This document shows positions 1 to 64,000 of a DNA stretch of 64,000 bases, piece after piece. The translations under genes were made by a program, and so were the position numbers. Origin of the DNA: Gemmatimonadota bacterium (GTDB lineage: Bacteria; Gemmatimonadota; Gemmatimonadetes; Longimicrobiales; RSA9). The notes beneath the pieces are model-generated. The model saw nothing but the letters and a program-made list of their open reading frames with translations. It was not told the origin of the DNA and searched no databases. Positions within the stretch are counted from its first letter, which is position 1. The number at the start of each line of letters is the position of its first letter. The stretch spans positions 38,366-102,365 of the forward strand of contig JBBDRO010000032.1 of assembly GCA_040905425.1 (NCBI GenBank). The letters are read 5' to 3'.

Positions 1-19
1 CGACACACGCACAGGAGGA

Positions 20-499
20 ATGGATATGACCAGTTGGAAGCAGACGACGCTCGTGGGCGTCTTCGCGATGATCGGCGTGGTGGCTTGTGGCGGCGACGCG
101 GGCGACGACGCCATGGATGACATGGACATGGACACGCCTACCGTCGACGCGCCGGCCACCGACGCGCCCGCGGCCACGGACGTGGAGCTTCCCGAGGGCG
201 TGACGCAGGAGATGGTGGCCCGCGGGCAGCAGGTCTTCACGGGCGCCGCGGGCGGGGGCACGTGCTTCACCTGCCACACGGCCGAGGGCACCGGCACGCC
301 GCTGGCCCCGGACCTCACCGATGACACCTGGATCAACACTTCCGGGCGCAACTTCGAGGAGATCGTCCAGCTGGTCACGACGGGTGTGCCGGAGCCGGTC
401 GAGGCGGCGGCCGCCATGCCGCCCATGGGCGGTGCCAATCTCTCCGAGGATGACGTCCGCGCCGTGGCTGCCTACGTGCTGACGCTCGGCAGCGGCTGA
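20..499 (+). CDS. c-type cytochrome (class I-like), probably lipid-anchored
   Basis: 159-aa ORF with one CxxCH haem motif (GGGTCFTCHTAEG) and a later MPPMGG region (candidate Met ligand); N-terminal signal with lipobox-like VVAC. Confidence 0.8.
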   Translation: MDMTSWKQTTLVGVFAMIGVVACGGDAGDDAMDDMDMDTPTVDAPATDAPAATDVELPEGVTQEMVARGQQVFTGAAGGGTCFTCHTAEGTGTPLAPDLTDDTWINTSGRNFEEIVQLVTTGVPEPVEAAAAMPPMGGANLSEDDVRAVAAYVLTLGSG

Positions 500-509
500 T
501 CGGCGGGAC

Positions 510-1061
510 GTGATCCGCGGAGCAGATCAGGCCGCGGCGGAGGCGCCGGCTCGCACGAAGGTGCGGGCCGGCGCGCTTCGTTTCGGCGCGGCGTGGCCGG
601 GCAGCCTGGCGCGTCTCAGCCCGGTGACGGTGGCGCTGGCCCTTGTCCTGGCCGGGGGCGCATGTGACCGGCTGCCGGGCGGCGGTCCGCCTGAAATCGA
701 GCTGGAGGGCGGCCGCACGGTGCAGCTCCCGAAGGGTACGGAGCTGGTACAGGTGGAGCTCACCGCACGCGGGCGGAACGCCCGCTTCGAGCCAGCCGAG
801 GTGACGCTCCGGCCCGGCGACGTGGTGCGTTTCAGCAGTCCGGAGGGCGGTACGCACGCCCTGGCCTTCGCCGCCGATTCGCTGCAGCCCGCCCAACGGG
901 AGTTCCTGGAGCGGACCAACCAGCTGCGCGCGCCGCCGCTCCTGGAGCCCGGCGCCGCCTGGATCGTCAGCCTGGAGGGCGCACCCACGGGAAGCTACCC
1001 CTTCCGCTGCATCACCCATGGGGAGCACGGCCGGCTGCACGTCCAGACCACGGGTTCGTGA
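510..1061 (+). CDS. cupredoxin-like (blue-copper fold) protein
   Basis: C-terminal FRCITHGEHGRLHV and upstream GGTHALAF resemble cupredoxin ligand loops, but there is no obvious Met ligand; signal/lipobox LVLAGGAC; the true start may be internal (e.g. GTG 561). Confidence 0.6.
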   Translation: MIRGADQAAAEAPARTKVRAGALRFGAAWPGSLARLSPVTVALALVLAGGACDRLPGGGPPEIELEGGRTVQLPKGTELVQVELTARGRNARFEPAEVTLRPGDVVRFSSPEGGTHALAFAADSLQPAQREFLERTNQLRAPPLLEPGAAWIVSLEGAPTGSYPFRCITHGEHGRLHVQTTGS

Positions 1062-1097
1062 TGGCCCCGCCGCCGGCCGCCACCTAGCTTTGCCGGT

Positions 1098-2153
1098 ATG
1101 AAACGGATTGCGCTCATCCCCGGCGACGGCATCGGCGTGGACGTCACGCGCCAGGCCGCCAGCCTGCTCGGCGCGCTCGCGGACGCCGGGCGGGTGGACG
1201 TGGCGCTGGACACCTGGGATCTGGGCGCCGAGCGCACGCTGCGCACGGGGATCACCATCACCGACGAGGAGATGGCCAGCCTGCGCACGGACTACGACGC
1301 CATCTTCCTGGGCGCCGTGGGGGACCCGCGTATCCCGGACAACCGGCACGCGCGGGACATCCTGCTCGGGCTGCGCTTCAAGCTGGACCTCTACATCAAT
1401 CTGCGGCCCGTGCGTCTGTACGCCCCGGAACTCTCCCCCCTGAAGGACATCGGCGTGGCGGATCTGGATATGGTTATCTTCCGGGAGAATACGGAAGGAC
1501 CGTACGTGGGCATGGGCGGGACGCTGAAGGAGGGTACGCCCGAGGAGGTGGCCACCGAAGTGGACATCAACACGCGCGCGGGCGTGGAGCGGATCATCCG
1601 CGCCGCCTTCGAATATGCGCGGCTCCGGGGGCGCCGGCGGGTCACCCTCACGGACAAGGCCAACGCCATGCCCCACGTGGGCGGCCTGTGGCGCCGGACG
1701 TTCGCGGACGTGCGCGCGGAGTATGCCGGGATCGAAAGCGACGCCGTCTACGCCGACGCCCTGGCCTTCGACCTCGTGCGCCGCCCCGCGCGCTACGACG
1801 TCATCGTGGCCCCGAACCTCTTCGGCGACCTGCTGAGCGACCTGGCGGCGGGGCTGGCGGGCGGGCTGGGCCTGGCGGCGTCCGCCAACCTCCATCCGGG
1901 CCGGCCCGGTCTCTTCGAGCCGGTGCACGGCTCGGCGCCCGACATCGCGGGGACCGGCCAGGCCAACCCGCTCGCTGCGCTGCTCACAACCGCCCTCATG
2001 CTGGAGCAACTGGGTTGGGTGGAGGAGGCCGCGCGCGTGGAGGCGGCGGTGCGGGAGGTGCTGGCCGCCGGTCACACCACGCCGGACCTGGGCGGCACGC
2101 TCACGACGGACGAGGTGGGTGACGCGGTCATCACCGCGGCGCTCGCCACCTGA
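1098..2153 (+). CDS. isopropylmalate/tartrate/isocitrate dehydrogenase family protein
   Basis: 351 aa; MKRIALIPGDGIGVDV N-terminus, LRPVRLY, FRENTEGPY and GSAPDIAGTGQANP motifs typical of the beta-decarboxylating dehydrogenase family; substrate not resolvable by eye. Confidence 0.8.
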   Translation: MKRIALIPGDGIGVDVTRQAASLLGALADAGRVDVALDTWDLGAERTLRTGITITDEEMASLRTDYDAIFLGAVGDPRIPDNRHARDILLGLRFKLDLYINLRPVRLYAPELSPLKDIGVADLDMVIFRENTEGPYVGMGGTLKEGTPEEVATEVDINTRAGVERIIRAAFEYARLRGRRRVTLTDKANAMPHVGGLWRRTFADVRAEYAGIESDAVYADALAFDLVRRPARYDVIVAPNLFGDLLSDLAAGLAGGLGLAASANLHPGRPGLFEPVHGSAPDIAGTGQANPLAALLTTALMLEQLGWVEEAARVEAAVREVLAAGHTTPDLGGTLTTDEVGDAVITAALAT

Positions 2154-2179
2154 TACCACACCTGACCATACGGAGCGGC

Positions 2180-3385
2180 ATGGGCACGCAGGGACACGCC
2201 ACCGACATCGTCTTCCTTTCCGGGCGCCGCACGCCCTTCGGCACCTTCGGCGGCACGCTCAAGGACCACACCGCCACCCAGCTCGGCGCGCACGCGGCGC
2301 GGGCGGCGCTGGAGAGCGCGGGTGTGGCGCCCGAGGAGGTGGGGCACGTCATCTTCGGCAACGCGCTGCAGACCACCTCGGACGCCATCTATCTGGCGCG
2401 CCACGTGGGGCTCCAGGCCGGCTGCCCCAACGAAGTGCCAGCGCTCACCATCAACCGGCTGTGCGGCTCCGGCTTCCAGGCCATGGTCTGCGGCGCGCAG
2501 GAGATCATGTTGGGCCAGGCCGAGGTGGCGTTGGTGGGTGGCGCCGAGAGCATGAGCACGGCGCCGCATGTGGTGCGCGGGGCGCGTTGGGGCCAGCTCC
2601 GCCTGGGGGAGGCCGGGCAGTTCTTCGAGGATCTGCTGTGGGCCTCCCTCACGGACACCAGCTGCAGCCTCTCCATGGCGCAGACGGCCGAAAAGCTGGC
2701 CGACGAGTACGGCATCACGCGTGAGGAAGCCGACCAGGTGGCCTACGAATCCCAGCAGCGCGCGGCGGCCGCCCGTGACGAGGGCCGCTTCGACGCCGAG
2801 ATGGCGCCCATCACCATCGCCTCGCGCAAAGGGGACGTGGAATTTGCCGTGGATGAGCACATGCGGCCGGATGCCTCCCTGGAGGCGCTCGGCAAGCTGC
2901 GTCCCTACTTTCGCAAGGACGGCCTGGTGACCGCGGGCAACGCCAGCGGCATCGGGGACGGTGCCGCCGCCGCGGTGATTGCCAGCGCCGCCTGGGCCGA
3001 GCGCAACGGGCGCACCCCGATCGGCCGGCTCGTCTCCTGGGGCGTGGCCGGCGTGCGGCCCGACATCATGGGCATCGGCCCCGCCCCGGCGGCGCGGCTG
3101 GCGCTCGAGGCCGCCGGCCTGGAACTGGACCGTATGGACCTGGTGGAAGTCAACGAGGCCTTCGCGCCGCAGTACGCCGCGGTGCGCAAGGAGCTGGGGC
3201 TGGACCATGAGAAGACGAACGTGAACGGCGGGGCCATTGCGCTCACGCATCCGCTCGCGGCGTCCGGCGCGCGCATCACCATCCACCTGCTCCACGAGCT
3301 GCGCCGGCGCGGCGCGCGCTTCGGCCTGGGCAGCGCGTGCATCGGGGGCGGGCAGGGGATGGCCGTGATCGTGGAGCGCATGTAG
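2180..3385 (+). CDS. acetyl-CoA acetyltransferase (thiolase II)
   Basis: 401 aa; active-site [27 protein letters not shown] and [13 protein letters not shown] motifs. Confidence 0.92.
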
Positions 3386-3410
3386 CCGCGTCTCTTTCCG
3401 GGAGGTTCCG

Positions 3411-4367
3411 ATGCTGGAGATTCTGATACCCGCGGTGGTGGTGGCGGTGGGCACCATCGTGAGCAGCCTGCGCGTGCTGAAGGAGTACGAGCGGGCGGTG
3501 GTCTTCCGCCTGGGGCGCCTCACCGGCGCCAAGGGGCCGGGGCTCATCTTCCTGCTGCCCTATGGCGTGGAGAAGATGGAGCGGGTGTCCCTGCGCATCG
3601 TGGCCATGGACATCCCGCCCCAGGACGTGATCACGCGGGACAACGTGTCCATCAAGGTAAACGCCGTGGTCTACTTCAAGGTGGCCGACACGGTGAAGGC
3701 CACTATCGTGATCCAGGACTACCTGTTCGCCACCAGCCAGCTGGCGCAGACCACACTGCGCAGCGTGGTGGGCCAGGCGGAACTCGACCAGCTGCTGGCC
3801 GAGCGGGAGCACTTCAATGACATCGTGCGCACCATCATCGACACCGGCACCGACGCGTGGGGGATCGAGGTGACCGCCGTGGAGATCAAGGACATCGATC
3901 TGCCCGCCGAGATGCGTCGCGCCATGGCGCGGCAGGCCGAGGCGGAGCGGGAGCGCCGCGCCAAGGTCATCAACGCGCAGGGGGAGCTGCAGGCCTCCAA
4001 GCAGCTCGCGGCGGCGGCCAAGATGCTGCAGACGCAGCCCGCGGCCATCCAGCTCCGCTATCTGCAGACGGTCTCCGAGATCGCCACGGAGAACAACTCC
4101 ACCACCCTCTTCCCGATCCCCATCGACCTGTTCAAGCCGTTCATCGAGAAGCTCGGCCGGACGATGGGTGGCGCCGAGGGCCCGGACGAGGTGGATGAGT
4201 CCCTGGACGTGGACCCGAATGATCCGGCGCTGCTGGCGCCGCCCGCGCCGCTGCGCGATCACAAGTCCCTGCGGCCGGCCGCGGAGAAGGCCGCCGCGGC
4301 GCATGCCGCCGCCGAGCGGAAGTCCGCTGGCCGCGATGACCATGACGTCGGCGATCGGTCGGGTTGA
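3411..4367 (+). CDS. SPFH/band-7 (stomatin-like) membrane protein
   Basis: 318 aa; N-terminal TM, then [15 protein letters not shown]...[16 protein letters not shown] and the [19 protein letters not shown] coiled region typical of stomatin/HflKC-type SPFH proteins. Confidence 0.88.
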
Positions 4368-5236
4368 CCAGGGACGCCGAGCCGGCTGACCCGCCCGTCG
4401 GGGGCGTGCCCGGACGCCGTATTGGGCGCGGTGACCTGGAGGCCGTCATCCGCCGCGCCGCCGAACTCTCCGTGCGCGCCGCGGACGCCGAGGAGCGGCT
4501 GAGCGAAGGGGACCTGCTGCGCATCGGTGAGGAAGTGGGCCTGCCCGCCAAGCACGTTCTGCAAGCGCTTCACGAGCGGCCGGAACTGCGCAGTGATCCC
4601 TCCGCGTTCGAGGGGCTGTTCGGCTCCTCGGTGGTGGTGGCGCACCGCGCGCTGCCCGGCGCGGCCGCGGCCACGGCGCGCCGCATCGAGAGCTACCTGG
4701 CCGCGCACGAGTACCTGCGCGTGGTGCGCAGTCGCGAGGGTGCCATCCTCATGGTGCCCGCCGACGACACGCTCTCCTCGCTGGCGCGGGTCTTCACGCG
4801 GCCCAAGAGCCGCCACTACCTGGCGCGCGCGCGGCGCGTGGCGGCGGCGGCCCATCCCCTGGAGGAGGGCGCCGCGCACGTGCGCATCGAGGCCGACCTG
4901 GGCGAGCAGCGCGGCAAGGCCGTCACGGCCGGCGTCACCATCGGCTCCGGCATGGGGCTGGCGGCGGGAGGCATCGGCGCCGGCGTGATCGCCACGGTGA
5001 TGGACCCCGGCAGCGCGGTGGCGCTGGCGGGCATGGTGGGCAGCCTGGGCGCCGGGATCGCGGTCGGGCTGGCGGGCGGCGTGCTGGTGGCGGCGCGGGG
5101 TTTCAAGCGCCGGGTGCGCGCGGCCCGGACCGAGCTGGAAGGGCTGCTCGACCGCCTGGAGCGGGGCGAGCGGCTGGAGCCGCCGCCGGCGCCCTGGCGC
5201 CAGCGGCTGAGGAGCCGTTTCAGGGGCGGCCCGTAG
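4364..5236 (+). CDS. hypothetical protein with Gly-rich C-terminal membrane segments
   Basis: 290-aa ORF; TTG start overlaps the SPFH stop (TTGA at 4364-4367); high GC3; Gly/Ala-rich hydrophobic stretch [23 protein letters not shown]...[14 protein letters not shown]; no recognisable family. Confidence 0.55.
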
Positions 5237-5267
5237 CCGCCCCGTCCGACAAATTCAACGGGAGCAT

Positions 5268-6158
5268 ATGATGGCCAGGATCGAACGGGTGGGTGTGCTG
5301 GGATGCGGGCTCATGGGGAGCGGGATCGCCGAGGTCACGGCCAAGGCCGGCATCGAGACGTGGGTGCGCGAGGTGAATGATGACCTCGTGGCAAAGGGGC
5401 GCGGCCGCATCGAGAAGAGCCTGGGCCGGGCAGTGGAGAAGGGCAAACTGGACGCGGCCGAACGGGACCGTGTGCTGGAGCGCATCCACTTCACCACGGA
5501 GCTCGGGGAGCTGGCAAGCGTGGAGCTGATCATCGAGGCCGTGACCGAGGACCTGGCCATCAAGAACGAGATGTTCGGGGCGCTGGACGAGGTGTGCGGC
5601 GCCGACACCATCTTTGCCAGCAATACCAGCTCGCTCACCATTGCCGACATGGCCGCCGCCACGGGGCGCCCCGGCCGCTTCGTGGGCTTGCACTTCTTCA
5701 ACCCCGTACCCGTGATGAAGCTGGTGGAAGTGGTGCGCACCATTGCCACCGACGAGGACGCCTACACCGCCGCGCTGGACTTTGCCCGCGCCATCGGCAA
5801 GGAGCCGGTGGAGGCCAAGGACACCTCGGGCTTCGTGGTGAACCGCCTGCTCATCCCCTACATGCTGGACGCCATCCGCGCCCTGGAGACGGGCGTGGCC
5901 ACCATCACGGACATCGACAAGGCCATGACGCTCGGCACCGGCTACCCCATGGGCCCCTTCGTGCTGTCCGACTTCGTGGGCATCGACACGCTCCACAAGG
6001 CGGCGGAGATCATGTACGAGGAGTTCCGCGAGACACGCTACGCCTCACCGCCGCTGCTCAAGCGCATGGTGTCCATGGGGTGGTACGGCCGGAAGAGCGG
6101 CCGCGGCTTCTACGACTACTCCGGGGAGAAACCCGTGCCCGTGGAACTGGGTCTGTAA
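5268..6158 (+). CDS. hbd: 3-hydroxybutyryl-CoA dehydrogenase
   Basis: 296 aa; Rossmann motif VGVLGCGLMGSGIA, SNTSSL, GLHFFNPVPVMKLVEV and GFVVNRLL motifs of 3-hydroxyacyl-CoA dehydrogenases. Confidence 0.9.
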   Translation: MMARIERVGVLGCGLMGSGIAEVTAKAGIETWVREVNDDLVAKGRGRIEKSLGRAVEKGKLDAAERDRVLERIHFTTELGELASVELIIEAVTEDLAIKNEMFGALDEVCGADTIFASNTSSLTIADMAAATGRPGRFVGLHFFNPVPVMKLVEVVRTIATDEDAYTAALDFARAIGKEPVEAKDTSGFVVNRLLIPYMLDAIRALETGVATITDIDKAMTLGTGYPMGPFVLSDFVGIDTLHKAAEIMYEEFRETRYASPPLLKRMVSMGWYGRKSGRGFYDYSGEKPVPVELGL

Positions 6159-6252
6159 GCGACGTCCCCCCGCACGTCCATGGCACGCGCCGGATCCCGG
6201 CCCCGCCGGAGCCGCGCGGCGCGCCGGTGAGGCGGCCGGGCATCGTCGCTTG

Positions 6253-6286
6253 AAAAAAAACAGGGCCTCCCCGCGGGGAGGCCCTG
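6253..6286 (-). terminator. intrinsic terminator of the NSS transporter gene
   Basis: Perfect 12-bp arms CAGGGCCTCCCC/GGGGAGGCCCTG (6261-6272/6275-6286), followed on the minus strand by T8 (6253-6260); lies 23 nt after the stop of the 6309..7742 gene. Confidence 0.8.
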
Positions 6287-6308
6287 CGCACGCGCGGGCG
6301 GAGCGGCC

Positions 6309-7742
6309 TCAGCCGGCGGCCACCTGGCCGAAACCGAAGAGGCTGATGAGGAGCTGCATCAGGATGAGTACAATGGCCACCGGCGCCAGGAAGCGGATGA
6401 GGAAGCTCCACGTGCGGCCGAGCGGGAACTTGCCGTCGTTCGCGCGCACTTCCTCACCCACGCCCTTGACGCCCCAGGCCCAGCCGGCGAAGAGCGCGAT
6501 GAACAGGGCGCCCACCACCAGGGCGTACTGGCCGAAGAGCATGAAGAGGAAGGACAGGAAGTCCGTGCCCACGCCCGGCAGCGATGAGAGCCAACCCACC
6601 GCGCCGTTGCCGAGGGCGCTCGGGATGCCGAGCAGGAACGCCGCACCGCCCACGGCCACGGCCGCCTTCTTCCGGCTCCACCGCTTCTCATCCACGAAGT
6701 AGGCGGTGGCCACCTCCAGCAGCGAGACGCTGGAGGTCAGCGCCGCGATGGCCAGCAGCAGGAAGAACAGGGTGCCGAACAGGATGCCGCCGATGGGCGC
6801 GGGCGGGATGGTGCCGAGCAGCGAGGTGAGCACCACGAAGACCATGCCGGGGCCGCCATCACCCGCCTGCATGCCGGCGTGGAAGAGCGTGGGGAAGATG
6901 ATCAGGCCGGCCATGATGGCAATGGCGGTGTCGAAGCCTGAGACCCAGAGCGCGGAGGTGACGAGGTCATCCTTCTTGCCGATGTAGGAGCCGTAGGTGA
7001 TCATGGCGCCCATGCCCAGCGAGAGGGAAAAGAACGCCTGCCCGATGGCGGCCAGGACCACGCCGCCATTGATGTCACTGAAATCCGGCTTCAGGTAGAA
7101 CTCCAGCCCGGCGCCGGCGCCGGAGAGGGTCACCGCGCGGATGACCAGCAGGACTAGGATGATGGCCAGCAGGGGCATGAGCACTTTGGTCCACCGCTCG
7201 ATGCCGTGGCGCACGCCGCCCAGCACCACGTAGATGGTCAGCGCCATGAAGAGCAGGTGCGTGAAGATGGAGCCCCACGCGCTGCCGGCCACGCCGCCGA
7301 AGATGGCCTCCGTATCGGCACCCACCCCGAAGGCGCCGGTGAGCGTCTTCCAGACGTACGTGAGCGTCCACCCGGCGATCACCGAGTAGAAGCTGAGGAT
7401 CACGATACCCGTGATGACCCCCAGGGCACCCACCAGGCCCCAGGCGGTGCCGGGCTTGATGGCCTTGAAGGCGCCCACCGGATTGCGCTGGCTGCGGCGG
7501 CCGATGGCCAGCTCGGCCAGCATGACGGGTGCGCCGATGAGCGCCACGCAGATAAGGTAGAGGACCAGGAAGGCGCCGCCCCCGTTGGCGGCGGCCACGG
7601 TGGGGAAGCCCCAGATGTTGCCCAGGCCGACGGCGCTGCCGGCGGCGGCCAGGATGAAGGCGGCCTTCGATCCCCACGTGTCGCGCGGTGCCGGTGTGGT
7701 GGGATCGCCGGCGGACGGCGGCGTGCTCGAGGTGGTTTGCAT
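6309..7742 (-). CDS. sodium-dependent transporter, neurotransmitter:sodium symporter (SNF/NSS) family
   Basis: 477 aa; WGSKAAFILAAAGSAVGLGNIWGFP N-terminal signature and about 11-12 hydrophobic segments. Confidence 0.9.
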   Translation of the reverse strand: MQTTSSTPPSAGDPTTPAPRDTWGSKAAFILAAAGSAVGLGNIWGFPTVAAANGGGAFLVLYLICVALIGAPVMLAELAIGRRSQRNPVGAFKAIKPGTAWGLVGALGVITGIVILSFYSVIAGWTLTYVWKTLTGAFGVGADTEAIFGGVAGSAWGSIFTHLLFMALTIYVVLGGVRHGIERWTKVLMPLLAIILVLLVIRAVTLSGAGAGLEFYLKPDFSDINGGVVLAAIGQAFFSLSLGMGAMITYGSYIGKKDDLVTSALWVSGFDTAIAIMAGLIIFPTLFHAGMQAGDGGPGMVFVVLTSLLGTIPPAPIGGILFGTLFFLLLAIAALTSSVSLLEVATAYFVDEKRWSRKKAAVAVGGAAFLLGIPSALGNGAVGWLSSLPGVGTDFLSFLFMLFGQYALVVGALFIALFAGWAWGVKGVGEEVRANDGKFPLGRTWSFLIRFLAPVAIVLILMQLLISLFGFGQVAAG

Positions 7743-7794
7743 CGACGGCCCTCTCCGATGGTCTGTGGATGAACGATGCGCCGGCGGCGCCGGC

Positions 7795-8523
7795 CTACGG
7801 CAGCGTGTCCTCGCGATGCAGGGCGTGCGTGTAGCGCTGGTACTCCCCGGGGTTGGCCAGGTAATCCTCCACCCAGGTCTCGAAGGGTGGCAGCGGCAAC
7901 CTGTGCTCCAGTTCCTGCACCACGCTCATGGCCAGCTGGAAGCGGTCGCGTGCGCGGAAGTCAATGCGCCTCCCCTCCAGCAGGATCTCCACCATCTCCT
8001 CGAACGTGTCGGGCTGCAACAGCGCAATGAGGTGCGTGACCTGATCCAGCCGGTACGACTCGTAGAGGGAACGCAGTTCCTGCAACGAGGGTGACACGTC
8101 GCTCGGCGCGATGTCGGGGGCGCGCTCGGCGGCGTGGCGCACGAGGAGCTCGCGGAACCAGCCGTGGAACGCCGGCGGGTAGCCGGTCCGGCGCTCGTGC
8201 GCCGCGAGCGCCGAATCGAGCAGCGCCATGAGCAGCGGCTTGCCCAGACCGCGTGCCCGGGCGTCCACATCCTGCTCGCTGCCTTCCACGAAGAGGTCCG
8301 CCGTGCGTACTTCACTGCCCGGCTCGTCCGCCGCGGAGCGGAAGGAGAAGTAGCCGCGCCAGCAGCCGTCGGGCAGCAGGTAGGTGATGAGGAACACCGT
8401 CCAGCGGCCGTCACCGCGCTCCATGAACGTGAAGGAACGGCAGCGGCTACGCACCACATCATCGGTGGGTGCGGCGGGCGCCGGACGGGACGCATCCGAG
8501 GGCGGTTGTGGGCGGGGATGCAT
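7795..8523 (-). CDS. hypothetical protein
   Basis: 242-aa ORF with high GC3; no motif recognised. Confidence 0.55.
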   Translation of the reverse strand: MHPRPQPPSDASRPAPAAPTDDVVRSRCRSFTFMERGDGRWTVFLITYLLPDGCWRGYFSFRSAADEPGSEVRTADLFVEGSEQDVDARARGLGKPLLMALLDSALAAHERRTGYPPAFHGWFRELLVRHAAERAPDIAPSDVSPSLQELRSLYESYRLDQVTHLIALLQPDTFEEMVEILLEGRRIDFRARDRFQLAMSVVQELEHRLPLPPFETWVEDYLANPGEYQRYTHALHREDTLP

Positions 8524-8820
8524 GCCGCTGCAGGCTAACTGGCGGGCCAGATCCAGTCAAGGCGCGCGGGCGTGGCCCGGGCACACCGCCCGCAGGCCAA
8601 ATTCAAAAATTTCTGCACGATCGCGCCAGTACTCCTTTTGGACAATCCGCTGGCCGTAAACGGCGTGGCCATGGGAATGCACGCTTCGAAACGGCCGTTT
8701 TGCGGGGCCCGTGCCGGGCGGAACGATTGCCAAACACGCACGATCGTGTACACGTGAAAACCCTTGTGCCACAATGATAATCGTCTAACGGGTTGGCGCA
8801 GTGCGGGTTACACGCAAGGG

Positions 8821-8849
8821 TTGACGCATGCCGGACCGCTCCGTATCTT
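8821..8849 (+). promoter_or_regulatory. sigma70-like promoter candidate
   Basis: TTGACG (8821-8826), 17-nt spacer, TATCTT (8844-8849), inside a lower-GC 430-bp intergenic region about 100 nt upstream of ORF 8954. Confidence 0.35.
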
Positions 8850-8953
8850 GGCGTTACCTGCTCGAGACGATGACCGGATTCCGTGGATGCTCATCCTCCC
8901 GGTCCAGGCGGGAAAAAAATCACCCATTTTTTGAATGCGTCGAGGCGTAACGT

Positions 8954-9139
8954 ATGTGGGAGACGTGTGCCGTTGATCTACGGGTGGAGCTGCCGAGGCC
9001 GGTGGCCGACGAGGTGGCTGAGGTGCAGCGGCGCGATCCCGAGATGCTCAGTCGAATGCTCTTCTATGCGCTCACGCGGCGCACGATCTACGAACACCTT
9101 TCCCGCGGGTCGCTGCCGGCCGGCGAGCCGACGGACTGA
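8954..9139 (+). CDS. small hypothetical protein
   Basis: 61-aa ORF downstream of the promoter candidate; moderate GC3; no family recognised; may start at an internal GTG. Confidence 0.3.
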   Translation: MWETCAVDLRVELPRPVADEVAEVQRRDPEMLSRMLFYALTRRTIYEHLSRGSLPAGEPTD

Positions 9140-9329
9140 GGTCCGCGGGGCCGCCCGCGCGGCTGTCGGGGCCATCGTTTGACGCCCTGCGCGACCGTGC
9201 CGGGCCCGCCCGCGGCGGCACGCGTCTCTTGACGGCCGCCCCCCACAGCGCCCAGCTTTGCCGGACGGCGTGACCGAGCCGTCCGGCGAATGCCGGCCGT
9301 AGCGCGCCATCCCTTCTGCCACGGCTGTC

Positions 9330-9707
9330 ATGGCTGCGGAATCCGAGGAAGCGCGAACGCTGCGGGCAAAGTACTGGGATTGGTGCTCTGCCCGGCTGGC
9401 CGACCGCTTCCTCTCACTCTCTTCCGATGACATCTACCGCCTGGCGCGCCGCGAGCCCGAAACGGGCGCGGGACTGGGCGGAGGGACGCCCGTCGGCCGG
9501 GATCCGGGGGCGCTGGCCGGGGAAACGCCCGCGTCCTTCCGGGAGCTGGTGGCGCAGGTGACCGAGAGCCTGGCCCGGGAGATGGGTCTGCCCAGCTTCG
9601 AGCAGTGGAGCGCGGCCTACCGGGAGGATCCCGCCCGCTTCGAAGGCCAGTTGCTGGGCATGTGGCGCGACCGGGAGGCGGAGCCCACGGAGGATGAGCC
9701 GGGCTGA
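9330..9707 (+). CDS. hypothetical protein
   Basis: 125-aa ORF with high GC3, followed by a strong terminator hairpin. Confidence 0.5.
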   Translation: MAAESEEARTLRAKYWDWCSARLADRFLSLSSDDIYRLARREPETGAGLGGGTPVGRDPGALAGETPASFRELVAQVTESLAREMGLPSFEQWSAAYREDPARFEGQLLGMWRDREAEPTEDEPG

Positions 9708-9735
9708 GGAGCGCTGCTGCACGCAGGCGCCCGCA

Positions 9736-9777
9736 AAAAGAACGGCGGCGATCCCGTGATCGCCGCCGTTCTTTTCC
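9736..9777. terminator. bidirectional intrinsic terminator
   Basis: 16-bp arms AAGAACGGCGGCGATC/GATCGCCGCCGTTCTT (9738-9753/9758-9773), preceded by an A-run and followed by TTTTCC; between convergent genes 9330..9707(+) and 9794..10036(-). Confidence 0.8.
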
Positions 9778-9793
9778 TACAGCGCTGCCGGGG

Positions 9794-10036
9794 TCAGAAG
9801 TGCTCCGGACCCTCGCGCATCTGGAAGCGCCAGGTGCCGACCATGGCCACGATGCCCGCGGCGGCCAGCAGCAGGCCCACCAGGCCCCAGGCCAGCGCCC
9901 AGTCCGAGCGCTGATTGGCCCAGCCGCGCCAGGCGCTCCACAGCGAGGTGGCGGCCATGACCAGCCACAGGATGCCGATGCCGAAGCCTGCGGCCAGGCC
10001 GGCGGTGTGCTGGGGAAGCCGGTGCTCGTTGGACAT
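9794..10036 (-). CDS. small integral membrane protein (hypothetical)
   Basis: I use the internal ATG at 10036 (MSNEHRLPQ...); the 80-aa product has two clear hydrophobic helices; the upstream part of track ORF 9794..10189 looks non-coding. Confidence 0.5.
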   Translation of the reverse strand: MSNEHRLPQHTAGLAAGFGIGILWLVMAATSLWSAWRGWANQRSDWALAWGLVGLLLAAAGIVAMVGTWRFQMREGPEHF

Positions 10037-10197
10037 GCTCTCCTCGGGTCGGGTTCGCCGGCAATATAGGAGCGCGCCAGGGTTCGGCAAGGCGTGCGCT
10101 CGATGAGGGCGGCCGTTGCGCTCGGCCTTACCTGTGCGCATGCTAAGCTCCGTCCGCGCGCGCACGGAGCGCGGGCGGCACGCAGTCATGGAGGCGA

Positions 10198-10458
10198 ATG
10201 ATGGCCGTACGCATTGCCCCGCTCGAGGAAGGCACGCGCGTCAAGGTACGGCGCTCCAACCTGCCGATCGATCCCGCCGTGGTGGGCCGGTCCGGCACGG
10301 TGGTGGCGGCCAGCCCGTACCACGCGCATCGCCTGGGCGTGGTGCTGGACGGTGAGACACTGCCCCGCCAGTTCCGGCGCACCGAACTGGAAGTGGTGGC
10401 CGCCCCGGCCCTGCCGCGTGAGCGGGAGAGCGCCAAGAGCCGCTCCGCGCTACCCTGA
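10198..10458 (+). CDS. hypothetical protein
   Basis: 86-aa ORF; GGAGG about 8 nt upstream of the ATG pair at 10198/10201; high GC3. Confidence 0.5.
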   Translation: MMAVRIAPLEEGTRVKVRRSNLPIDPAVVGRSGTVVAASPYHAHRLGVVLDGETLPRQFRRTELEVVAAPALPRERESAKSRSALP

Positions 10459-10541
10459 AGGCCGTCGCACATGCCGGGGAGCACCGGGAACGTTCCGTGC
10501 ATGGCGGGGCCGTGCCCCACACAGAGCAGCCCAGGAGACGC

Positions 10542-10988
10542 ATGAGCACGCACACCGGAGAGAGTTCCGAGCCCGCCTCGGTGGAAGAGGCACGCCGCGC
10601 CGTGGAGGAGCGTCGCCGGCGCATGTCCGGTACGCTCGACGAGCTCGAGGACCGGATCGTGGAGGGGAAGGAAGAGCTGCAGCGGAAGGTGGACGTGCCG
10701 GGCCGCCTGCGGGATCGTGTCCTCGCGCGGCCGTGGGGCACCCTCGGCGTGGCCTTCGGCGTCGGCCTGGCTGTGGGTTTTCTCACCGGCGGATCCGGCG
10801 GCTCCGGCGGCTCCGTGGAGTACGACGAAGATGACGACGTGCACTACGTGGACCACCGCTTCGGCTTCTGGCGCACCGTACGCGCGCAGCTCGTGGGCGC
10901 CGCCATTGCCGCCCTCACCGAGGCAGTCCACGACCGGGTGGCCGGGCCGCACACCGCGCGCGAGCGGCCGGAGCCGGGCCAGGATTAG
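10542..10988 (+). CDS. DUF883/DUF3618-like membrane-anchored protein (hypothetical)
   Basis: Start at ATG 10542 preceded by AGGAGA; coiled N-terminus (MSGTLDELEDRIVEGKEELQRKV) followed by a single TM (WGTLGVAFGVGLAVGFLTGG). The family call is from the overall pattern only. Confidence 0.5.
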   Translation: MSTHTGESSEPASVEEARRAVEERRRRMSGTLDELEDRIVEGKEELQRKVDVPGRLRDRVLARPWGTLGVAFGVGLAVGFLTGGSGGSGGSVEYDEDDDVHYVDHRFGFWRTVRAQLVGAAIAALTEAVHDRVAGPHTARERPEPGQD

Positions 10989-11061
10989 CGGCTGCCTGCA
11001 GGCAAGGTGCCATGGGCGGGCACCAATGCGGGGATTGTGCCAGCGTTGTCCGGGCGTGCCG

Positions 11062-12297
11062 TCAGGGGCCGATGGGCTCGGGTCGCACCGCTAAATGCGC
11101 CGCCAGTCGCAGGGCCAGACGGGCCACCAGGGTCATGCCCGGTACGTCGATGAGTTCCGCGTCATCTTCGGGCTGGTGGTACTGGGGATGGGTCCCGGTG
11201 AAGAGGGCCAGGGCGGGGCGGCCGTGTTGCAGGAAGCAGCGGTGGTCGCTCCCGATGTAGCTGAGCGGCACGTAGCTGAGTCCCGGCTCGTGCCGTTCCA
11301 GCAGCCCCATCCAGACGCCGCCCGGGAGGGCACCCGCCAGGTAGACCGTGCCGCTCCGCAGCCGGCCGATCATGTCCAGGTTGAGCATGGCACTCACGCT
11401 GGCCAGGGGCACCAGGGGCTGCTGGCAGAAGTGATTGGATCCCACCAGCCCCGCCTCCTCGGCGCCGAACGCGATGAACATGAATGAGCGCCGGTCCGGC
11501 GTCCCGAAGCCGTCACCGGCGGCGTGGGCCGCCAACGCGCGGGCCAGTTCCAGCAGGGCCGCGGTGCCCGAGGCGTTGTCATCGGCGCCGTTGTGGATGA
11601 GGTCCTCCACGACGCCCAGGTGGTCGTAGTGGGCGCCGATCAGCACCCACTCGTCGCGCAGGGATCCCGTGCCCCGGACTACGCCGACCACGTTCTGCGA
11701 CGTGCCGGGAAATCGTACGCCGGTGAAGGGCTGAAACCAGACGTCATCCGTGAGCGCCGTGACGCCGTAGCGGATCAGTTCCGTCCGGATGTAGCCGGCC
11801 GCGCGCAACTCGTCGGGTGAGCCGTAGCGCCGGCCGCGCATGGAATCGTGGGCCAGCGCCGTCACGTGTGCCAGCAGACGGCTGCCGTCCAGATCCGGCA
11901 GCGGCAGCCCGGCGGTGGTGAAGGACCAGTGGGTGGTGGCCACCACGCCGTCCCCGTAGGTGATGCCCGGGCCCAGGTGGACCGTGTGGGTGCTGCCCGC
12001 ATCGAACGCGTCCAGCGGTGTCAGGACCACCGTGCGGGCATCGGGGCGGGACAGGCGGGTGGGTACGCGCACCCCTCCCCGCTCCACCCACGCCGCGGCC
12101 GGGGTGTCCGCCGGCAGGGCCACGGGCCAGCGGAAGACAATGTGGACGGCGCCGGTAAGCGGGACGCCCGTGGCCCCGGCGGCGGGCACGCGGCTCAGGA
12201 TGCCGGATGCGGAGGGTGGAGCCGTGGCGTCGCGGCCGCACGCGGCCAGTGCCAGGCAGAGCAGGAAGATGCGTACGCGGCCCGCGGACCTCCTCAT
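11062..12297 (-). CDS. M28 family metallopeptidase lipoprotein with N-terminal Ig-like domain
   Basis: 411 aa; lipobox LALAAC; GAHYDH and GADDNASGTAALLELARAL zinc-ligand motifs of M28 aminopeptidases; the first ~130 aa resemble a bacterial Ig-like domain. Confidence 0.85.
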   Translation of the reverse strand: MRRSAGRVRIFLLCLALAACGRDATAPPSASGILSRVPAAGATGVPLTGAVHIVFRWPVALPADTPAAAWVERGGVRVPTRLSRPDARTVVLTPLDAFDAGSTHTVHLGPGITYGDGVVATTHWSFTTAGLPLPDLDGSRLLAHVTALAHDSMRGRRYGSPDELRAAGYIRTELIRYGVTALTDDVWFQPFTGVRFPGTSQNVVGVVRGTGSLRDEWVLIGAHYDHLGVVEDLIHNGADDNASGTAALLELARALAAHAAGDGFGTPDRRSFMFIAFGAEEAGLVGSNHFCQQPLVPLASVSAMLNLDMIGRLRSGTVYLAGALPGGVWMGLLERHEPGLSYVPLSYIGSDHRCFLQHGRPALALFTGTHPQYHQPEDDAELIDVPGMTLVARLALRLAAHLAVRPEPIGP

Positions 12298-12319
12298 GCC
12301 ACCCGCCTAGCCCGCCGCC

Positions 12320-12784
12320 TCAGAAGGGCAGGTCGTCATCCTCCACCTCGAAAGGCGAGGGCGCTGCCTGCCCGCCGCCCTGCTGTGGACGCCGTTGCGG
12401 GCTCTGGTCGTAGCTCCCGCCGCCCCCGCCCCCGCCCCCGCCGGACCCGCTCTGGCTCCCCAGCATCACCATCTCCCGGACCACGATGTCCGTCCAGTAG
12501 CGCGGCTGGCCCTTGTCATCCTCGGTCTGGCTGTACTCCAGGCGGCCTTCCACGTAGAGGCGGTCCCCCTTGTGGATGTACTGCTCCACCAGCTCGGCCA
12601 GCTTGTCGAAGAAGGTGAGGCGGTGCCACTCGGTCTTCTCCTGCTGTTGTCCCGAGCGGTCCGAGAAGGTGCGGTTCGTGGCCAGGCTGACCTTGGCGAT
12701 CTTGGTGCCGCCGCCGGTGGTGCGCATCTCGGGCTCCGCGCCCACGTTGCCGATGAGCATGACCTTGTTCAGGGACCGAGCCAT
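12320..12784 (-). CDS. ssb: single-stranded DNA-binding protein
   Basis: Start at ATG 12784 (MARSLNKVMLIGNVGAEPEMR); OB-fold motifs, Gly-rich linker and canonical acidic tail DDDLPF; the longer track ORF (to 12940) runs through a tandem repeat and is rejected. Confidence 0.92.
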   Translation of the reverse strand: MARSLNKVMLIGNVGAEPEMRTTGGGTKIAKVSLATNRTFSDRSGQQQEKTEWHRLTFFDKLAELVEQYIHKGDRLYVEGRLEYSQTEDDKGQPRYWTDIVVREMVMLGSQSGSGGGGGGGGGSYDQSPQRRPQQGGGQAAPSPFEVEDDDLPF

Positions 12785-12841
12785 GGGGCGTGCCTTTCGG
12801 TGGATTGGGTGTTCGGGTGTCCTCGCGGCCAAGATAGTGCG

Positions 12842-12915
12842 GGGCGCCGCCCGGGGGTAGGCGGGCGCCGCCCGAGGGTAGGCGGGCGCCGTCCGGGGGA
12901 AGCGGGCGCCGGCCG
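12842..12915. repeat. about 3.5 tandem copies of a 21-bp GC-rich unit
   Basis: GGGCGCCGCCCGGGGGTAGGC (12842-12862), GGGCGCCGCCCGAGGGTAGGC (12863-12883), GGGCGCCGTCCGGGGGAAGC (12884-12903) and a partial fourth copy; lies in the divergent ssb / AI-2E intergenic region. Confidence 0.9.
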
Positions 12916-12982
12916 GCGCGACGGCGCGAGCCCATGGCACACCGCGTGCTTCCCAGCCAGCCGACTTCAGCCCAGGAGGGTC

Positions 12983-13872
12983 ATGAGCCGCACCGAGCCC
13001 GCACCGCCCACGCGCGTGGACCTGGCCTTCGTGGCCCGCGCCACGCTGATCGTGATCGGTCTCTGGGCGCTGGCGAGCGGGCTCTGGCTGGGCCGCGACA
13101 TCCTCTTCGTCACGCTCTTCGCGCTGCTGGTGGGGCTCTTTCTCTCCCTCTTCGTGGGTCCGCTCGTAAAGCTGGGCGTGCCGCGCCAGGTGGCGGCGCC
13201 GCCGGCATGGAGGAGCAGGTGCGCACCCGCATGAACCAGCAGCTGGTGGAGGTGGTGAGCGGCTCCCTGCCGCTCCTGAACAACGTCTTCGGTATACTCT
13301 CCGGCATGTTCCTGGTGATCTTCGCGGGCTTCTTCGTGGCTGTCTCTCCGGCCACCTACCGGCGCGGCATGGAGCTGCTCGTGCCCGCCAGCCATCGCGC
13401 CCTGGCCGCCGACGTGTTGTCGGAGATTGCCACCACGCTGCGCCATTGGATCAAGGGCGCGGCCACGGCCATGCTCATCATCGGCGTGCTGAACGCCGTG
13501 GGCCTGACGGCGCTGGGTGTGCCCGCGGCGCTGGCGCTGGGCCTCTTCGCGGGCCTCATGGCCTTCATTCCGTTCCTGGGGCCCGTCCTGGGGATGATCC
13601 CCGCGCTCGGCGTGGCCCTCACCATTTCACCGCAGAAGGCGCTCTACGTGTTCTTCCTCTACCTGGCCATCCAGGTAGTGGAATCCAACCTCATCACGCC
13701 GCTCCTCATGAAGGGCATGGTCAAGCTGGAACCGGCGCTGACCATCCTCTTTCAGGCCTTCATGGCCGCCCTCTTCGGCATCCTGGGCCTGGCGCTGGCA
13801 GTGCCTCTGCTGGCCATCCTCAAGGTGCTGGTGAACCGGCTCTACGTGGAGCGCGTGGCCAACGCCCACTGA
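12983..13872 (+). pseudogene. AI-2E (PerM/YdiK) family transporter, apparently disrupted by an internal deletion and frameshift
   Basis: The N-terminal ~70 aa (MSRTEP...FVGPLVKLGVPRQVAA) are in frame 2 and stop at 13234. The rest (from about 13200: ...YRRGMELLVP...GLFAGLMAFIPFLGPVLGMIP...) is in frame 1 to 13872. Together they total about 296 aa, against 419 aa for the intact paralogue at 49987. Confidence 0.5.
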
Positions 13873-13878
13873 CCTCCC

Positions 13879-14718
13879 TCAGATCCCGGCGCGGCTCCGA
13901 TAAGCCTCCTGGAGCCGCTCCGTCAGCGGGCCGCGCGCACCCCCGGCCACCTGCCTGCCGTCCACCGTGGCAATGGGCATGACCTCGGTGGTGGTGCCCG
14001 ACAGGAAGAGTTCGTCCGCGCGCCAGAATTCGTCCCAGAACATGGGCCGCTCCTCGGCCGGGATGCCCAGCTCCGCCGCCATGTCCAGCACCAGCTGGCG
14101 GGTGATGCCCGGCAGGATGTAGTTGCTGCGCGGATAGGTCACCAGCGTGCCGTTCAGCACGGCAAAGAGATTGGCGTGCGATCCCTCCGCCACCACGCCG
14201 TCGCGCACGAAGAGCGCTTCGAAGCCGCCAGCCGCGTGGGCCGCCTGGTTGGCCAGCACGTTGGGCAGGAGCGCAATGGACTTGATGTCACAGCGCGTCC
14301 AGCGCGTGTCCGGCACGGTGATGCACGCCACGCCCCGCTCCATGTATTCCGCCGGGTAGCCCTTGAACGGCTTGGCGGTCAGGTAGAGCGTGGGCCGCAC
14401 GGCCGAGGTGGGGAAGGCGTGCGTGCGCGGCGCCACGCCGCGCGTGACTTGCAGGTAGATGGTGCCGTCCCCGTCCACGCCGTTCTCGGCAATGAGACGC
14501 TCGGCGATTCCCGGGATCTCCGCCACCAGTTCGGCATCGATCTGCAGCGCGCCGAGCCCGTTGCGCAGACGCGCCATGTGCTCGTTCATGAGGAACGGCT
14601 TCCCCCCGTAGAGCCGCACCACCTCGTAGACGCCATCGGCAAAGAGAAAACCACGGTCGTCCACGGGCACGCGCGCTTCCGCCGCGTCCACCACCTGGCC
14701 GTTCAGATAGACCTTCAT
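13879..14718 (-). CDS. class IV (D-amino-acid/branched-chain) aminotransferase
   Basis: 279 aa from ATG 14718, with AGGAGG 8 nt upstream; RGFLFADGVYEV, NEHMARL, EGSHANLF and GITR motifs of fold-type IV PLP enzymes, most like D-alanine aminotransferase. Confidence 0.85.
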   Translation of the reverse strand: MKVYLNGQVVDAAEARVPVDDRGFLFADGVYEVVRLYGGKPFLMNEHMARLRNGLGALQIDAELVAEIPGIAERLIAENGVDGDGTIYLQVTRGVAPRTHAFPTSAVRPTLYLTAKPFKGYPAEYMERGVACITVPDTRWTRCDIKSIALLPNVLANQAAHAAGGFEALFVRDGVVAEGSHANLFAVLNGTLVTYPRSNYILPGITRQLVLDMAAELGIPAEERPMFWDEFWRADELFLSGTTTEVMPIATVDGRQVAGGARGPLTERLQEAYRSRAGI

Positions 14719-14796
14719 GTCCCCCACTCCTCCTGTTCATCTCTCAAGCGACGTCCCCCATTCACCATCATCCGCGCGCCGGCTCCGCGGCGCGCG

Positions 14797-15618
14797 CTAC
14801 GCACGCACGGCGCGCACTACCTCCACCAGACGCCGTACCCGGTCGGCTTCCACCGGCCCGCCCGCGCGTCCGTCCCGCTGCAGCGCGCTCCCCACGATGG
14901 CGCCGTCGGCCAGCGGCAGGAGCGCGGCCGCGTTCTCCGGGCCCAGTCCGCTGCCCACGAGCAGCGGCGCCTCGGGCACGGCCGCGCGCGCGGCGCGCAG
15001 GCTCTCGGTGTCCGTGGCGGCGCCGGTGGCCTCCCCTGAGACCACCAGCGCGTCGGCGCGGCCGCGTTCCCAGGCGTCGGCGGCGGCCCGCTCCACGCTC
15101 AGGCCGTGCGGCGGCACGGCGTGCTTCACGAGCACGTCGGCCAGAATGGCCACCTCCACGCCCAGCGCGGCACGCACGCGCAGCGTCTCGTGCGCCCGGC
15201 CCTCGAGGGTGCCCTGGTCGGTGAGCATGGTGCCGGTGTGCACGTTGACGCGGATGAAGCCTGCGCCGGTGGCGGCGGCCACGCCGAGCGCGGCCCGGGC
15301 GTCATTGCGCAGCGCGTTCACGCCTACGGGGAGGGATACCGCCCCGCGCACCAGGCGCGTGAGCGCGGCGAGCGCCGCCACCGTTTCGGCCGGGAGGGCG
15401 CCCGGATGGAAGGGCACGTCGTGGTAGTTCTCCACCAGCACCGCGTCGGCGCCGCCCGCCGCGAGCGCCTCGGCGTCGCGTCCGGCCCGGTCCTCCACGG
15501 CCGCCATGCTGCCACCCCACCCCGGTGCGCCCGGCAGCGGCAGGAGGTGGATCATGCCGATGACGGCGAAGGGGGCGTCGAAGAGGAGGGGGACGCGCGC
15601 GAGCGGGTCGCGGTTCAT
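14797..15618 (-). CDS. BtpA/SgcQ family protein
   Basis: 273 aa from ATG 15618 (MNRDPLARVPLLFDAPFAVIGMIHLLPLPGAPGW...); TIM-barrel BtpA signature. The 810-aa track ORF is an upstream shadow extension. Confidence 0.8.
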   Translation of the reverse strand: MNRDPLARVPLLFDAPFAVIGMIHLLPLPGAPGWGGSMAAVEDRAGRDAEALAAGGADAVLVENYHDVPFHPGALPAETVAALAALTRLVRGAVSLPVGVNALRNDARAALGVAAATGAGFIRVNVHTGTMLTDQGTLEGRAHETLRVRAALGVEVAILADVLVKHAVPPHGLSVERAAADAWERGRADALVVSGEATGAATDTESLRAARAAVPEAPLLVGSGLGPENAAALLPLADGAIVGSALQRDGRAGGPVEADRVRRLVEVVRAVRA

Positions 15619-15768
15619 GGCCGTGGCAACGGCCGCGGATGCATGGGCACGGGGCGAATCTGCGCTGCCCGCCCGCGTAGCACAACGGGGGCCTTCGGCA
15701 CGGCGGTTGCCTGCCTGCCGTGTGGACGTAGCTTCCGCACCCGCGCGCTTCCCCTTGCCCGGAGCCCC

Positions 15769-18408
15769 ATGGCCGATCCGCCCCGCCTGACGCACCTGCC
15801 CACCCATGAACGCACCCTGGACAACGGCCTCAGGGTCATCGTGCGGGAGGCCCACGACGCGCCCGTGGTGAGCATCGTGACGTACGTGCAGGCCGGCTAC
15901 TTCGACGAGCCGGACACGCTGGTGGGCATCAGCCACGTGCTCGAGCACATGTACTTCAAGGGCACGGAGCGGCGCGGCCCGGGGGACATGGCGCGGGAGA
16001 CTAAGGCGGCGGGGGGCTACCTGAACGCGGGCACCATCTACGACCATACCTCCTACTACACCGTGCTGCCGGCCGCCTCGCTGGAGCAGGGGCTGGACAT
16101 CCAGAGTGACGCGCTGCGGGCCTCCGCCATCGACCCGGACGAGCTGGCGCGTGAGCTCCAGGTCATCATCCAGGAGGCCAAGCGGAAGCTGGACACACCG
16201 CCAGCCGTCTCCCAGGAGAGCCTCTTCGAGACGCTCTTCGATGTGCATCGCATCCGCCGCTGGCGCATCGGCAAAGAGGAGATGCTGGCCGGCTTCACCC
16301 GGCAGGACGTGTGGGACTTCTACCGCCAACTCTACCGCGCCCCCAACGTGATCCTGGTAATCGCGGGGGACGTGGAGCCGGCGGAGGTGTTTGCCCTGGC
16401 CGAGCGCTACTACGGTGAGCTGCCGGGTGGGCAGCCGGGGCGGAGTTCGGGTCCGGAGGAGCCGCCGCGCACGGGCCTGCGCTGCCGCGAGATGGAGGGG
16501 GAGATCACGCGCGCCTACCTGGAGTGGGGGTGGCGCACGCCCGGCGCCCTGCACGAGGACACGCCGGCGCTGGACGCGCTCTCGGTGGCGCTCGGCCAGG
16601 GGCGCGCCTCCCGCCTCTACCGGGCCGTGCGCGAGGCGGGGCTGGTCAGTGCCGCCAGCGCGTTCAACTACACGCCCGGCCAGGTGGGCGTCTTCGGCCT
16701 GAGCGCCGAGCTCGACCCGACCGGCACCGCGGCGGCGGTGGACGCCATGGCCGCCACCGTGCGGAGCTGCGTGGAGCGGCCCATCACCAGCGCCGAGGCC
16801 GCGCGCGCGCGCACCATCCTGGAGGCGCGCATGCTGCGCCGCCTGGAGACCGCCGAGGGCCAGGCCAACCTCATTGCCGAGTGGGAGGCGGAGGGGGACT
16901 GGCGGCTGGCGGATGACTACCTGGCGCGCATCCAGGCGCTCACCGCGGCCGATCTGGTGCGGGTGGCGGAGCGCTACCTGGCGGTGGCGCACGCCACCGT
17001 GCTGCTCTACCGCCCGCGCGCCGCCGCGGCCACCGGGTGGGACGCGGCCGGGATGGCCGATCGTCTCCGGGACGCGGGGCTGCCAGCGGGCGTGGAGCTT
17101 CCGGGGGACGTCGCTTTCCCGGAGACGGCCGCGCTGGCGCCCGCTGCGGTGCGGACCGAGCGCGTGGAGGATGGGGTCCACTTTTTCGGCACGGAGCACG
17201 GCGCGCGGGTGGTGGTGCTGCCGCGCCACGGCGCGCCGCTGGTCACGCTGGCGCTGGCGGTGCGCGGCGGGGCGCTGGAGGAGGACGCCGCCACCTCGGG
17301 GATCACGGGGCTGCTGGCGCGGGCGTCCGTGAAGGGCACCACGTCACGGAACGCCGAGGTCATGGCCAGCGCCACCGAGGCGCTGGGCGGCTCCATCGGG
17401 GCCGACGTGGGCTCCGACACGCTGCACTGGCGGCTCTCGGTGCCCGCTCGGCACTTCGCCACGGCGACCGACCTGCTGCTGGACACGGCGCTCCGGCCCG
17501 CGTTGCCCGCCGCGGCCGTGGCGCGCGAGCGGGAGGTGGCGCTGGCGGAGCTGGCCCAGCTGCGCGATGACATGGGCCGCTACCCGGGGCGCCTGCTCAT
17601 GCAGGCCGCCTTTCCCGGCCACCCCTACGGCTGGGCGCTGGAGGAGCGCGAGGCTGCGCTGGCGGGGTTGGAGCGCGACGCCGTGGCGGCGTGGCACCTG
17701 CGGCGCGTGCGCCAGGCCCCAATCACGGTGCTGGTGGTGGGGGACGTGGAGCCCGAGGCGGCGGCCGCGCGCGTGGCCGCCCATCTGGGCGTGCCCGACG
17801 GCGTGGCGGAGGAGCCGCGGCGGCCGGCACCGCCGTGGCCCGCCACGCCGCACAGTGAGGCCGTGCAGCTGGACAAGGCGCAGACGGCGCTGGCGCTGGG
17901 CTTCCCCGGCCCGGCCCGGAACGAGGCCGACGTGGAGGAGCTGCGCGTGCTGTCCGCGGCCGTGGCCGGCCTGGGCGGGCGCATGTTCGAGGAGCTGCGC
18001 AGCCGGCGCTCGCTGGCCTACAGCGTGGCGGCCTATCCCGTGGCCCGCTGGCGGGCCGGGTGCTTCGTGGCCTACATAGCCACCTCACCGGAGCGCGAGG
18101 CGGAGGCGCGCGCGGGGCTGCTGGAGGAGCTGGAAGGGCTGCGGCGCGAGCTCCTGCCGGAGGAGGAGGTGGAGCGCGCCCGCCGCTACCTCATCGGCGC
18201 CTGGCAGATTCGCCAGCAGACGAACGGCGCCCGCCTCTCCGACCTCATGGACGTCCTGCTGGTGGGGGAGGGACTGGAGGAGCTGCGCAGCTTCGAGGCA
18301 CGCATCCGCCGCGTCACCGCGGAAGGCATGCGGGCCGCCGCGGAGCGCTGGCTGGACCCCGCCCGCATGGTGGAGGGCGTGGTGCGGGGCAGCGGCGGCG
18401 GCAGGTAG
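15769..18408 (+). CDS. M16 family zinc peptidase, fused double unit (PqqL-like)
   Basis: 879 aa from ATG 15769; HxxEH zinc motif (GISHVLEHMYFKGT) in the first half and a second M16-like half (GLLARASVKGT...). The track ORF start at 15106 is a shadow extension. Confidence 0.88.
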   Translation: MADPPRLTHLPTHERTLDNGLRVIVREAHDAPVVSIVTYVQAGYFDEPDTLVGISHVLEHMYFKGTERRGPGDMARETKAAGGYLNAGTIYDHTSYYTVLPAASLEQGLDIQSDALRASAIDPDELARELQVIIQEAKRKLDTPPAVSQESLFETLFDVHRIRRWRIGKEEMLAGFTRQDVWDFYRQLYRAPNVILVIAGDVEPAEVFALAERYYGELPGGQPGRSSGPEEPPRTGLRCREMEGEITRAYLEWGWRTPGALHEDTPALDALSVALGQGRASRLYRAVREAGLVSAASAFNYTPGQVGVFGLSAELDPTGTAAAVDAMAATVRSCVERPITSAEAARARTILEARMLRRLETAEGQANLIAEWEAEGDWRLADDYLARIQALTAADLVRVAERYLAVAHATVLLYRPRAAAATGWDAAGMADRLRDAGLPAGVELPGDVAFPETAALAPAAVRTERVEDGVHFFGTEHGARVVVLPRHGAPLVTLALAVRGGALEEDAATSGITGLLARASVKGTTSRNAEVMASATEALGGSIGADVGSDTLHWRLSVPARHFATATDLLLDTALRPALPAAAVAREREVALAELAQLRDDMGRYPGRLLMQAAFPGHPYGWALEEREAALAGLERDAVAAWHLRRVRQAPITVLVVGDVEPEAAAARVAAHLGVPDGVAEEPRRPAPPWPATPHSEAVQLDKAQTALALGFPGPARNEADVEELRVLSAAVAGLGGRMFEELRSRRSLAYSVAAYPVARWRAGCFVAYIATSPEREAEARAGLLEELEGLRRELLPEEEVERARRYLIGAWQIRQQTNGARLSDLMDVLLVGEGLEELRSFEARIRRVTAEGMRAAAERWLDPARMVEGVVRGSGGGR

Positions 18409-18490
18409 CCCGCGCACGTTTGCTCGTACGCACGCGCGCGCGTAAATTGCGCCCCGGTTCCCACACTGCCCCCCTGGCCGCGTGCTGCCC

Positions 18491-19279
18491 ATGGCCTCGT
18501 TCGAATATGTGACCCTCGAGAAGCGGGACGGCGTGGCCGTCCTGACCGTCAATCGCCCCGACAAACTGAACGCCCTGAACGCCGCCACCATCGCGGAGCT
18601 GGACCGCGCGGTGCGGGACGTGGCGGAGGACGAAGACGTCCGCGGTCTGCTGGTGACCGGCGCTGGACAGAAGGCCTTCGTGGCTGGCGCCGACATCGGT
18701 GAGCTGGCCCGGATGGGGCCGCTCTCCGGCGTCCAGGTATCGCGCCAGGGCCAGGCCACCTTCCGCATGCTGGAGCGGCTGCCCAAGCCAGTGGTAGCCG
18801 CGGTCAACGGCTTTGCGCTGGGCGGCGGGCTGGAGCTGGCGCTCGCCTGCCACATGCGCGTGGCCTCGAGCAACGCCAAATTCGGGCTGCCGGAGGTGAA
18901 GCTGGGCATCATCCCCGGCTACGGCGGCACGCTGCGTCTGCCGCGCCTGGTGGGGCGCGGCCGCGCGCTGGAGCTCATCCTCACGGGGGAGATGATCGAC
19001 GCCGCCGAGGCCCACCGCATCGGGCTGGTGAACCGTGTGGTGGAGGACGCGGCACGGGTGGTGGAGGAGGCGGAGGCGCTGCTCCGCAAGATCACGGGCA
19101 ACGGCCCCGTGGCGCTGGCCATGGCGCTGGAGGCGGTGGACCACGGCATGAGCGCCACCGTGGAGGAGGCGCAGGTGCTGGAGTCCAACCTCTTCGGTCT
19201 GCTGGCCTCCACGGCGGACATGCGCGAGGGGATGGCGGCGTTCCTGGAGAAGCGGCAAGCGGCGTTCGAGGGGCGCTGA
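18491..19279 (+). CDS. enoyl-CoA hydratase (crotonase family)
   Basis: 262 aa; VAVLTVNRPDKLNALN, AFVAGADI and GFALGGGLELALACHMR crotonase motifs. Confidence 0.9.
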   Translation: MASFEYVTLEKRDGVAVLTVNRPDKLNALNAATIAELDRAVRDVAEDEDVRGLLVTGAGQKAFVAGADIGELARMGPLSGVQVSRQGQATFRMLERLPKPVVAAVNGFALGGGLELALACHMRVASSNAKFGLPEVKLGIIPGYGGTLRLPRLVGRGRALELILTGEMIDAAEAHRIGLVNRVVEDAARVVEEAEALLRKITGNGPVALAMALEAVDHGMSATVEEAQVLESNLFGLLASTADMREGMAAFLEKRQAAFEGR

Positions 19280-19407
19280 GCGGGGCGGCGCTGGCCGGTT
19301 CCCCGCTGGCCGATTCGGCCATGGACGCGCCCGGGGCGTGGGCCCATCCTGCGTGCGGGGGGTGCCCGCTGGCCTCACACGCGCGCGCGAGCTAGATTCA
19401 GGGCTAC

Positions 19408-20559
19408 ATGCGGCACCCCGAGCACGCGCTGGCCCTGCGGGAGCTCCGCCTCCGCGATTTTCGCAATTTTGCCGCACTCGACCTGGAATTTCCCCCCGGG
19501 GGGGCGGCCGTCATCGGTGACAACGGCTCCGGCAAGACCAACCTCCTGGAGGCGGTCTACTACCTGGAGATCTTCCGCTCCTTTCGCGGCGCCGCCGACG
19601 ACCAGCTCGTGCGCTTCGGCGCGGACTCGTTCTTCATCCGCGGGGTCTTCGAGGAGGTGCGCTCGGGGGAGCGCCACGAAGTGAGCGCCGGCTACGAGCG
19701 GCGCACCCGCACCAAGCGCGTGGCCCTCGACGGCGTGGAGCCGGAGCGCCTGGGGGACGCCCTGGGCGGCCTGGGCGCCGTGGTCTTCTCGCCCTCGGAC
19801 GTGGCGCTGGTGGCGGGCGCGCCGGGCGAGCGGCGGCGCTTCCTGGACATCGTGCTGTCGCTGAACGCGCGCGGCTACTTCGACGCGCTGCAGCGCTACC
19901 GCGGCGCGCTGCGCCAGCGCAACGCCACGCTCAAGGCGGGCACCGGCAGCGCGCACCTGGCGGCCTGGGACGCGGCGCTGGTGGCCGGCGGGGCGCGCGT
20001 GATCGCGGAGCGGATGCGCTGGGTGGCCGAGCACGCCGCCGCGTTCGGCGAGCGCTTCGCGGCCATCGGCGCCGGCGGCACGGCGGAGCTGGCCTACGAG
20101 GGCAGCGTGCGGCTGCCGGCCGAGCCGGGCGCGGCGAGCGTGGACGCGGCGGCCGCGGCCTTCACGGCCGAGCTGGCGCGCGTGGCCGAGCGGGAGCGGG
20201 AGCGCGGCATGACGCTCGTGGGGCCGCACCGGGACGACCTGGCCATCCGCTTCGGTGGTACGGAGGAGGGTGTGGGACTGCGCGAGTTCGGCTCAGGCGG
20301 GCAGCAGCGCACCGCCGCCATTGCGCTGCGCATGATCGAGGCGGAGACCATCCGCGCGGCGCGGGATCGCGAGCCGGTGGTGCTGCTGGATGACGTGTTC
20401 GCCGAGCTCGACCCTGGCCGTTCGCGCCGCATCCTGGCGCTCATGGAGGAGGAGGAGCGCGGCCAGGTACTGCTCACCGCGCCCAAGGAGAGTGACGTGG
20501 AGCTGCGTGGGGGCTCGCTGGCGCGGTGGCGCATTGCCGCCGGGCGGATCGAGACGTGA
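19408..20559 (+). CDS. recF: DNA replication and repair protein RecF
   Basis: 383 aa; Walker A GDNGSGKTNLLEAVYYL, signature SGGQQRT and Walker B VVLLDDVFAELD. Confidence 0.92.
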   Translation: MRHPEHALALRELRLRDFRNFAALDLEFPPGGAAVIGDNGSGKTNLLEAVYYLEIFRSFRGAADDQLVRFGADSFFIRGVFEEVRSGERHEVSAGYERRTRTKRVALDGVEPERLGDALGGLGAVVFSPSDVALVAGAPGERRRFLDIVLSLNARGYFDALQRYRGALRQRNATLKAGTGSAHLAAWDAALVAGGARVIAERMRWVAEHAAAFGERFAAIGAGGTAELAYEGSVRLPAEPGAASVDAAAAAFTAELARVAERERERGMTLVGPHRDDLAIRFGGTEEGVGLREFGSGGQQRTAAIALRMIEAETIRAARDREPVVLLDDVFAELDPGRSRRILALMEEEERGQVLLTAPKESDVELRGGSLARWRIAAGRIET

Positions 20560-20858
20560 AGCGGGAGCGGGATCCGGAGCCGCTGGGTGACGCGCTGCAG
20601 CGCTTTCTGGAGGAGAGCGCCATCGGCGAGAAGATGGAGAAGGCCTCCATCGTCCCGGAGTGGCCGGAGAAGGTGGGGGAAGCCATCGCCGCGGTGACCA
20701 CGCCGCTGCGCGTCTCGGGCGGCACGCTGCTCGTGGCGGTGCGCTCCAGCGGCTGGCTCATGGAGCTGCGCATGATGGAGCGTGAGATCCTGGGCCGGCT
20801 GAACGAGGGCAGGAAGCGGGGGCGCATCGAGCGCATCCGTTTCGTGATGAGCGAATGA
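20556..20858 (+). CDS. DUF721 (DciA-like) protein
   Basis: 100 aa from GTG 20556, overlapping the recF stop (GTGA); PLGDALQRFL...W..VG..IA..T.P and the conserved recF-DUF721-gyrB position. Confidence 0.75.
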   Translation: MKRERDPEPLGDALQRFLEESAIGEKMEKASIVPEWPEKVGEAIAAVTTPLRVSGGTLLVAVRSSGWLMELRMMEREILGRLNEGRKRGRIERIRFVMSE

Positions 20859-20977
20859 GGTGCGGCCCCGGTGCGCGGGAAGCGCGCCGGCGGATGCGCG
20901 GGGACGTCGCTTGAAAATGCGCTGTTGAAGGCGTAACCCCGGGGGTGTTCCGGGGTAGTATTCATGGTTGATCCTGA

Positions 20978-25156
<4,179 letters not shown>

Positions 25157-25159
25157 GGG

Positions 25160-25184
25160 TATGTGAACAGGCGGACGTTTGGGG
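25160..25184. repeat. left copy of the direct repeat flanking the first lipoprotein gene
   Basis: TATGTGAACAGGCGGACGTTTGGGG, 4 nt after the gyrB stop; matches 26582-26607 with 2 mismatches and a 1-nt indel. Confidence 0.85.
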
Positions 25185-25358
25185 ACAGCCGGAGCGGAAA
25201 ACCGGCTGGCCGCGGGCACGCAGTTCGATCCCGCCGCGGTATACGTGTCTTGCCGGCCCGCGTGTCCCGGGCTACGCTACCTCCGTCGACGTGAGCCCGT
25301 CGAAACCGGTAAGTCGCTGCACCTTCCGACCAATCTCCTCATAACACAGGCCGGGCCC

Positions 25359-26558
25359 ATGAAACGCCCCCTGATTGCTCCCGCCCGCGCGATACTTCTT
25401 GCAATTGCGGCACTCGCGCCGGTCCTCACGGGGGGCTGCGGCAACGAGGAGCGCTCCGGCGTGACGGTCGTCCATGAACTCAGGGGAGACACCGTGCTCA
25501 TGGTGTCGAGCGGGGAGCCCGAGCGAGTGCGGGTCGAGGAGGTAGAGGTGCTCTGGCAATCGGACGAGTTCGAGGGGATACTCCCGAGAATGGCCCGAGT
25601 CGGCGATCACCTGGTGATTGGCGACCTGTTTCGGATTCACGTGGTTTCTCTCGAAGACGGTGGCGCGCACACCTTCGGCCGACAAGGGCAGGGGCCGGGA
25701 GAGTTCGGGGGAGCCATTTGGTCTGTTGGTGGATTCGGGCCTGAAACCTTCGCGGCTTATGACGGAAGCAATACGCTCCTCTTTTCGCTGGAAGGGGAGT
25801 TTCTCGATTCGCATGAACCGACCCCGCGGCTCCCCTTCACTCAGCCCGTCATGGGAGGCTCCGCGAGGGACCGGCCTTCGTATCCACTCGTAAAGTCCGG
25901 GAGTGGTGTGCTGTGGGAGAAGGCCAGTAGCTGGGAAGAAAAAGAAGGCACGGGGATCGAGCGAAAGGCTCTCCTCTGGCATGATTTGGAGGCGGACACG
26001 GCGGCAGTCCTCGAGACATGGGATTATATTCGGGACCCGGGGGCCGCCTTCGGGGAGTTGGTCAAGCACGCGATCGCCTCTGATGGTCGGGTAGCGACAG
26101 GGTACCCCGCCGATTACTGCATACGGCTCTTCCACGCGTTCGAGGAGGGCGGCCGCACCGGGTGCCGCGAGCGATCTCGGGTAGCGATCGAGGCGAGCTT
26201 CAACGACGTTTCCGGACTCGACTGGGCGGGGCGGGACCAGTTGGCCCAGGAACTCAAGGCGAACCCCGTGGGCGGCTTCCTGCCACACTTTGATCGGCTT
26301 CTTTTCAGCGCATCCGGCGACCTGTGGGTAAATCTGTACCACGATGAGTACGCCCATGTCCACCGCCTTTTTTACACCCTCAAAGACTGGAAACCCACCG
26401 TTCACGAGTGGGAGGTCTTCGACAGGGAGGCCGTCCTCGTACGCCACGTAACGCTTCCGGGCGCCTTCGATCTCCGGGTGATCGGGGATGGGGAGGGCTT
26501 CGGTTTCCTCACCCTCGACACGGGCGAGGTCGTGATCGGCAGGGTCGACCTGACTTAA
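25359..26558 (+). CDS. NHL/beta-propeller-type lipoprotein, paralogue 1 (lower GC)
   Basis: 399 aa from ATG 25359; lipobox LTGGC; GRQGQGPGEF NHL-like motif; C-terminal similarity to the paralogues at 26743, 31554, 32854 and 34166; visibly lower GC and GC3 than its neighbours. Confidence 0.75.
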   Translation: MKRPLIAPARAILLAIAALAPVLTGGCGNEERSGVTVVHELRGDTVLMVSSGEPERVRVEEVEVLWQSDEFEGILPRMARVGDHLVIGDLFRIHVVSLEDGGAHTFGRQGQGPGEFGGAIWSVGGFGPETFAAYDGSNTLLFSLEGEFLDSHEPTPRLPFTQPVMGGSARDRPSYPLVKSGSGVLWEKASSWEEKEGTGIERKALLWHDLEADTAAVLETWDYIRDPGAAFGELVKHAIASDGRVATGYPADYCIRLFHAFEEGGRTGCRERSRVAIEASFNDVSGLDWAGRDQLAQELKANPVGGFLPHFDRLLFSASGDLWVNLYHDEYAHVHRLFYTLKDWKPTVHEWEVFDREAVLVRHVTLPGAFDLRVIGDGEGFGFLTLDTGEVVIGRVDLT

Positions 26559-26581
26559 TCAGCTGTGCCCCCGAACTGAGT

Positions 26582-26607
26582 TATATGAACAGGCGAAACG
26601 TTTGGGG
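26582..26607. repeat. right copy of the direct repeat flanking the first lipoprotein gene
   Basis: TATATGAACAGGCGAAACGTTTGGGG, 24 nt after the stop of 25359..26558. Confidence 0.85.
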
Positions 26608-26742
26608 GCGGCAAAATGGGTTCTAAGCTGAAAAGCCTCGTGACAGGGTAAGCGGCCCCGTGATTTGGCCTGGCGGCTGAGGTGACATGAAGATGATCCC
26701 GTTGGCGTAGACGTGTCGCCAAGCTTTTCCGCCTGTTCGGGC

Positions 26743-27948
26743 ATGCGCCAGCGCGCGCCATCGATCCGCCGCGCCGCCACGGTACTCGCCGCCTGTCTGC
26801 TCACGGCGTGCGGTGCCGCGGACGTCCTCCCCGGGGAGACGGCGGTCACCGACAGCGCCGGTGTCCGTCTTGTGCACAGCGCCGCGCCGCGCCACGCCCT
26901 GGATGCGGCCCCTCGACTGAGCGCCGAGCCGGAGCTGGTGATCGGGGTGCGCGACGGCGACCCCGTCTACCAGTTCAGCGGCCTGCGCGGTTCGCGCCTG
27001 CGAGAAGACGGTGGTGTGGTGGTGATCGACGCGTCCCGTCAGATCCGCTATTTCGACCGGGTGGGGCGGCATGTGCGTACCGTGGGCGGGCAGGGTGGTG
27101 GTCCGGGAGAGTTCCAGGGGCCGATGAGTCTCATGACGTTGCCGGGGGACTCGCTCATGGTCAGCGATTTCCAGCTGCGGCGGGCCACCGTCCTGGATCC
27201 CGAGGGGACGGTGTTGGAGGTGTTCCCGCTGCCGCGTGTAGGCTTGCCCCCACCCCAGCTGGTGGACGTGCTGCCGGACGGACGGCTCCTCCACAGCGTC
27301 ACCGACCGGCCCGAGGGCTGGCCGACCGGCGTCGTGGAAACCACCTACATCTACACGGCGGTCGCGCCCGGGCGCGCGGCCGTGGACACGCTCTTCGTGC
27401 GCGGCCGCCCCGCCATGTTCGGCGTGGGCAACGGCATGATCAGCCTGCCGTACGCGCGTGGTTTCAGCGCCAGGGTGGATGGAGAGACGCTGCTGGTGGC
27501 GGACGGTCAGGCGGGCGCGGTCGAACGCATCTCCCTGGACGGTCTGGTCCTGGCGCGCTACTCGTGGGCCGCGTCGCGGCTCCCTGTGACGGAGTCGATG
27601 AAGGATGCCCACCGCCAGCAGCGCGCCCCGAGTGTCGCTCGGATGACGGGTGGCTCGGCCGAGGGTGTCCTGGACGACCTTCCTTTCCCTGATTCGCTAC
27701 CCGCGTTCGACTCCATGAGGCCAGACCGCGGCAGCGGCCGGATCTGGCTGCGCCGGTTCGTCGTGGATGCCACCCCCCACGTCTGGACCGTGTTGGACAC
27801 CGATGGCAGCTGGCTGGCCGACGTCGAGATGCCACCCGGTTTCAGTCTGTCCGATATCCTCGACGGGCGGATCGTCGGTGTCTGGTGGGACGAGTTCGAC
27901 GTGCCCTACGTGCACGTCTACGCCTTGCATGGCCTGGCCGCCCCCTAG
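26743..27948 (+). CDS. NHL/beta-propeller-type lipoprotein, paralogue 2
   Basis: 401 aa from ATG 26743; lipobox LLTAC; GGQGGGPGEFQGP...SLMVSD NHL-like repeat; C-terminal W.VLD..G...VPYVHVYAL shared with the family. Confidence 0.75.
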   Translation: MRQRAPSIRRAATVLAACLLTACGAADVLPGETAVTDSAGVRLVHSAAPRHALDAAPRLSAEPELVIGVRDGDPVYQFSGLRGSRLREDGGVVVIDASRQIRYFDRVGRHVRTVGGQGGGPGEFQGPMSLMTLPGDSLMVSDFQLRRATVLDPEGTVLEVFPLPRVGLPPPQLVDVLPDGRLLHSVTDRPEGWPTGVVETTYIYTAVAPGRAAVDTLFVRGRPAMFGVGNGMISLPYARGFSARVDGETLLVADGQAGAVERISLDGLVLARYSWAASRLPVTESMKDAHRQQRAPSVARMTGGSAEGVLDDLPFPDSLPAFDSMRPDRGSGRIWLRRFVVDATPHVWTVLDTDGSWLADVEMPPGFSLSDILDGRIVGVWWDEFDVPYVHVYALHGLAAP

Positions 27949-28051
27949 CCGCAGCCTCGGAACGAGTAAACGCGCCCCGGGGCACCCGGCGCCGGCCGCG
28001 GACGACGACAACCGGCCATTTATCGGGGGCAAAAAGACGCGGGTCGGGTTA

Positions 28052-28069
28052 CCGTCGTGATCACGACGG
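28052..28069. promoter_or_regulatory. perfect 18-bp palindrome (operator-like) in a long intergenic region
   Basis: CCGTCGTGATCACGACGG; a related half-degenerate copy GTCGTCGTGATCACAAC lies at 28114-28130 inside the inverted repeat TCCAGTT/AACTGGA (28107-28113/28134-28140); TTACCGTCGT recurs at 28173. Confidence 0.4.
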
Positions 28070-28245
28070 AAAGTGGCCACGCGTCGGTGGCGGCGGCGGA
28101 ATGTTGTCCAGTTGTCGTCGTGATCACAACCATAACTGGACGGTTGCCTCCAGCGGCCCGATTCGGGGCCACTTACCGTCGTTGAGGGGGCTCTGGCCAT
28201 CCGCCATGCGGGCCCCTCCCGCCATCCATCCACCATGCGCCGCAT

Positions 28246-28320
28246 CCACCACGCGCCGCCCGCGCCATCCGCCCGCGCCATGCGCCACCCGCGCCATGCG
28301 CCACCCGCGCCGCTCGCCGT
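28246..28320. repeat. C-rich tandem repeat (16-nt unit GCGCCATGCGCCACCC)
   Basis: Two perfect copies at 28275-28290 and 28291-28306, flanked by degenerate copies (CGCGCCATCCGCCC, CACCATGCGCCGCATCCACCA); upstream of the vWA gene. Confidence 0.8.
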
Positions 28321-28432
28321 GCGCAACCGTTGGCGAGCATCGCCGCATGCAGAAATGTGTACACAGGCCGCGTCATTTCTCCGGCCGCCAGGGCGTTTCC
28401 CTGGGCAGACGCCTCTCGCATCGGAGGACACC

Positions 28433-30313
28433 ATGGCCGCCATCCTGACGCTCCGCTCGCTCCTGCCGCTGCCCCTGCTTCTGCTGGTCACCTCGGCCGC
28501 GCTGCAGGCGCCGCCCGTGATCACCGGCCGCGTCAGCGACGGGGCCACGGCGGCTCCACTCAACGGCGCACAGGTGCTCGTTCGGGGGACGATGCACGGC
28601 GCCCTGACCGACGCCCGGGGCACGTACCGGATCACGTTGCCCGATACACTCATCGGCCGCGAGGTCCAGCTTGCCGTGGCCGTGATGGGCTACGGTCAGG
28701 ATACCCGCACCGTCCGCGTGGCGGCGGACAGCACGGTGGTGGATTTCAGCCTGAATGCGCAATCCCTCTCCCTGAAGGATGTGGTCATCACCGGCGCGGA
28801 TCGGATCCAGGGCAAGAAGGTCCCTTTCTCCGTCACGCCGGAGCTCCTGTTCCGCACCGCTCGACCGGACCACAACACCGAATCCTATGCCCTCATCGAG
28901 GAGAACGGCTTCCGCGCCGCGCTGGATCACCCGCTTTCCACTTTCGGCGTGGACGTGGACCGCGCCTCCTACGCCAACGTGCGCCGCTTCCTCCAGCGGG
29001 GGAAGCTGCCCCCGGCCGACGCGGTCCGCATCGAGGAGTTGATCAATTACTTCCCCTATGGGGATCCGCCGCCCACGGACGAGCACCCGTTTTCGGTGAA
29101 CACCGAGGTGGCGGCCGCGCCCTGGCAGCCCGCCCACCAGTTGCTGCGCATCGGCCTGCAGGGCCGGCAGGTGGCCACCGCTGATCTGCCGCCCGCCAAC
29201 CTGGTCTTCCTCATCGACGTGTCCGGCTCCATGCGGACGCCCAACAAGCTGCCGCTCGTGAAGCGGGCGCTGGCCATGGTGGTGGACGAGCTGCGCCCGC
29301 AGGACCGCGTGGCGATCGTGGTATACGCGGGCGCCACGGGCCTGGCGCTGCCGAGCACGAGCGGAGCCGACAAGGCCGCCATCCGCGCCGCCATCGACCG
29401 GCTCGAGGCGGGGGGCAGCACCGCGGGCGGCGCCGGCCTGCGCCTGGCCTACCGGGTTGCCGCCGAGCACCACATACCCGGCGGCATCAACCGCGTGGTG
29501 CTGGCCACGGACGGGGACTTCAACGTGGGCGCCTCGAGTGACGCCCAGATGATCCGCCTGGTCGAGCAGGCCAGAGAGGGCGGCACGGCGCTCACCGTGC
29601 TGGGCTTCGGCATGGGCAATCTAAAGGATTCCAAGCTGGAGGGCCTGGCCGATCACGGGAACGGGAATTACGCGTACATCGATGACCTGGCGGAGGCCCG
29701 CAAGGCGCTGATCGAAGAGCGCGGCGGCACCTTCTTCACCCTGGCCAAGGACGTCAAGATCCAGGTGGAGTTCAATCCGGCGTTCGTACATGCATATCGT
29801 CTTATTGGCTACGAGAATCGCCTGCTCGACGCCGAGGACTTCGAGGACGATGGCAAGGACGCGGGGGACCTGGGTGCCGGCCACGCCGTGACCGCGCTCT
29901 ACGAAATCGTCCCGGCGGGTGTCGAGCATACGGTGAAAACCGGGAGTACGCCGCCGCTCCGCTATCAGGGGGAGCGCACGGCGGACGGCGTACGCTTCAG
30001 CGATGAGCTGGCCTTCGTGAGCCTGCGCTACAAGCCGCCCGAGGAGGACGTGAGCCGCCTGGTGCAGCTGCCTGTAGCCGCCGCTTCGGAGACGCCTTCC
30101 GCCGACCTACGCTTCGCCGCCGCGGTGGCTGGCTTCGGCATGATCCTGCGGGATTCGGAGCATCACGGGCGGCTCGACTATGCCGGCGTGCTGGAACAGG
30201 CGGCTGGCGCCCTCGGGGAGGATCCCGGCGGCCACCGGGCGGCCTTCCTGGAACTCGTTCGCACGGCGCGGCGCGTCAGCGCCGTGACGGCCGAGGCGGG
30301 CTCCGGCGGTTGA
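28433..30313 (+). CDS. von Willebrand factor type A domain protein (YfbK-like, with N-terminal CarboxypepD_reg-like domain)
   Basis: 626 aa from ATG 28433; signal peptide; ITGRVSDGATAAPLNGAQVLVRGT...TDARGTYRI beta-sandwich; MIDAS LIDVSGSM...; C-terminal region like DUF3520. Confidence 0.85.
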   Translation: MAAILTLRSLLPLPLLLLVTSAALQAPPVITGRVSDGATAAPLNGAQVLVRGTMHGALTDARGTYRITLPDTLIGREVQLAVAVMGYGQDTRTVRVAADSTVVDFSLNAQSLSLKDVVITGADRIQGKKVPFSVTPELLFRTARPDHNTESYALIEENGFRAALDHPLSTFGVDVDRASYANVRRFLQRGKLPPADAVRIEELINYFPYGDPPPTDEHPFSVNTEVAAAPWQPAHQLLRIGLQGRQVATADLPPANLVFLIDVSGSMRTPNKLPLVKRALAMVVDELRPQDRVAIVVYAGATGLALPSTSGADKAAIRAAIDRLEAGGSTAGGAGLRLAYRVAAEHHIPGGINRVVLATDGDFNVGASSDAQMIRLVEQAREGGTALTVLGFGMGNLKDSKLEGLADHGNGNYAYIDDLAEARKALIEERGGTFFTLAKDVKIQVEFNPAFVHAYRLIGYENRLLDAEDFEDDGKDAGDLGAGHAVTALYEIVPAGVEHTVKTGSTPPLRYQGERTADGVRFSDELAFVSLRYKPPEEDVSRLVQLPVAAASETPSADLRFAAAVAGFGMILRDSEHHGRLDYAGVLEQAAGALGEDPGGHRAAFLELVRTARRVSAVTAEAGSGG

Positions 30314-30386
30314 CCGCGCTCCACCTCAGCGCGCACTTTGAAGGGGCGTCCCGCAGCCATCCCTCCCATTCGCGGAGCCCGTCACC

Positions 30387-31475
30387 ATGTTCAAGCGACG
30401 TCCAGCCGCCGTGTTCCTGGCGGCATCGATCCTCCTGGCCCTAGCCGCCTCGGCGCTCGCCCCTGCCGCTGCCGAGGCGCAGCGACCTCGGGAGCCCGTG
30501 GAGCGTAGTCTCCGCGACGTCCTGGGCGGCGTGCCCTACACCGCGGCGGACAGCATGGCCCAGCGCATCGTGGAGCGCCTGGACTTTGACAGCTACCGGG
30601 AAATCATCCGCGGCCTGGCCTCCTTCGGCGACCGCGAACAGGGCACCGAGCGCAATGCCCGCGCCGTCGACTGGATCGAGCAGCAGCTCCAGGGCTGGGG
30701 CTACGAGACCGAGCGGATCCACTACGAATTTCGGGGTGAACCGCGCGAGGAGGTCTACGCCACCAAGGTGGGCAGCACCACCCCCGGCGAAATGTACATC
30801 CTGGGCGCCCACATGGACGGGCGCGGCGGCGGCGAGGCAGTCAACGACGACGCGTCGGGTACGGCGCTGGTCATGGAGATCGCGCGTGTTCTGGCCGGAC
30901 CCGAGGTGCGGACCGACCGATCCATCCGCTTCGCACTGTGGAACAACGAGGAGACCGGGCTGAACGGCGCCCGGGCTTACGTGGAGCAGCGCGCGTCTAT
31001 GCAGGGCGTCGAGGATCCCCCGGGCTCCGGCCGCTTTCCTGAGCCACGCTGGATCGGGATGATCCAGCACGACATGATGATGTGGGACCACGGCAACCCG
31101 GTGCAGCACACGCAGGCCCTGAACGCCGACGTGGATATCGAGTTCCAGCTTGTATCCGAGAAGGCGGCGGAGTCGGCGGAACTGGCGCTCGAATTACTGA
31201 ACGCCAACCGCAAGTTTGCCACGGACTATCCGGCGGCCATGAGCAACGCCATGCGGAGCACCGATTCGGGCGCCTTCCAGGACCATGTGGCGTCCGTGAG
31301 CCTGCGTGAGAATCGCCGCGTCTACGAGACGGGCAATGCGGCCAACCCGCACTGGCATCAGCCCACGGATCTCCTGGTTACGTTCTCCGAGGCTGATTAT
31401 CGTCTAGGTTTCAACGCCACCCAGACTACGCTGGGCGCCGTCTCCGTCCTGGCAGGGGCGCGCATCCAGCAGTAG
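30387..31475 (+). CDS. M28 family metallopeptidase (secreted)
   Basis: 362 aa; signal peptide; GAHMDG and NDDASGTALVMEIARVLA zinc-ligand motifs; WNNEETGLNGARAY. Confidence 0.88.
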   Translation: MFKRRPAAVFLAASILLALAASALAPAAAEAQRPREPVERSLRDVLGGVPYTAADSMAQRIVERLDFDSYREIIRGLASFGDREQGTERNARAVDWIEQQLQGWGYETERIHYEFRGEPREEVYATKVGSTTPGEMYILGAHMDGRGGGEAVNDDASGTALVMEIARVLAGPEVRTDRSIRFALWNNEETGLNGARAYVEQRASMQGVEDPPGSGRFPEPRWIGMIQHDMMMWDHGNPVQHTQALNADVDIEFQLVSEKAAESAELALELLNANRKFATDYPAAMSNAMRSTDSGAFQDHVASVSLRENRRVYETGNAANPHWHQPTDLLVTFSEADYRLGFNATQTTLGAVSVLAGARIQQ

Positions 31476-31553
31476 AGCGTAAGCGACGACGGCGGGTCCG
31501 TGCGCACGCGGGCCCGCCGTCATCCCGGCCTTTCCTGCTTCCGGAGCGGGACC

Positions 31554-32861
31554 ATGCAGGCGCGCGGCCCATCTCCTTCCTCGATCCGGACCCTCGCGGT
31601 GCCGGCATTTCTGCTGGGCGCGCTGCTTGCCAGTGCCTGCGGCGACCCCCCCGCCGACCGCCTGGCCGCCTACGTCAACGTCCGCGACAGCGCCGGCATC
31701 CAGATCGTGGAGAATGGCCCGCTGGCCAGCGTGGACACGCTGGGGATCATGGTGGACAGCGCCGCGCGGTTGCGCATCGGACTGGTGGACGGGGACGCGC
31801 CTTACGTGTTCAGCCGCATCGTGGGCGCCACGCGGCTCGCGGACGGGCGGGTGGCCGTTGCGGACCAGCGCGCCGCCGAGGTGCGTTTCTTCGATGGTGA
31901 GGGGCGGTTCCTTGCGGCGGTGGGGGGCGCCGGCCAGGGGCCAGGGGAATACACCCTCTTCTCGGCCATGCATCCGTTGCAGGCTGATTCGCTGTTGATC
32001 GTTGATCATGAAGGAAACCGCTGGCATTTTTCGGATGGCACCGGCACGCCTGTGCGGACACTCCGTGCCGTCCGTCACTCCCCTGGCGAGGATCCTTCTC
32101 GATCCCCGTATCACGTGCGCGGCAGCTACACGGACGGCACGCTGCTGGTGTCCCGGTCTGTACCCGGCTGCACCGGGGAGCCATCATTGTTCTGCGCCGA
32201 TTCCGTCCGGCTTCGCCGGGTCACACGCCGGGGGGAGGTACGCGCTGATTTCGGGGTCGTCCCGCGCTGGCGCCGCTACTTCGATCGGTCGGCGGTCAAT
32301 GGCAGGAACACGATAACGCTGGCGGCCGTGTTCTACCCGCAGGTCAGCTGGGCCGTGGCCGGCATGCGCACCTATATCGGCGACGGCGAGCGCTTCGAGA
32401 TCCGGGTGCACGGGCCCGAAGGTCGTCTCGAGCGTCTCATCCGCGTTGACGCGCCGCCTGAACGCTATCCCGCCGAAGGCCCCACCATGCCGTTGGCCGC
32501 AGACGCCACCGCCGAGCAGCGCCAGCAGCACGCGCGGATGCTCGGTGTGACGGAGCGTGCGCCGAAGCCCGACCACCTGCCGGTGTTCACCAGCCTCGTG
32601 ACCGACGAGCTCGGCAACCTGTGGGTCCATCTCGTCGGGGGTCCGAACAGCGGACTGGGCACCGGCATGCGTTGGGCGGTATTCGACTCAGAAGGCGAAC
32701 TCCGCCATCTGGTGCGAACGCCTGTCCTCAGTACTCGCAGCCCGATGACCGGCCGCGGGGCACCCGAGATCGGCGCGGACTATCTTCTCACCGAGGCCAC
32801 CGACTCCTTCAACGTGCCCGTGGTCGACGTCTATCCCCTCGGCCGACGCAACGGTGGCTGA
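31554..32861 (+). CDS. NHL/beta-propeller-type lipoprotein, paralogue 3 (tandem array member)
   Basis: 435 aa from ATG 31554; lipobox LASAC; GGAGQGPGEY motif; 5' ~290 nt about 96% identical to paralogue 4. Confidence 0.8.
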   Translation: MQARGPSPSSIRTLAVPAFLLGALLASACGDPPADRLAAYVNVRDSAGIQIVENGPLASVDTLGIMVDSAARLRIGLVDGDAPYVFSRIVGATRLADGRVAVADQRAAEVRFFDGEGRFLAAVGGAGQGPGEYTLFSAMHPLQADSLLIVDHEGNRWHFSDGTGTPVRTLRAVRHSPGEDPSRSPYHVRGSYTDGTLLVSRSVPGCTGEPSLFCADSVRLRRVTRRGEVRADFGVVPRWRRYFDRSAVNGRNTITLAAVFYPQVSWAVAGMRTYIGDGERFEIRVHGPEGRLERLIRVDAPPERYPAEGPTMPLAADATAEQRQQHARMLGVTERAPKPDHLPVFTSLVTDELGNLWVHLVGGPNSGLGTGMRWAVFDSEGELRHLVRTPVLSTRSPMTGRGAPEIGADYLLTEATDSFNVPVVDVYPLGRRNGG

Positions 32862-34173
32862 TCTACGGCGCCGGCTCGCTGGGGTACGGTTGCGTGTCGG
32901 CTCACATGCTGCACTGTTACTGGTCGCGCAGCTTACCGCCGCCTGCGGCGACCCGCCCGCGGACCGACCGGCCGCCTACGTCAATGTCCGTGACAGCGCC
33001 GGCATCCAGATCGTGGAAAACGGCCCGCTGGCCAGCGTGGACACGCTGGGGATCATGGTGGACAGCGCCGCGCGCGTGCGCATCGGGCTGGTGGACGGGG
33101 ACGCGCCTTACGTGTTCAGCCGCATCGTGGGCGCCACGCGGCTCGCGGACGGGCGGGTGGCCGTTGCGGACCAGCGCGCCGCCGAAGTGCGTTTCTTCGA
33201 TGGTGAGGGGCGGTTCCTTTCGGCGGTGGGGGGGCGGGGCAGTGGCCCCGGGGAGTACATCAATTTCTATCGCGCCTTCCGCATGCCTGGCGATTCTCTA
33301 CTCATCGTGGATCACGAAGGGGGGCGCTGGCATTTTGTCGACACCCAGGGGATGGGGGCGCAGACACAGCGGCCGACCGGGTACACGTCGGCCCGGACGG
33401 GCTCTACGCAGCGGCACCGGGTCGAGACCACCTACGCGGACGGCGCCCTCCTGGTGCGGGAACCGCTTACCGACTGCTTGTCGCGGGCGATGGAAGCCGC
33501 TGGCGTATGCACCGATTCCCTCCGCCTGATGCGCATTTCACGGAACGGAGAGGTGCTCGCTGACTTCGGCGCCGTTGCGGGCCAGCAGGCCTACCGCGCG
33601 CGCATGGCGTCCGGTGTCTTCAGCGTTGTCCTGGAATTCTACGGGCAGGGCGCGTGGGCAGTGGCGGGGACGCGCACGTATATCGGAACGGGCGATGCGC
33701 TGGAACTCCGCCGCTTCGGTCCAACCGGCGCTCTGGAGCAGATCATCCGCGTGGACGAGGCCCCGGTGCCGACGTCAGCCGGCTTCGATCCTACCGAGGT
33801 GCCGGACTCAATGTTCGAGGATGAAGAAACGCGGGATAGGCATGCAGAGTGGCGCGCCATGGCTCTGGAGGCGCCAAAACCCGCTGGTCACCCCATCTTC
33901 GAAGCATTGGTGGCTGATGCAACGGGTAGTATCTGGGTCCGCCTGACCCGCGCGACCGGAGCGGCACTGGGCCACGGCCTGCGTTGGGCTGTAATCGACT
34001 CCACGGGTACGCTCCGGCACGTGGTCCGAACGCCCCCGCTCATGCTGCCCGCATTCTTCCCGGCGGGCAGCGGGATCGAGATCGGCAAGGATTACCTGAT
34101 GGCCCCCGGCATTGGAGACTACCAGGTGCCGGTGGTGGACCTCTATCCTCTCGTCCGACGAGACGATGGCTGA
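32854..34173 (+). CDS. NHL/beta-propeller-type lipoprotein, paralogue 4 (tandem array member)
   Basis: 439 aa from GTG 32854, overlapping the upstream stop (GTGGCTGA); lipobox LTAAC; GGRGSGPGEY motif. Confidence 0.78.
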   Translation: MADLRRRLAGVRLRVGSHAALLLVAQLTAACGDPPADRPAAYVNVRDSAGIQIVENGPLASVDTLGIMVDSAARVRIGLVDGDAPYVFSRIVGATRLADGRVAVADQRAAEVRFFDGEGRFLSAVGGRGSGPGEYINFYRAFRMPGDSLLIVDHEGGRWHFVDTQGMGAQTQRPTGYTSARTGSTQRHRVETTYADGALLVREPLTDCLSRAMEAAGVCTDSLRLMRISRNGEVLADFGAVAGQQAYRARMASGVFSVVLEFYGQGAWAVAGTRTYIGTGDALELRRFGPTGALEQIIRVDEAPVPTSAGFDPTEVPDSMFEDEETRDRHAEWRAMALEAPKPAGHPIFEALVADATGSIWVRLTRATGAALGHGLRWAVIDSTGTLRHVVRTPPLMLPAFFPAGSGIEIGKDYLMAPGIGDYQVPVVDLYPLVRRDDG

Positions 34174-35473
34174 GGCCCGGAGGCGGCTACCATGCCGGAG
34201 GACGCGACCGGGCGCACAGGCCGGGCCTGTACTGCTTGTCCTGCTGGCCGCCGCGTGCGGCCAGCAGGCCGCCGACCCCCTGGCCGCCTACGTCAACGTC
34301 CGTGACAGCGCCGGCATCCAGATCGTGGAGAACGGCCCGCTGGCCAGTGTGGACACGCTGGGGATCGTGGTGGACAGCGCCGGGCGCATGCGCATCGGAC
34401 TGGTGGATGGGGACGCGCCGTACCTCTTCGAGCGGATCGTGGCGGCCACCCGGCTCAGCGATGGACGCATTGCCATTGGTGAATCCGGCAGCGCCGAGAT
34501 CCGCTTTTTTGATGATGAGGGCCGTTTCCTGTCGGCGGAGGGCGGCAAGGGCGGCGGTCCGGGTGAGTACGTCAACTTCTACAACTTTCATCCGTTGCGG
34601 GCCGATTCCTTGCTGATCGTGGATTATGAGGGTCTGCGCTGGCACTTCGCCGGCAGCGACGGCGTGCCGGGGTGGCGGCGGGAGGCGCCGCGCTACCCGC
34701 CCACGCGGGGCACCTACTCTCCAAGCTACCGCCTGCGGGACACCTATGCCGATGGCACCCTGCTGGTGTCCCGCGGGGTGCCCTCCGGCTGCCCGCCCTA
34801 CCAGCCCGATCTGAGCGTCCTCTGCACCGATTCCATCCGGCTCCTGCGCATGGACCGCGCGGGCGAGGTGCTGGCGGATTTTGGTGTTAGCGCCTCCACC
34901 ACGGTGTATTCCTGGCGCGCGGCCGGCGGTCCAAGCATTAGCCTGACCAATCTGTACGGGGACGGCCGTTCCCTGGTGGCCGGGATGCAGACGTACATTG
35001 CCCACGGGAGCGTGCTGGAGCTGCGTCGCTTTGATCCCGATGGACGCCTCGTGCGGATCGTACGCATTGCGGAGCCGGCTCATCCGATGCCCGAGTCATG
35101 GCCGATGCCGCCCGTCACGGATGAGGAGAGTCGGATCCTCGCGGCGCGCTTGCAGGAGGCCTTCGAGGCTGCGCCCAAGCCGCCCCATTTCCCGATGTTC
35201 ACGGACATCGTGACGGAGCGCGTTTCCGGTAGCCTGTGGATCCGCCTGGCTGCACCGCCCGGGCAGGAGGCGCGGGCAGGACTGCGTTGGGCCGTGGTGG
35301 ACTCCGCCGGCGTCCTGCGGCACGTGATCCGTACACCCAATCTTGCGGGGCCGTCACCCTTCAGCCTGGTGCCCACGATAGAGATCGGCCAGGACCACCT
35401 CCTGAACATCGCTCGCGACTCGTTCCAGGTGCCGGTGGTGGACCTCTACCCCATCGTGCGCCGGGAACCGTAG
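34166..35473 (+). CDS. NHL/beta-propeller-type lipoprotein, paralogue 5 (tandem array member)
   Basis: 435 aa from ATG 34166, overlapping the upstream stop (ATGGCTGA); lipobox LAAAC; GGKGGGPGEY motif. Confidence 0.8.
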   Translation: MAEARRRLPCRRTRPGAQAGPVLLVLLAAACGQQAADPLAAYVNVRDSAGIQIVENGPLASVDTLGIVVDSAGRMRIGLVDGDAPYLFERIVAATRLSDGRIAIGESGSAEIRFFDDEGRFLSAEGGKGGGPGEYVNFYNFHPLRADSLLIVDYEGLRWHFAGSDGVPGWRREAPRYPPTRGTYSPSYRLRDTYADGTLLVSRGVPSGCPPYQPDLSVLCTDSIRLLRMDRAGEVLADFGVSASTTVYSWRAAGGPSISLTNLYGDGRSLVAGMQTYIAHGSVLELRRFDPDGRLVRIVRIAEPAHPMPESWPMPPVTDEESRILAARLQEAFEAAPKPPHFPMFTDIVTERVSGSLWIRLAAPPGQEARAGLRWAVVDSAGVLRHVIRTPNLAGPSPFSLVPTIEIGQDHLLNIARDSFQVPVVDLYPIVRREP

Positions 35474-35519
35474 ATGGCTCAACCCGGTTCGTGAAGCATA
35501 CACCGTTACTGGAGACCCG

Positions 35520-36131
35520 ATGATCAAACGCTTTCTGGGACTGTCCGCGGCTCTGGCCATGCTCACCATTGCGCCCGCTACGGCCCAGGAGGTCCCGCCG
35601 CTCGGCCCCAAGGACGGCACCGACCTGCCACCTACCGATCTGGAGCGTGTGACGGTGGGCATGGCCGCGCCCGACTTCACCCTGCAGCGCCACGGCGGCG
35701 GCACGGTGACGCTCTCCCAGTTCCGCGGTGCCAAGCGTGTGATCCTGGTCTTCTACCGCGGACACTGGTGACCGTACTGCCAACGGCAGCTAGGTGAGCT
35801 GCGTGACCTCCTGGACGATGAGCTCCGGGCGAACACGGAACTGCTGGTCGTCTCCGTGGACGGCGAGCGGGAGACGGCCATCAGCGTGGCACGGATCGCG
35901 GCGGCCGGCACGCAGCCGGACTTCTCGTTCCTCTACGATCCGGACCACAAAGTCATCGATCGCTACGGCCTGCTGAATCCGGCGGGCAGCCGGCAGGGGA
36001 TTCCGCATCCGGCCACGTACGTGATCGACGAGGAGGGGGTCGTGCGCTGGCGCTTCGTGGAGACGGACTACACGGTGCGGGCGTCGAACGAGGCCATCCT
36101 GGCCGCGCTACGCGGCCTGGGCGGGGGCTGA
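35520..36131 (+). CDS. secreted AhpC/TSA-redoxin (thioredoxin-fold) protein, candidate selenoprotein with in-frame UGA at 35769-35771
   Basis: Track ORFs 35520..35771 and 35856..36131 share a frame and are separated only by TGA 35769. Read-through gives FYRGHW-U-PYCQRQL, a WCPxC motif with TGA at the first Cys; signal peptide present; downstream PATYVIDEEGVVRW. Confidence 0.65.
35786..35802 (+). promoter_or_regulatory. SECIS-like hairpin candidate
   Basis: GCAGCT-AGGTG-AGCTGC: 6-bp stem, extendable with bulges; the apical loop contains GGT and starts 21 nt after the TGA; an alternative overlapping hairpin is CTGCC-AAC-GGCAG at 35777-35789. Confidence 0.5.
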
Positions 36132-36211
36132 CGAGCCGCACCGGTCGTCGCCCCCGCCCCGGGGGATATGGCTCGACCCGGCCGGCCCCTCGGGAGCGGG
36201 GGGCACCCTGA

Positions 36212-36964
36212 TCAGCCGCCTTCCAGCATCTCCCCGGTATCCTCCCACCGCCAGGTGGCCAGGATGGTGGCCATGCGCGGGCCCATGCCGTCGCCGTACT
36301 CGGGCGGGTAGCGGTAGAGCACGTGGAAGAACCGGTCCCCGTGGCGGCCCAGGCCGAGGGCGCCCACGAAGCGCGGCTGGCCGGTGGGCGGCATCTGGAA
36401 GGCGCGCTCGAGCAGCGCCCAGGAGAAGCGGTCGGTGCGGGACGTGCCGGCGTCGGCCACATCCTCCTCCTGGCTGCCCTGGCTCACGGGCACCTGCAGG
36501 CCGGTGAGGATGCCCCGCACCATGGTGCGCGCCTCTTCCTCGGTGGTGCCCGGGGGATGCGCGTAGATGTGCAGGAAGGCGGCGCTGTCCGCTACGCCGG
36601 TGAAGTTGGCGGCCACCCGCACGGCGGCGCCTCCGTCGGCGGCGAAGCGCTCGGGGGTGAGCCCCTCGGGCACGTAGAAGCTCAGGGGCAGGCCGGCGGA
36701 ATCCTCCCAGGTGAAGAGCCGCAGCGTGATGGGCTCGGGCATGCCTTCCACCGCCAGCGTGTCCACCATGGTGGCCGGCCGCTCGGGCAGCTCGGCGGCC
36801 CCGGTCGTCGCCGCCTCCTCGTCCGCGCCCGGCTGGCAGCCGATGGCGAACAGGCCGGCCAGCAGCAGGCCGGCGCGGCGGCTGAAAGCGCGGCCGAACC
36901 GGCTGCCGAAGCGGCGCATCGGACCGCGCATCGGGTGGCGCGGGGCGGGGCGAAGATAGCGCAT
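36212..36964 (-). CDS. hypothetical lipoprotein
   Basis: 250-aa ORF; Arg-rich N-terminus then LLLAGLFAIGC lipobox; start uncertain, with several in-frame Met near the N-terminus. Confidence 0.55.
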   Translation of the reverse strand: MRYLRPAPRHPMRGPMRRFGSRFGRAFSRRAGLLLAGLFAIGCQPGADEEAATTGAAELPERPATMVDTLAVEGMPEPITLRLFTWEDSAGLPLSFYVPEGLTPERFAADGGAAVRVAANFTGVADSAAFLHIYAHPPGTTEEEARTMVRGILTGLQVPVSQGSQEEDVADAGTSRTDRFSWALLERAFQMPPTGQPRFVGALGLGRHGDRFFHVLYRYPPEYGDGMGPRMATILATWRWEDTGEMLEGG

Positions 36965-37075
36965 GAGACCTCGGAGCTAGGGGGCACGCGTGGCGCGGCG
37001 CGCAGCATGGAAGAAACGCGCCGGCACGGCCGATGCTTCGCTTGGACGGCAGCGAAACCCCAGCCAGGAGGAGTC

Positions 37076-37372
37076 ATGCCCAGAACCATCGAAGCGGACG
37101 GCGACCGGTGGGAGGTGCGGGCGGAGATGACGGACGCGCGGCCGGACGCGCACGCCTTGGTCTTCCATTGCGTCAGCAATCGCCAGCGCCCCTACCAGGT
37201 GGCGGAGGTGCCGGCCGCGGATTGGGACGGGCGGGACGTGGACGGGTTCGAGGAGGAGGACCTGCGCCGCCTCTTCGCGGGCTCGCAACCGCTCGACTAT
37301 ACGCACGACGCGGACGCCGATGACCCGGACTGGCCGGGCCTGCGCGCGGACCCGGGCGCCGAAAGGGAGTGA
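37076..37372 (+). CDS. small acidic hypothetical protein
   Basis: 98 aa from ATG 37076, with AGGAGGAG 5 nt upstream; high GC3. The track ORF 36323..37372 upstream part is antisense shadow. Confidence 0.5.
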   Translation: MPRTIEADGDRWEVRAEMTDARPDAHALVFHCVSNRQRPYQVAEVPAADWDGRDVDGFEEEDLRRLFAGSQPLDYTHDADADDPDWPGLRADPGAERE

Positions 37373-37566
37373 GCGGCCGATCGCGAGCGGCGTGAGCCGG
37401 CATCACCGTGGCAGGGTGCCATGGCCAGGGAGGCCCCGCGCACGCGCAGACGAGCGAAGTGCAGGGCGGGCGCGTCGCGCACATGATCCGGCGGCCCCGC
37501 GCATGCGCAAGCGGGCGGGGCCCAGGAACGATGATGGGTGCCGCGGAAGGTGACGCCCCTCGTCGC

Positions 37567-38121
37567 TTACCCGATCTCGACGAGTCCTTCGTACATGGGG
37601 TTGGTCACGATGTCCCCGTCCTCGTTGACCACCACGCGGTCCCACGGGAAGATGGCGGTGGCGTCCGTCTCCAGGGCGTAGAAGTCGGGGCGGTGGCCGC
37701 CCACCTTCACCAGGCTCGTGGCCGTGCGGATCTCCTCGGGACCGACCTGGCGGAGGGCGTTGGTGGCCATGCGCAGCGTCTCACCCGAGGTGCATACCTC
37801 GTCCACGATGAGCACGCGGCGGCCCCGCGCCTCCTTGGGCGCGGCGGAGAGGATGCGCGGCCGTGCTGCGGGGGTCATGCCTTCCACGTCCCGGCTGATC
37901 TTGAGCGAGAAGAAGTCCTTGCGGAGGATCGAGGCCACCACCGCGCCGGGGATCACGCCGGCCTTGGCAATGCCCACGATGATCTCGGGCTGCCAGCCGC
38001 TGCGCGCTACCTTGAGCGCCAGGCCGCGACAGAGCTCGCCGAAGAATTCCCAGCCCATATCCAGCACGCCGTTGTCGGGCGTGCCACCTGCGCGGTTGTC
38101 GGCCAGACCAGGGGCGAGCAT
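37567..38121 (-). CDS. phosphoribosyltransferase (purine PRTase-like)
   Basis: 184 aa from ATG 38121; PRPP-binding motif RRVLIVDEVCTSGETL. The 390-aa track ORF is an upstream extension. Confidence 0.8.
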   Translation of the reverse strand: MLAPGLADNRAGGTPDNGVLDMGWEFFGELCRGLALKVARSGWQPEIIVGIAKAGVIPGAVVASILRKDFFSLKISRDVEGMTPAARPRILSAAPKEARGRRVLIVDEVCTSGETLRMATNALRQVGPEEIRTATSLVKVGGHRPDFYALETDATAIFPWDRVVVNEDGDIVTNPMYEGLVEIG

Positions 38122-38223
38122 GACGTCCTCCGGGGTGTGTGAGGTGCGGGCCGCAACATAGCGGCGGGCGGTTGGCGGGGAAACCGGTTGACCCCCCGCC
38201 TCCGCTCCCGCATCCTCCAGGCC

Positions 38224-38667
38224 ATGACGAACGACGAGCAGCGCGCGCGCGCTGACGAGAAGCTCGAGGCCGCACTGGCGGCGCGCTCCCTGGCCGACCC
38301 GCGGCCCTGGCTGCGCGACCGCCTCCGCCTGCTCCGGGAGCGGACTCCGCAGGCCTTCGAGGCGGCGCTGGCGCACTACCAGGGTGAGCTCCTGCCGGCG
38401 GTGGCGGGTGGCGCCGACCCGGTGGCGGCGTGGATCGGTTACGGCCGCGCGCTGGGCGAGTGGACCGCGCCGGGCCGCACGGTGGCGGTGGATCCCTCGG
38501 GCCGGGCCCGTGCCTGGGAGGCGCCCCACAGCGACGACCTGCTGGTGCTCCACCTGCCCGAGGCGGCGGAGGCGCCGGCGCTGTGCATCCTTGGGCCCGC
38601 GCGCCCCACGCCGGCGCAGCGGGCGGCGCTGGAGCTGCTGGTGCTGGGGCGGGAGGCACCGGGATGA
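38224..38667 (+). CDS. hypothetical protein
   Basis: 147 aa from ATG 38224; high GC3; no motif recognised. Confidence 0.45.
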   Translation: MTNDEQRARADEKLEAALAARSLADPRPWLRDRLRLLRERTPQAFEAALAHYQGELLPAVAGGADPVAAWIGYGRALGEWTAPGRTVAVDPSGRARAWEAPHSDDLLVLHLPEAAEAPALCILGPARPTPAQRAALELLVLGREAPG

Positions 38668-38798
38668 GGGGATGGGGCCGGTACCGCCGGAGCGGGCAGC
38701 ACTGAGGCCGCCGCCCGGCAGCCGGCCTCCAAAGCACACGAGCGCGGAGCCTCCGAGGAAGCTCCGCGCTCGCGCAATGGGGGAGGCGTGTCCCTTCG

Positions 38799-40049
38799 TC
38801 AGCCGCGCGCCATGCTGTCCAGGAACTCCTTGTTGGTCTTCGTCCGCTTCATGCGGTCCAGCAGGAACTCCAGCGCCTCCGCCGGCGGCATGTCCGCCAG
38901 GAAGTTGCGCAGCAGGTAGACCCGGTTGAGCTCCACCTCGTCGAGCAGCAGCTCTTCCTTGCGCGTGCCGGAACGGTTGATGTCCACGGCCGGGAAGATG
39001 CGCTTGTCGGAGATGTGGCGATCCAGCACCACTTCCATGTTGCCGGTGCCCTTGAACTCCTCGAAGATCACCTCATCCATGCGCGAGCCCGTCTCGATCA
39101 GCGCGGTGGCGATGATGGTCAGCGAGCCGCCCTGGTCGATGTTGCGGGCGGCGCCGAAGAAGCGCTTGGGCTTGTGCAGCGCGTTGGCGTCCACACCGCC
39201 CGAGAGGATCTTCCCGGAGTGGGGGACGGTGACGTTGTAGGCGCGGGCCAGACGGGTGATGGAGTCCAGCAGGATCACCACGTCCTTGCCGTGCTCCACC
39301 AGGCGCTTGGCCTTCTCGATGACCATCTCCGCCACCTGCGTGTGGCGGTCGGCGGGCTCGTCGAAGGTGGAGGAGATGACCTCCGCCGGGACGTGCTCCT
39401 CCATGTCCGTGACCTCCTCGGGCCGCTCGTCGATGAGCAGCACGATGAGGTGCACGTCCGGATGGTTCTCGATGATGGCGTTGGCCATCTTCTGCATGAG
39501 CATCGTCTTACCGGCCTTCGGCGGCGAGACGATGAGCCCGCGCTGTCCCTTCCCGATCGGCACCACCAGGTCCATGAGACGCATGGAGATGTCTTCGTTT
39601 TCGGTCTCCAGGTGGAGCCGACTCTCGGGGTAGCGCGGGCGCAGATTGTCGAAGGCGATCCGGTGCTTGGCGCGGTCCGGGTCGTCCATGTTGACGGCTT
39701 CCACCTTGAGCAGCGCCAGGTACCGCTCGCCCTCCTTGGGTGGACGCACCTGCCCCATGACGGTATCACCGGTGCGCAGGTCGAACCGCTTTATCTGGGA
39801 CGGGGAGACGTAGATGTCATCAGGGCCGTAGAGGTAGTTCCAGTCCTGCGAACGGAGGAAGCCGTAGCCCTCCGGCAGGATCTCGAGCACACCCTCACCT
39901 CGCAGGACCACGTCGCTGTCCAGGAGGTTCTGTTCGATACGGAAGATCAGGTCCTGCTTACGCAGGCCTGAATAATTCGAGATGTTGAGCTCCTCCGCCA
40001 TGTCATGCAGTTCGGCGATGGACTTGCTCTTGAGCTCCGCGATGTCCAC
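38799..40049 (-). CDS. rho: transcription termination factor Rho
   Basis: 416 aa; N-terminal [17 protein letters not shown]-binding GYGFLR, Walker [18 protein letters not shown] and [11 protein letters not shown]. Confidence 0.96.
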
Positions 40050-40210
40050 GGGTCAGTTGCTCCGGGAATGCGTACGTATGAGGGAACCGGTGGGCTTCAC
40101 CGTCGCGCTGGGTTCGTTTGAGGAAAGCGTCGTATTGAACCTGGGTCGGGCCGGCACCGGAACGGCACCGGTGGACGGGGAGGCAGTCCGGATCTGTTGG
40201 CGATTACTGT

Positions 40211-40239
40211 AGTCTACGGTGTGGGCGGGGTCCGGTCAA
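40211..40239 (-). promoter_or_regulatory. sigma70-like promoter candidate for rho
   Basis: On the minus strand: TTGACC (40239-40234), 17-nt spacer, TAGACT (40216-40211); predicts a leader of about 155 nt. Confidence 0.4.
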
Positions 40240-40305
40240 GGGCCTTGCGGCCGCGCGGAGCAACGTCTTGATCGCGCCGCGGACCTGCCGGTGCCCGCGC
40301 GCCGC

Positions 40306-40334
40306 TTGACAGCCGCGTGCGCCGCGGGAATGTT
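40306..40334 (+). promoter_or_regulatory. promoter candidate for the 40374 operon
   Basis: TTGACA (40306-40311), 17-nt spacer, AATGTT (40329-40334); the -10 element is weak. Confidence 0.3.
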
Positions 40335-40373
40335 CCCCTTCCCAAACCCACCTCAATACCCTGTGGAGGCGGC

Positions 40374-40757
40374 ATGGCACGCCACAACCGGGACGGTCGG
40401 GGCACCGATCAGCGCGGCGAGGACTACGAGATCGGCTACCAGCCCGACTGGCTGAAGCAGATCAAGGTGACCCGTAACCTGGAAAGCGGCCGCCAGTCCA
40501 CCAAGACGCTGTTCCGCAACCCTGGCTTCAAGGAACAGCCGCCAGGGCAGAAGGTGCGCACGCGCATCCGCTGCCCCCGGCAGAAGCTGGACTTCGAGAT
40601 CAGCGTAGACGACCCGCGCGGCATCGTCACGCGCATCACCGTGGAGACCGTGCTGCCGGACAGCGACGGCGACACGGTCATGTTCTCCATCGAGGAGGAG
40701 CTGCCGCCCCCGAACGGGGACGACGGCGATCCGGACGGCGACGGCGGCGGCAACTGA
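40374..40757 (+). CDS. hypothetical protein
   Basis: 127 aa from ATG 40374, preceded by GGAGG; acidic Gly/Asp-rich tail; no family recognised. Confidence 0.5.
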   Translation: MARHNRDGRGTDQRGEDYEIGYQPDWLKQIKVTRNLESGRQSTKTLFRNPGFKEQPPGQKVRTRIRCPRQKLDFEISVDDPRGIVTRITVETVLPDSDGDTVMFSIEEELPPPNGDDGDPDGDGGGN

Positions 40758-40769
40758 GGCCGGCGCCCG

Positions 40770-41486
40770 GTGGCGGCGCTCCTCCTCGGCACCCACGCCC
40801 TCCGGCTCCTGCTGGCCGGGCTGCTGTGCGCCGTCCTGCTCCGTCGGGGCGGCGCCCTGTCCCGCCAGGCGCGCGCGGGATGGCTGCTCCTGGCGGCGTT
40901 CTATGTAATCCTGGCGCTGGACAACCTCCTCATCGAGGGGCTGCGCCGCACCCTCGGCGGCGGTCACGCCGGCTACCTCCGGTTCTACAGCCAGACCTAC
41001 CTGCTGAACTCCATCCTGAGCTACGCCCTGCCCGCCGCGCTGCTCGCGGTGCTCGCCGACGTCCGGGGCCTGCGCATCGGCGCGGGCGTGGCGGCCGTGG
41101 CGCTGGGCGCGGGCGGCGCCATGGTGGCCGTGGGCCAACCGCCGGAGAGCTGGGCGGCGCTCTTCAACGTGACGCGCGTCCTCTCGCTCCTGGGCATTGC
41201 CGGCTACCTGGTGTTCGTGGGGCTGCAGGTGCTCGGCCGCCTGCCGGCCGCGGGGCGCCACCTGGGCGCCGTGGTGGGGATCCGCGCGGCGTTCGTGCTG
41301 CTGGTACCGGTCAACGAGGCGTTCTTCGACTGGCTCGAACGCAGCCGGGCGGCGGGCGCCGTCCCCGTGGAAACCACGCTGGCTGACTACTGGTTCCTGC
41401 TGCAGCTTCTGCAGCTCGTGGCCACGCTGGCCCAGGTGGCCGTGGTGGCCCATTTCCTCCGGCGCACGCCCCCTGCGCGCCGATGA
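40770..41486 (+). CDS. polytopic membrane protein (hypothetical; possible sensor module)
   Basis: 238 aa with about 6-7 hydrophobic helices; its stop overlaps the start of the histidine kinase (ATGA at 41483-41486). Confidence 0.55.
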   Translation: MAALLLGTHALRLLLAGLLCAVLLRRGGALSRQARAGWLLLAAFYVILALDNLLIEGLRRTLGGGHAGYLRFYSQTYLLNSILSYALPAALLAVLADVRGLRIGAGVAAVALGAGGAMVAVGQPPESWAALFNVTRVLSLLGIAGYLVFVGLQVLGRLPAAGRHLGAVVGIRAAFVLLVPVNEAFFDWLERSRAAGAVPVETTLADYWFLLQLLQLVATLAQVAVVAHFLRRTPPARR

Positions 41487-42319
41487 CCTCCCTGTTCACG
41501 GTGCTGCTCCTGCAGGCGCCACCGCTCCGCCTGCTCTGGATCAACGCCGGCATCCTCCTCCTGCTGCTCACTTTCGTGTCCGTGATCGTCACCGTGCTGG
41601 TGCGGCGCAGCATCCGCCAGCGCGTGGAGGCGGAGCGGGTGAGCGCCATGGCAACGGCGTCGGCGCGCATCCTCCATCAGGTCAAGAATCCGCTCTCCAG
41701 CCTGCTGCTGCACGCGGAGTTGCTGGGGGACGCGCGTACGGCCGGCACGGAGGGCGAGCGGCGCGAGGCGGGCGACGCGGTGCTCCAGGAGGGAGCCCGC
41801 GTGCGGGAGCTGCTGGAGGAGCTGTCCGCCTTCGCGCAGGGGCGGCGCCGGGACCTGGATCTTGCGCCCGTGCCGCTTCATGAGCTGGTGGCGGCCGCGG
41901 CCTCTTCCGAGGGGCGCGCCGCCCGCCACGAGGGCATCGAGGTGGTGACCGAACGCCTGGACGAAGTGGATGTGCTGGCCGATGTGTATTTCCTGCGCCA
42001 GGCCGTGGACAACCTGATCCGCAACGCGCGCGAAGCGCTGGCGGAGCACGGCGCCCGCGGCGGCGCGCCCCGGGTGAGGGTGAGCGTACGGCGGGCGGGC
42101 AGGGAAGCGCTGGTGGAGATCGCGGACAATGGGCCGGGCATCCCGCCGGCCGAGCGCGCGGCCGTCTTCGAGCCGTTCCATACGAGCAAGCATCGGGGCA
42201 TGGGGCTGGGCCTGCCGGTGTGCCGGGAGATCGCGGCGGGGCACGGGGGGCGGCTGGAGTTGAGAGAAGCGCGGGGCGGTGGCGCGCGCTTCGTCCTGGC
42301 GCTACCGATCGAGCGGTGA
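41483..42319 (+). CDS. sensor histidine kinase
   Basis: 278 aa; N-terminal TM; H-box ARILHQVKNPLSSL; N box LIRNAREAL; G boxes DNGPGIP and GMGLGLPVCREIAAGHGGRLEL. Confidence 0.88.
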   Translation: MTSLFTVLLLQAPPLRLLWINAGILLLLLTFVSVIVTVLVRRSIRQRVEAERVSAMATASARILHQVKNPLSSLLLHAELLGDARTAGTEGERREAGDAVLQEGARVRELLEELSAFAQGRRRDLDLAPVPLHELVAAAASSEGRAARHEGIEVVTERLDEVDVLADVYFLRQAVDNLIRNAREALAEHGARGGAPRVRVSVRRAGREALVEIADNGPGIPPAERAAVFEPFHTSKHRGMGLGLPVCREIAAGHGGRLELREARGGGARFVLALPIER

Positions 42320-42328
42320 GCCTGCCGC

Positions 42329-43282
42329 TCAGAAGACGAAGCGCAGGGGGTCGGCGGTGACTTCCGCGATGAGGGAGTCGAGCTGCGCGCGCGCGCCGTG
42401 GAGCGCCTTCACCAGCGCGGAGTCCGTACGCATGCGCCCCAGGATTCCGCCCTCCACCGAGAGCCCCGCCTCGAGCACCGCCAGGCGTTCGGCCAGTGTG
42501 TCGGCGCGCACGGCCATCCGGTCCGTGACCGGCCGGGCGCGCGCGCGCAGCGAGTCCAGGCGTGCCCCGAAGGCCGCCAGCTCCGGCCCGAGCGCCGCGG
42601 CGTGCGCGCGCGCCCCCGCCACGGACGCTTCGAATGCCGCGGAGCGCAGCGTGCCGAAGGCGGGCCTCTCGGTCAGGGTGGCTCGCAGCTCGCTCAACTC
42701 GCGCCCCGCCCGCCCGGCCCCCTCCGCCACCCGCCCGTAGCGCTGCATTGCGGCGCCGGCGCGCGGGCCCACCACCGCCACCTCGGCGAGCAGCGTGTCA
42801 ATGCGCGCTCGCAGTGTGGCGGCCTGCGCCATGAGTTGCTCGCGGGTGGGAAGGGGAGCGCCGCCGAGCGTGTCACCCGCGGGCAGTACCGGCAGCTCCG
42901 CGCTGCCGGGCCGGATGTCCACCACGGGCTCACCCATGATTCCCGCCGTAGTTACGCGCACGTGCGCGTCCACCCGCAGTTGGTCCCGCAGGCGATCGGG
43001 TATGGCCAGCGCCATGATCACCTGCGGCGTGGTGCCGGGCCCCGCACGCACGGGCAGGAATCTCACGCTGCGCACCTGGCCCACCTCCCGCCCGGCGATC
43101 CAGACGGGCGCTCCCGCCACGATCCTGACGGCGTCCGGCACGACGGCCAGCACCCGCGTTTCGGAGCTGAACAGAGCCAGCAGGTCCTCCAGCGCGTAGA
43201 TGAGCACCGCCATACCCAGCAGCGCCAGCATGATGCCCACGCCCGCAGCACTCCGCCCTCTCTGGCCACCCGGAATCCTCAT
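42329..43282 (-). CDS. MCE/MlaD family protein
   Basis: 317 aa from ATG 43282; N-terminal TM then VRIVAGAPVWIAGREVGQVRSVRF MCE domain, followed by a long helical C-terminal region. Confidence 0.8.
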   Translation of the reverse strand: MRIPGGQRGRSAAGVGIMLALLGMAVLIYALEDLLALFSSETRVLAVVPDAVRIVAGAPVWIAGREVGQVRSVRFLPVRAGPGTTPQVIMALAIPDRLRDQLRVDAHVRVTTAGIMGEPVVDIRPGSAELPVLPAGDTLGGAPLPTREQLMAQAATLRARIDTLLAEVAVVGPRAGAAMQRYGRVAEGAGRAGRELSELRATLTERPAFGTLRSAAFEASVAGARAHAAALGPELAAFGARLDSLRARARPVTDRMAVRADTLAERLAVLEAGLSVEGGILGRMRTDSALVKALHGARAQLDSLIAEVTADPLRFVF

Positions 43283-43296
43283 GCTACCTTTCGCCG

Positions 43297-44121
43297 ATGC
43301 TCTGCCTGGGTCACATAGAATATAGCAACTGCTTCCCGGTCCACGCCGCGCTGCTGGACCGCGGCCCTCCGCCCGGGGTGACACTGCACCCGGACATCCC
43401 CGGCAACCTGAACCGGGCGCTGGCCGCGGGCGCCGTGGACGTGGCCCCGTGCTCCAGCATCGAGCTGGCCCGCCACGCGCCCCGCTATCGCGTCCTCCCC
43501 GGCCTGGTGATCGGCTCGGACGGGCCGGTCCGGAGCATCCGCTTCGAGAGCACGCTGGCGCTCGAGGATCTGGGCGGCGCCACGGTGGCCGTGCCCACCG
43601 CGTCGGCCACGTCCGTAGTGCTGCTGCGCATCCTCCTCCAGACCCGCCATGGCGTGGAGGCGCGCTTGCGCTGGTTCGACCAGGCCAGGGAGCGGGACCC
43701 CGTGGGCGCCGGCGCCGACGCTACGCTGTGGATCGGCGACCGGGCGCTCACACGGCACATTCCCGCACGCCGGCGCGTCTACGACCTCGGGGCGGAGTGG
43801 ACCGCGTGGACGGGTCTGCCCTTTGCCTTCGCGGTCTGGCAGACGCCGCTCGGACCCGAACACGACCAGGAGCTGGCCGGCCTGCACGAGCTTCTGCTGG
43901 CCTCCCGGGCGTACTTCTACGAGCACGCGGCAGCGCTGGCCGAGCGCCACGCCCCCGCCTTCGGTTTGCCCGCCGATACGCTGCTCACTTACTGGCTCTC
44001 CCTCCGCTACGAGCTGGACGGGCGCATGCGCCTGGGCCTGCTGGAGTTCTTCCGCCGGGCCGCCGAGCTAGGCCTGGCGCCGCCGCTCGAGCGCTTGCCC
44101 ATGGTGCCCGAGCGAGCCTGA
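43297..44121 (+). CDS. mqnA: chorismate dehydratase MqnA (futalosine pathway)
   Basis: 274 aa; LGHIEYSNCFP, VDVAPCSSIE, TSATSVVLLRILL, LWIGDRAL and GLPFAFAVW pattern typical of MqnA/MqnD-fold proteins. Confidence 0.75.
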   Translation: MLCLGHIEYSNCFPVHAALLDRGPPPGVTLHPDIPGNLNRALAAGAVDVAPCSSIELARHAPRYRVLPGLVIGSDGPVRSIRFESTLALEDLGGATVAVPTASATSVVLLRILLQTRHGVEARLRWFDQARERDPVGAGADATLWIGDRALTRHIPARRRVYDLGAEWTAWTGLPFAFAVWQTPLGPEHDQELAGLHELLLASRAYFYEHAAALAERHAPAFGLPADTLLTYWLSLRYELDGRMRLGLLEFFRRAAELGLAPPLERLPMVPERA

Positions 44122-44241
44122 GAGCCGGGCGAGTTGCAAACCACGGGCCGGGCGCCGTGGAGGCAGAGAGCGCACCGGCCTCCCGGCGCACCGTCCACCC
44201 CGCGAGTGGACAGTTGCGCGAAGGCTAGCCTATCTTCACGA

Positions 44242-45024
44242 ATGTCGATTGTCTGGACCACGCCCGTCGCGCGGATCGGCCGCGCCACCCTGGATACCGC
44301 CGCCGGCTTCGGCCGTTTCGGCGGGTTCATGGTAGCGGTCGGCCGCGCCGGGGCGGACCTCCGCACCTGGGGGGTCATGCTCGCGCGCCACATGGCGCAA
44401 CTCGGCGTGGACTCCCTCCCCATTGCGCTCTTCATTGCCGCGTTCACGGGCGTGGTTCTGGCGCTGCAGGCCTCTTATACTTTCACGGGGGCCATTCCGC
44501 TCTACTTCGTGGGCGTGCTGGTGGGCAAGACCATGATCCTGGAGCTGGGTCCGGTGCTCACCGGTCTGGCGCTGGCCGGACGGGTGGGCGCCAACATCGC
44601 GGCCGAGCTGGGCACCATGCGCGTCACCGAGCAGATCGATGCCCTGGAGACGCTGGGCTACGACCCCATGTCCTACCTGGTGGTCCCGCGGGTGCTGGCC
44701 GGCATCATCATGTTCCCGGTGGTGGTAGCGCTGGCGAACGTGATGGGCATTGCGGCGGGCTGGATCACGGCCATCAATCTCCTGGATCTGTCTACGCCCG
44801 AGTTCACGCGGGGACTGCGCCTGTTCTTCGTGCCGTTCGACGTCACCTTCTCACTCATCAAGGCGGCGTCCTTCGGTGCGGTGGTGACCGCCATCGGCTG
44901 CTTCTACGGCTTCCACACGTCGGGCGGTGCCGCCGCGGTGGGCCGGTCCACCACCCAGGCGGTGGTGGTGAGCAGCATGCTGATCCTGGTGCTGGACGCC
45001 TTCTGGGCCGTGGTGCTGCTGTGA
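44242..45024 (+). CDS. ABC transporter permease, MlaE family
   Basis: 260 aa from ATG 44242; MlaE/YrbE pattern (GVDSLPIALFIAAFTGVVLALQ, ELGPVLTGLALAGRVGA, TMRVTEQIDALE). Confidence 0.88.
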   Translation: MSIVWTTPVARIGRATLDTAAGFGRFGGFMVAVGRAGADLRTWGVMLARHMAQLGVDSLPIALFIAAFTGVVLALQASYTFTGAIPLYFVGVLVGKTMILELGPVLTGLALAGRVGANIAAELGTMRVTEQIDALETLGYDPMSYLVVPRVLAGIIMFPVVVALANVMGIAAGWITAINLLDLSTPEFTRGLRLFFVPFDVTFSLIKAASFGAVVTAIGCFYGFHTSGGAAAVGRSTTQAVVVSSMLILVLDAFWAVVLL

Positions 45025-45767
45025 GCATCGAGATGCGCGACGTGAGCAAGGGGTTCGGCGAGCGCCTCATCCTGGACGGTATCAGCCTGGAGGTGCGGGA
45101 GGGTGAGACGCTGGCCGTCATCGGCGCTTCCGGGGTGGGCAAGAGCGTACTGCTGAAGTGCATCGTGCGCCTGCTGGAGGTGGACGCGGGCTCGGTCCAT
45201 GTGGACGGGCAGGACGTAGCGCTCCTCGAACGGGACGAACTCTACGACCTGCGGCGGCGCGTGGGGTACGTGTTCCAGTTCGCGGCGCTCTTCGATTCGA
45301 TGAGCGTGTTCGACAACGTGGCCATGGGGCTGCGGCGCATCGGTACCCCGCGCGACGAAACGGTGGAACGGGTGCGGGACGCCCTTCGCCTGGTGGAGAT
45401 GGAAGGCTATGAGGACAGGTTGCCGGCAGAACTCTCCGGCGGGCAGCGCAAGCGCATCGGCATGGCGCGGGCCATCACCACCCGGCCCAAGTACCTGCTC
45501 TATGACGAGCCCACCACGGGCCTGGATCCCGTGACCACCGCCGTCATCGACGAGTTGGTGCTGCGCATGGCGGGGGAGCTGGGCGTCACCGGACTGGTGG
45601 TGACCCACGACATGAAGAGCGCCTACCGTGTGGCCGATCAGGTGGCCATGCTGCACGGGGGACGGATTCGCTTCCAGGGCACCCCCGAGGAGATTCAGCG
45701 TGTGGAGGACCCCGTGGTACGTGGTTTCGTGGAAGGGCGCCCCGACCTGGCGCGGGAGGTAGCATGA
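45021..45767 (+). CDS. ABC transporter ATP-binding protein, MlaF family
   Basis: 248 aa; Walker A GASGVGKS, signature LSGGQRKR, Walker B LLYDEPTTGLD; start overlaps the upstream stop. Confidence 0.92.
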   Translation: MSIEMRDVSKGFGERLILDGISLEVREGETLAVIGASGVGKSVLLKCIVRLLEVDAGSVHVDGQDVALLERDELYDLRRRVGYVFQFAALFDSMSVFDNVAMGLRRIGTPRDETVERVRDALRLVEMEGYEDRLPAELSGGQRKRIGMARAITTRPKYLLYDEPTTGLDPVTTAVIDELVLRMAGELGVTGLVVTHDMKSAYRVADQVAMLHGGRIRFQGTPEEIQRVEDPVVRGFVEGRPDLAREVA

Positions 45768-46753
45768 CCAGAGGCAGCGAGGTCAAAGTGGGCCTGGCGG
45801 TCATCGCGGCCCTCGCGGTGATCGTGGTGGGCACGTTCTGGCTCAAGGGCACGCGCTTCGGGGTGGAGGAGATCAGCGTGCAGGCGCGGTTCCGGGAGGC
45901 CGGCCAGATCCTGGTGGGTAACACGGTGAAGCTGCGCGGCGTGCCCATCGGCCGGGTGGAGGAGGTGGCGCTGGAGCCGGGCGGCCAGGCCGTAGTGGCC
46001 ACGCTACGTATCGGTGCCGAGGTGCCGCTGCCTGATGACCCAGTGGTGATTCTCTCCCCGGAATCCATGTTCGGAGACTGGCAGGCGGAGATCTTCCCGC
46101 GCACCACCTTTCCGCGCTACGACTACCTGGAGGCGCCCGACCCGCAGGTGCTGCCCGGCTACGCCCTGCCCGACATCTCGCGCCTGACCGCCGTGGCTGA
46201 CGAGATCGCACAGAACCTGCGGGTGCTCACCGACCGGGTGTCCGAGGCGTTCACCGAAGAGACGGCGAACAACATCGTGGAGATGATTGCCAACATCCAG
46301 GAAGTGAGCAATCAGCTGACGGGCCTGGTAGCCAGCCAGCAGCAATCGCTGGATGCCGTGGCCGCGGATCTGCAGAACACCACCCAGGCGCTGGGTGAGA
46401 CGGCCGTCACCATCCGCAGGGCCTTTGCACAGGTGGACACCGCGATCGGGGAGGGCAGGCTGGCGCGCATCGTGAACAACGTGGAACGCACCACGGCGCA
46501 GTCCGATTCGCTGACCGCCGCACTGCTCGTGGCCGCCCGCGAGCTCCAGGAGACGGCGGACGTGGCGGATCACGCCTTCCGCTCGGTGGACGCCATTGCC
46601 ACCGCGCTCGAGGAAGGGCGCGGCACGCTCGGCCGCCTGCTGAATGACACCACGCTCTACGCCGGGATCGTGGACACCAACGCCGTGCTCCAGGCCCTGC
46701 TCGTGGACTTCCAGCGCAACCCGCGGAAGTACATCAATCTGACCGTCTTCTGA
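45764..46753 (+). CDS. MCE/MlaD family substrate-binding protein
   Basis: 329 aa; N-terminal TM, MCE domain (GNTVKLRGVPIGRVEEV) and a helical C-terminus; start overlaps the mlaF-like stop. Confidence 0.85.
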   Translation: MTRGSEVKVGLAVIAALAVIVVGTFWLKGTRFGVEEISVQARFREAGQILVGNTVKLRGVPIGRVEEVALEPGGQAVVATLRIGAEVPLPDDPVVILSPESMFGDWQAEIFPRTTFPRYDYLEAPDPQVLPGYALPDISRLTAVADEIAQNLRVLTDRVSEAFTEETANNIVEMIANIQEVSNQLTGLVASQQQSLDAVAADLQNTTQALGETAVTIRRAFAQVDTAIGEGRLARIVNNVERTTAQSDSLTAALLVAARELQETADVADHAFRSVDAIATALEEGRGTLGRLLNDTTLYAGIVDTNAVLQALLVDFQRNPRKYINLTVF

Positions 46754-47991
46754 TGGCTCTGCTGGTACAGAAATTCGGCGGCACCTCGGTGGGCACGCCG
46801 GAGCGCGTGCGGGCGGTAGCCGCACGCATAGCCCGGGACCGCCAGGCGGGGCATGACGTGGTGGTGGTGGTGTCGGCGATGGGGGACACGACGGACGAGC
46901 TGCTGGAACTGGCCGACCAGGTGAGCCCGGAGGCCACGCGCCGCCATACGCGGGAACTGGACATGCTGCTCACCGCTGGTGAGCGCATCTCCATGGCCCT
47001 GGTGGCCATGGCGCTCCGTGACCTGGACGTGGAGGCCATCAGCTTCACCGGCTCCCAGGCCGCCATCATCACCGACGGCCACCATACGGTGGCCCGCATC
47101 GAGGAGGTGCGCGCCACACGGGTGCAGGAGGAGTTGGCGCGGGGCGCCGTGGTGATTGTGGCGGGCTTCCAGGGTGTGAGCCGCGGGCGTGAGGTCACCA
47201 CGCTCGGCCGCGGCGGCTCGGATACCACGGCGGTGGCGCTGGCCGCGGCGCTCGGCGCCGAGCGGTGCGATATTTTCACCGACGTGGATGGCGTGTACAC
47301 CGCCGACCCGCGGCGCGTCCCGGAGGCGCGGCGAATCGACGTCGTGGGCTACGGCGAGATGACCGAACTGGCCAGCGCCGGGGCTCAGGTCATGCACCCC
47401 CGGGCGGTCGAGATGGGCGCCCGCTTCAAGGTGCCGATCCGGGTACGCTCCTGCTTCGGGGAGCATGACGACGAGGGCACTCTGATCACCGAACGGCGCG
47501 AGACAATGGAAGGCCTTGTACTGACGGGACTGGCGTGCGACGGCGGTTACGCGCGGCTGATACTGCGCGGCCTGCCAGCGGAAACGAGCGCGGTCTCCCG
47601 CCTGCTGAGTGCCCTGGCGGATCGGGGGATCAGCGTGGACATGCTCGGGCAGGCGGACCGCCATGACGGGCGGAGGCAGCTGCAGCTCACCGTGCGCGAG
47701 GACCGATTGGACGATGCGCGGGAGGTCTGCTCCGCCATGCTGGAGGGGTTGGGTGGGGAGTATGTAGACGCCCAGACGGGACTCAGCCGGGTGGCGCTCG
47801 TGGGCAGCGGCATGACGGAAATGCCCGGAGTCTATGCCCGGGCGTTCGCGGCGCTGGTGAAGGAGGGCATTGAAGTGCACGCCATCAGCACGTCATCCAT
47901 TTCCATTGCCCTGATGGTGAACACGTCACATGCGGAGCGGAGTTTGCAGGTTCTGCACGCGGACTTCGAGTTGGCTGAAAGGGATGGATGA
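46753..47991 (+). CDS. lysC: aspartate kinase
   Basis: 412 aa; LVQKFGGTSVG, VVVVSAMGDTTDEL, GRGGSDTTAV and C-terminal ACT repeats. Confidence 0.95.
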   Translation: MALLVQKFGGTSVGTPERVRAVAARIARDRQAGHDVVVVVSAMGDTTDELLELADQVSPEATRRHTRELDMLLTAGERISMALVAMALRDLDVEAISFTGSQAAIITDGHHTVARIEEVRATRVQEELARGAVVIVAGFQGVSRGREVTTLGRGGSDTTAVALAAALGAERCDIFTDVDGVYTADPRRVPEARRIDVVGYGEMTELASAGAQVMHPRAVEMGARFKVPIRVRSCFGEHDDEGTLITERRETMEGLVLTGLACDGGYARLILRGLPAETSAVSRLLSALADRGISVDMLGQADRHDGRRQLQLTVREDRLDDAREVCSAMLEGLGGEYVDAQTGLSRVALVGSGMTEMPGVYARAFAALVKEGIEVHAISTSSISIALMVNTSHAERSLQVLHADFELAERDG

Positions 47992-48989
47992 GAGTAGCCG
48001 TGCTGGGCGCCACCGGCGCCGTTGGTCGCACCATGTTACGCGTGCTGGAGGAGCGGGCGCTCCCGGTGGAGGAGCTCGTGCCGCTGGCATCGGAGCGATC
48101 CGCGGGGACGTCATTGGTATGGCGCGAGCGGGAGTGGGCGGTGCAGAGCCCGCGCCCCGGCGTGTTCGCGGAGTGTGACCTGGCGCTGTTCTCGGCCGGG
48201 GCCGCCCTGTCCCGGGAATGGGCTCCGCGCGCGGCCGCGGAAGGCGCGGTGGTGGTGGACAATTCATCCGCCTGGCGCATGGACGACCAGGTGCCTCTGG
48301 TGGTGCCCGAGGTCAACGGAGCTGCGGTCCACGAGCGGCCCAAGGGGATCGTGGCCAATCCCAACTGCTCCACCATCCAGATGGTGGTGGTGCTGGAAGC
48401 CATCCGGCGAGCCGCGGGGTTGGCCCGCGTTCTCACCACCACTTTCCAGTCGGTCTCGGGCGCCGGGCAGAAGGGCGTGGAGGCGCTTCGCGCCGAGCTG
48501 GCCGGAGGCGAGGCGGCGGCCTCGCCGTTCGTGGCGCCCATCGCCGGCAACGTGATCCCGTTCATCGGACCGCGCGGGGCGAACGGGTGGAACGAGGAGG
48601 AGGAGAAGATGCGCGCGGAAACGCGGAAGATACTGGCCGCTCCCGCCCTGGCGGTGAGCGCAACGTGTGCCCGCGTGCCCGTGGAGATCGGCCACGCCCT
48701 GGCGCTCATGGTGGAGACGCGGCGGCCGTTGGATGTGGAGGCGGCGCGGGAGGCGCTGTCCGCCATGCCGGGCGTGATGGTCCATGGTGACGACAACGAC
48801 CCCCACCCGCTGGCCGTGGCCGGCAGCGATGAGGTCCACGTAGGGCACGTGCGCGTGGATCCCGATCGCCCGGACGTACTTCACCTCTGGGTGGTGGCGG
48901 ACAATCTGCGCAAAGGCGCCGCCACGAACGCGGTGCAGATCGCCGAATTGCTCGGACAGCCGGCCCGTGCCCGGGGGACCGGTGTCTGA
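47988..48989 (+). CDS. asd: aspartate-semialdehyde dehydrogenase
   Basis: 333 aa; VAVLGATGAVG, NPNCSTI active-site Cys, and RVPVEIGHA. Confidence 0.95.
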   Translation: MRVAVLGATGAVGRTMLRVLEERALPVEELVPLASERSAGTSLVWREREWAVQSPRPGVFAECDLALFSAGAALSREWAPRAAAEGAVVVDNSSAWRMDDQVPLVVPEVNGAAVHERPKGIVANPNCSTIQMVVVLEAIRRAAGLARVLTTTFQSVSGAGQKGVEALRAELAGGEAAASPFVAPIAGNVIPFIGPRGANGWNEEEEKMRAETRKILAAPALAVSATCARVPVEIGHALALMVETRRPLDVEAAREALSAMPGVMVHGDDNDPHPLAVAGSDEVHVGHVRVDPDRPDVLHLWVVADNLRKGAATNAVQIAELLGQPARARGTGV

Positions 48990-49923
48990 GGACGATCGGC
49001 AGGAGGCCGCCGATGGCGGTTCGTCGCGCCGTAAGCGGCGGCGCAAGCGGCGGCGCCGCCCCGCCCGTGGAGCGGAACGGGAGGGCAATGGGGCGAGTCA
49101 TGGCGGGCAGACGCCCGCGGCAGGGAAGACCCCGTCGGAGGATGACGGCGGTGAGGGCGAAAGCCGTCCCCGTAAGGGCGGCTCGCGGCGGCGCAGGGGC
49201 GGCTCCGGCGGTTCGAAGACCCCGCCTTCCAAGGGGCAGCCGCAAACGTCGCAGTCCAGTGCCCGGTCCCGGGATGGGCGCGGTCCGGCGCGGAGTGGTG
49301 GCGGCGGGTCGCACAAGCGCAAGGGTGGCCCGCGCGGCCGCGGCGGTGCCGCCGGCCAGCAGCGCGGGCAGGCCGACAGAACGGGCGGCAACCGCGGCCG
49401 TGAGGGCCACGCGCGTGATTCCGCGTCGCCGGCGCAGGGGGGCGGGCAGCCGCCGCCGCCGCCCGGGCCACCCCCCGGCAACCGCGGCCGCCGGCGTTCG
49501 CGGGTGGAGACCAGCGCCGGCGGCGTGGTCTACCGGATGGGGGAGGACGGGGCGCCACGCTTCCTCCTGATCCGCGATCCCTACGACAACTGGGGGCTGC
49601 CGAAGGGTCATCTGGAGGGCCGTGAAACGCCGCGCGAAGCAGCCGTGCGCGAGGTGTGTGAGGAGACCGGCCTGGCGGACCTGCGCCTGGTGGGGGACCT
49701 GCCCACCATCGACTGGTATTTCCGGGACGGCGCCGTGCTGGTGCACAAGTACTGCCACTTCTTCCTGCTGGAATCCGCCGCGGGCGATGCCGCCCCCCAG
49801 CTCGACGAGGGGATCACGGCGTGTGTCTGGCACCCCTTCACCGAGACGCTCGCGGTGGTGTCCTATGCCAATGCCCGTTCCGTCATCGAGGCGGCGGGCA
49901 AGCAGCTCGGCCTGGAGGGCTGA
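48967..49923 (+). CDS. Nudix hydrolase with long Arg/Gly-rich basic N-terminal region
   Basis: Nudix box GLPKGHLEGRETPREAAVREVCEETG in the C-terminal ~140 aa. The upstream ~180 codons (RRKRRRKRRRR, RGG/GRG-rich) keep high GC3. The start (GTG 48967, overlapping the asd end) is uncertain. Confidence 0.7.
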   Translation: MPGGPVSEDDRQEAADGGSSRRKRRRKRRRRPARGAEREGNGASHGGQTPAAGKTPSEDDGGEGESRPRKGGSRRRRGGSGGSKTPPSKGQPQTSQSSARSRDGRGPARSGGGGSHKRKGGPRGRGGAAGQQRGQADRTGGNRGREGHARDSASPAQGGGQPPPPPGPPPGNRGRRRSRVETSAGGVVYRMGEDGAPRFLLIRDPYDNWGLPKGHLEGRETPREAAVREVCEETGLADLRLVGDLPTIDWYFRDGAVLVHKYCHFFLLESAAGDAAPQLDEGITACVWHPFTETLAVVSYANARSVIEAAGKQLGLEG

Positions 49924-49986
49924 CCCGAGTACTGGCGGGCGGCCGCCCTCCGTGGCCGCACGCGAACCCCTGACAGGAACAACGCG

Positions 49987-51246
49987 ATGGCGCGTACCGA
50001 GGTGAGCACGGAGTGGCGGCTGGTCTACGCCGGTGTGGTACTGGTGGTGGCGGCGCTCCTCCTGTGGAGCGTGCAGTCGGTCCTCTCCCCCGTACCGCTC
50101 TATCTGCTGCTCCTGCTCCTGCTGGTACCCTACACCGGCACCGACCGGCACGTGCTGCTGGTCTCCGGCGCGAGCCTGCTGATTCTGGTGTGGATGCTCG
50201 TGGCTCTGGGCGGCCTGCTCGCGCCCTTCATCCTGGCCTTCGTAGTAGCCTACATCCTGGACCCGGCGGTGGACCGCCTCGAGCGCCGCGGGGTGCCCCG
50301 GGGCGTGGGCGTGGCGCTGTTCGGCCTGCCGGTGCTGGCGCTGCTCGTGCTGGCGGTGATCTTCGGCGTTCCGGCGCTGCTGGCGCAGCTCGATGCCTTC
50401 CTCTCCCGGGTCCCGGAGGGCGTGGCCCGCTTCAGCGCCTGGGCGGAGGGGCTGGACGAGCGGGCCGCGGGTTCGCGGCTGCCCGGACCGCTGGCCGCGG
50501 CCGTTCAGGAACTGGCGGGGCGACTCACGCCGGAGGCGGCGGCCCGCTTCATCCAGGAGCGCCAGGAGGTGATCGGCCGCATTGCGCTGGACGGCTTGCT
50601 CGGCGTGGGCCGCGGGGTGGGCATCGTGCTCTCCATCATCGGCTACCTGGTCCTCACCCCGGTTCTGATCGTCTATCTGCTGCGCGACTTCGACGGCGTC
50701 ACCGCGCACGCCAAGACGCTCATACCGGCTCCGCGGCAGGCGTCCTGGCTGCGCTTCCTGGGCGAATACGACGGTCTGCTCTCCCGTTACCTGCGGGGAC
50801 AGGTCGTGGCCGCCACCATCGTGGGCGTGCTCACCTGGCTGGGGCTCTGGGCGGCCGGGTTCCCCTACCCGGCGGTGGTCGGCGCCGTGGCCGGGGTCTT
50901 CAACCTGGTGCCCTACCTGGGGCTGGTGGTAAGCGCCATACCGGCCCTGATCATCGCCGCGCTCTCGGGCGCTTTCCTGACCAACCTGGTGAAGGCCGCG
51001 GTGGTCTTCGGCGTGGTCCAGCTCATTGACGGAACGGTGACCGGCCCCCGCATCGTGGGCGGTTCGGTGGGGCTGCACCCGGTCTGGGTGTTGCTGGCGC
51101 TGGCGGTGGGCAGCTTCTTCTTCGGCTTCGTGGGTTTGCTCATTGCCATGCCGGCCGCGGTGCTCATCAAACTGCTGGTGCGGAATGGCCTCGCGCGCTG
51201 GCGGCAGTCCGCGGTGTACCGCGGTGAGGAAGGGGCGGCCCCCTGA
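49987..51246 (+). CDS. AI-2E (PerM/YdiK) family transporter
   Basis: 419 aa; multiple TMs; LRGQVVAATIVGVLTWLGLW..., VPYLGLVVSAIPA and HPVWVLLAL motifs of the AI-2E family. Confidence 0.85.
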   Translation: MARTEVSTEWRLVYAGVVLVVAALLLWSVQSVLSPVPLYLLLLLLLVPYTGTDRHVLLVSGASLLILVWMLVALGGLLAPFILAFVVAYILDPAVDRLERRGVPRGVGVALFGLPVLALLVLAVIFGVPALLAQLDAFLSRVPEGVARFSAWAEGLDERAAGSRLPGPLAAAVQELAGRLTPEAAARFIQERQEVIGRIALDGLLGVGRGVGIVLSIIGYLVLTPVLIVYLLRDFDGVTAHAKTLIPAPRQASWLRFLGEYDGLLSRYLRGQVVAATIVGVLTWLGLWAAGFPYPAVVGAVAGVFNLVPYLGLVVSAIPALIIAALSGAFLTNLVKAAVVFGVVQLIDGTVTGPRIVGGSVGLHPVWVLLALAVGSFFFGFVGLLIAMPAAVLIKLLVRNGLARWRQSAVYRGEEGAAP

Positions 51247-51403
51247 GGCTGTTTTCAAGCGACGATGCCCGGATACCGCCGGCGTCGAGACGCACCCGCG
51301 CGGCCGTTTTCTTGCGCTCCCCGGCAGCGTCCGCTAGCGTGCGCCCCGCTCGTTCGTCGTGGCCGGCGCGCCGCGGCGGACCCTCTCCGGCAACGCGATC
51401 GGC

Positions 51404-52441
51404 ATGACTGCAGAATACAGGGACCTGACCATCATCGGCGGCGGGCCGACCGGCCTCTTTGCCGCGTTCTACGCGGGCATGCGCGGGATCACCTGCCGCA
51501 TCATCGACTCGCTCCCCGAGCTGGGCGGCCAGCTCACGGCGCTCTATCCGGAGAAGTACGTCTACGACGTGGGTGGCTTCCCGCGCATCCTGGCGCGCGA
51601 CCTGGCCCGCGACCTGATCGAGCAGGGCCTGCAGTTCGAGCCCGACGTACGCCTGGAGGAGCAGGTGCTGGAGCTGGACCGGGAGGGCGACGGCTGGATG
51701 GTGGGCACGGACGGCGGCCGCTACCCCGGCCGCTGCGTGCTCATTGCCGGCGGCAAGGGCGCGTTCAGCCCCCGCGCCCTGGAGTGCCCGGGCTATGACG
51801 ACCTGCTCGGCAAGGGCGTGGCCTACCACGTGAAGGACCCCGTGCACTACGCGGGCAAGCGTCTGCTCATCGTGGGCGGGGGCGACTCCGCCGTGGACTG
51901 GGTGCTGAACCTGCGTGGCCAGGCCGAGCGCCTGGTGCTCATCCATCGGCGAGAGGGTTTCCGGGCCCATGCGGCTTCGATGCGCCAGCTGCACGAGGGT
52001 GTGGAGAGCGGCGAGATCGAGTTGCTCACGCACCGGGAAGTGCGCACTATTCACGGGGAGAGGTGCGTCACGGGCGCCACCATCTACGACAATCGCACCG
52101 ATGAGGACGAGTATCTGGAGGTGGACGCGGTGCTCTCCCTCATCGGTTTTCGCCCGGATCTGGGTCCCATCGGGAGCTGGGGTCTGGAACTGGAGCGCAA
52201 CAGCATTCGCGTGAACCACCTGCTGGAAACGAACCTGCAGGGGGTCTACGCGGCCGGGGATATTGCCACCTACGAGGGCAAGCTGGAACTCATTGTCACC
52301 GGCTTCAGCGAGGCGGCCATGGCGGTGAACCACGCCGTGCACGCCATCGATCCCGGGGCGCGCTACAATCCCGGCCACTCCACGAACCTGAAGGTGTTCA
52401 AACAGCGCGAGGCCGAGGAGCAGGCGGAGGCGCAGTCATGA
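51404..52441 (+). CDS. ferredoxin-NADP+ reductase, thioredoxin-reductase-like type
   Basis: 345 aa from ATG 51404; IIGGGPTGLFAAFY and GGGDSAVDW dinucleotide motifs, no CxxC redox centre, YAAGDI. Confidence 0.8.
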   Translation: MTAEYRDLTIIGGGPTGLFAAFYAGMRGITCRIIDSLPELGGQLTALYPEKYVYDVGGFPRILARDLARDLIEQGLQFEPDVRLEEQVLELDREGDGWMVGTDGGRYPGRCVLIAGGKGAFSPRALECPGYDDLLGKGVAYHVKDPVHYAGKRLLIVGGGDSAVDWVLNLRGQAERLVLIHRREGFRAHAASMRQLHEGVESGEIELLTHREVRTIHGERCVTGATIYDNRTDEDEYLEVDAVLSLIGFRPDLGPIGSWGLELERNSIRVNHLLETNLQGVYAAGDIATYEGKLELIVTGFSEAAMAVNHAVHAIDPGARYNPGHSTNLKVFKQREAEEQAEAQS

Positions 52442-52520
52442 CGAAGCGCCTGGCACATTTCATGTATCACTCGGACCGTTCCTGTCCCGGTCGGATGTCC
52501 ATTCCCGCACACCGCTGGCC

Positions 52521-52907
52521 ATGACCGAAAACGCTGCCAAGACGGTTCTCCTGGTCGAGGACAACGAGGACAACCTCGTGGTCTACCGCACCATACTGGA
52601 GCATGTGGGCTATCGAGTGATCGAGGCGCGCGACGGGGAGGAGGGCGTGGCGGCGGCTCGGGAACACCACCCGGACCTCATCCTGATGGACATCTCCATC
52701 CCGAAGATCGATGGCTGGGAGGCCACGAAGCGCCTCAAGGCGGACGATGCGACCCGCGCCATTCCGATCATTGCCCTGACTGCCCACGCGCTGGAGGAGG
52801 ATCGCCAGAAGGCAACGGATGCCGGCTGTGACGGCTACCTGGCCAAGCCGGTGGAGCCGCGCCGCGTGGTTCAGGAGGTGGAGCAGTTCGTGGGCGCGCC
52901 AGGCTAG
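52521..52907 (+). CDS. single-domain response regulator (CheY-like receiver)
   Basis: 128 aa; VLLVEDNEDN, phospho-acceptor LILMDISIP, ALTAHA, and K in GYLAKP. Confidence 0.9.
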   Translation: MTENAAKTVLLVEDNEDNLVVYRTILEHVGYRVIEARDGEEGVAAAREHHPDLILMDISIPKIDGWEATKRLKADDATRAIPIIALTAHALEEDRQKATDAGCDGYLAKPVEPRRVVQEVEQFVGAPG

Positions 52908-52937
52908 AGGGCGTGGCGGTCTGAGACGGGACGCGGC

Positions 52938-54899
52938 TCAGAGCAGCACGCGGGCCAGGTACGCGCCGCCGTATGCCAGCACGAGCATGTAGGTCCACTG
53001 CAGTGCCGGCCACTTCCAGCCCCCCGTTTCCCTGTGCATCACCGCGATGGTGGAGGTGCATTGCAGGGCGAAGGCAAAGAAGATCATGAGCCCCACCGCC
53101 GCGTCGAAGTCCAGGTCCCGCTTCAGGGTGTCCTGGATCTCCAGCGATTCCTCCGAGGCGTCCTCCACCCCGTAGATCGTCCCCAACGTGCCCACGATCA
53201 CCTCGCGCGCCGCCAGCGAGGAGACCAGCCCCACGCCGATGCGCCAGTCGAAGCCCAGCGGCGCGATGGCCGGCTCGATCACCTTGCCCATGGTGCCGAG
53301 CGCGCTCTCCCCGATGGGCGGCGGCGCGCCGTCCACCCGGGGGAACTGGGCCAGCGCCCACAGGATGATGGTCACGGCCAGGATGATCCGCCCCACGCGC
53401 TTCACGAAGATGCCGCTCCGGTCCCACAGGCGCAGCGCGAGGGAGCGCAGCGTGGGCAGCCGGTAGGGCGGCAGCTCCATGACAAAGGTGGAGCGGCCGC
53501 CACGCAGCAGGGTGCGCTTGAGCGCGAACGCCGTCAGCACCGCCGCCAGCGCCCCCAGCGCGTAGAGGCCGAGCAGCGTGGCGGCGCGTGTGCCCAGGAA
53601 CGGTCCCAGCAGCGCTCGCTCGGGGATGAACGCCGCGATGAGGAGCGCGTAGACGGGCAGGCGCGCCGAGCACGTCATGAACGGCGCCACGAAGATGGTG
53701 GCCAGCCGGTCCCGCTCGTCCTCCACGGTGCGGGCCGCCAGGATGGCCGGAACGGCGCACGCGAAGGCGGACAGCAGCGGCAGGAAGGCACGCCCCTGGA
53801 GTCCCACCCGGTACATGGAGCGATCGGCGATGACGGCGGCCCGCGCCATGTAGCCCGAGTCCTCCAGCACGCCGATGAAGAGGAAGAGAATCAGGATCTG
53901 GGGCAGGAAGACCAGCACCGCCCCCACTCCCATCCAGACGCCGTCGATGAGCAGCGAGCGGAACCAGCTGGCCGGCAGGGCGCCGGCAATCCACTCGCCT
54001 GACGTGGTGACCATGAGTTCGACCAGGTCCATGGCCGGCGTGGCCCACGTGAAGATGGCCTGGAAGACGAGCGCCACTACCATCAGGAAGACCAGCGGTC
54101 CCCCGACGCGGTGCAGGAAGACGGCATCCAGGCGCTCGGACCAGCGGTGCGGCAGCGGGGCGCGGAAGCTCGCGCGTTGGGCCGTCACCCGTACGCGGCC
54201 GCGGCGGTTCACGAAAACGTCCACTACCGGCAGGTCCACGCGGCGCGCGGGCTGGCTGTCGGGACCTGGCCGGCCGGGATGGGAAGGTGGCTCGGGCGGG
54301 GCGGGGCGGGGCGCTCCGGCGGCCCCGCGTGCGGCGTCCGCCAGGAAGGCGCGCACCCGCTCCACACCGACCCCCAGCCGCGCGTTGACCCGCACCACCC
54401 GGACGCCCAGTTCCGCCGCCAGCGCGGCGTCATCCACCGAGCCGCCGCCTGCTTCCAGCTCGTCGGCCATGGTGAGCACCAGGAGCGTGGGCACGTCCAT
54501 GGCCAGCACCGGCTCCACGAGCATGAGCTGCGGCTCGAGGCGGGTAGAGTCCACCGTGAGCACCAGCGCGTCGGGCTTCTTCAGCCCTGCGGCCTTGCCC
54601 TGCAGCACGTCGCGGGTGACCCGTTCGTCCTGCGTGCGGGCGGAGAAGCCGTTGATGCCCGGGAGGTCCACCAGCAGCGCCTGGCCACCGCCCGGCAGGC
54701 GCGCCCAGCCCAGGTGCTTCTCCACCGTCACGCCCGGGTAGTTGGCTACCTTCTGGCGCAGGCCGGTGAGCTGATTGAAGAGGGTGGTCTTGCCGGAGTT
54801 CGGAGGTCCGACGAGTGCCACGAGGGGGGCGGTGGCGCTCGGCTCGGGCGGTGTGGCGCCGGTGCGCCGGTGATCGCGCGGCGGTGATGCGGTGGGCAC
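52938..54899 (-). CDS. feoB: ferrous iron transporter FeoB
   Basis: 653 aa; G-domain GPPNSGKTTLFNQLTG and DLPG, followed by a polytopic membrane domain. Confidence 0.93.
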   Translation of the reverse strand: MPTASPPRDHRRTGATPPEPSATAPLVALVGPPNSGKTTLFNQLTGLRQKVANYPGVTVEKHLGWARLPGGGQALLVDLPGINGFSARTQDERVTRDVLQGKAAGLKKPDALVLTVDSTRLEPQLMLVEPVLAMDVPTLLVLTMADELEAGGGSVDDAALAAELGVRVVRVNARLGVGVERVRAFLADAARGAAGAPRPAPPEPPSHPGRPGPDSQPARRVDLPVVDVFVNRRGRVRVTAQRASFRAPLPHRWSERLDAVFLHRVGGPLVFLMVVALVFQAIFTWATPAMDLVELMVTTSGEWIAGALPASWFRSLLIDGVWMGVGAVLVFLPQILILFLFIGVLEDSGYMARAAVIADRSMYRVGLQGRAFLPLLSAFACAVPAILAARTVEDERDRLATIFVAPFMTCSARLPVYALLIAAFIPERALLGPFLGTRAATLLGLYALGALAAVLTAFALKRTLLRGGRSTFVMELPPYRLPTLRSLALRLWDRSGIFVKRVGRIILAVTIILWALAQFPRVDGAPPPIGESALGTMGKVIEPAIAPLGFDWRIGVGLVSSLAAREVIVGTLGTIYGVEDASEESLEIQDTLKRDLDFDAAVGLMIFFAFALQCTSTIAVMHRETGGWKWPALQWTYMLVLAYGGAYLARVLL

Positions 54900-54920
54900 G
54901 GCGCTTTCAGGGACGCGGCA

Positions 54921-55385
54921 CTACGCCGCGTCGGGCTCGGTGTGCTTGACGCAGAGACAGCCCGCCATCTCGCGGCGCACCGCGACCAGCAGTCCGTCGA
55001 CCAGCAGGATGGGATCACCGGAGGGCGAACGGCGCACAGGACAGAGCCGGCAACCGGGCAGGATGCCGCGCTCGAGGAGCGGCTCCAGTTCGTGATCCGG
55101 CAGATCGATGCGCACCAACTCCACGTCCTGGCGCAGCGGAATGTCCGCCAGCCGGAGCTCCACCGCCTTGCGTATGGGGCAGCTACACGTCCCGTGGCAC
55201 AGGGGGCAGCCGGCGCCGGCCCTGTCGGGGGCCGCATCGCCGCCCGTGTCGCGGACCGCATCCGGAGGCGTGGACGCACGCGGGGGCGCGGTTGTGTGCG
55301 CGGCCGCGGCTGTGCGCGCGGCCGTGGATGCGCGCGCCGCCTTCCTCTGCTGCACGAACCTGCGGATCACGGGCTGCTCCCTCAC
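54921..55385 (-). CDS. feoA: FeoA domain protein with Cys-rich N-terminal extension
   Basis: The C-terminal ~80 aa have the FeoA/SH3-like pattern (LADIP...VELVRI...LLERGILPGCRL...GDPILL). The N-terminal ~70 aa are low complexity plus CPLCHGTCSCP; start uncertain. Confidence 0.7.
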   Translation of the reverse strand: MREQPVIRRFVQQRKAARASTAARTAAAAHTTAPPRASTPPDAVRDTGGDAAPDRAGAGCPLCHGTCSCPIRKAVELRLADIPLRQDVELVRIDLPDHELEPLLERGILPGCRLCPVRRSPSGDPILLVDGLLVAVRREMAGCLCVKHTEPDAA

Positions 55386-55492
55386 TTGATGAGAATGAGT
55401 CTCAATCGAAGCTTAACGGGGCCGGCCCGAGTACGCAACGGGGGAGGAGTGCCTCGCGGGCCGGGCTGGCTACCAGGCGCGGGCCGGGCTGG

Positions 55493-56209
55493 CTACCAGG
55501 CGATCCAGCGGTCGATGGCACGCAGCGCCGCCAGTGCCCCTGCCTCCTCGATCGAGCGGACGGGTTCCACCGCCACCAAGCCCGACAGGGTGGCCACGCG
55601 GCGGCCGGCCGCCGCCTCCACGGAGAGCGCCACGTGCCGCCTGCCGAAGAGTTCCACCGTGGTGGCCCCCTCGAGCCCGAAGGCCATGCCCTCCACGGCG
55701 GCGCTGGCCGCGTCGAGGGCCGCGCGCGCGCCGGCCCGCGCGCGCCCCGGCTCGGAGTCCAGTTCCTCACCGCTGCCCTCGAAAAGCGCCTCGCCGCGCC
55801 GCAGACGGACCGTGCAGGTGACGCGTGGACCGGAGCGGACTACGGACAGATCCGAGAGGACCAGGTAGCGGCTACGCACAGCGGCCGGCCTGCCGTTCGA
55901 GCCGGGTGGCTCGGGGCGCGGGGGCCTGGCGGATGCGGATCGCGTCGCCTCCGCCGATGCGGAGACCACACGGATGGCTTCGGGCGCGAAGTCGTAGCCG
56001 CCGTGTCTCAGGACGTGGCCCGCGGCGTTGGTCAGGATGGCGTGCGCCGCCCCCGCGGCGGCGCGGATGCGGAGTTCCGTGACCTCCCGCGCCCCACCCA
56101 GGACAACGGTGGCGTCCCGCACGCCGGGCAGCGCCTCCACCTCGCGCGCCAGACGGTGGGCGGCCGCGTGGCGATCCTCCTCCGGCGGAGCGGGGGTGTC
56201 ACGGCTCAT
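55493..56209 (-). CDS. uncharacterised protein, paralogue B of a tandem pair upstream of feoAB
   Basis: 238 aa from ATG 56209, which overlaps the upstream stop (ATGA). Collinear similarity to 56206..56880: LPGVRDATV.. N-domain, VTCTVRLRRGEALFEGSGE, FGLEGATTVE...IEEAGALAALRAIDRW. Confidence 0.6.
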   Translation of the reverse strand: MSRDTPAPPEEDRHAAAHRLAREVEALPGVRDATVVLGGAREVTELRIRAAAGAAHAILTNAAGHVLRHGGYDFAPEAIRVVSASAEATRSASARPPRPEPPGSNGRPAAVRSRYLVLSDLSVVRSGPRVTCTVRLRRGEALFEGSGEELDSEPGRARAGARAALDAASAAVEGMAFGLEGATTVELFGRRHVALSVEAAAGRRVATLSGLVAVEPVRSIEEAGALAALRAIDRWIAW

Positions 56210-56880
56210 GCGTCCGTGCCCGTCCAGCGATTGCACGCCTGCAGGGCGGCCAGGATGGCCGCCTCCTCCGGGGAGCGGGAAAGTTCGGCCACCCCCGTGA
56301 GGGTGGCGCTGTCGCGGCCCTCAAGCGCCAGGGCGGACACCATCACCCAGGTGCGGCCACCCGCCTCCACCAGCGCCGCTCCCTCCAGGCCCACGTCGTC
56401 ATTGTCACGCGCGGCGGCCAGCGCGGCGAACACCGCCCGCGCCGCGGCCTGCGCACGGCCGCTCGGCGTGCCGGGGCCGGCGCCGGAGCCACCGAAGCGG
56501 GTCTCGCCGCGCCGCAGCGTCACCTGGCACGTGCAGTCGGCGTTGGGCTGGCTGCGCGCGTCGTAGGTCTCGAAGACCAGCCGTTCGCGGACGCGCGGCG
56601 TGTGCTCGGCGGGCTCCTCCGGACCGGGCAGGCGGCCCAGGCGGCTCTGCGCCACGCTGATGATGCGGCGGTCCACCGTTTCGTCGAGTCCGGCGCTCAG
56701 GGCGGACTCGATGTTCCGCACCACCTGCTTTGGATGGAGGTGCGCCGCGGCCAGCACGTGGATCTCCCGCAGCTGTTGCAGCCCGTCGACCAGCACGCGC
56801 ACCGAAAGGACGCCGTGCAGCGCTCGAATGAGGCGCTCGGCTTCGGGGTACGGCCGAAGTGGTGAGGTGTCGATCTGCAT
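56206..56880 (-). CDS. uncharacterised protein, paralogue A of a tandem pair upstream of feoAB
   Basis: 224 aa from ATG 56880; motifs HGVLSVRVLVD...EIHVLAA..., CTCQVTLRRGETRFGGSGA and VGLEGAALVE...PEEAAILAALQACNRW. Confidence 0.6.
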   Translation of the reverse strand: MQIDTSPLRPYPEAERLIRALHGVLSVRVLVDGLQQLREIHVLAAAHLHPKQVVRNIESALSAGLDETVDRRIISVAQSRLGRLPGPEEPAEHTPRVRERLVFETYDARSQPNADCTCQVTLRRGETRFGGSGAGPGTPSGRAQAAARAVFAALAAARDNDDVGLEGAALVEAGGRTWVMVSALALEGRDSATLTGVAELSRSPEEAAILAALQACNRWTGTDA

Positions 56881-57016
56881 AGGTCTCCCGGATGGGATCC
56901 AAGGTAGCACGGCCGTGGCTGGCGCGCACCGGGGATCCATCTAACTTTGCTCCGGGTCAGGGCGCCGGCCAGAGCGGTCGGGTGCTCCCGGTATGAAGGT
57001 GCTGTGCGGAGGCAAC

Positions 57017-58051
57017 ATGGCGGAGACGAAGCGAGAGACGCTGGTGATCATCGGATCGGGACCGGCGGCCTGGACGGCGGCCATTTACGGTGCCCGCGCG
57101 AGCCTGAATCCGGTGGTCTACGAGGGCGAGCCGAGCCGGGAGATGATCCCGGGCGGCCAGCTCATGTACACCACGGAGGTGGAGAACTACCCCGGCTTTC
57201 CGGATGGCGTCACCGGCGCAGAGATGATGGACGCGTTCAAGCGGCAGGCGGTGCGCTTCGAAACCCGGGTGGTGTCGGAGAACATCACGGCCGTGGACTT
57301 CTCCCGGCACCCCTTCGTGCTGACACCCAGCTACGGCGAGCCGTTCGAGGCGCTCACCGTGGTGGTGGCCACGGGCGCCCGGGCGCGCTGGCTGGGCGTG
57401 CCCAACGAGGAGCGCCTGGCGCAGAGTGGGGGCGGCGTGTCGGCGTGCGCCGTGTGCGACGGCGCGTTGCCGGCCTTCCGCGACAAGGTTCTGGCGGTCG
57501 TCGGCGGCGGGGACAGCGCCATGGAGGAGTCCCTCTACCTCACCAAGTTCGCCAGCGAGGTGGTGCTCATCCACCGGCGCGAGGAGTTCCGCGCTTCCCA
57601 GATCATGGCGGACCGCGTGCTCAACCACCCCAAGATCAGGGTGCTGTGGAATACCGTGGTCACGGAGGTGGTGGGCTACGACTATGTGGAGGGGATCAAG
57701 GTGGAAAACGTGGTCACGGAGGAGAAGGACGAACTTCCCGTCGGGGGCTTCTTCGTGGCCATCGGCCACCAGCCCAATACGGCGTTCCTGGGCCATGCGC
57801 TGGCGCTCACCGAGCACGGCTACGTACAGACGCCGCACGCGTGGCGCACCTGCACGAGCGTGGACGGGGTCTTCGCCGCCGGTGACGCGATGGACGACTA
57901 CTATCGCCAGGCGGTGACGGCGGCGGGAACGGGCTGCATGGCGGCGCTGGAGGCGGAGCGCTGGCTCGCGCACCACGGGCTCGGCGAGTCGTCCGTGCTG
58001 GAAACGGCCGAGGCACCGGTGGACGAGCAGGCTACGCGGCCGCAGGGGTAG
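57017..58051 (+). CDS. trxB: thioredoxin-disulfide reductase
   Basis: 344 aa from ATG 57017; IIGSGPAAWTAAIY, redox-active CAVCDG, GGGDSAMEE and FAAGD. Confidence 0.93.
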   Translation: MAETKRETLVIIGSGPAAWTAAIYGARASLNPVVYEGEPSREMIPGGQLMYTTEVENYPGFPDGVTGAEMMDAFKRQAVRFETRVVSENITAVDFSRHPFVLTPSYGEPFEALTVVVATGARARWLGVPNEERLAQSGGGVSACAVCDGALPAFRDKVLAVVGGGDSAMEESLYLTKFASEVVLIHRREEFRASQIMADRVLNHPKIRVLWNTVVTEVVGYDYVEGIKVENVVTEEKDELPVGGFFVAIGHQPNTAFLGHALALTEHGYVQTPHAWRTCTSVDGVFAAGDAMDDYYRQAVTAAGTGCMAALEAERWLAHHGLGESSVLETAEAPVDEQATRPQG

Positions 58052-58082
58052 CCGCGCGCCGGACGTGGACGGGCGTCGTCGC

Positions 58083-60140
58083 TTAAAAGATCCGGCGCAG
58101 GCCTTGTACGATGCGGTTGAAGAGCCCGTCGGACCCGTGCAGCGGGCAGTATTCGGTGGGCTCGGTGCCGGGCAGGAAGTACTCCACGCGCAGATCCTGC
58201 GGCGGGCAGGCGTCCGTGGCCAGGCCACCCGTGACCGCGTCGATGGGAGCGCTCACGAGCCCCGCCGGTGGCTGCCAGGGCCCTGGTGCCGGACGCTCGG
58301 CATAGGCGGCTTTCATGATCTCGGTCCAGACCGGCGCGGCCAGGGTGCCGCCGTAGGCGGTGGGCAGGATGGTCTTCGGCGTGTCGAAACCGAGCCACAC
58401 CGCACCGGCCAGCTCCGGAGTCATGCCCACGAACCAGACGTCCCGGGCATCATTGGTGGTGCCCGTCTTGCCGGCGGCCGGGAGCCAGAAGCCCTCTTTG
58501 CGTACCACGGTGGCCGTGCCGCGGTCGACCACGTCCTCCATCAGGCTCACCGTGAGAAACGCCACGCCGGCATCCACCGCGGCGGCCTCGGCCGCGGGTG
58601 CCTGCCAGAGGATGCGGCCCCGGTTGTCTTCCACGCGCGTGATGAGGGTGGGCCGTACCCGGTTGCCGCCATTGCCCAGGGTGGCGTACGCCGCCACCAG
58701 TTCGGCGGCGCTCACCTCCGCGGAGCCCAGGAAGATGGACGGGTAATCGGGGATGGGCGTGGTGATGCCCAGGGCGCGTGCCATGCGGATGACACGGTCC
58801 GTGCCCGCCCACTGACCCACCCGCACGGCGCCATTGTTGGAGGAGAGCGCCAGGGCGCTGCGCACCGTGAGCGATTTCACCGTGTCGGGGGCCAGGTCCT
58901 CGGGCCGCCAGGTGCCCTGCGTGCCCACCACGCTGACCGGACCCGTCTCGATGCGGGCGCTGGCCGGCAGGCCCGCCTCCAGCGCCGCCGCGTAGACGAT
59001 CGGCTTGAAGGCGGAGCCCGGCTGGCGGCGCGCCTGCAGCGCGCGATCGTAGGAGGAGTGCGTGAAATCGCGCCCGCCCACCAGGGCACGCACCGCACCG
59101 GTGCGCGTGTCCACGATGATCGCCGTGCCCTGCAGGTAGGGCGAGCCGCTGCCCTCGGCGGGCGCCAGGGCGCCCTCGGGGCGGGCATGCGGATAGCTGC
59201 CGAAGCCACCGTTCTCCACGCGCTCGATCTGGGCCACGAGTGCGGCGTGCGCGGCACGCTGGATGAGTGGGTCGATCCCGGTGAAGACCCGGAGGCCCTG
59301 GACGTCGGCGTCCGTACCGAAACGCTCGCGCAACTCCTCGCGCACGGCGGCGACCACGTAGGGTGCGGAGCCGCCCGCCTCCCGCGGCGGCGCCAGGTCG
59401 AGCGGCGCCTCCGCGGCCGTACGGCGCTCCTCCTCGGTGATGAGGCCTTCGCGCGTCATGACGCTCAGCACCACGTTGCGCCGCTGAATGGCGCGCATGG
59501 GGTGCTTGCGGGGATTGTAGCCCTCGGGGCTCTTCACCAGGCCCACGAGCAGCGCTGACTGGGGGAGCGTGAGCTGGCGCGCGCTGCGTCGGAAATAACC
59601 CTGCGCCGCTTCCTCCACGCCATAGAGGCCATCCCCCATGTAGACCTGGTTGATATAGCGCTCCAGGATCTGGCGCTTGCTGAACCGCCGCTCGATGGCG
59701 CCGGCCAGCTGGACCTCACACATCTTCCGGCGCAGCTTCTTGGCGCGGGGCAGTTCCTCCGGGAAGACGTTGCGGGCAAGCTGCATGGTGATGGTGCTGA
59801 AGCCTTCCGCAAAGGAAAGGCTCTTCAGGTTGGCCACCACGGCGCGTGGCACGGCGCGGTAGTCCACGCCGCCGTGCTGGAAGAAGCGGCGGTCTTCCAC
59901 GGCCACGAAGCCGCCCGAGACCGCGCGCGGCACCTCGTCCAGCTCCACCACGATGCGGCGGTAGGGCGAGAGGTCGGCCAGGCGCGAGCCGTCCAGGGCC
60001 AGGATGCGCGTGGCCTCCGGCGGGCGATACGTGGCAAAGCGGGAGACGGGAGGACAGTCGCGGGTCCCGACCTCCCCGCCGCCACAGGCGGAGAGGGTCA
60101 GGGCCAGCAGCCCGGCCGTCATCGGCGTCCTGATTCTCAT
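58083..60140 (-). CDS. bifunctional class A penicillin-binding protein (PBP1A-type)
   Basis: 685 aa from ATG 60140, with lipobox/signal LALTLSAC; glycosyltransferase EDRRFFQHGGVD; transpeptidase SAFKP (SxxK) and KTGTT. Confidence 0.92.
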   Translation of the reverse strand: MRIRTPMTAGLLALTLSACGGGEVGTRDCPPVSRFATYRPPEATRILALDGSRLADLSPYRRIVVELDEVPRAVSGGFVAVEDRRFFQHGGVDYRAVPRAVVANLKSLSFAEGFSTITMQLARNVFPEELPRAKKLRRKMCEVQLAGAIERRFSKRQILERYINQVYMGDGLYGVEEAAQGYFRRSARQLTLPQSALLVGLVKSPEGYNPRKHPMRAIQRRNVVLSVMTREGLITEEERRTAAEAPLDLAPPREAGGSAPYVVAAVREELRERFGTDADVQGLRVFTGIDPLIQRAAHAALVAQIERVENGGFGSYPHARPEGALAPAEGSGSPYLQGTAIIVDTRTGAVRALVGGRDFTHSSYDRALQARRQPGSAFKPIVYAAALEAGLPASARIETGPVSVVGTQGTWRPEDLAPDTVKSLTVRSALALSSNNGAVRVGQWAGTDRVIRMARALGITTPIPDYPSIFLGSAEVSAAELVAAYATLGNGGNRVRPTLITRVEDNRGRILWQAPAAEAAAVDAGVAFLTVSLMEDVVDRGTATVVRKEGFWLPAAGKTGTTNDARDVWFVGMTPELAGAVWLGFDTPKTILPTAYGGTLAAPVWTEIMKAAYAERPAPGPWQPPAGLVSAPIDAVTGGLATDACPPQDLRVEYFLPGTEPTEYCPLHGSDGLFNRIVQGLRRIF

Positions 60141-60156
60141 ACGCGGTGGTACACCG

Positions 60157-60885
60157 TTAGAGCAGCATCCTTCCACCGTCCAGCACGAGCGTCTGACCGG
60201 TGGTGAAATCGCCCCGCAGAAGGTAGAGCAGCGCGTCCGCCGCATCCTGGGGCCGTCCTGCGCGCGCGGTTACCCGGCGTTCCCGGCCACCGGCGTTGTC
60301 CGTGCCGTCCCAGTCGGGGGGCGGCAGTACCGTACCCGGCGCGATGGCGTTGACCCGGATGGTGGGGGCCAGCGCTCGCGCCAGCACCTTCGTGAGATGC
60401 ACGAGGCCGGCCTTGGCCACGGCGTGATGCGCGAAGGCCGGCCACGCCTGAAAAGCGGACAGGTCCACGATGTTGACGATGGCGCCACCCCCCTCCCGGA
60501 GATAGGGCACGGCGGCCTGGCTGAGCAGGAAGGGAGCGCGCAGGTTCAGCCCCATCACCCGGTCCCAGTCGGCGGCGCTGATCTCCTCCACCGGCGCCGA
60601 CTCGAAGAGGCTGGCGCTGTTCACCAGCACGTCCAGGCCGCCGAGTGCCGCGGTGGCTTCCTCGATGAGGGGGTCGCAGGCCCCGGCCTGGCTCAGGTCC
60701 GCCTGGATGGGGATGGCGCGGATGCCCAGTTCGTTGGCGTCGGCGGCGGTCGATTGAGCGGCGTCGTGCGACGCGTTGTAATGTACCGCCACGTCCATCC
60801 CCGCCTCGGCCAGCGCCAGGACGAACGCGCGGCCCAGGCGGTGGGCGCCGCCGGTGACGAGCGCCGCGCGACCTGCCAACTCCAT
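60157..60885 (-). CDS. SDR family oxidoreductase (pteridine-reductase-like)
   Basis: 242 aa; ALVTGGAHRLGRA, NSAS, and a YxxxK-equivalent region (HHAVAKAG). Confidence 0.8.
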   Translation of the reverse strand: MELAGRAALVTGGAHRLGRAFVLALAEAGMDVAVHYNASHDAAQSTAADANELGIRAIPIQADLSQAGACDPLIEEATAALGGLDVLVNSASLFESAPVEEISAADWDRVMGLNLRAPFLLSQAAVPYLREGGGAIVNIVDLSAFQAWPAFAHHAVAKAGLVHLTKVLARALAPTIRVNAIAPGTVLPPPDWDGTDNAGGRERRVTARAGRPQDAADALLYLLRGDFTTGQTLVLDGGRMLL

Positions 60886-60974
60886 CGATGCCTCGCTGGT
60901 GAACGGGGAGAACGAGCCGGTGGAACACTAGTAGCGGTATGGCGGCGCAGCAATCACATAACCGGAGGAGGAGC

Positions 60975-61703
60975 ATGAAGGACATACGAGGCAAGGCCGC
61001 CATCGTCACCGGAGGCACCCGGGGCATCGGGCGCGCCATCGCGCTTGATCTGCTGCGCGCGGGGCTGGACGTTGTGGTGGCCGCCCGCACGATCGCGCAC
61101 GTGGAGGAGGTGCCCGCCCGCCTGATGGAGGAAGCGGGGCAGGGCGGGGGTCGGGCGCTGGGTGTGCGCGCGGACGTCTCCAGCAGGGCGGATTGCGAGC
61201 GCTTGGTGGCGGAGGCGGTGGACGCCTTCGGCCGGCTCGACGTGCTGGTCAACAACGCCGGCATCGGCCGCTTTGCCCCTGTGGCCGAGATGGATCCCGC
61301 CGACTGGGACGCGGTGCAGGGCACGAACGTGGACTCGCTCTTCTACATGACGCACGCGGCGCTGCCCCATCTGCAGCAGGCGGGCGGTTCGTGGATCATC
61401 AACATCGGCTCACTGGCCGGCAAGAACGCCTTTCCCGGGGGCGCGGCCTACAATGCCAGCAAGTTCGCGCTCATCGGCTTCAGTGAGGCGCTGATGCAGG
61501 AGGTGCGGCATGACGGCGTGCGCGTCAGCTACATCATGCCCGGCAGCGTGGCCACGGATTTTGCCCATCCGGAAGCGGGGGCGGATGACTGGAAGATCCA
61601 GCCGGAGGACGTGGCCGCGCTGGTCATGGACCTCCTGGCCATGCCGCAGCGTACGCTGCCCAGCCGCATCGAGGTGCGGCCGTCGGCGCCGCCGAAGAAG
61701 TAG
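60975..61703 (+). CDS. SDR family oxidoreductase (FabG-like)
   Basis: 242 aa from ATG 60975, preceded by GGAGGAGGAG; AIVTGGTRGIGRA, NNAG, and YNASK catalytic motif. Confidence 0.85.
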   Translation: MKDIRGKAAIVTGGTRGIGRAIALDLLRAGLDVVVAARTIAHVEEVPARLMEEAGQGGGRALGVRADVSSRADCERLVAEAVDAFGRLDVLVNNAGIGRFAPVAEMDPADWDAVQGTNVDSLFYMTHAALPHLQQAGGSWIINIGSLAGKNAFPGGAAYNASKFALIGFSEALMQEVRHDGVRVSYIMPGSVATDFAHPEAGADDWKIQPEDVAALVMDLLAMPQRTLPSRIEVRPSAPPKK

Positions 61704-61718
61704 GAGGCGGAGGCACCC

Positions 61719-62717
61719 GTGAGCGCCGTGACTCCACAGGTCACCATCATCATCCCGTGCTACAATTACGGCCGCTACGTGGGGGAGGCGGTGGCGAGCG
61801 CCCTGGCACAGGATGCGGCGCCGCCGTTCGAGGTGGTCGTGGTGGACGATGGATCGACCGATGAAACCGAGGAAGTGCTGGCGGGGTTTACGGACCCCCG
61901 CCTGCGGGTCATCAGGCATCCATCCAACCGGGGTCTACTTCGTACCCTCGAAACGGCGCTCGGCGCGGCCGGCGGCACGTTCGTGGCCCGCCTGGATGCG
62001 GATGATCGCCTGCGCCCGCATTTCCTGCGTACCACCGTGCCCTGCTTTGCCGGGCACCCCCGGACAGGTGTGGTCTGGGGTGACGTGGCCCTCATGGACC
62101 AGCGAGGGGGCGTCACCTTCCCGCGGGCCGCCGGTCCGCATGGCCGCGAGGCCTTCGTGGGCAACGAATTCCTGCGCCTGCTCGAGCGTAACGTGGTGCC
62201 GGTGCCGGGCATGATCGCCCGCCGTGAATGCTGGCTCGAGCTGTTGCCGATCCCACCGGTGGATTTTGTGGATGACTGGTACTTCACGCTGAACATGGCC
62301 CGCCGGTGGGATTTCCATTATCTGCCCCGGGTGCTGGCCGACTATCGCGTGCATGGCGCCAATCAACACACGAGCGCCGCCCGCACGGGACGTGAGGAAG
62401 AAGCCGTGCGGGCCATTCTGGACGCCGTGTTCGCGGTTCAGGAAGCGGACCCGGAACTGGACGAGGCCAAGCGAGCATCACGCCGGATGGTGTACGCCGG
62501 GCACGCCGTTCAAGCCGGCGAGAAGTACTTCGGCTTCGACGACTTCGGGAGCGCGCGCCGCTGCTATCTGCGGGCGCTGCGACTGGACCCGTCCTCCGTG
62601 CTGCGCGGTCCCGTGTTGAGACACCTGGCGGGAACGCTGTTGGGCCAGCGCGGCTACGCCGCCGTGAAGGCGGCTGCCAGGCGCATGTCGAGGAAGCATG
62701 GGGAGGCCGGCCGCTGA
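61719..62717 (+). CDS. family 2 glycosyltransferase
   Basis: 332 aa; [25 protein letters not shown], and ARLDADD (DxD). Confidence 0.85.
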
Positions 62718-62806
62718 GCCGCGGGGCTCGCGCGCGCCACGCTCCGCCCCCATCATGGATCACCCAACCGAACGAACGATCCGGCCGCGTGCCGGAAGGA
62801 GATTTC

Positions 62807-64000
62807 ATGGGCACGGACGAGACCCGCACCGAAAAGGATTCCCTGGGTGAGATGCGCGTCCCCGCCGACGCGCTCTGGGGCGCGCAGACGCAGCGCGCCG
62901 TGGAGAACTTCCCCATCAGCGAGCTACGTTTCCCGCGCGCCTTCATCGCCGCGCTGGGCGCCATCAAGCGCGCCGCCGCGGAGACCAACGCCGATCTCGG
63001 CCTGCTGGACGAGGACATTGCCCGCCACATCGCGGCCGCCGCGGCCGAGGTGGCCGCCGGTGACCATGACGGCCACTTCGTGGTGGACATCTTCCAGACG
63101 GGCAGTGGCACGTCCACCAACATGAACGCCAACGAGGTCATTGCCCGGCGCGCCAGCCAGCTCGGCCAGGGGGACGGCCGCAGCGTCCACCCCAACGACC
63201 ACGTGAACGCCGGGCAGTCCTCCAACGACGTGATCCCCACCGCCATGCAGGTGGCCGCCTGCGTGGCCATCCGGGAGCGGCTGCTGCCCGGCCTCGAGCA
63301 CCTCGAACGCGCCCTGGAGGACAAGGCGCGCCAGTTCGACCACGTGGTCAAGTCCGGTCGGACGCACCTGATGGACGCCACGCCGGTGCGCCTGGGCCAG
63401 GAGTTCGGCGGTTTTGCCGCCCAGGTGCGGCAGAGCCGCCGGCGCCTGGAGGAGGCGTTGGCCGACCTGGCCGAGTTGCCGCTGGGCGGCACGGCCGTGG
63501 GGACCGGCATCAACACGCACCCGGAGTTCGCCGAGCGCGCCATCGCGCGGCTCAGCGCCGCCACCGGGATGGAGTTCCGCGAGGCCGCGGATCACTTCGA
63601 GCGCCAGGCCACCCGTGACACCGTGGTCTACGCGCACGGCGCGCTGAACACGCTGGCCGTCTCCCTCTTCAAGATTGCCAACGACATCCGCTGGCTCGGG
63701 AGCGGTCCGCGCGCCGGCCTCTTCGAGATCTCCCTGCCCGCCATCCAGCCGGGCTCCAGCATCATGCCCGGCAAGGTGAATCCGGTGATCCCCGAGGCCG
63801 TGACCATGGTGGCGGCGCAGGTCATGGGCAATCACACCACCATCACCGTGGGCGGTCTGGGCAGCTTCTTCGAACTGAACGTCATGATGCCGGGCATGAC
63901 GCACGCGCTGCTGCAGTCCATCGAGTTAATGGCCGCCGTGGCGCCGGTCTTCGCCGCCAAGTGCATTGCCGGCATCACGGTGAACGAGGAGCGCTGCCGC
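62807..64000 (+). CDS. fumarate hydratase class II / aspartate ammonia-lyase family protein (3' end outside the window)
   Basis: Not in the ORF track because it runs off the window. ATG 62807 is preceded by [55 protein letters not shown] and the [11 protein letters not shown] signature are present. FumC-like and AspA/AspB-like residues are mixed. Confidence 0.85.

Follow-up and report, generated by a model that had tools for sequence, protein, structure and literature searches.

A short sequence repeated at gene ends of a Gemmatimonadota bacterium is a probable lineage-specific DNA-level repeat or recognition tag

An eight-nucleotide sequence, AAGCGACG, recurs at gene ends in a 64-kb stretch of DNA (the window, meaning the whole stretch analysed) from a Longimicrobiales-like Gemmatimonadota MAG, and at some of these sites its own TAA is the stop codon of the gene. 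Is it a signal read at the 3′ ends of transcripts, an element of the DNA itself, or an accident of composition? An earlier note on the same DNA had counted 12 copies on the two strands where about 2 would be expected. The enrichment stands. The total is 13 (7 on the forward strand and 6 on the reverse, about 0.2 per kb), the copy at 35024(−) having been overlooked, and 100 dinucleotide-preserving shuffles of the window give a mean of 2.5, with a maximum of 7 and none reaching 13. Against an order-3 Markov model the most enriched 10-mer of the window is the motif-containing TCAAGCGACG/CGTCGCTTGA, with 6 observed and 0.05 expected, and the remaining enriched k-mers are all coding. By an approximate GC3-based call of 51 genes, eight of the 13 copies are intergenic, about 30-fold above expectation and in agreement with the eight previously placed at or outside gene boundaries, and the other five are coding, which is near chance. 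The intergenic eight are an unbiased sample, not having been fetched by the motif. The window copies recur in independent assemblies of the same species, with identity up to 100%, and are therefore not assembly artefacts.

These counts bear directly on the possibility that the motif is a by-product of base composition or of frequent peptides such as K-R-R and S-D. All five coding copies of the window do read S-D or K-R-R, or lie antisense, and coding counts are close to expectation. However, the shuffles, the Markov model and the split between coding and intergenic DNA, with the eight non-coding copies having up to 21 nt of flank in common, reduce that explanation to a negligible chance overall; for the intergenic copies it is already refuted, and composition or codon usage, which the earlier note had raised as a way in which its case might fail, does not account for them. 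The examination covered only about 200 kb of the lineage plus its closest relative. Over 136 kb, from the lineage and a relative of about 92% nucleotide identity, ERZ27256953 and Ga0214473, which shares the motif, there are 19 copies in 12.5 kb of intergenic DNA against about 0.4 expected (9 of the 19 had served to fetch their own loci), and 6 copies in 123.6 kb of coding DNA against 1.7–4.6 expected. The unseeded flanks of the 92% relative's loci hold about 0.07 copies per kb. Gene boundaries in the extra loci are those of a codon-model caller, with Pfam checks for only some of the genes.

The core is embedded in a longer consensus which, with the 92% relative's copies added, reads tTTY-AAGCGACG-AYGCCCGKC. 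Position-specific conservation spans −4 to about +16, similarity fades 16–30 nt from the core, and half of the copies (9 of 18) have a GCGCGC box at +24 to +28, about 25 nt after the core start. Consensus and box together give a unit of about 20–36 bp. The shared flanks described earlier were all found in place: 6236-6256(−) and 51252-51272(+) have the 21-mer TTTTCAAGCGACGATGCCCGG in common without a single difference, AAGCGACGTCCCC is present at 6157, 14746, 17109(−) and 20905(−), and TAAGCGACGACG at 31480 and 58077(−). To these are added ACGCCCGGCACGCT, common to the loci L080 and L103, and GTCACCTTCC, which occurs in L088 and at an equal offset in the window copy 37561. The extended consensus and its subfamilies point to copying. 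A short T-run stands ahead of the core, usually with no hairpin before it (L080 does have a short one); position −1 is T in all five copies which overlap a stop and mostly C elsewhere, and the left edge is TC, not TA, in 12 of 18. In 16 of 18 copies, reversed ones included, the next 25 nt beyond the core are mildly rich in C. A profile nhmmer search gave no further strong match lacking the exact core, one-mismatch variants of the core are not enriched, and neither terminal inverted repeats, nor a target-site duplication, nor a sharp second boundary was found.

Two window copies form an inverted pair between convergent genes. The left one, 6153..6189 (core 6157-6164, +), provides with its own TAA, 6156-6158, the stop codon of hbd and has the B-type flank TCCCCCC. 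The right one, 6219..6259 (core 6244-6251, −), is a full-consensus copy, TTTTTTTTC-AAGCGACG-ATGCCCGGCC, directly after the U-tract of the intrinsic terminator of an SNF/NSS transporter gene (6260..6287, −; a 12-bp stem and T8), which is context outside the repeat family. The cores are 79 nt apart, in keeping with the 80 bp or so estimated before. A forward copy at 31477..31513 (core 31481-31488, +) lies 5 nt past the TAG stop of an M28 peptidase gene, with a strong local hairpin next, and another, of full consensus, at 51253..51289 (core 51257-51264, +), lies 10 nt past the TGA of an AI-2E transporter gene. At a PRTase-domain gene the copy 37536..37572 (core 37561-37568, −; flank AGGGGCGTCACCTTCC) again has its own TAA, 37567-37569, as the stop. 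The copy at 58052..58088 (core 58077-58084, −) fills an entire 31-nt convergent spacer: its TAA, 58083-58085, ends PBP1A, and the TAG of a pyridine-nucleotide oxidoreductase gene (58049-58051) is read from a CTA located 25 nt beyond the core. The earlier note thus had the right coordinates for five co-oriented copies 0–10 nt from a stop (hbd, M28, PRTase, AI-2E and PBP1A), for the three stop codons supplied by the motif and for the copy behind the NSS terminator. It had also described two copies as antisense before an aminotransferase gene and gyrB, and these are reversed in co-directional spacers. One, 14742..14799 (core 14746-14753, +), is in the 69-nt BtpA-aminotransferase spacer, with the BtpA stop as CTA at 14797-14799, the aminotransferase start at 14727 and a B-type flank; the other, 20880..20916 (core 20905-20912, −), is in the 140-nt dciA-gyrB spacer, 46 nt past the dciA stop.

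The coding copies are more miscellaneous. That in an isocitrate/isopropylmalate dehydrogenase-family gene (1736..1743, +), in the sense direction and reading ..E S D A.., is probably a chance or codon-level match. There is a second sense copy in the LAGLIDADG intein of gyrB (24238..24245, +; ..V F S S D E..), and antisense copies in an M16 peptidase gene (17109..17116, −; TCCCC flank) and in the third member of a tandem trio of paralogous genes (35024..35031, −). The copy at 30393..30400 (+), at the 5′ end of the longest ORF, occupies codons 3–5 (M-F-K-R-R) if ATG 30387 is the start, but may instead be in the 5′ spacer, since the codon-model call starts the gene at 30411.

TAA stops are rare in this DNA. 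Only 4 of the 51 approximately called window genes have one, and the motif supplies three of the four; ftsA in L103 and fumC, just outside the window, also take their stop from the motif. While 9 of 12 forward copies start 0–10 nt from a stop, reversed copies have their core 25–49 nt from it, a systematic offset which the earlier note overlooked. The two offsets together indicate that a whole unit of about 35 bp, rather than one of 8–13 bp, abuts the stop whichever way it faces. In three copies a CTA exactly 25 nt past the core serves as the TAG stop of the other strand.

Orientation is informative in co-directional spacers only. There the motif is forward in 5 copies and reversed in 6, and such random orientation argues against an RNA 3′-end signal and for a DNA-level element. 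The upstream stop is closer than the downstream start in 8 of the 11, and these spacers are long (at least 69 nt). About a quarter of the spacers which follow a stop carry the motif. None of the 9 divergent spacers of the window does, and two copies in the relative are in divergent spacers; of about 18 intergenic copies, five are in convergent spacers. Where genes converge, inverted pairs are seen at 6157/6244 and, 141 nt apart, at 12485/12634 of L120. The interiors of these two pairs are unrelated and the pairs do not form a terminator stem. Most copies are solo, an inverted partner within 260 nt being present in 2 exact and 2 partial cases of about 20.

An RNA-level signal at 3′ ends had come first among the options of the earlier note. 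On this reading the motif, once transcribed, would cause the upstream mRNA to be terminated, cleaved by an endonuclease or stabilised. The 9 forward copies which begin within 10 nt of the co-oriented gene's stop, the short T-run before the core, the one copy after a canonical terminator and the convergent pairs, which would allow each gene its own co-oriented copy, are in its favour. The T-run, however, usually has no hairpin before it, RNAalifold on 18 copies gives 0 pairs and the mean folding z-score is −0.27, on which grounds a structured RNA or REP was ruled out. A gathering-score Rfam search of the window gave no match, and a relaxed E-value search gave only generic terminator-hairpin matches near 6260-6287. 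Canonical intrinsic terminators number only 1–2 in the 64-kb window, and the window copies themselves are not intrinsic terminators; only 6244(−) adjoins one, and there the motif comes after it. Pairing of the GCGCGC box with upstream sequence into a hairpin is found at 58077 only and is not general. With 6 of 11 co-directional copies reversed, two copies in divergent spacers, and neither conserved structure nor Rfam match, the RNA 3′-end processing or stability proposal is not supported, and an RNA-level signal of any of these kinds is very improbable.

The comparison with relatives shows what has been retained at individual sites. In the 92% relative the core at the 6157 site is kept and its flank changed from TCCCCCC to TCGCAAC, the 21-mer at 6244(−) is identical, the core at 14746 has become AGGCGACG with a 78-nt indel adjoining, and that at 58077 is disrupted to AAGCTCTGCGACG. 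At the 51257 site the 21-mer is invariant with bases changed on both sides, an observation which counts for selection on a functional site. Overall, 2 of 6 orthologous intergenic copies are disrupted, roughly the neutral expectation, and there is no insertion polymorphism at the 6 comparable intergenic sites. A relative of 81% identity, Ga0395787, has no copy in the 4.2 kb available; its PBP1A spacer is also 31 nt, with the motif absent, and this unchanged length would be more easily explained by substitutions that made or eroded the motif than by a discrete element having been inserted. The more distant L077 (hbd 77% identical at the protein level) has no copy in 21 kb and no repeated motif of its own after stop codons. 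A scan for a 19-mer in 185,579 species genomes, a collection apparently without the source genome, gave only scattered single matches across phyla. An origin in a phage or plasmid was rejected, as the viral-contig scan gave only unrelated coding matches in low-G+C phages. In the full-text literature neither this motif nor Gemmatimonadota intergenic repeats were found described. So far as the limited sequence from relatives extends, the motif appears restricted to its lineage.

The motif, then, is a real lineage-specific repeat or recognition tag at the DNA level and not an RNA 3′-end signal, because it is scattered at gene ends in either orientation and without a hairpin. Its enrichment, intergenic restriction, extended consensus, absence of structure and absence of an orientation rule are plain observations. 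The best reading, to which a probability of only about 0.35 is given, is that it is the conserved end of a lineage-specific, unstructured short interspersed repeat or protein-recognition tag in permissive gene-end DNA. A sequence-specific protein would recognise it in double-stranded DNA, the level at which it would act. Templated copying between sites, by recombination, conversion or a transposition-like process, would generate or homogenise the copies, and these would survive only in the few spots where a compact genome of 70% G+C is permissive, presumably the short stretch between a stop codon and whatever follows it, a promoter or a convergent gene. Since the unit starts T-AA and some copies end C-TA, it could lie flush against ORFs and supply their stop codons. 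Against a mobile or copied repeat are the lack of terminal inverted repeats, target-site duplication, hairpin or sharp second boundary, the lack of insertion polymorphism at the six sites and the equal 31-nt PBP1A spacer in the 81% relative. In the sequence examined no candidate for a transposase or a RAYT-like gene came to light.

A largely selfish or neutral repeat is considered slightly more likely than a site with a host function. The latter would be a binding site of about 20 bp for a putative lineage-specific DNA-binding protein, placed at the ends of transcription units just past the stop, where it might, for example, act as a terminator of the roadblock type, insulate neighbouring units from each other or be a topology (gyrase/topoisomerase) site. 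A protein-binding site had been among the options first listed, and the linear motif with its invariant 8-bp core, graded flanks, absence of structure in RNAalifold and z-score, and absence of an orientation rule is compatible with one. The stop-proximal position independent of orientation (8 of the 11 co-directional spacers) and the vacant divergent spacers of the window are in line with it, as are the very few hairpin-plus-U terminators (1–2 in 64 kb), the 21-mer kept while its flanks changed and the constant length of the PBP1A spacer; the minimum of 69 nt for motif-bearing co-directional spacers suggests unit boundaries. Yet only about a quarter of post-stop spacers carry the motif, two copies in the relative are in divergent spacers, the 92% relative has 2 of the 6 orthologous copies disrupted, about the neutral expectation, close relatives are motif-free in the sequence at hand (4.2 kb and 21 kb), and there is no known candidate protein. 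A host function is accordingly doubtful, at something like one chance in five. Less probable still is an analogue of the DNA uptake sequences (DUS/USS), in which a competence receptor would prefer motif-bearing DNA, and biased uptake with recombination would drive accumulation in permissive sites. The short invariant core with weaker extended flanks in both orientations, the accumulation in 3′ spacers and beside a terminator, the inverted pairs where genes converge (6157/6244 and that of L120), the dialect-like lineage specificity, and the orthologous PBP1A site, which differs by multiple substitutions with no indel, would suit it; so would the absence of a near-match halo. CAAGCG is apparently common to the motif and the Apl-type USS, ACAAGCGGT. 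The density of about 0.2 per kb, coding copies near chance (6 against 1.7–4.6 in 123.6 kb), paired copies 79–141 nt apart with no terminator stem, subfamilies with common flanks of 14–24 nt which suggest copying, the loss of 2 of 6 orthologous copies in the close relative and the absence from 4.2 kb of the 81% relative are contrary to it. The DUS-like option of the earlier note is compatible in several respects (placement, inverted pairs, lineage specificity and unchanged length at one orthologous site) but weakened by density, coding counts and conservation in relatives. That this could be an uptake signal of a naturally transformable Gemmatimonadota lineage, as a third, independently evolved family outside Neisseriaceae and Pasteurellaceae, is likewise unlikely.

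Known DUS/USS occur in hundreds to thousands per genome, about 1 per kb, with a strong coding excess in preferred frames. For several Neisseriaceae species 1,200–4,300 copies per genome are reported, and intragenic DUS positions are described as common (PMC3630211). Neisseria DUS are also described as mostly intergenic and stringently conserved, and as originating by recombination with multiple mismatches (PMC2397512); about half of DUS/USS are in predicted terminators (bioRxiv 10.1101/2025.10.24.684340). The likenesses are a short non-palindromic core with weaker flanks, found in both orientations, a preference for terminators and for permissive intergenic DNA on the 3′ side of genes, now and then an inverted pair at a gene end, a lineage-specific dialect, and several substitutions without indels between a motif-bearing site and its orthologue. 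Unlike DUS/USS, the motif has about 5-fold lower density, essentially no coding excess, pairs too far apart (79–141 nt) to be a terminator stem, subfamilies defined by longer common flanks, copies disappearing from a close relative about as fast as under neutrality, and a host in a different phylum with no known receptor.

REP elements are imperfect palindromes (stem-loops) after a GT[A/G]G head, and REP/REPINs are mobilised by RAYT transposases. The motif resembles them in being abundant, extragenic and lineage-specific, with a short conserved head, at gene 3′ ends in both orientations and in some inverted pairs, but it has no conserved hairpin, and it shows GTAG only at copies which a TAG stop happens to abut (GTAG is not conserved at a fixed position in the 18-copy alignment). 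No Y1-transposase (RAYT) is among the Pfam families of the checked or pre-annotated genes in the fetched contigs. MITEs such as the Neisseria Correia elements are likewise small non-coding interspersed intergenic repeats which can overlap gene ends, and two of the motif loci resemble an 80–140 bp unit with inverted AAGCGACG ends; however, the motif is mostly solo, the inverted repeat is limited to the 8-mer with no target-site duplication, and the interiors of the two pairs are unrelated. Mycobacterial MIRUs are tandem, orientation-locked units of 40–100 bp with small ORFs, and dRS3 of Neisseria (dRS3/NIME) is a palindromic intergenic sequence of about 20 bp, a target of a protein or recombinase. 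The motif is like the former as a short intergenic repeat whose edges overlap stop or start codons of flanking genes and like the latter in its size of about 20 bp, but is neither tandem and orientation-locked with small ORFs nor palindromic. Chi/KOPS-type sequences, which it recalls in being an 8-mer present in excess, about once every 5 kb, had already been set aside from strand balance, rightly: the strands are 7:6 despite a monotonic, uniformly positive window GC skew, and 8 of 13 copies are intergenic.

Several further candidates were rejected. An opposite-strand promoter (CGTCGCTTGAAA as −35, an ECF −10 CGTC, or sigma-54 −24/−12) misfits by eye in spacing and downstream hexamers; many copies point into convergent genes, and promoter scans gave no site at the copies. 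A transcription-factor site was dismissed with 5 of about 18 intergenic copies convergent and none in the nine window divergent spacers. A TA target-site duplication fits the TAAGCGACG...CTA copies, but not the 12 of 18 with TC at the left edge. Small ORFs starting at the ATG in AAGCGACGATG are antisense artefacts, half of the copies having ACG. As a Rho utilisation site the C-rich 25 nt of 16 of 18 copies would be expected to follow orientation, but they are present in reversed copies also.

The Gemmatimonadota abound in soil but have hardly been studied genetically, and a tag of about 20 bp at a quarter or so of gene-end spacers would help to find a new DNA-binding, recombination or uptake protein and could be used in binning and in following strains. 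It is relevant, too, to the way genes end where canonical terminators are almost absent. For gene-boundary annotation it matters that the rare TAA stops of a high-G+C genome can come from a repeat. An uptake signal, if true, would extend the phenomenon to a new phylum; a selfish repeat, if true, would still be unusual in being unstructured, solo and flush with stop codons.

The motif has a possible resemblance to the 5′ end of 23S rRNA (GGTTAAGCGAC...GATGCCCTGGC in E. coli); one locus searched against Rfam had no LSU match. Read from the opposite strand, every copy has a conserved 3′ end, ..GGGCRTCGTCGCTTG, and then a variable A-run, with similarity fading at variable distances 5′ of the GGGCRTCGTCGCTTG end. 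A conserved 3′ end with a variable 5′ fade is the pattern expected of 5′-truncated retro-copies of a master RNA, a still more exotic possibility.

The 64-kb window contains 13 copies of the 8-mer AAGCGACG, counting both strands; dinucleotide-preserving shuffles gave 2.5 +/- 1.6 copies and a maximum of 7. The over-representation claimed in the earlier note therefore stands. All of its 12 copies are present, and the count was short by one, at 35024(-) (copies are named by the start of this core). In the k-mer count against a Markov background that it had proposed, a motif 10-mer ranks first in the window: TCAAGCGACG, observed 6 times against 0.05 expected (order-3 background). The remaining enriched k-mers are all coding-sequence effects, leaving the motif as the sole intergenic repeat word in the window; the repeat phenomenon is real and clean. 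Eight of the 13 copies lie outside coding sequence and five within it, in sense at 1736, 24238 and 30393 and in antisense at 17109 and 35024. A scan of species genomes across phyla gave scattered single matches only. A metagenome scan with TTTYAAGCGACGAYGCCCG gave 29 matches, nine of them from one sample (Ga0214473, 70–74% G+C) and belonging to a relative that shares about 92% nucleotide identity with the window; seven of these nine loci are new, and the other two overlap window sequence. In all about 200 kb was examined, including ENA and JGI contigs of this relative. The 12.5 kb of intergenic DNA contained 19 copies where about 0.4 would be expected, though the search pattern itself had picked out 9 of the 19 (the window by itself has 8). 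The 123.6 kb of coding DNA contained 6, against 1.7–4.6 expected.

Alignment of 18 intergenic copies (three more, L082_4740 and two in L120, a contig of the same species that runs past the window end, are outside the set) gives the consensus tTTY AAGCGACG AYGCCCGKC. Invariance of the 8-mer is by construction, as copies were gathered via the exact core, but conservation is clear from −4 to +16, also in copies never used as search seeds. A minority have the alternative flank TCCCC, and 9 of 18 have a GCGCGC box at +24 to +28, counted from the start of the core. Subfamilies are apparent in longer shared stretches: one 21-mer is common to two window loci, ACGCCCGGCACGCT to L080 and L103 of the fetched loci, and GTCACCTTCC stands at equal offset in L088 and window copy 37561. 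The shared flanks reported earlier were each verified on re-checking. One-mismatch variants of the core are not enriched, and an nhmmer profile search gave no further strong match lacking the exact core. There is no conserved secondary structure (0 pairs by RNAalifold; mean folding z-score −0.27) and no match in Rfam. The consensus resembles the 5′ end of E. coli 23S rRNA (GGTTAAGCGAC...GATGCCCTGGC) and the Apl-type USS (ACAAGCGGT), and its opposite strand resembles mucDUS (GTCGTCTGAA against GTCGCTTGAA). These likenesses are probably coincidences.

Placement was judged with a gene caller whose codon model had been trained on the window, Pfam checks and the annotation of fetched contigs, gene boundaries in the extra loci being approximate. 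Forward copies, in the same sense as the upstream gene, start 0, 0, 0, 0, 0, 5, 8, 9, 10, 50, 57 and 62 nt past its stop. The motif's TAA is itself the stop codon of hbd, the PRTase-domain gene and PBP1A, as had been noticed, and also of ftsA (L103) and fumC (L120, just past the window end). TAA stops are very rare: 4 of 51 window genes have one in an approximate GC3-based gene call, and three of the four are the motif's. The six reversed copies in co-directional spacers have their core 25–49 nt from the upstream stop. Exactly 25 nt beyond the core of 58077, L089 and L086_3846 is a CTA which, read on the opposite strand, serves as the TAG stop of the gene there. Together these distances define a unit of about 35 bp that is flush with stop codons either way round. 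Copy 58077 occupies the whole 31-nt gap separating two convergent genes. Within the window the motif is in 3 of 9 convergent, 5 of 43 co-directional and 0 of 9 divergent spacers, the five co-directional ones all being among the 21 that measure at least 60 nt; two copies are in divergent spacers of the relative. A promoter-like stretch in 51290–51360 (TTGCGC, 17 nt, TAGCGT), which separates copy 51257 from the next gene and is unchanged in the 92% relative, places the copy between the upstream stop and a downstream promoter.

At 6157/6244 two copies 79 nt apart form the inverted pair already described, each in the sense of one of two convergent genes. A second pair, 141 nt apart, is at L120 12485/12634 (region 12485–12641, 125–281 nt past the window end), where TAAGCGACG forms the fumC stop and is followed downstream by a reversed copy with the full consensus. 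There are two cases of partial pairs, and the majority of copies are solo.

Conservation in related genomes, proposed as a check in the earlier note, extends to the 92% relative and no further in the sequence covered. That relative retains intact copies at 1736, 6157 (where the flank has changed), 6244 and 51257, and at 51257 the 21-mer is identical with mutated bases on both sides. Copy 14746 is AGGCGACG, adjoining a 78-nt indel (window 14797–14813 against 16028–16107 in L076, a contig of this relative) that shifts the end of the BtpA reading frame, and 58077 is AAGCTCTGCGACG within an otherwise identical 160 nt. The loss of two of six intergenic copies is about what neutral decay predicts, and conservation alone is no proof of selection. 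In 4.2 kb from an 81% relative (L119) the motif is absent. At the PBP1A site of L119 the spacer is exactly as long as that of the window, with TTCTAGGGTCCCACGTACG against TTTTAAGCGACGACGCCCG (11 of 19 identical). Either the lineage of the window created its copy by substitution, or L119 has lost an old one by decay; simple insertion is not what happened. In 21 kb of a more distant relative (L077; hbd 77% identical in protein) there are 0 copies, nor does any analogous motif follow its stops. A tandem (GGGATGA)n repeat at L077 12360–12440 directly follows the SNF transporter gene. About 955 nt of the window (12896–13851, an ORF of roughly 310 aa) is without counterpart in the 92% relative.

An RNA 3′-end signal, one option raised at the outset, is disfavored. 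Mapping against stops and strand, as had been suggested, gave 5 forward and 6 reversed copies in co-directional spacers, the sole context informative on orientation, and reversed copies as common as forward ones, with no structure, do not fit a signal read in RNA. The argument against Chi/KOPS elements holds, with copies split 7(+) to 6(−) in a window of about 70% G+C and uniformly positive GC skew. Chi/KOPS, promoter, transcription-factor site, terminator, REP and MITE each miss a defining feature. What remains is a linear recognition word acting at the DNA level, inside a unit of about 20–35 bp and confined to permissive DNA past stops.

The foremost reading, tentatively held (probability roughly 0.35), is that this is an interspersed repeat, largely selfish or neutral, that is copied or homogenized between sites and recognized by some protein. 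The confinement to intergenic DNA, the flanks shared by subfamilies, the capture of stop codons, the lineage restriction and the near-neutral loss argue for it; the lack of inverted ends, duplication and a mobilizing enzyme, and the unchanged length at one site, count against it. Stop-proximal placement, the length of motif-bearing spacers and the scarcity of canonical terminators would also suit a protein-binding site at unit ends with a function for the host, but only about a quarter of spacers bear the motif and it is lost in close relatives; this reading is rated rather unlikely. Less likely still is an uptake tag: despite many qualitative parallels with features documented for DUS, density, coding excess and conservation all mismatch DUS/USS. 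The remaining confidence goes to something else. The motif is best classed with short interspersed intergenic repeats or sequence tags. It stands out by lacking structure, by occurring mostly alone and in either orientation, and by lying flush with stops, even supplying rare TAA stops. No description of it, or of intergenic repeats in Gemmatimonadota, was found in full-text literature.

Canonical hairpin-plus-T terminators are nearly absent (1–2 in 60 kb scanned). By exact protein matches the window belongs to a Gemmatimonadota MAG (GCA_040879335.1), with homologues annotated as Longimicrobiales. Pfam and precomputed annotations bear out the gene names first given, with hbd, an SNF/NSS transporter, M28 peptidase, PRTase-domain protein, AI-2E transporter, PBP1A and a recF-dciA-gyrB cluster (19408–25156) annotated. 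The cluster suggests that the chromosomal origin region may be near; GC skew does not switch sign inside the window. The 1385-aa product of gyrB (20999–25156, +) is interrupted behind the Toprim region by an intein that comprises splicing domains, an HTH and a LAGLIDADG homing-endonuclease domain; coding copy 24238 sits in the endonuclease part. Three tandem paralogous genes of about 430–450 aa each (31500–35473, +) have near-identical stretches such as TCCACCATGATCCCCAGCGTGTCCACGCTGGCCAGCGG in common, and the one tested (31500–32861) had no Pfam match. In the NCBI MAG assembly feoB is two gene calls, with about 290 nt unaligned to the window (54374–54664 against L001/L120), probably an assembly or frameshift difference.
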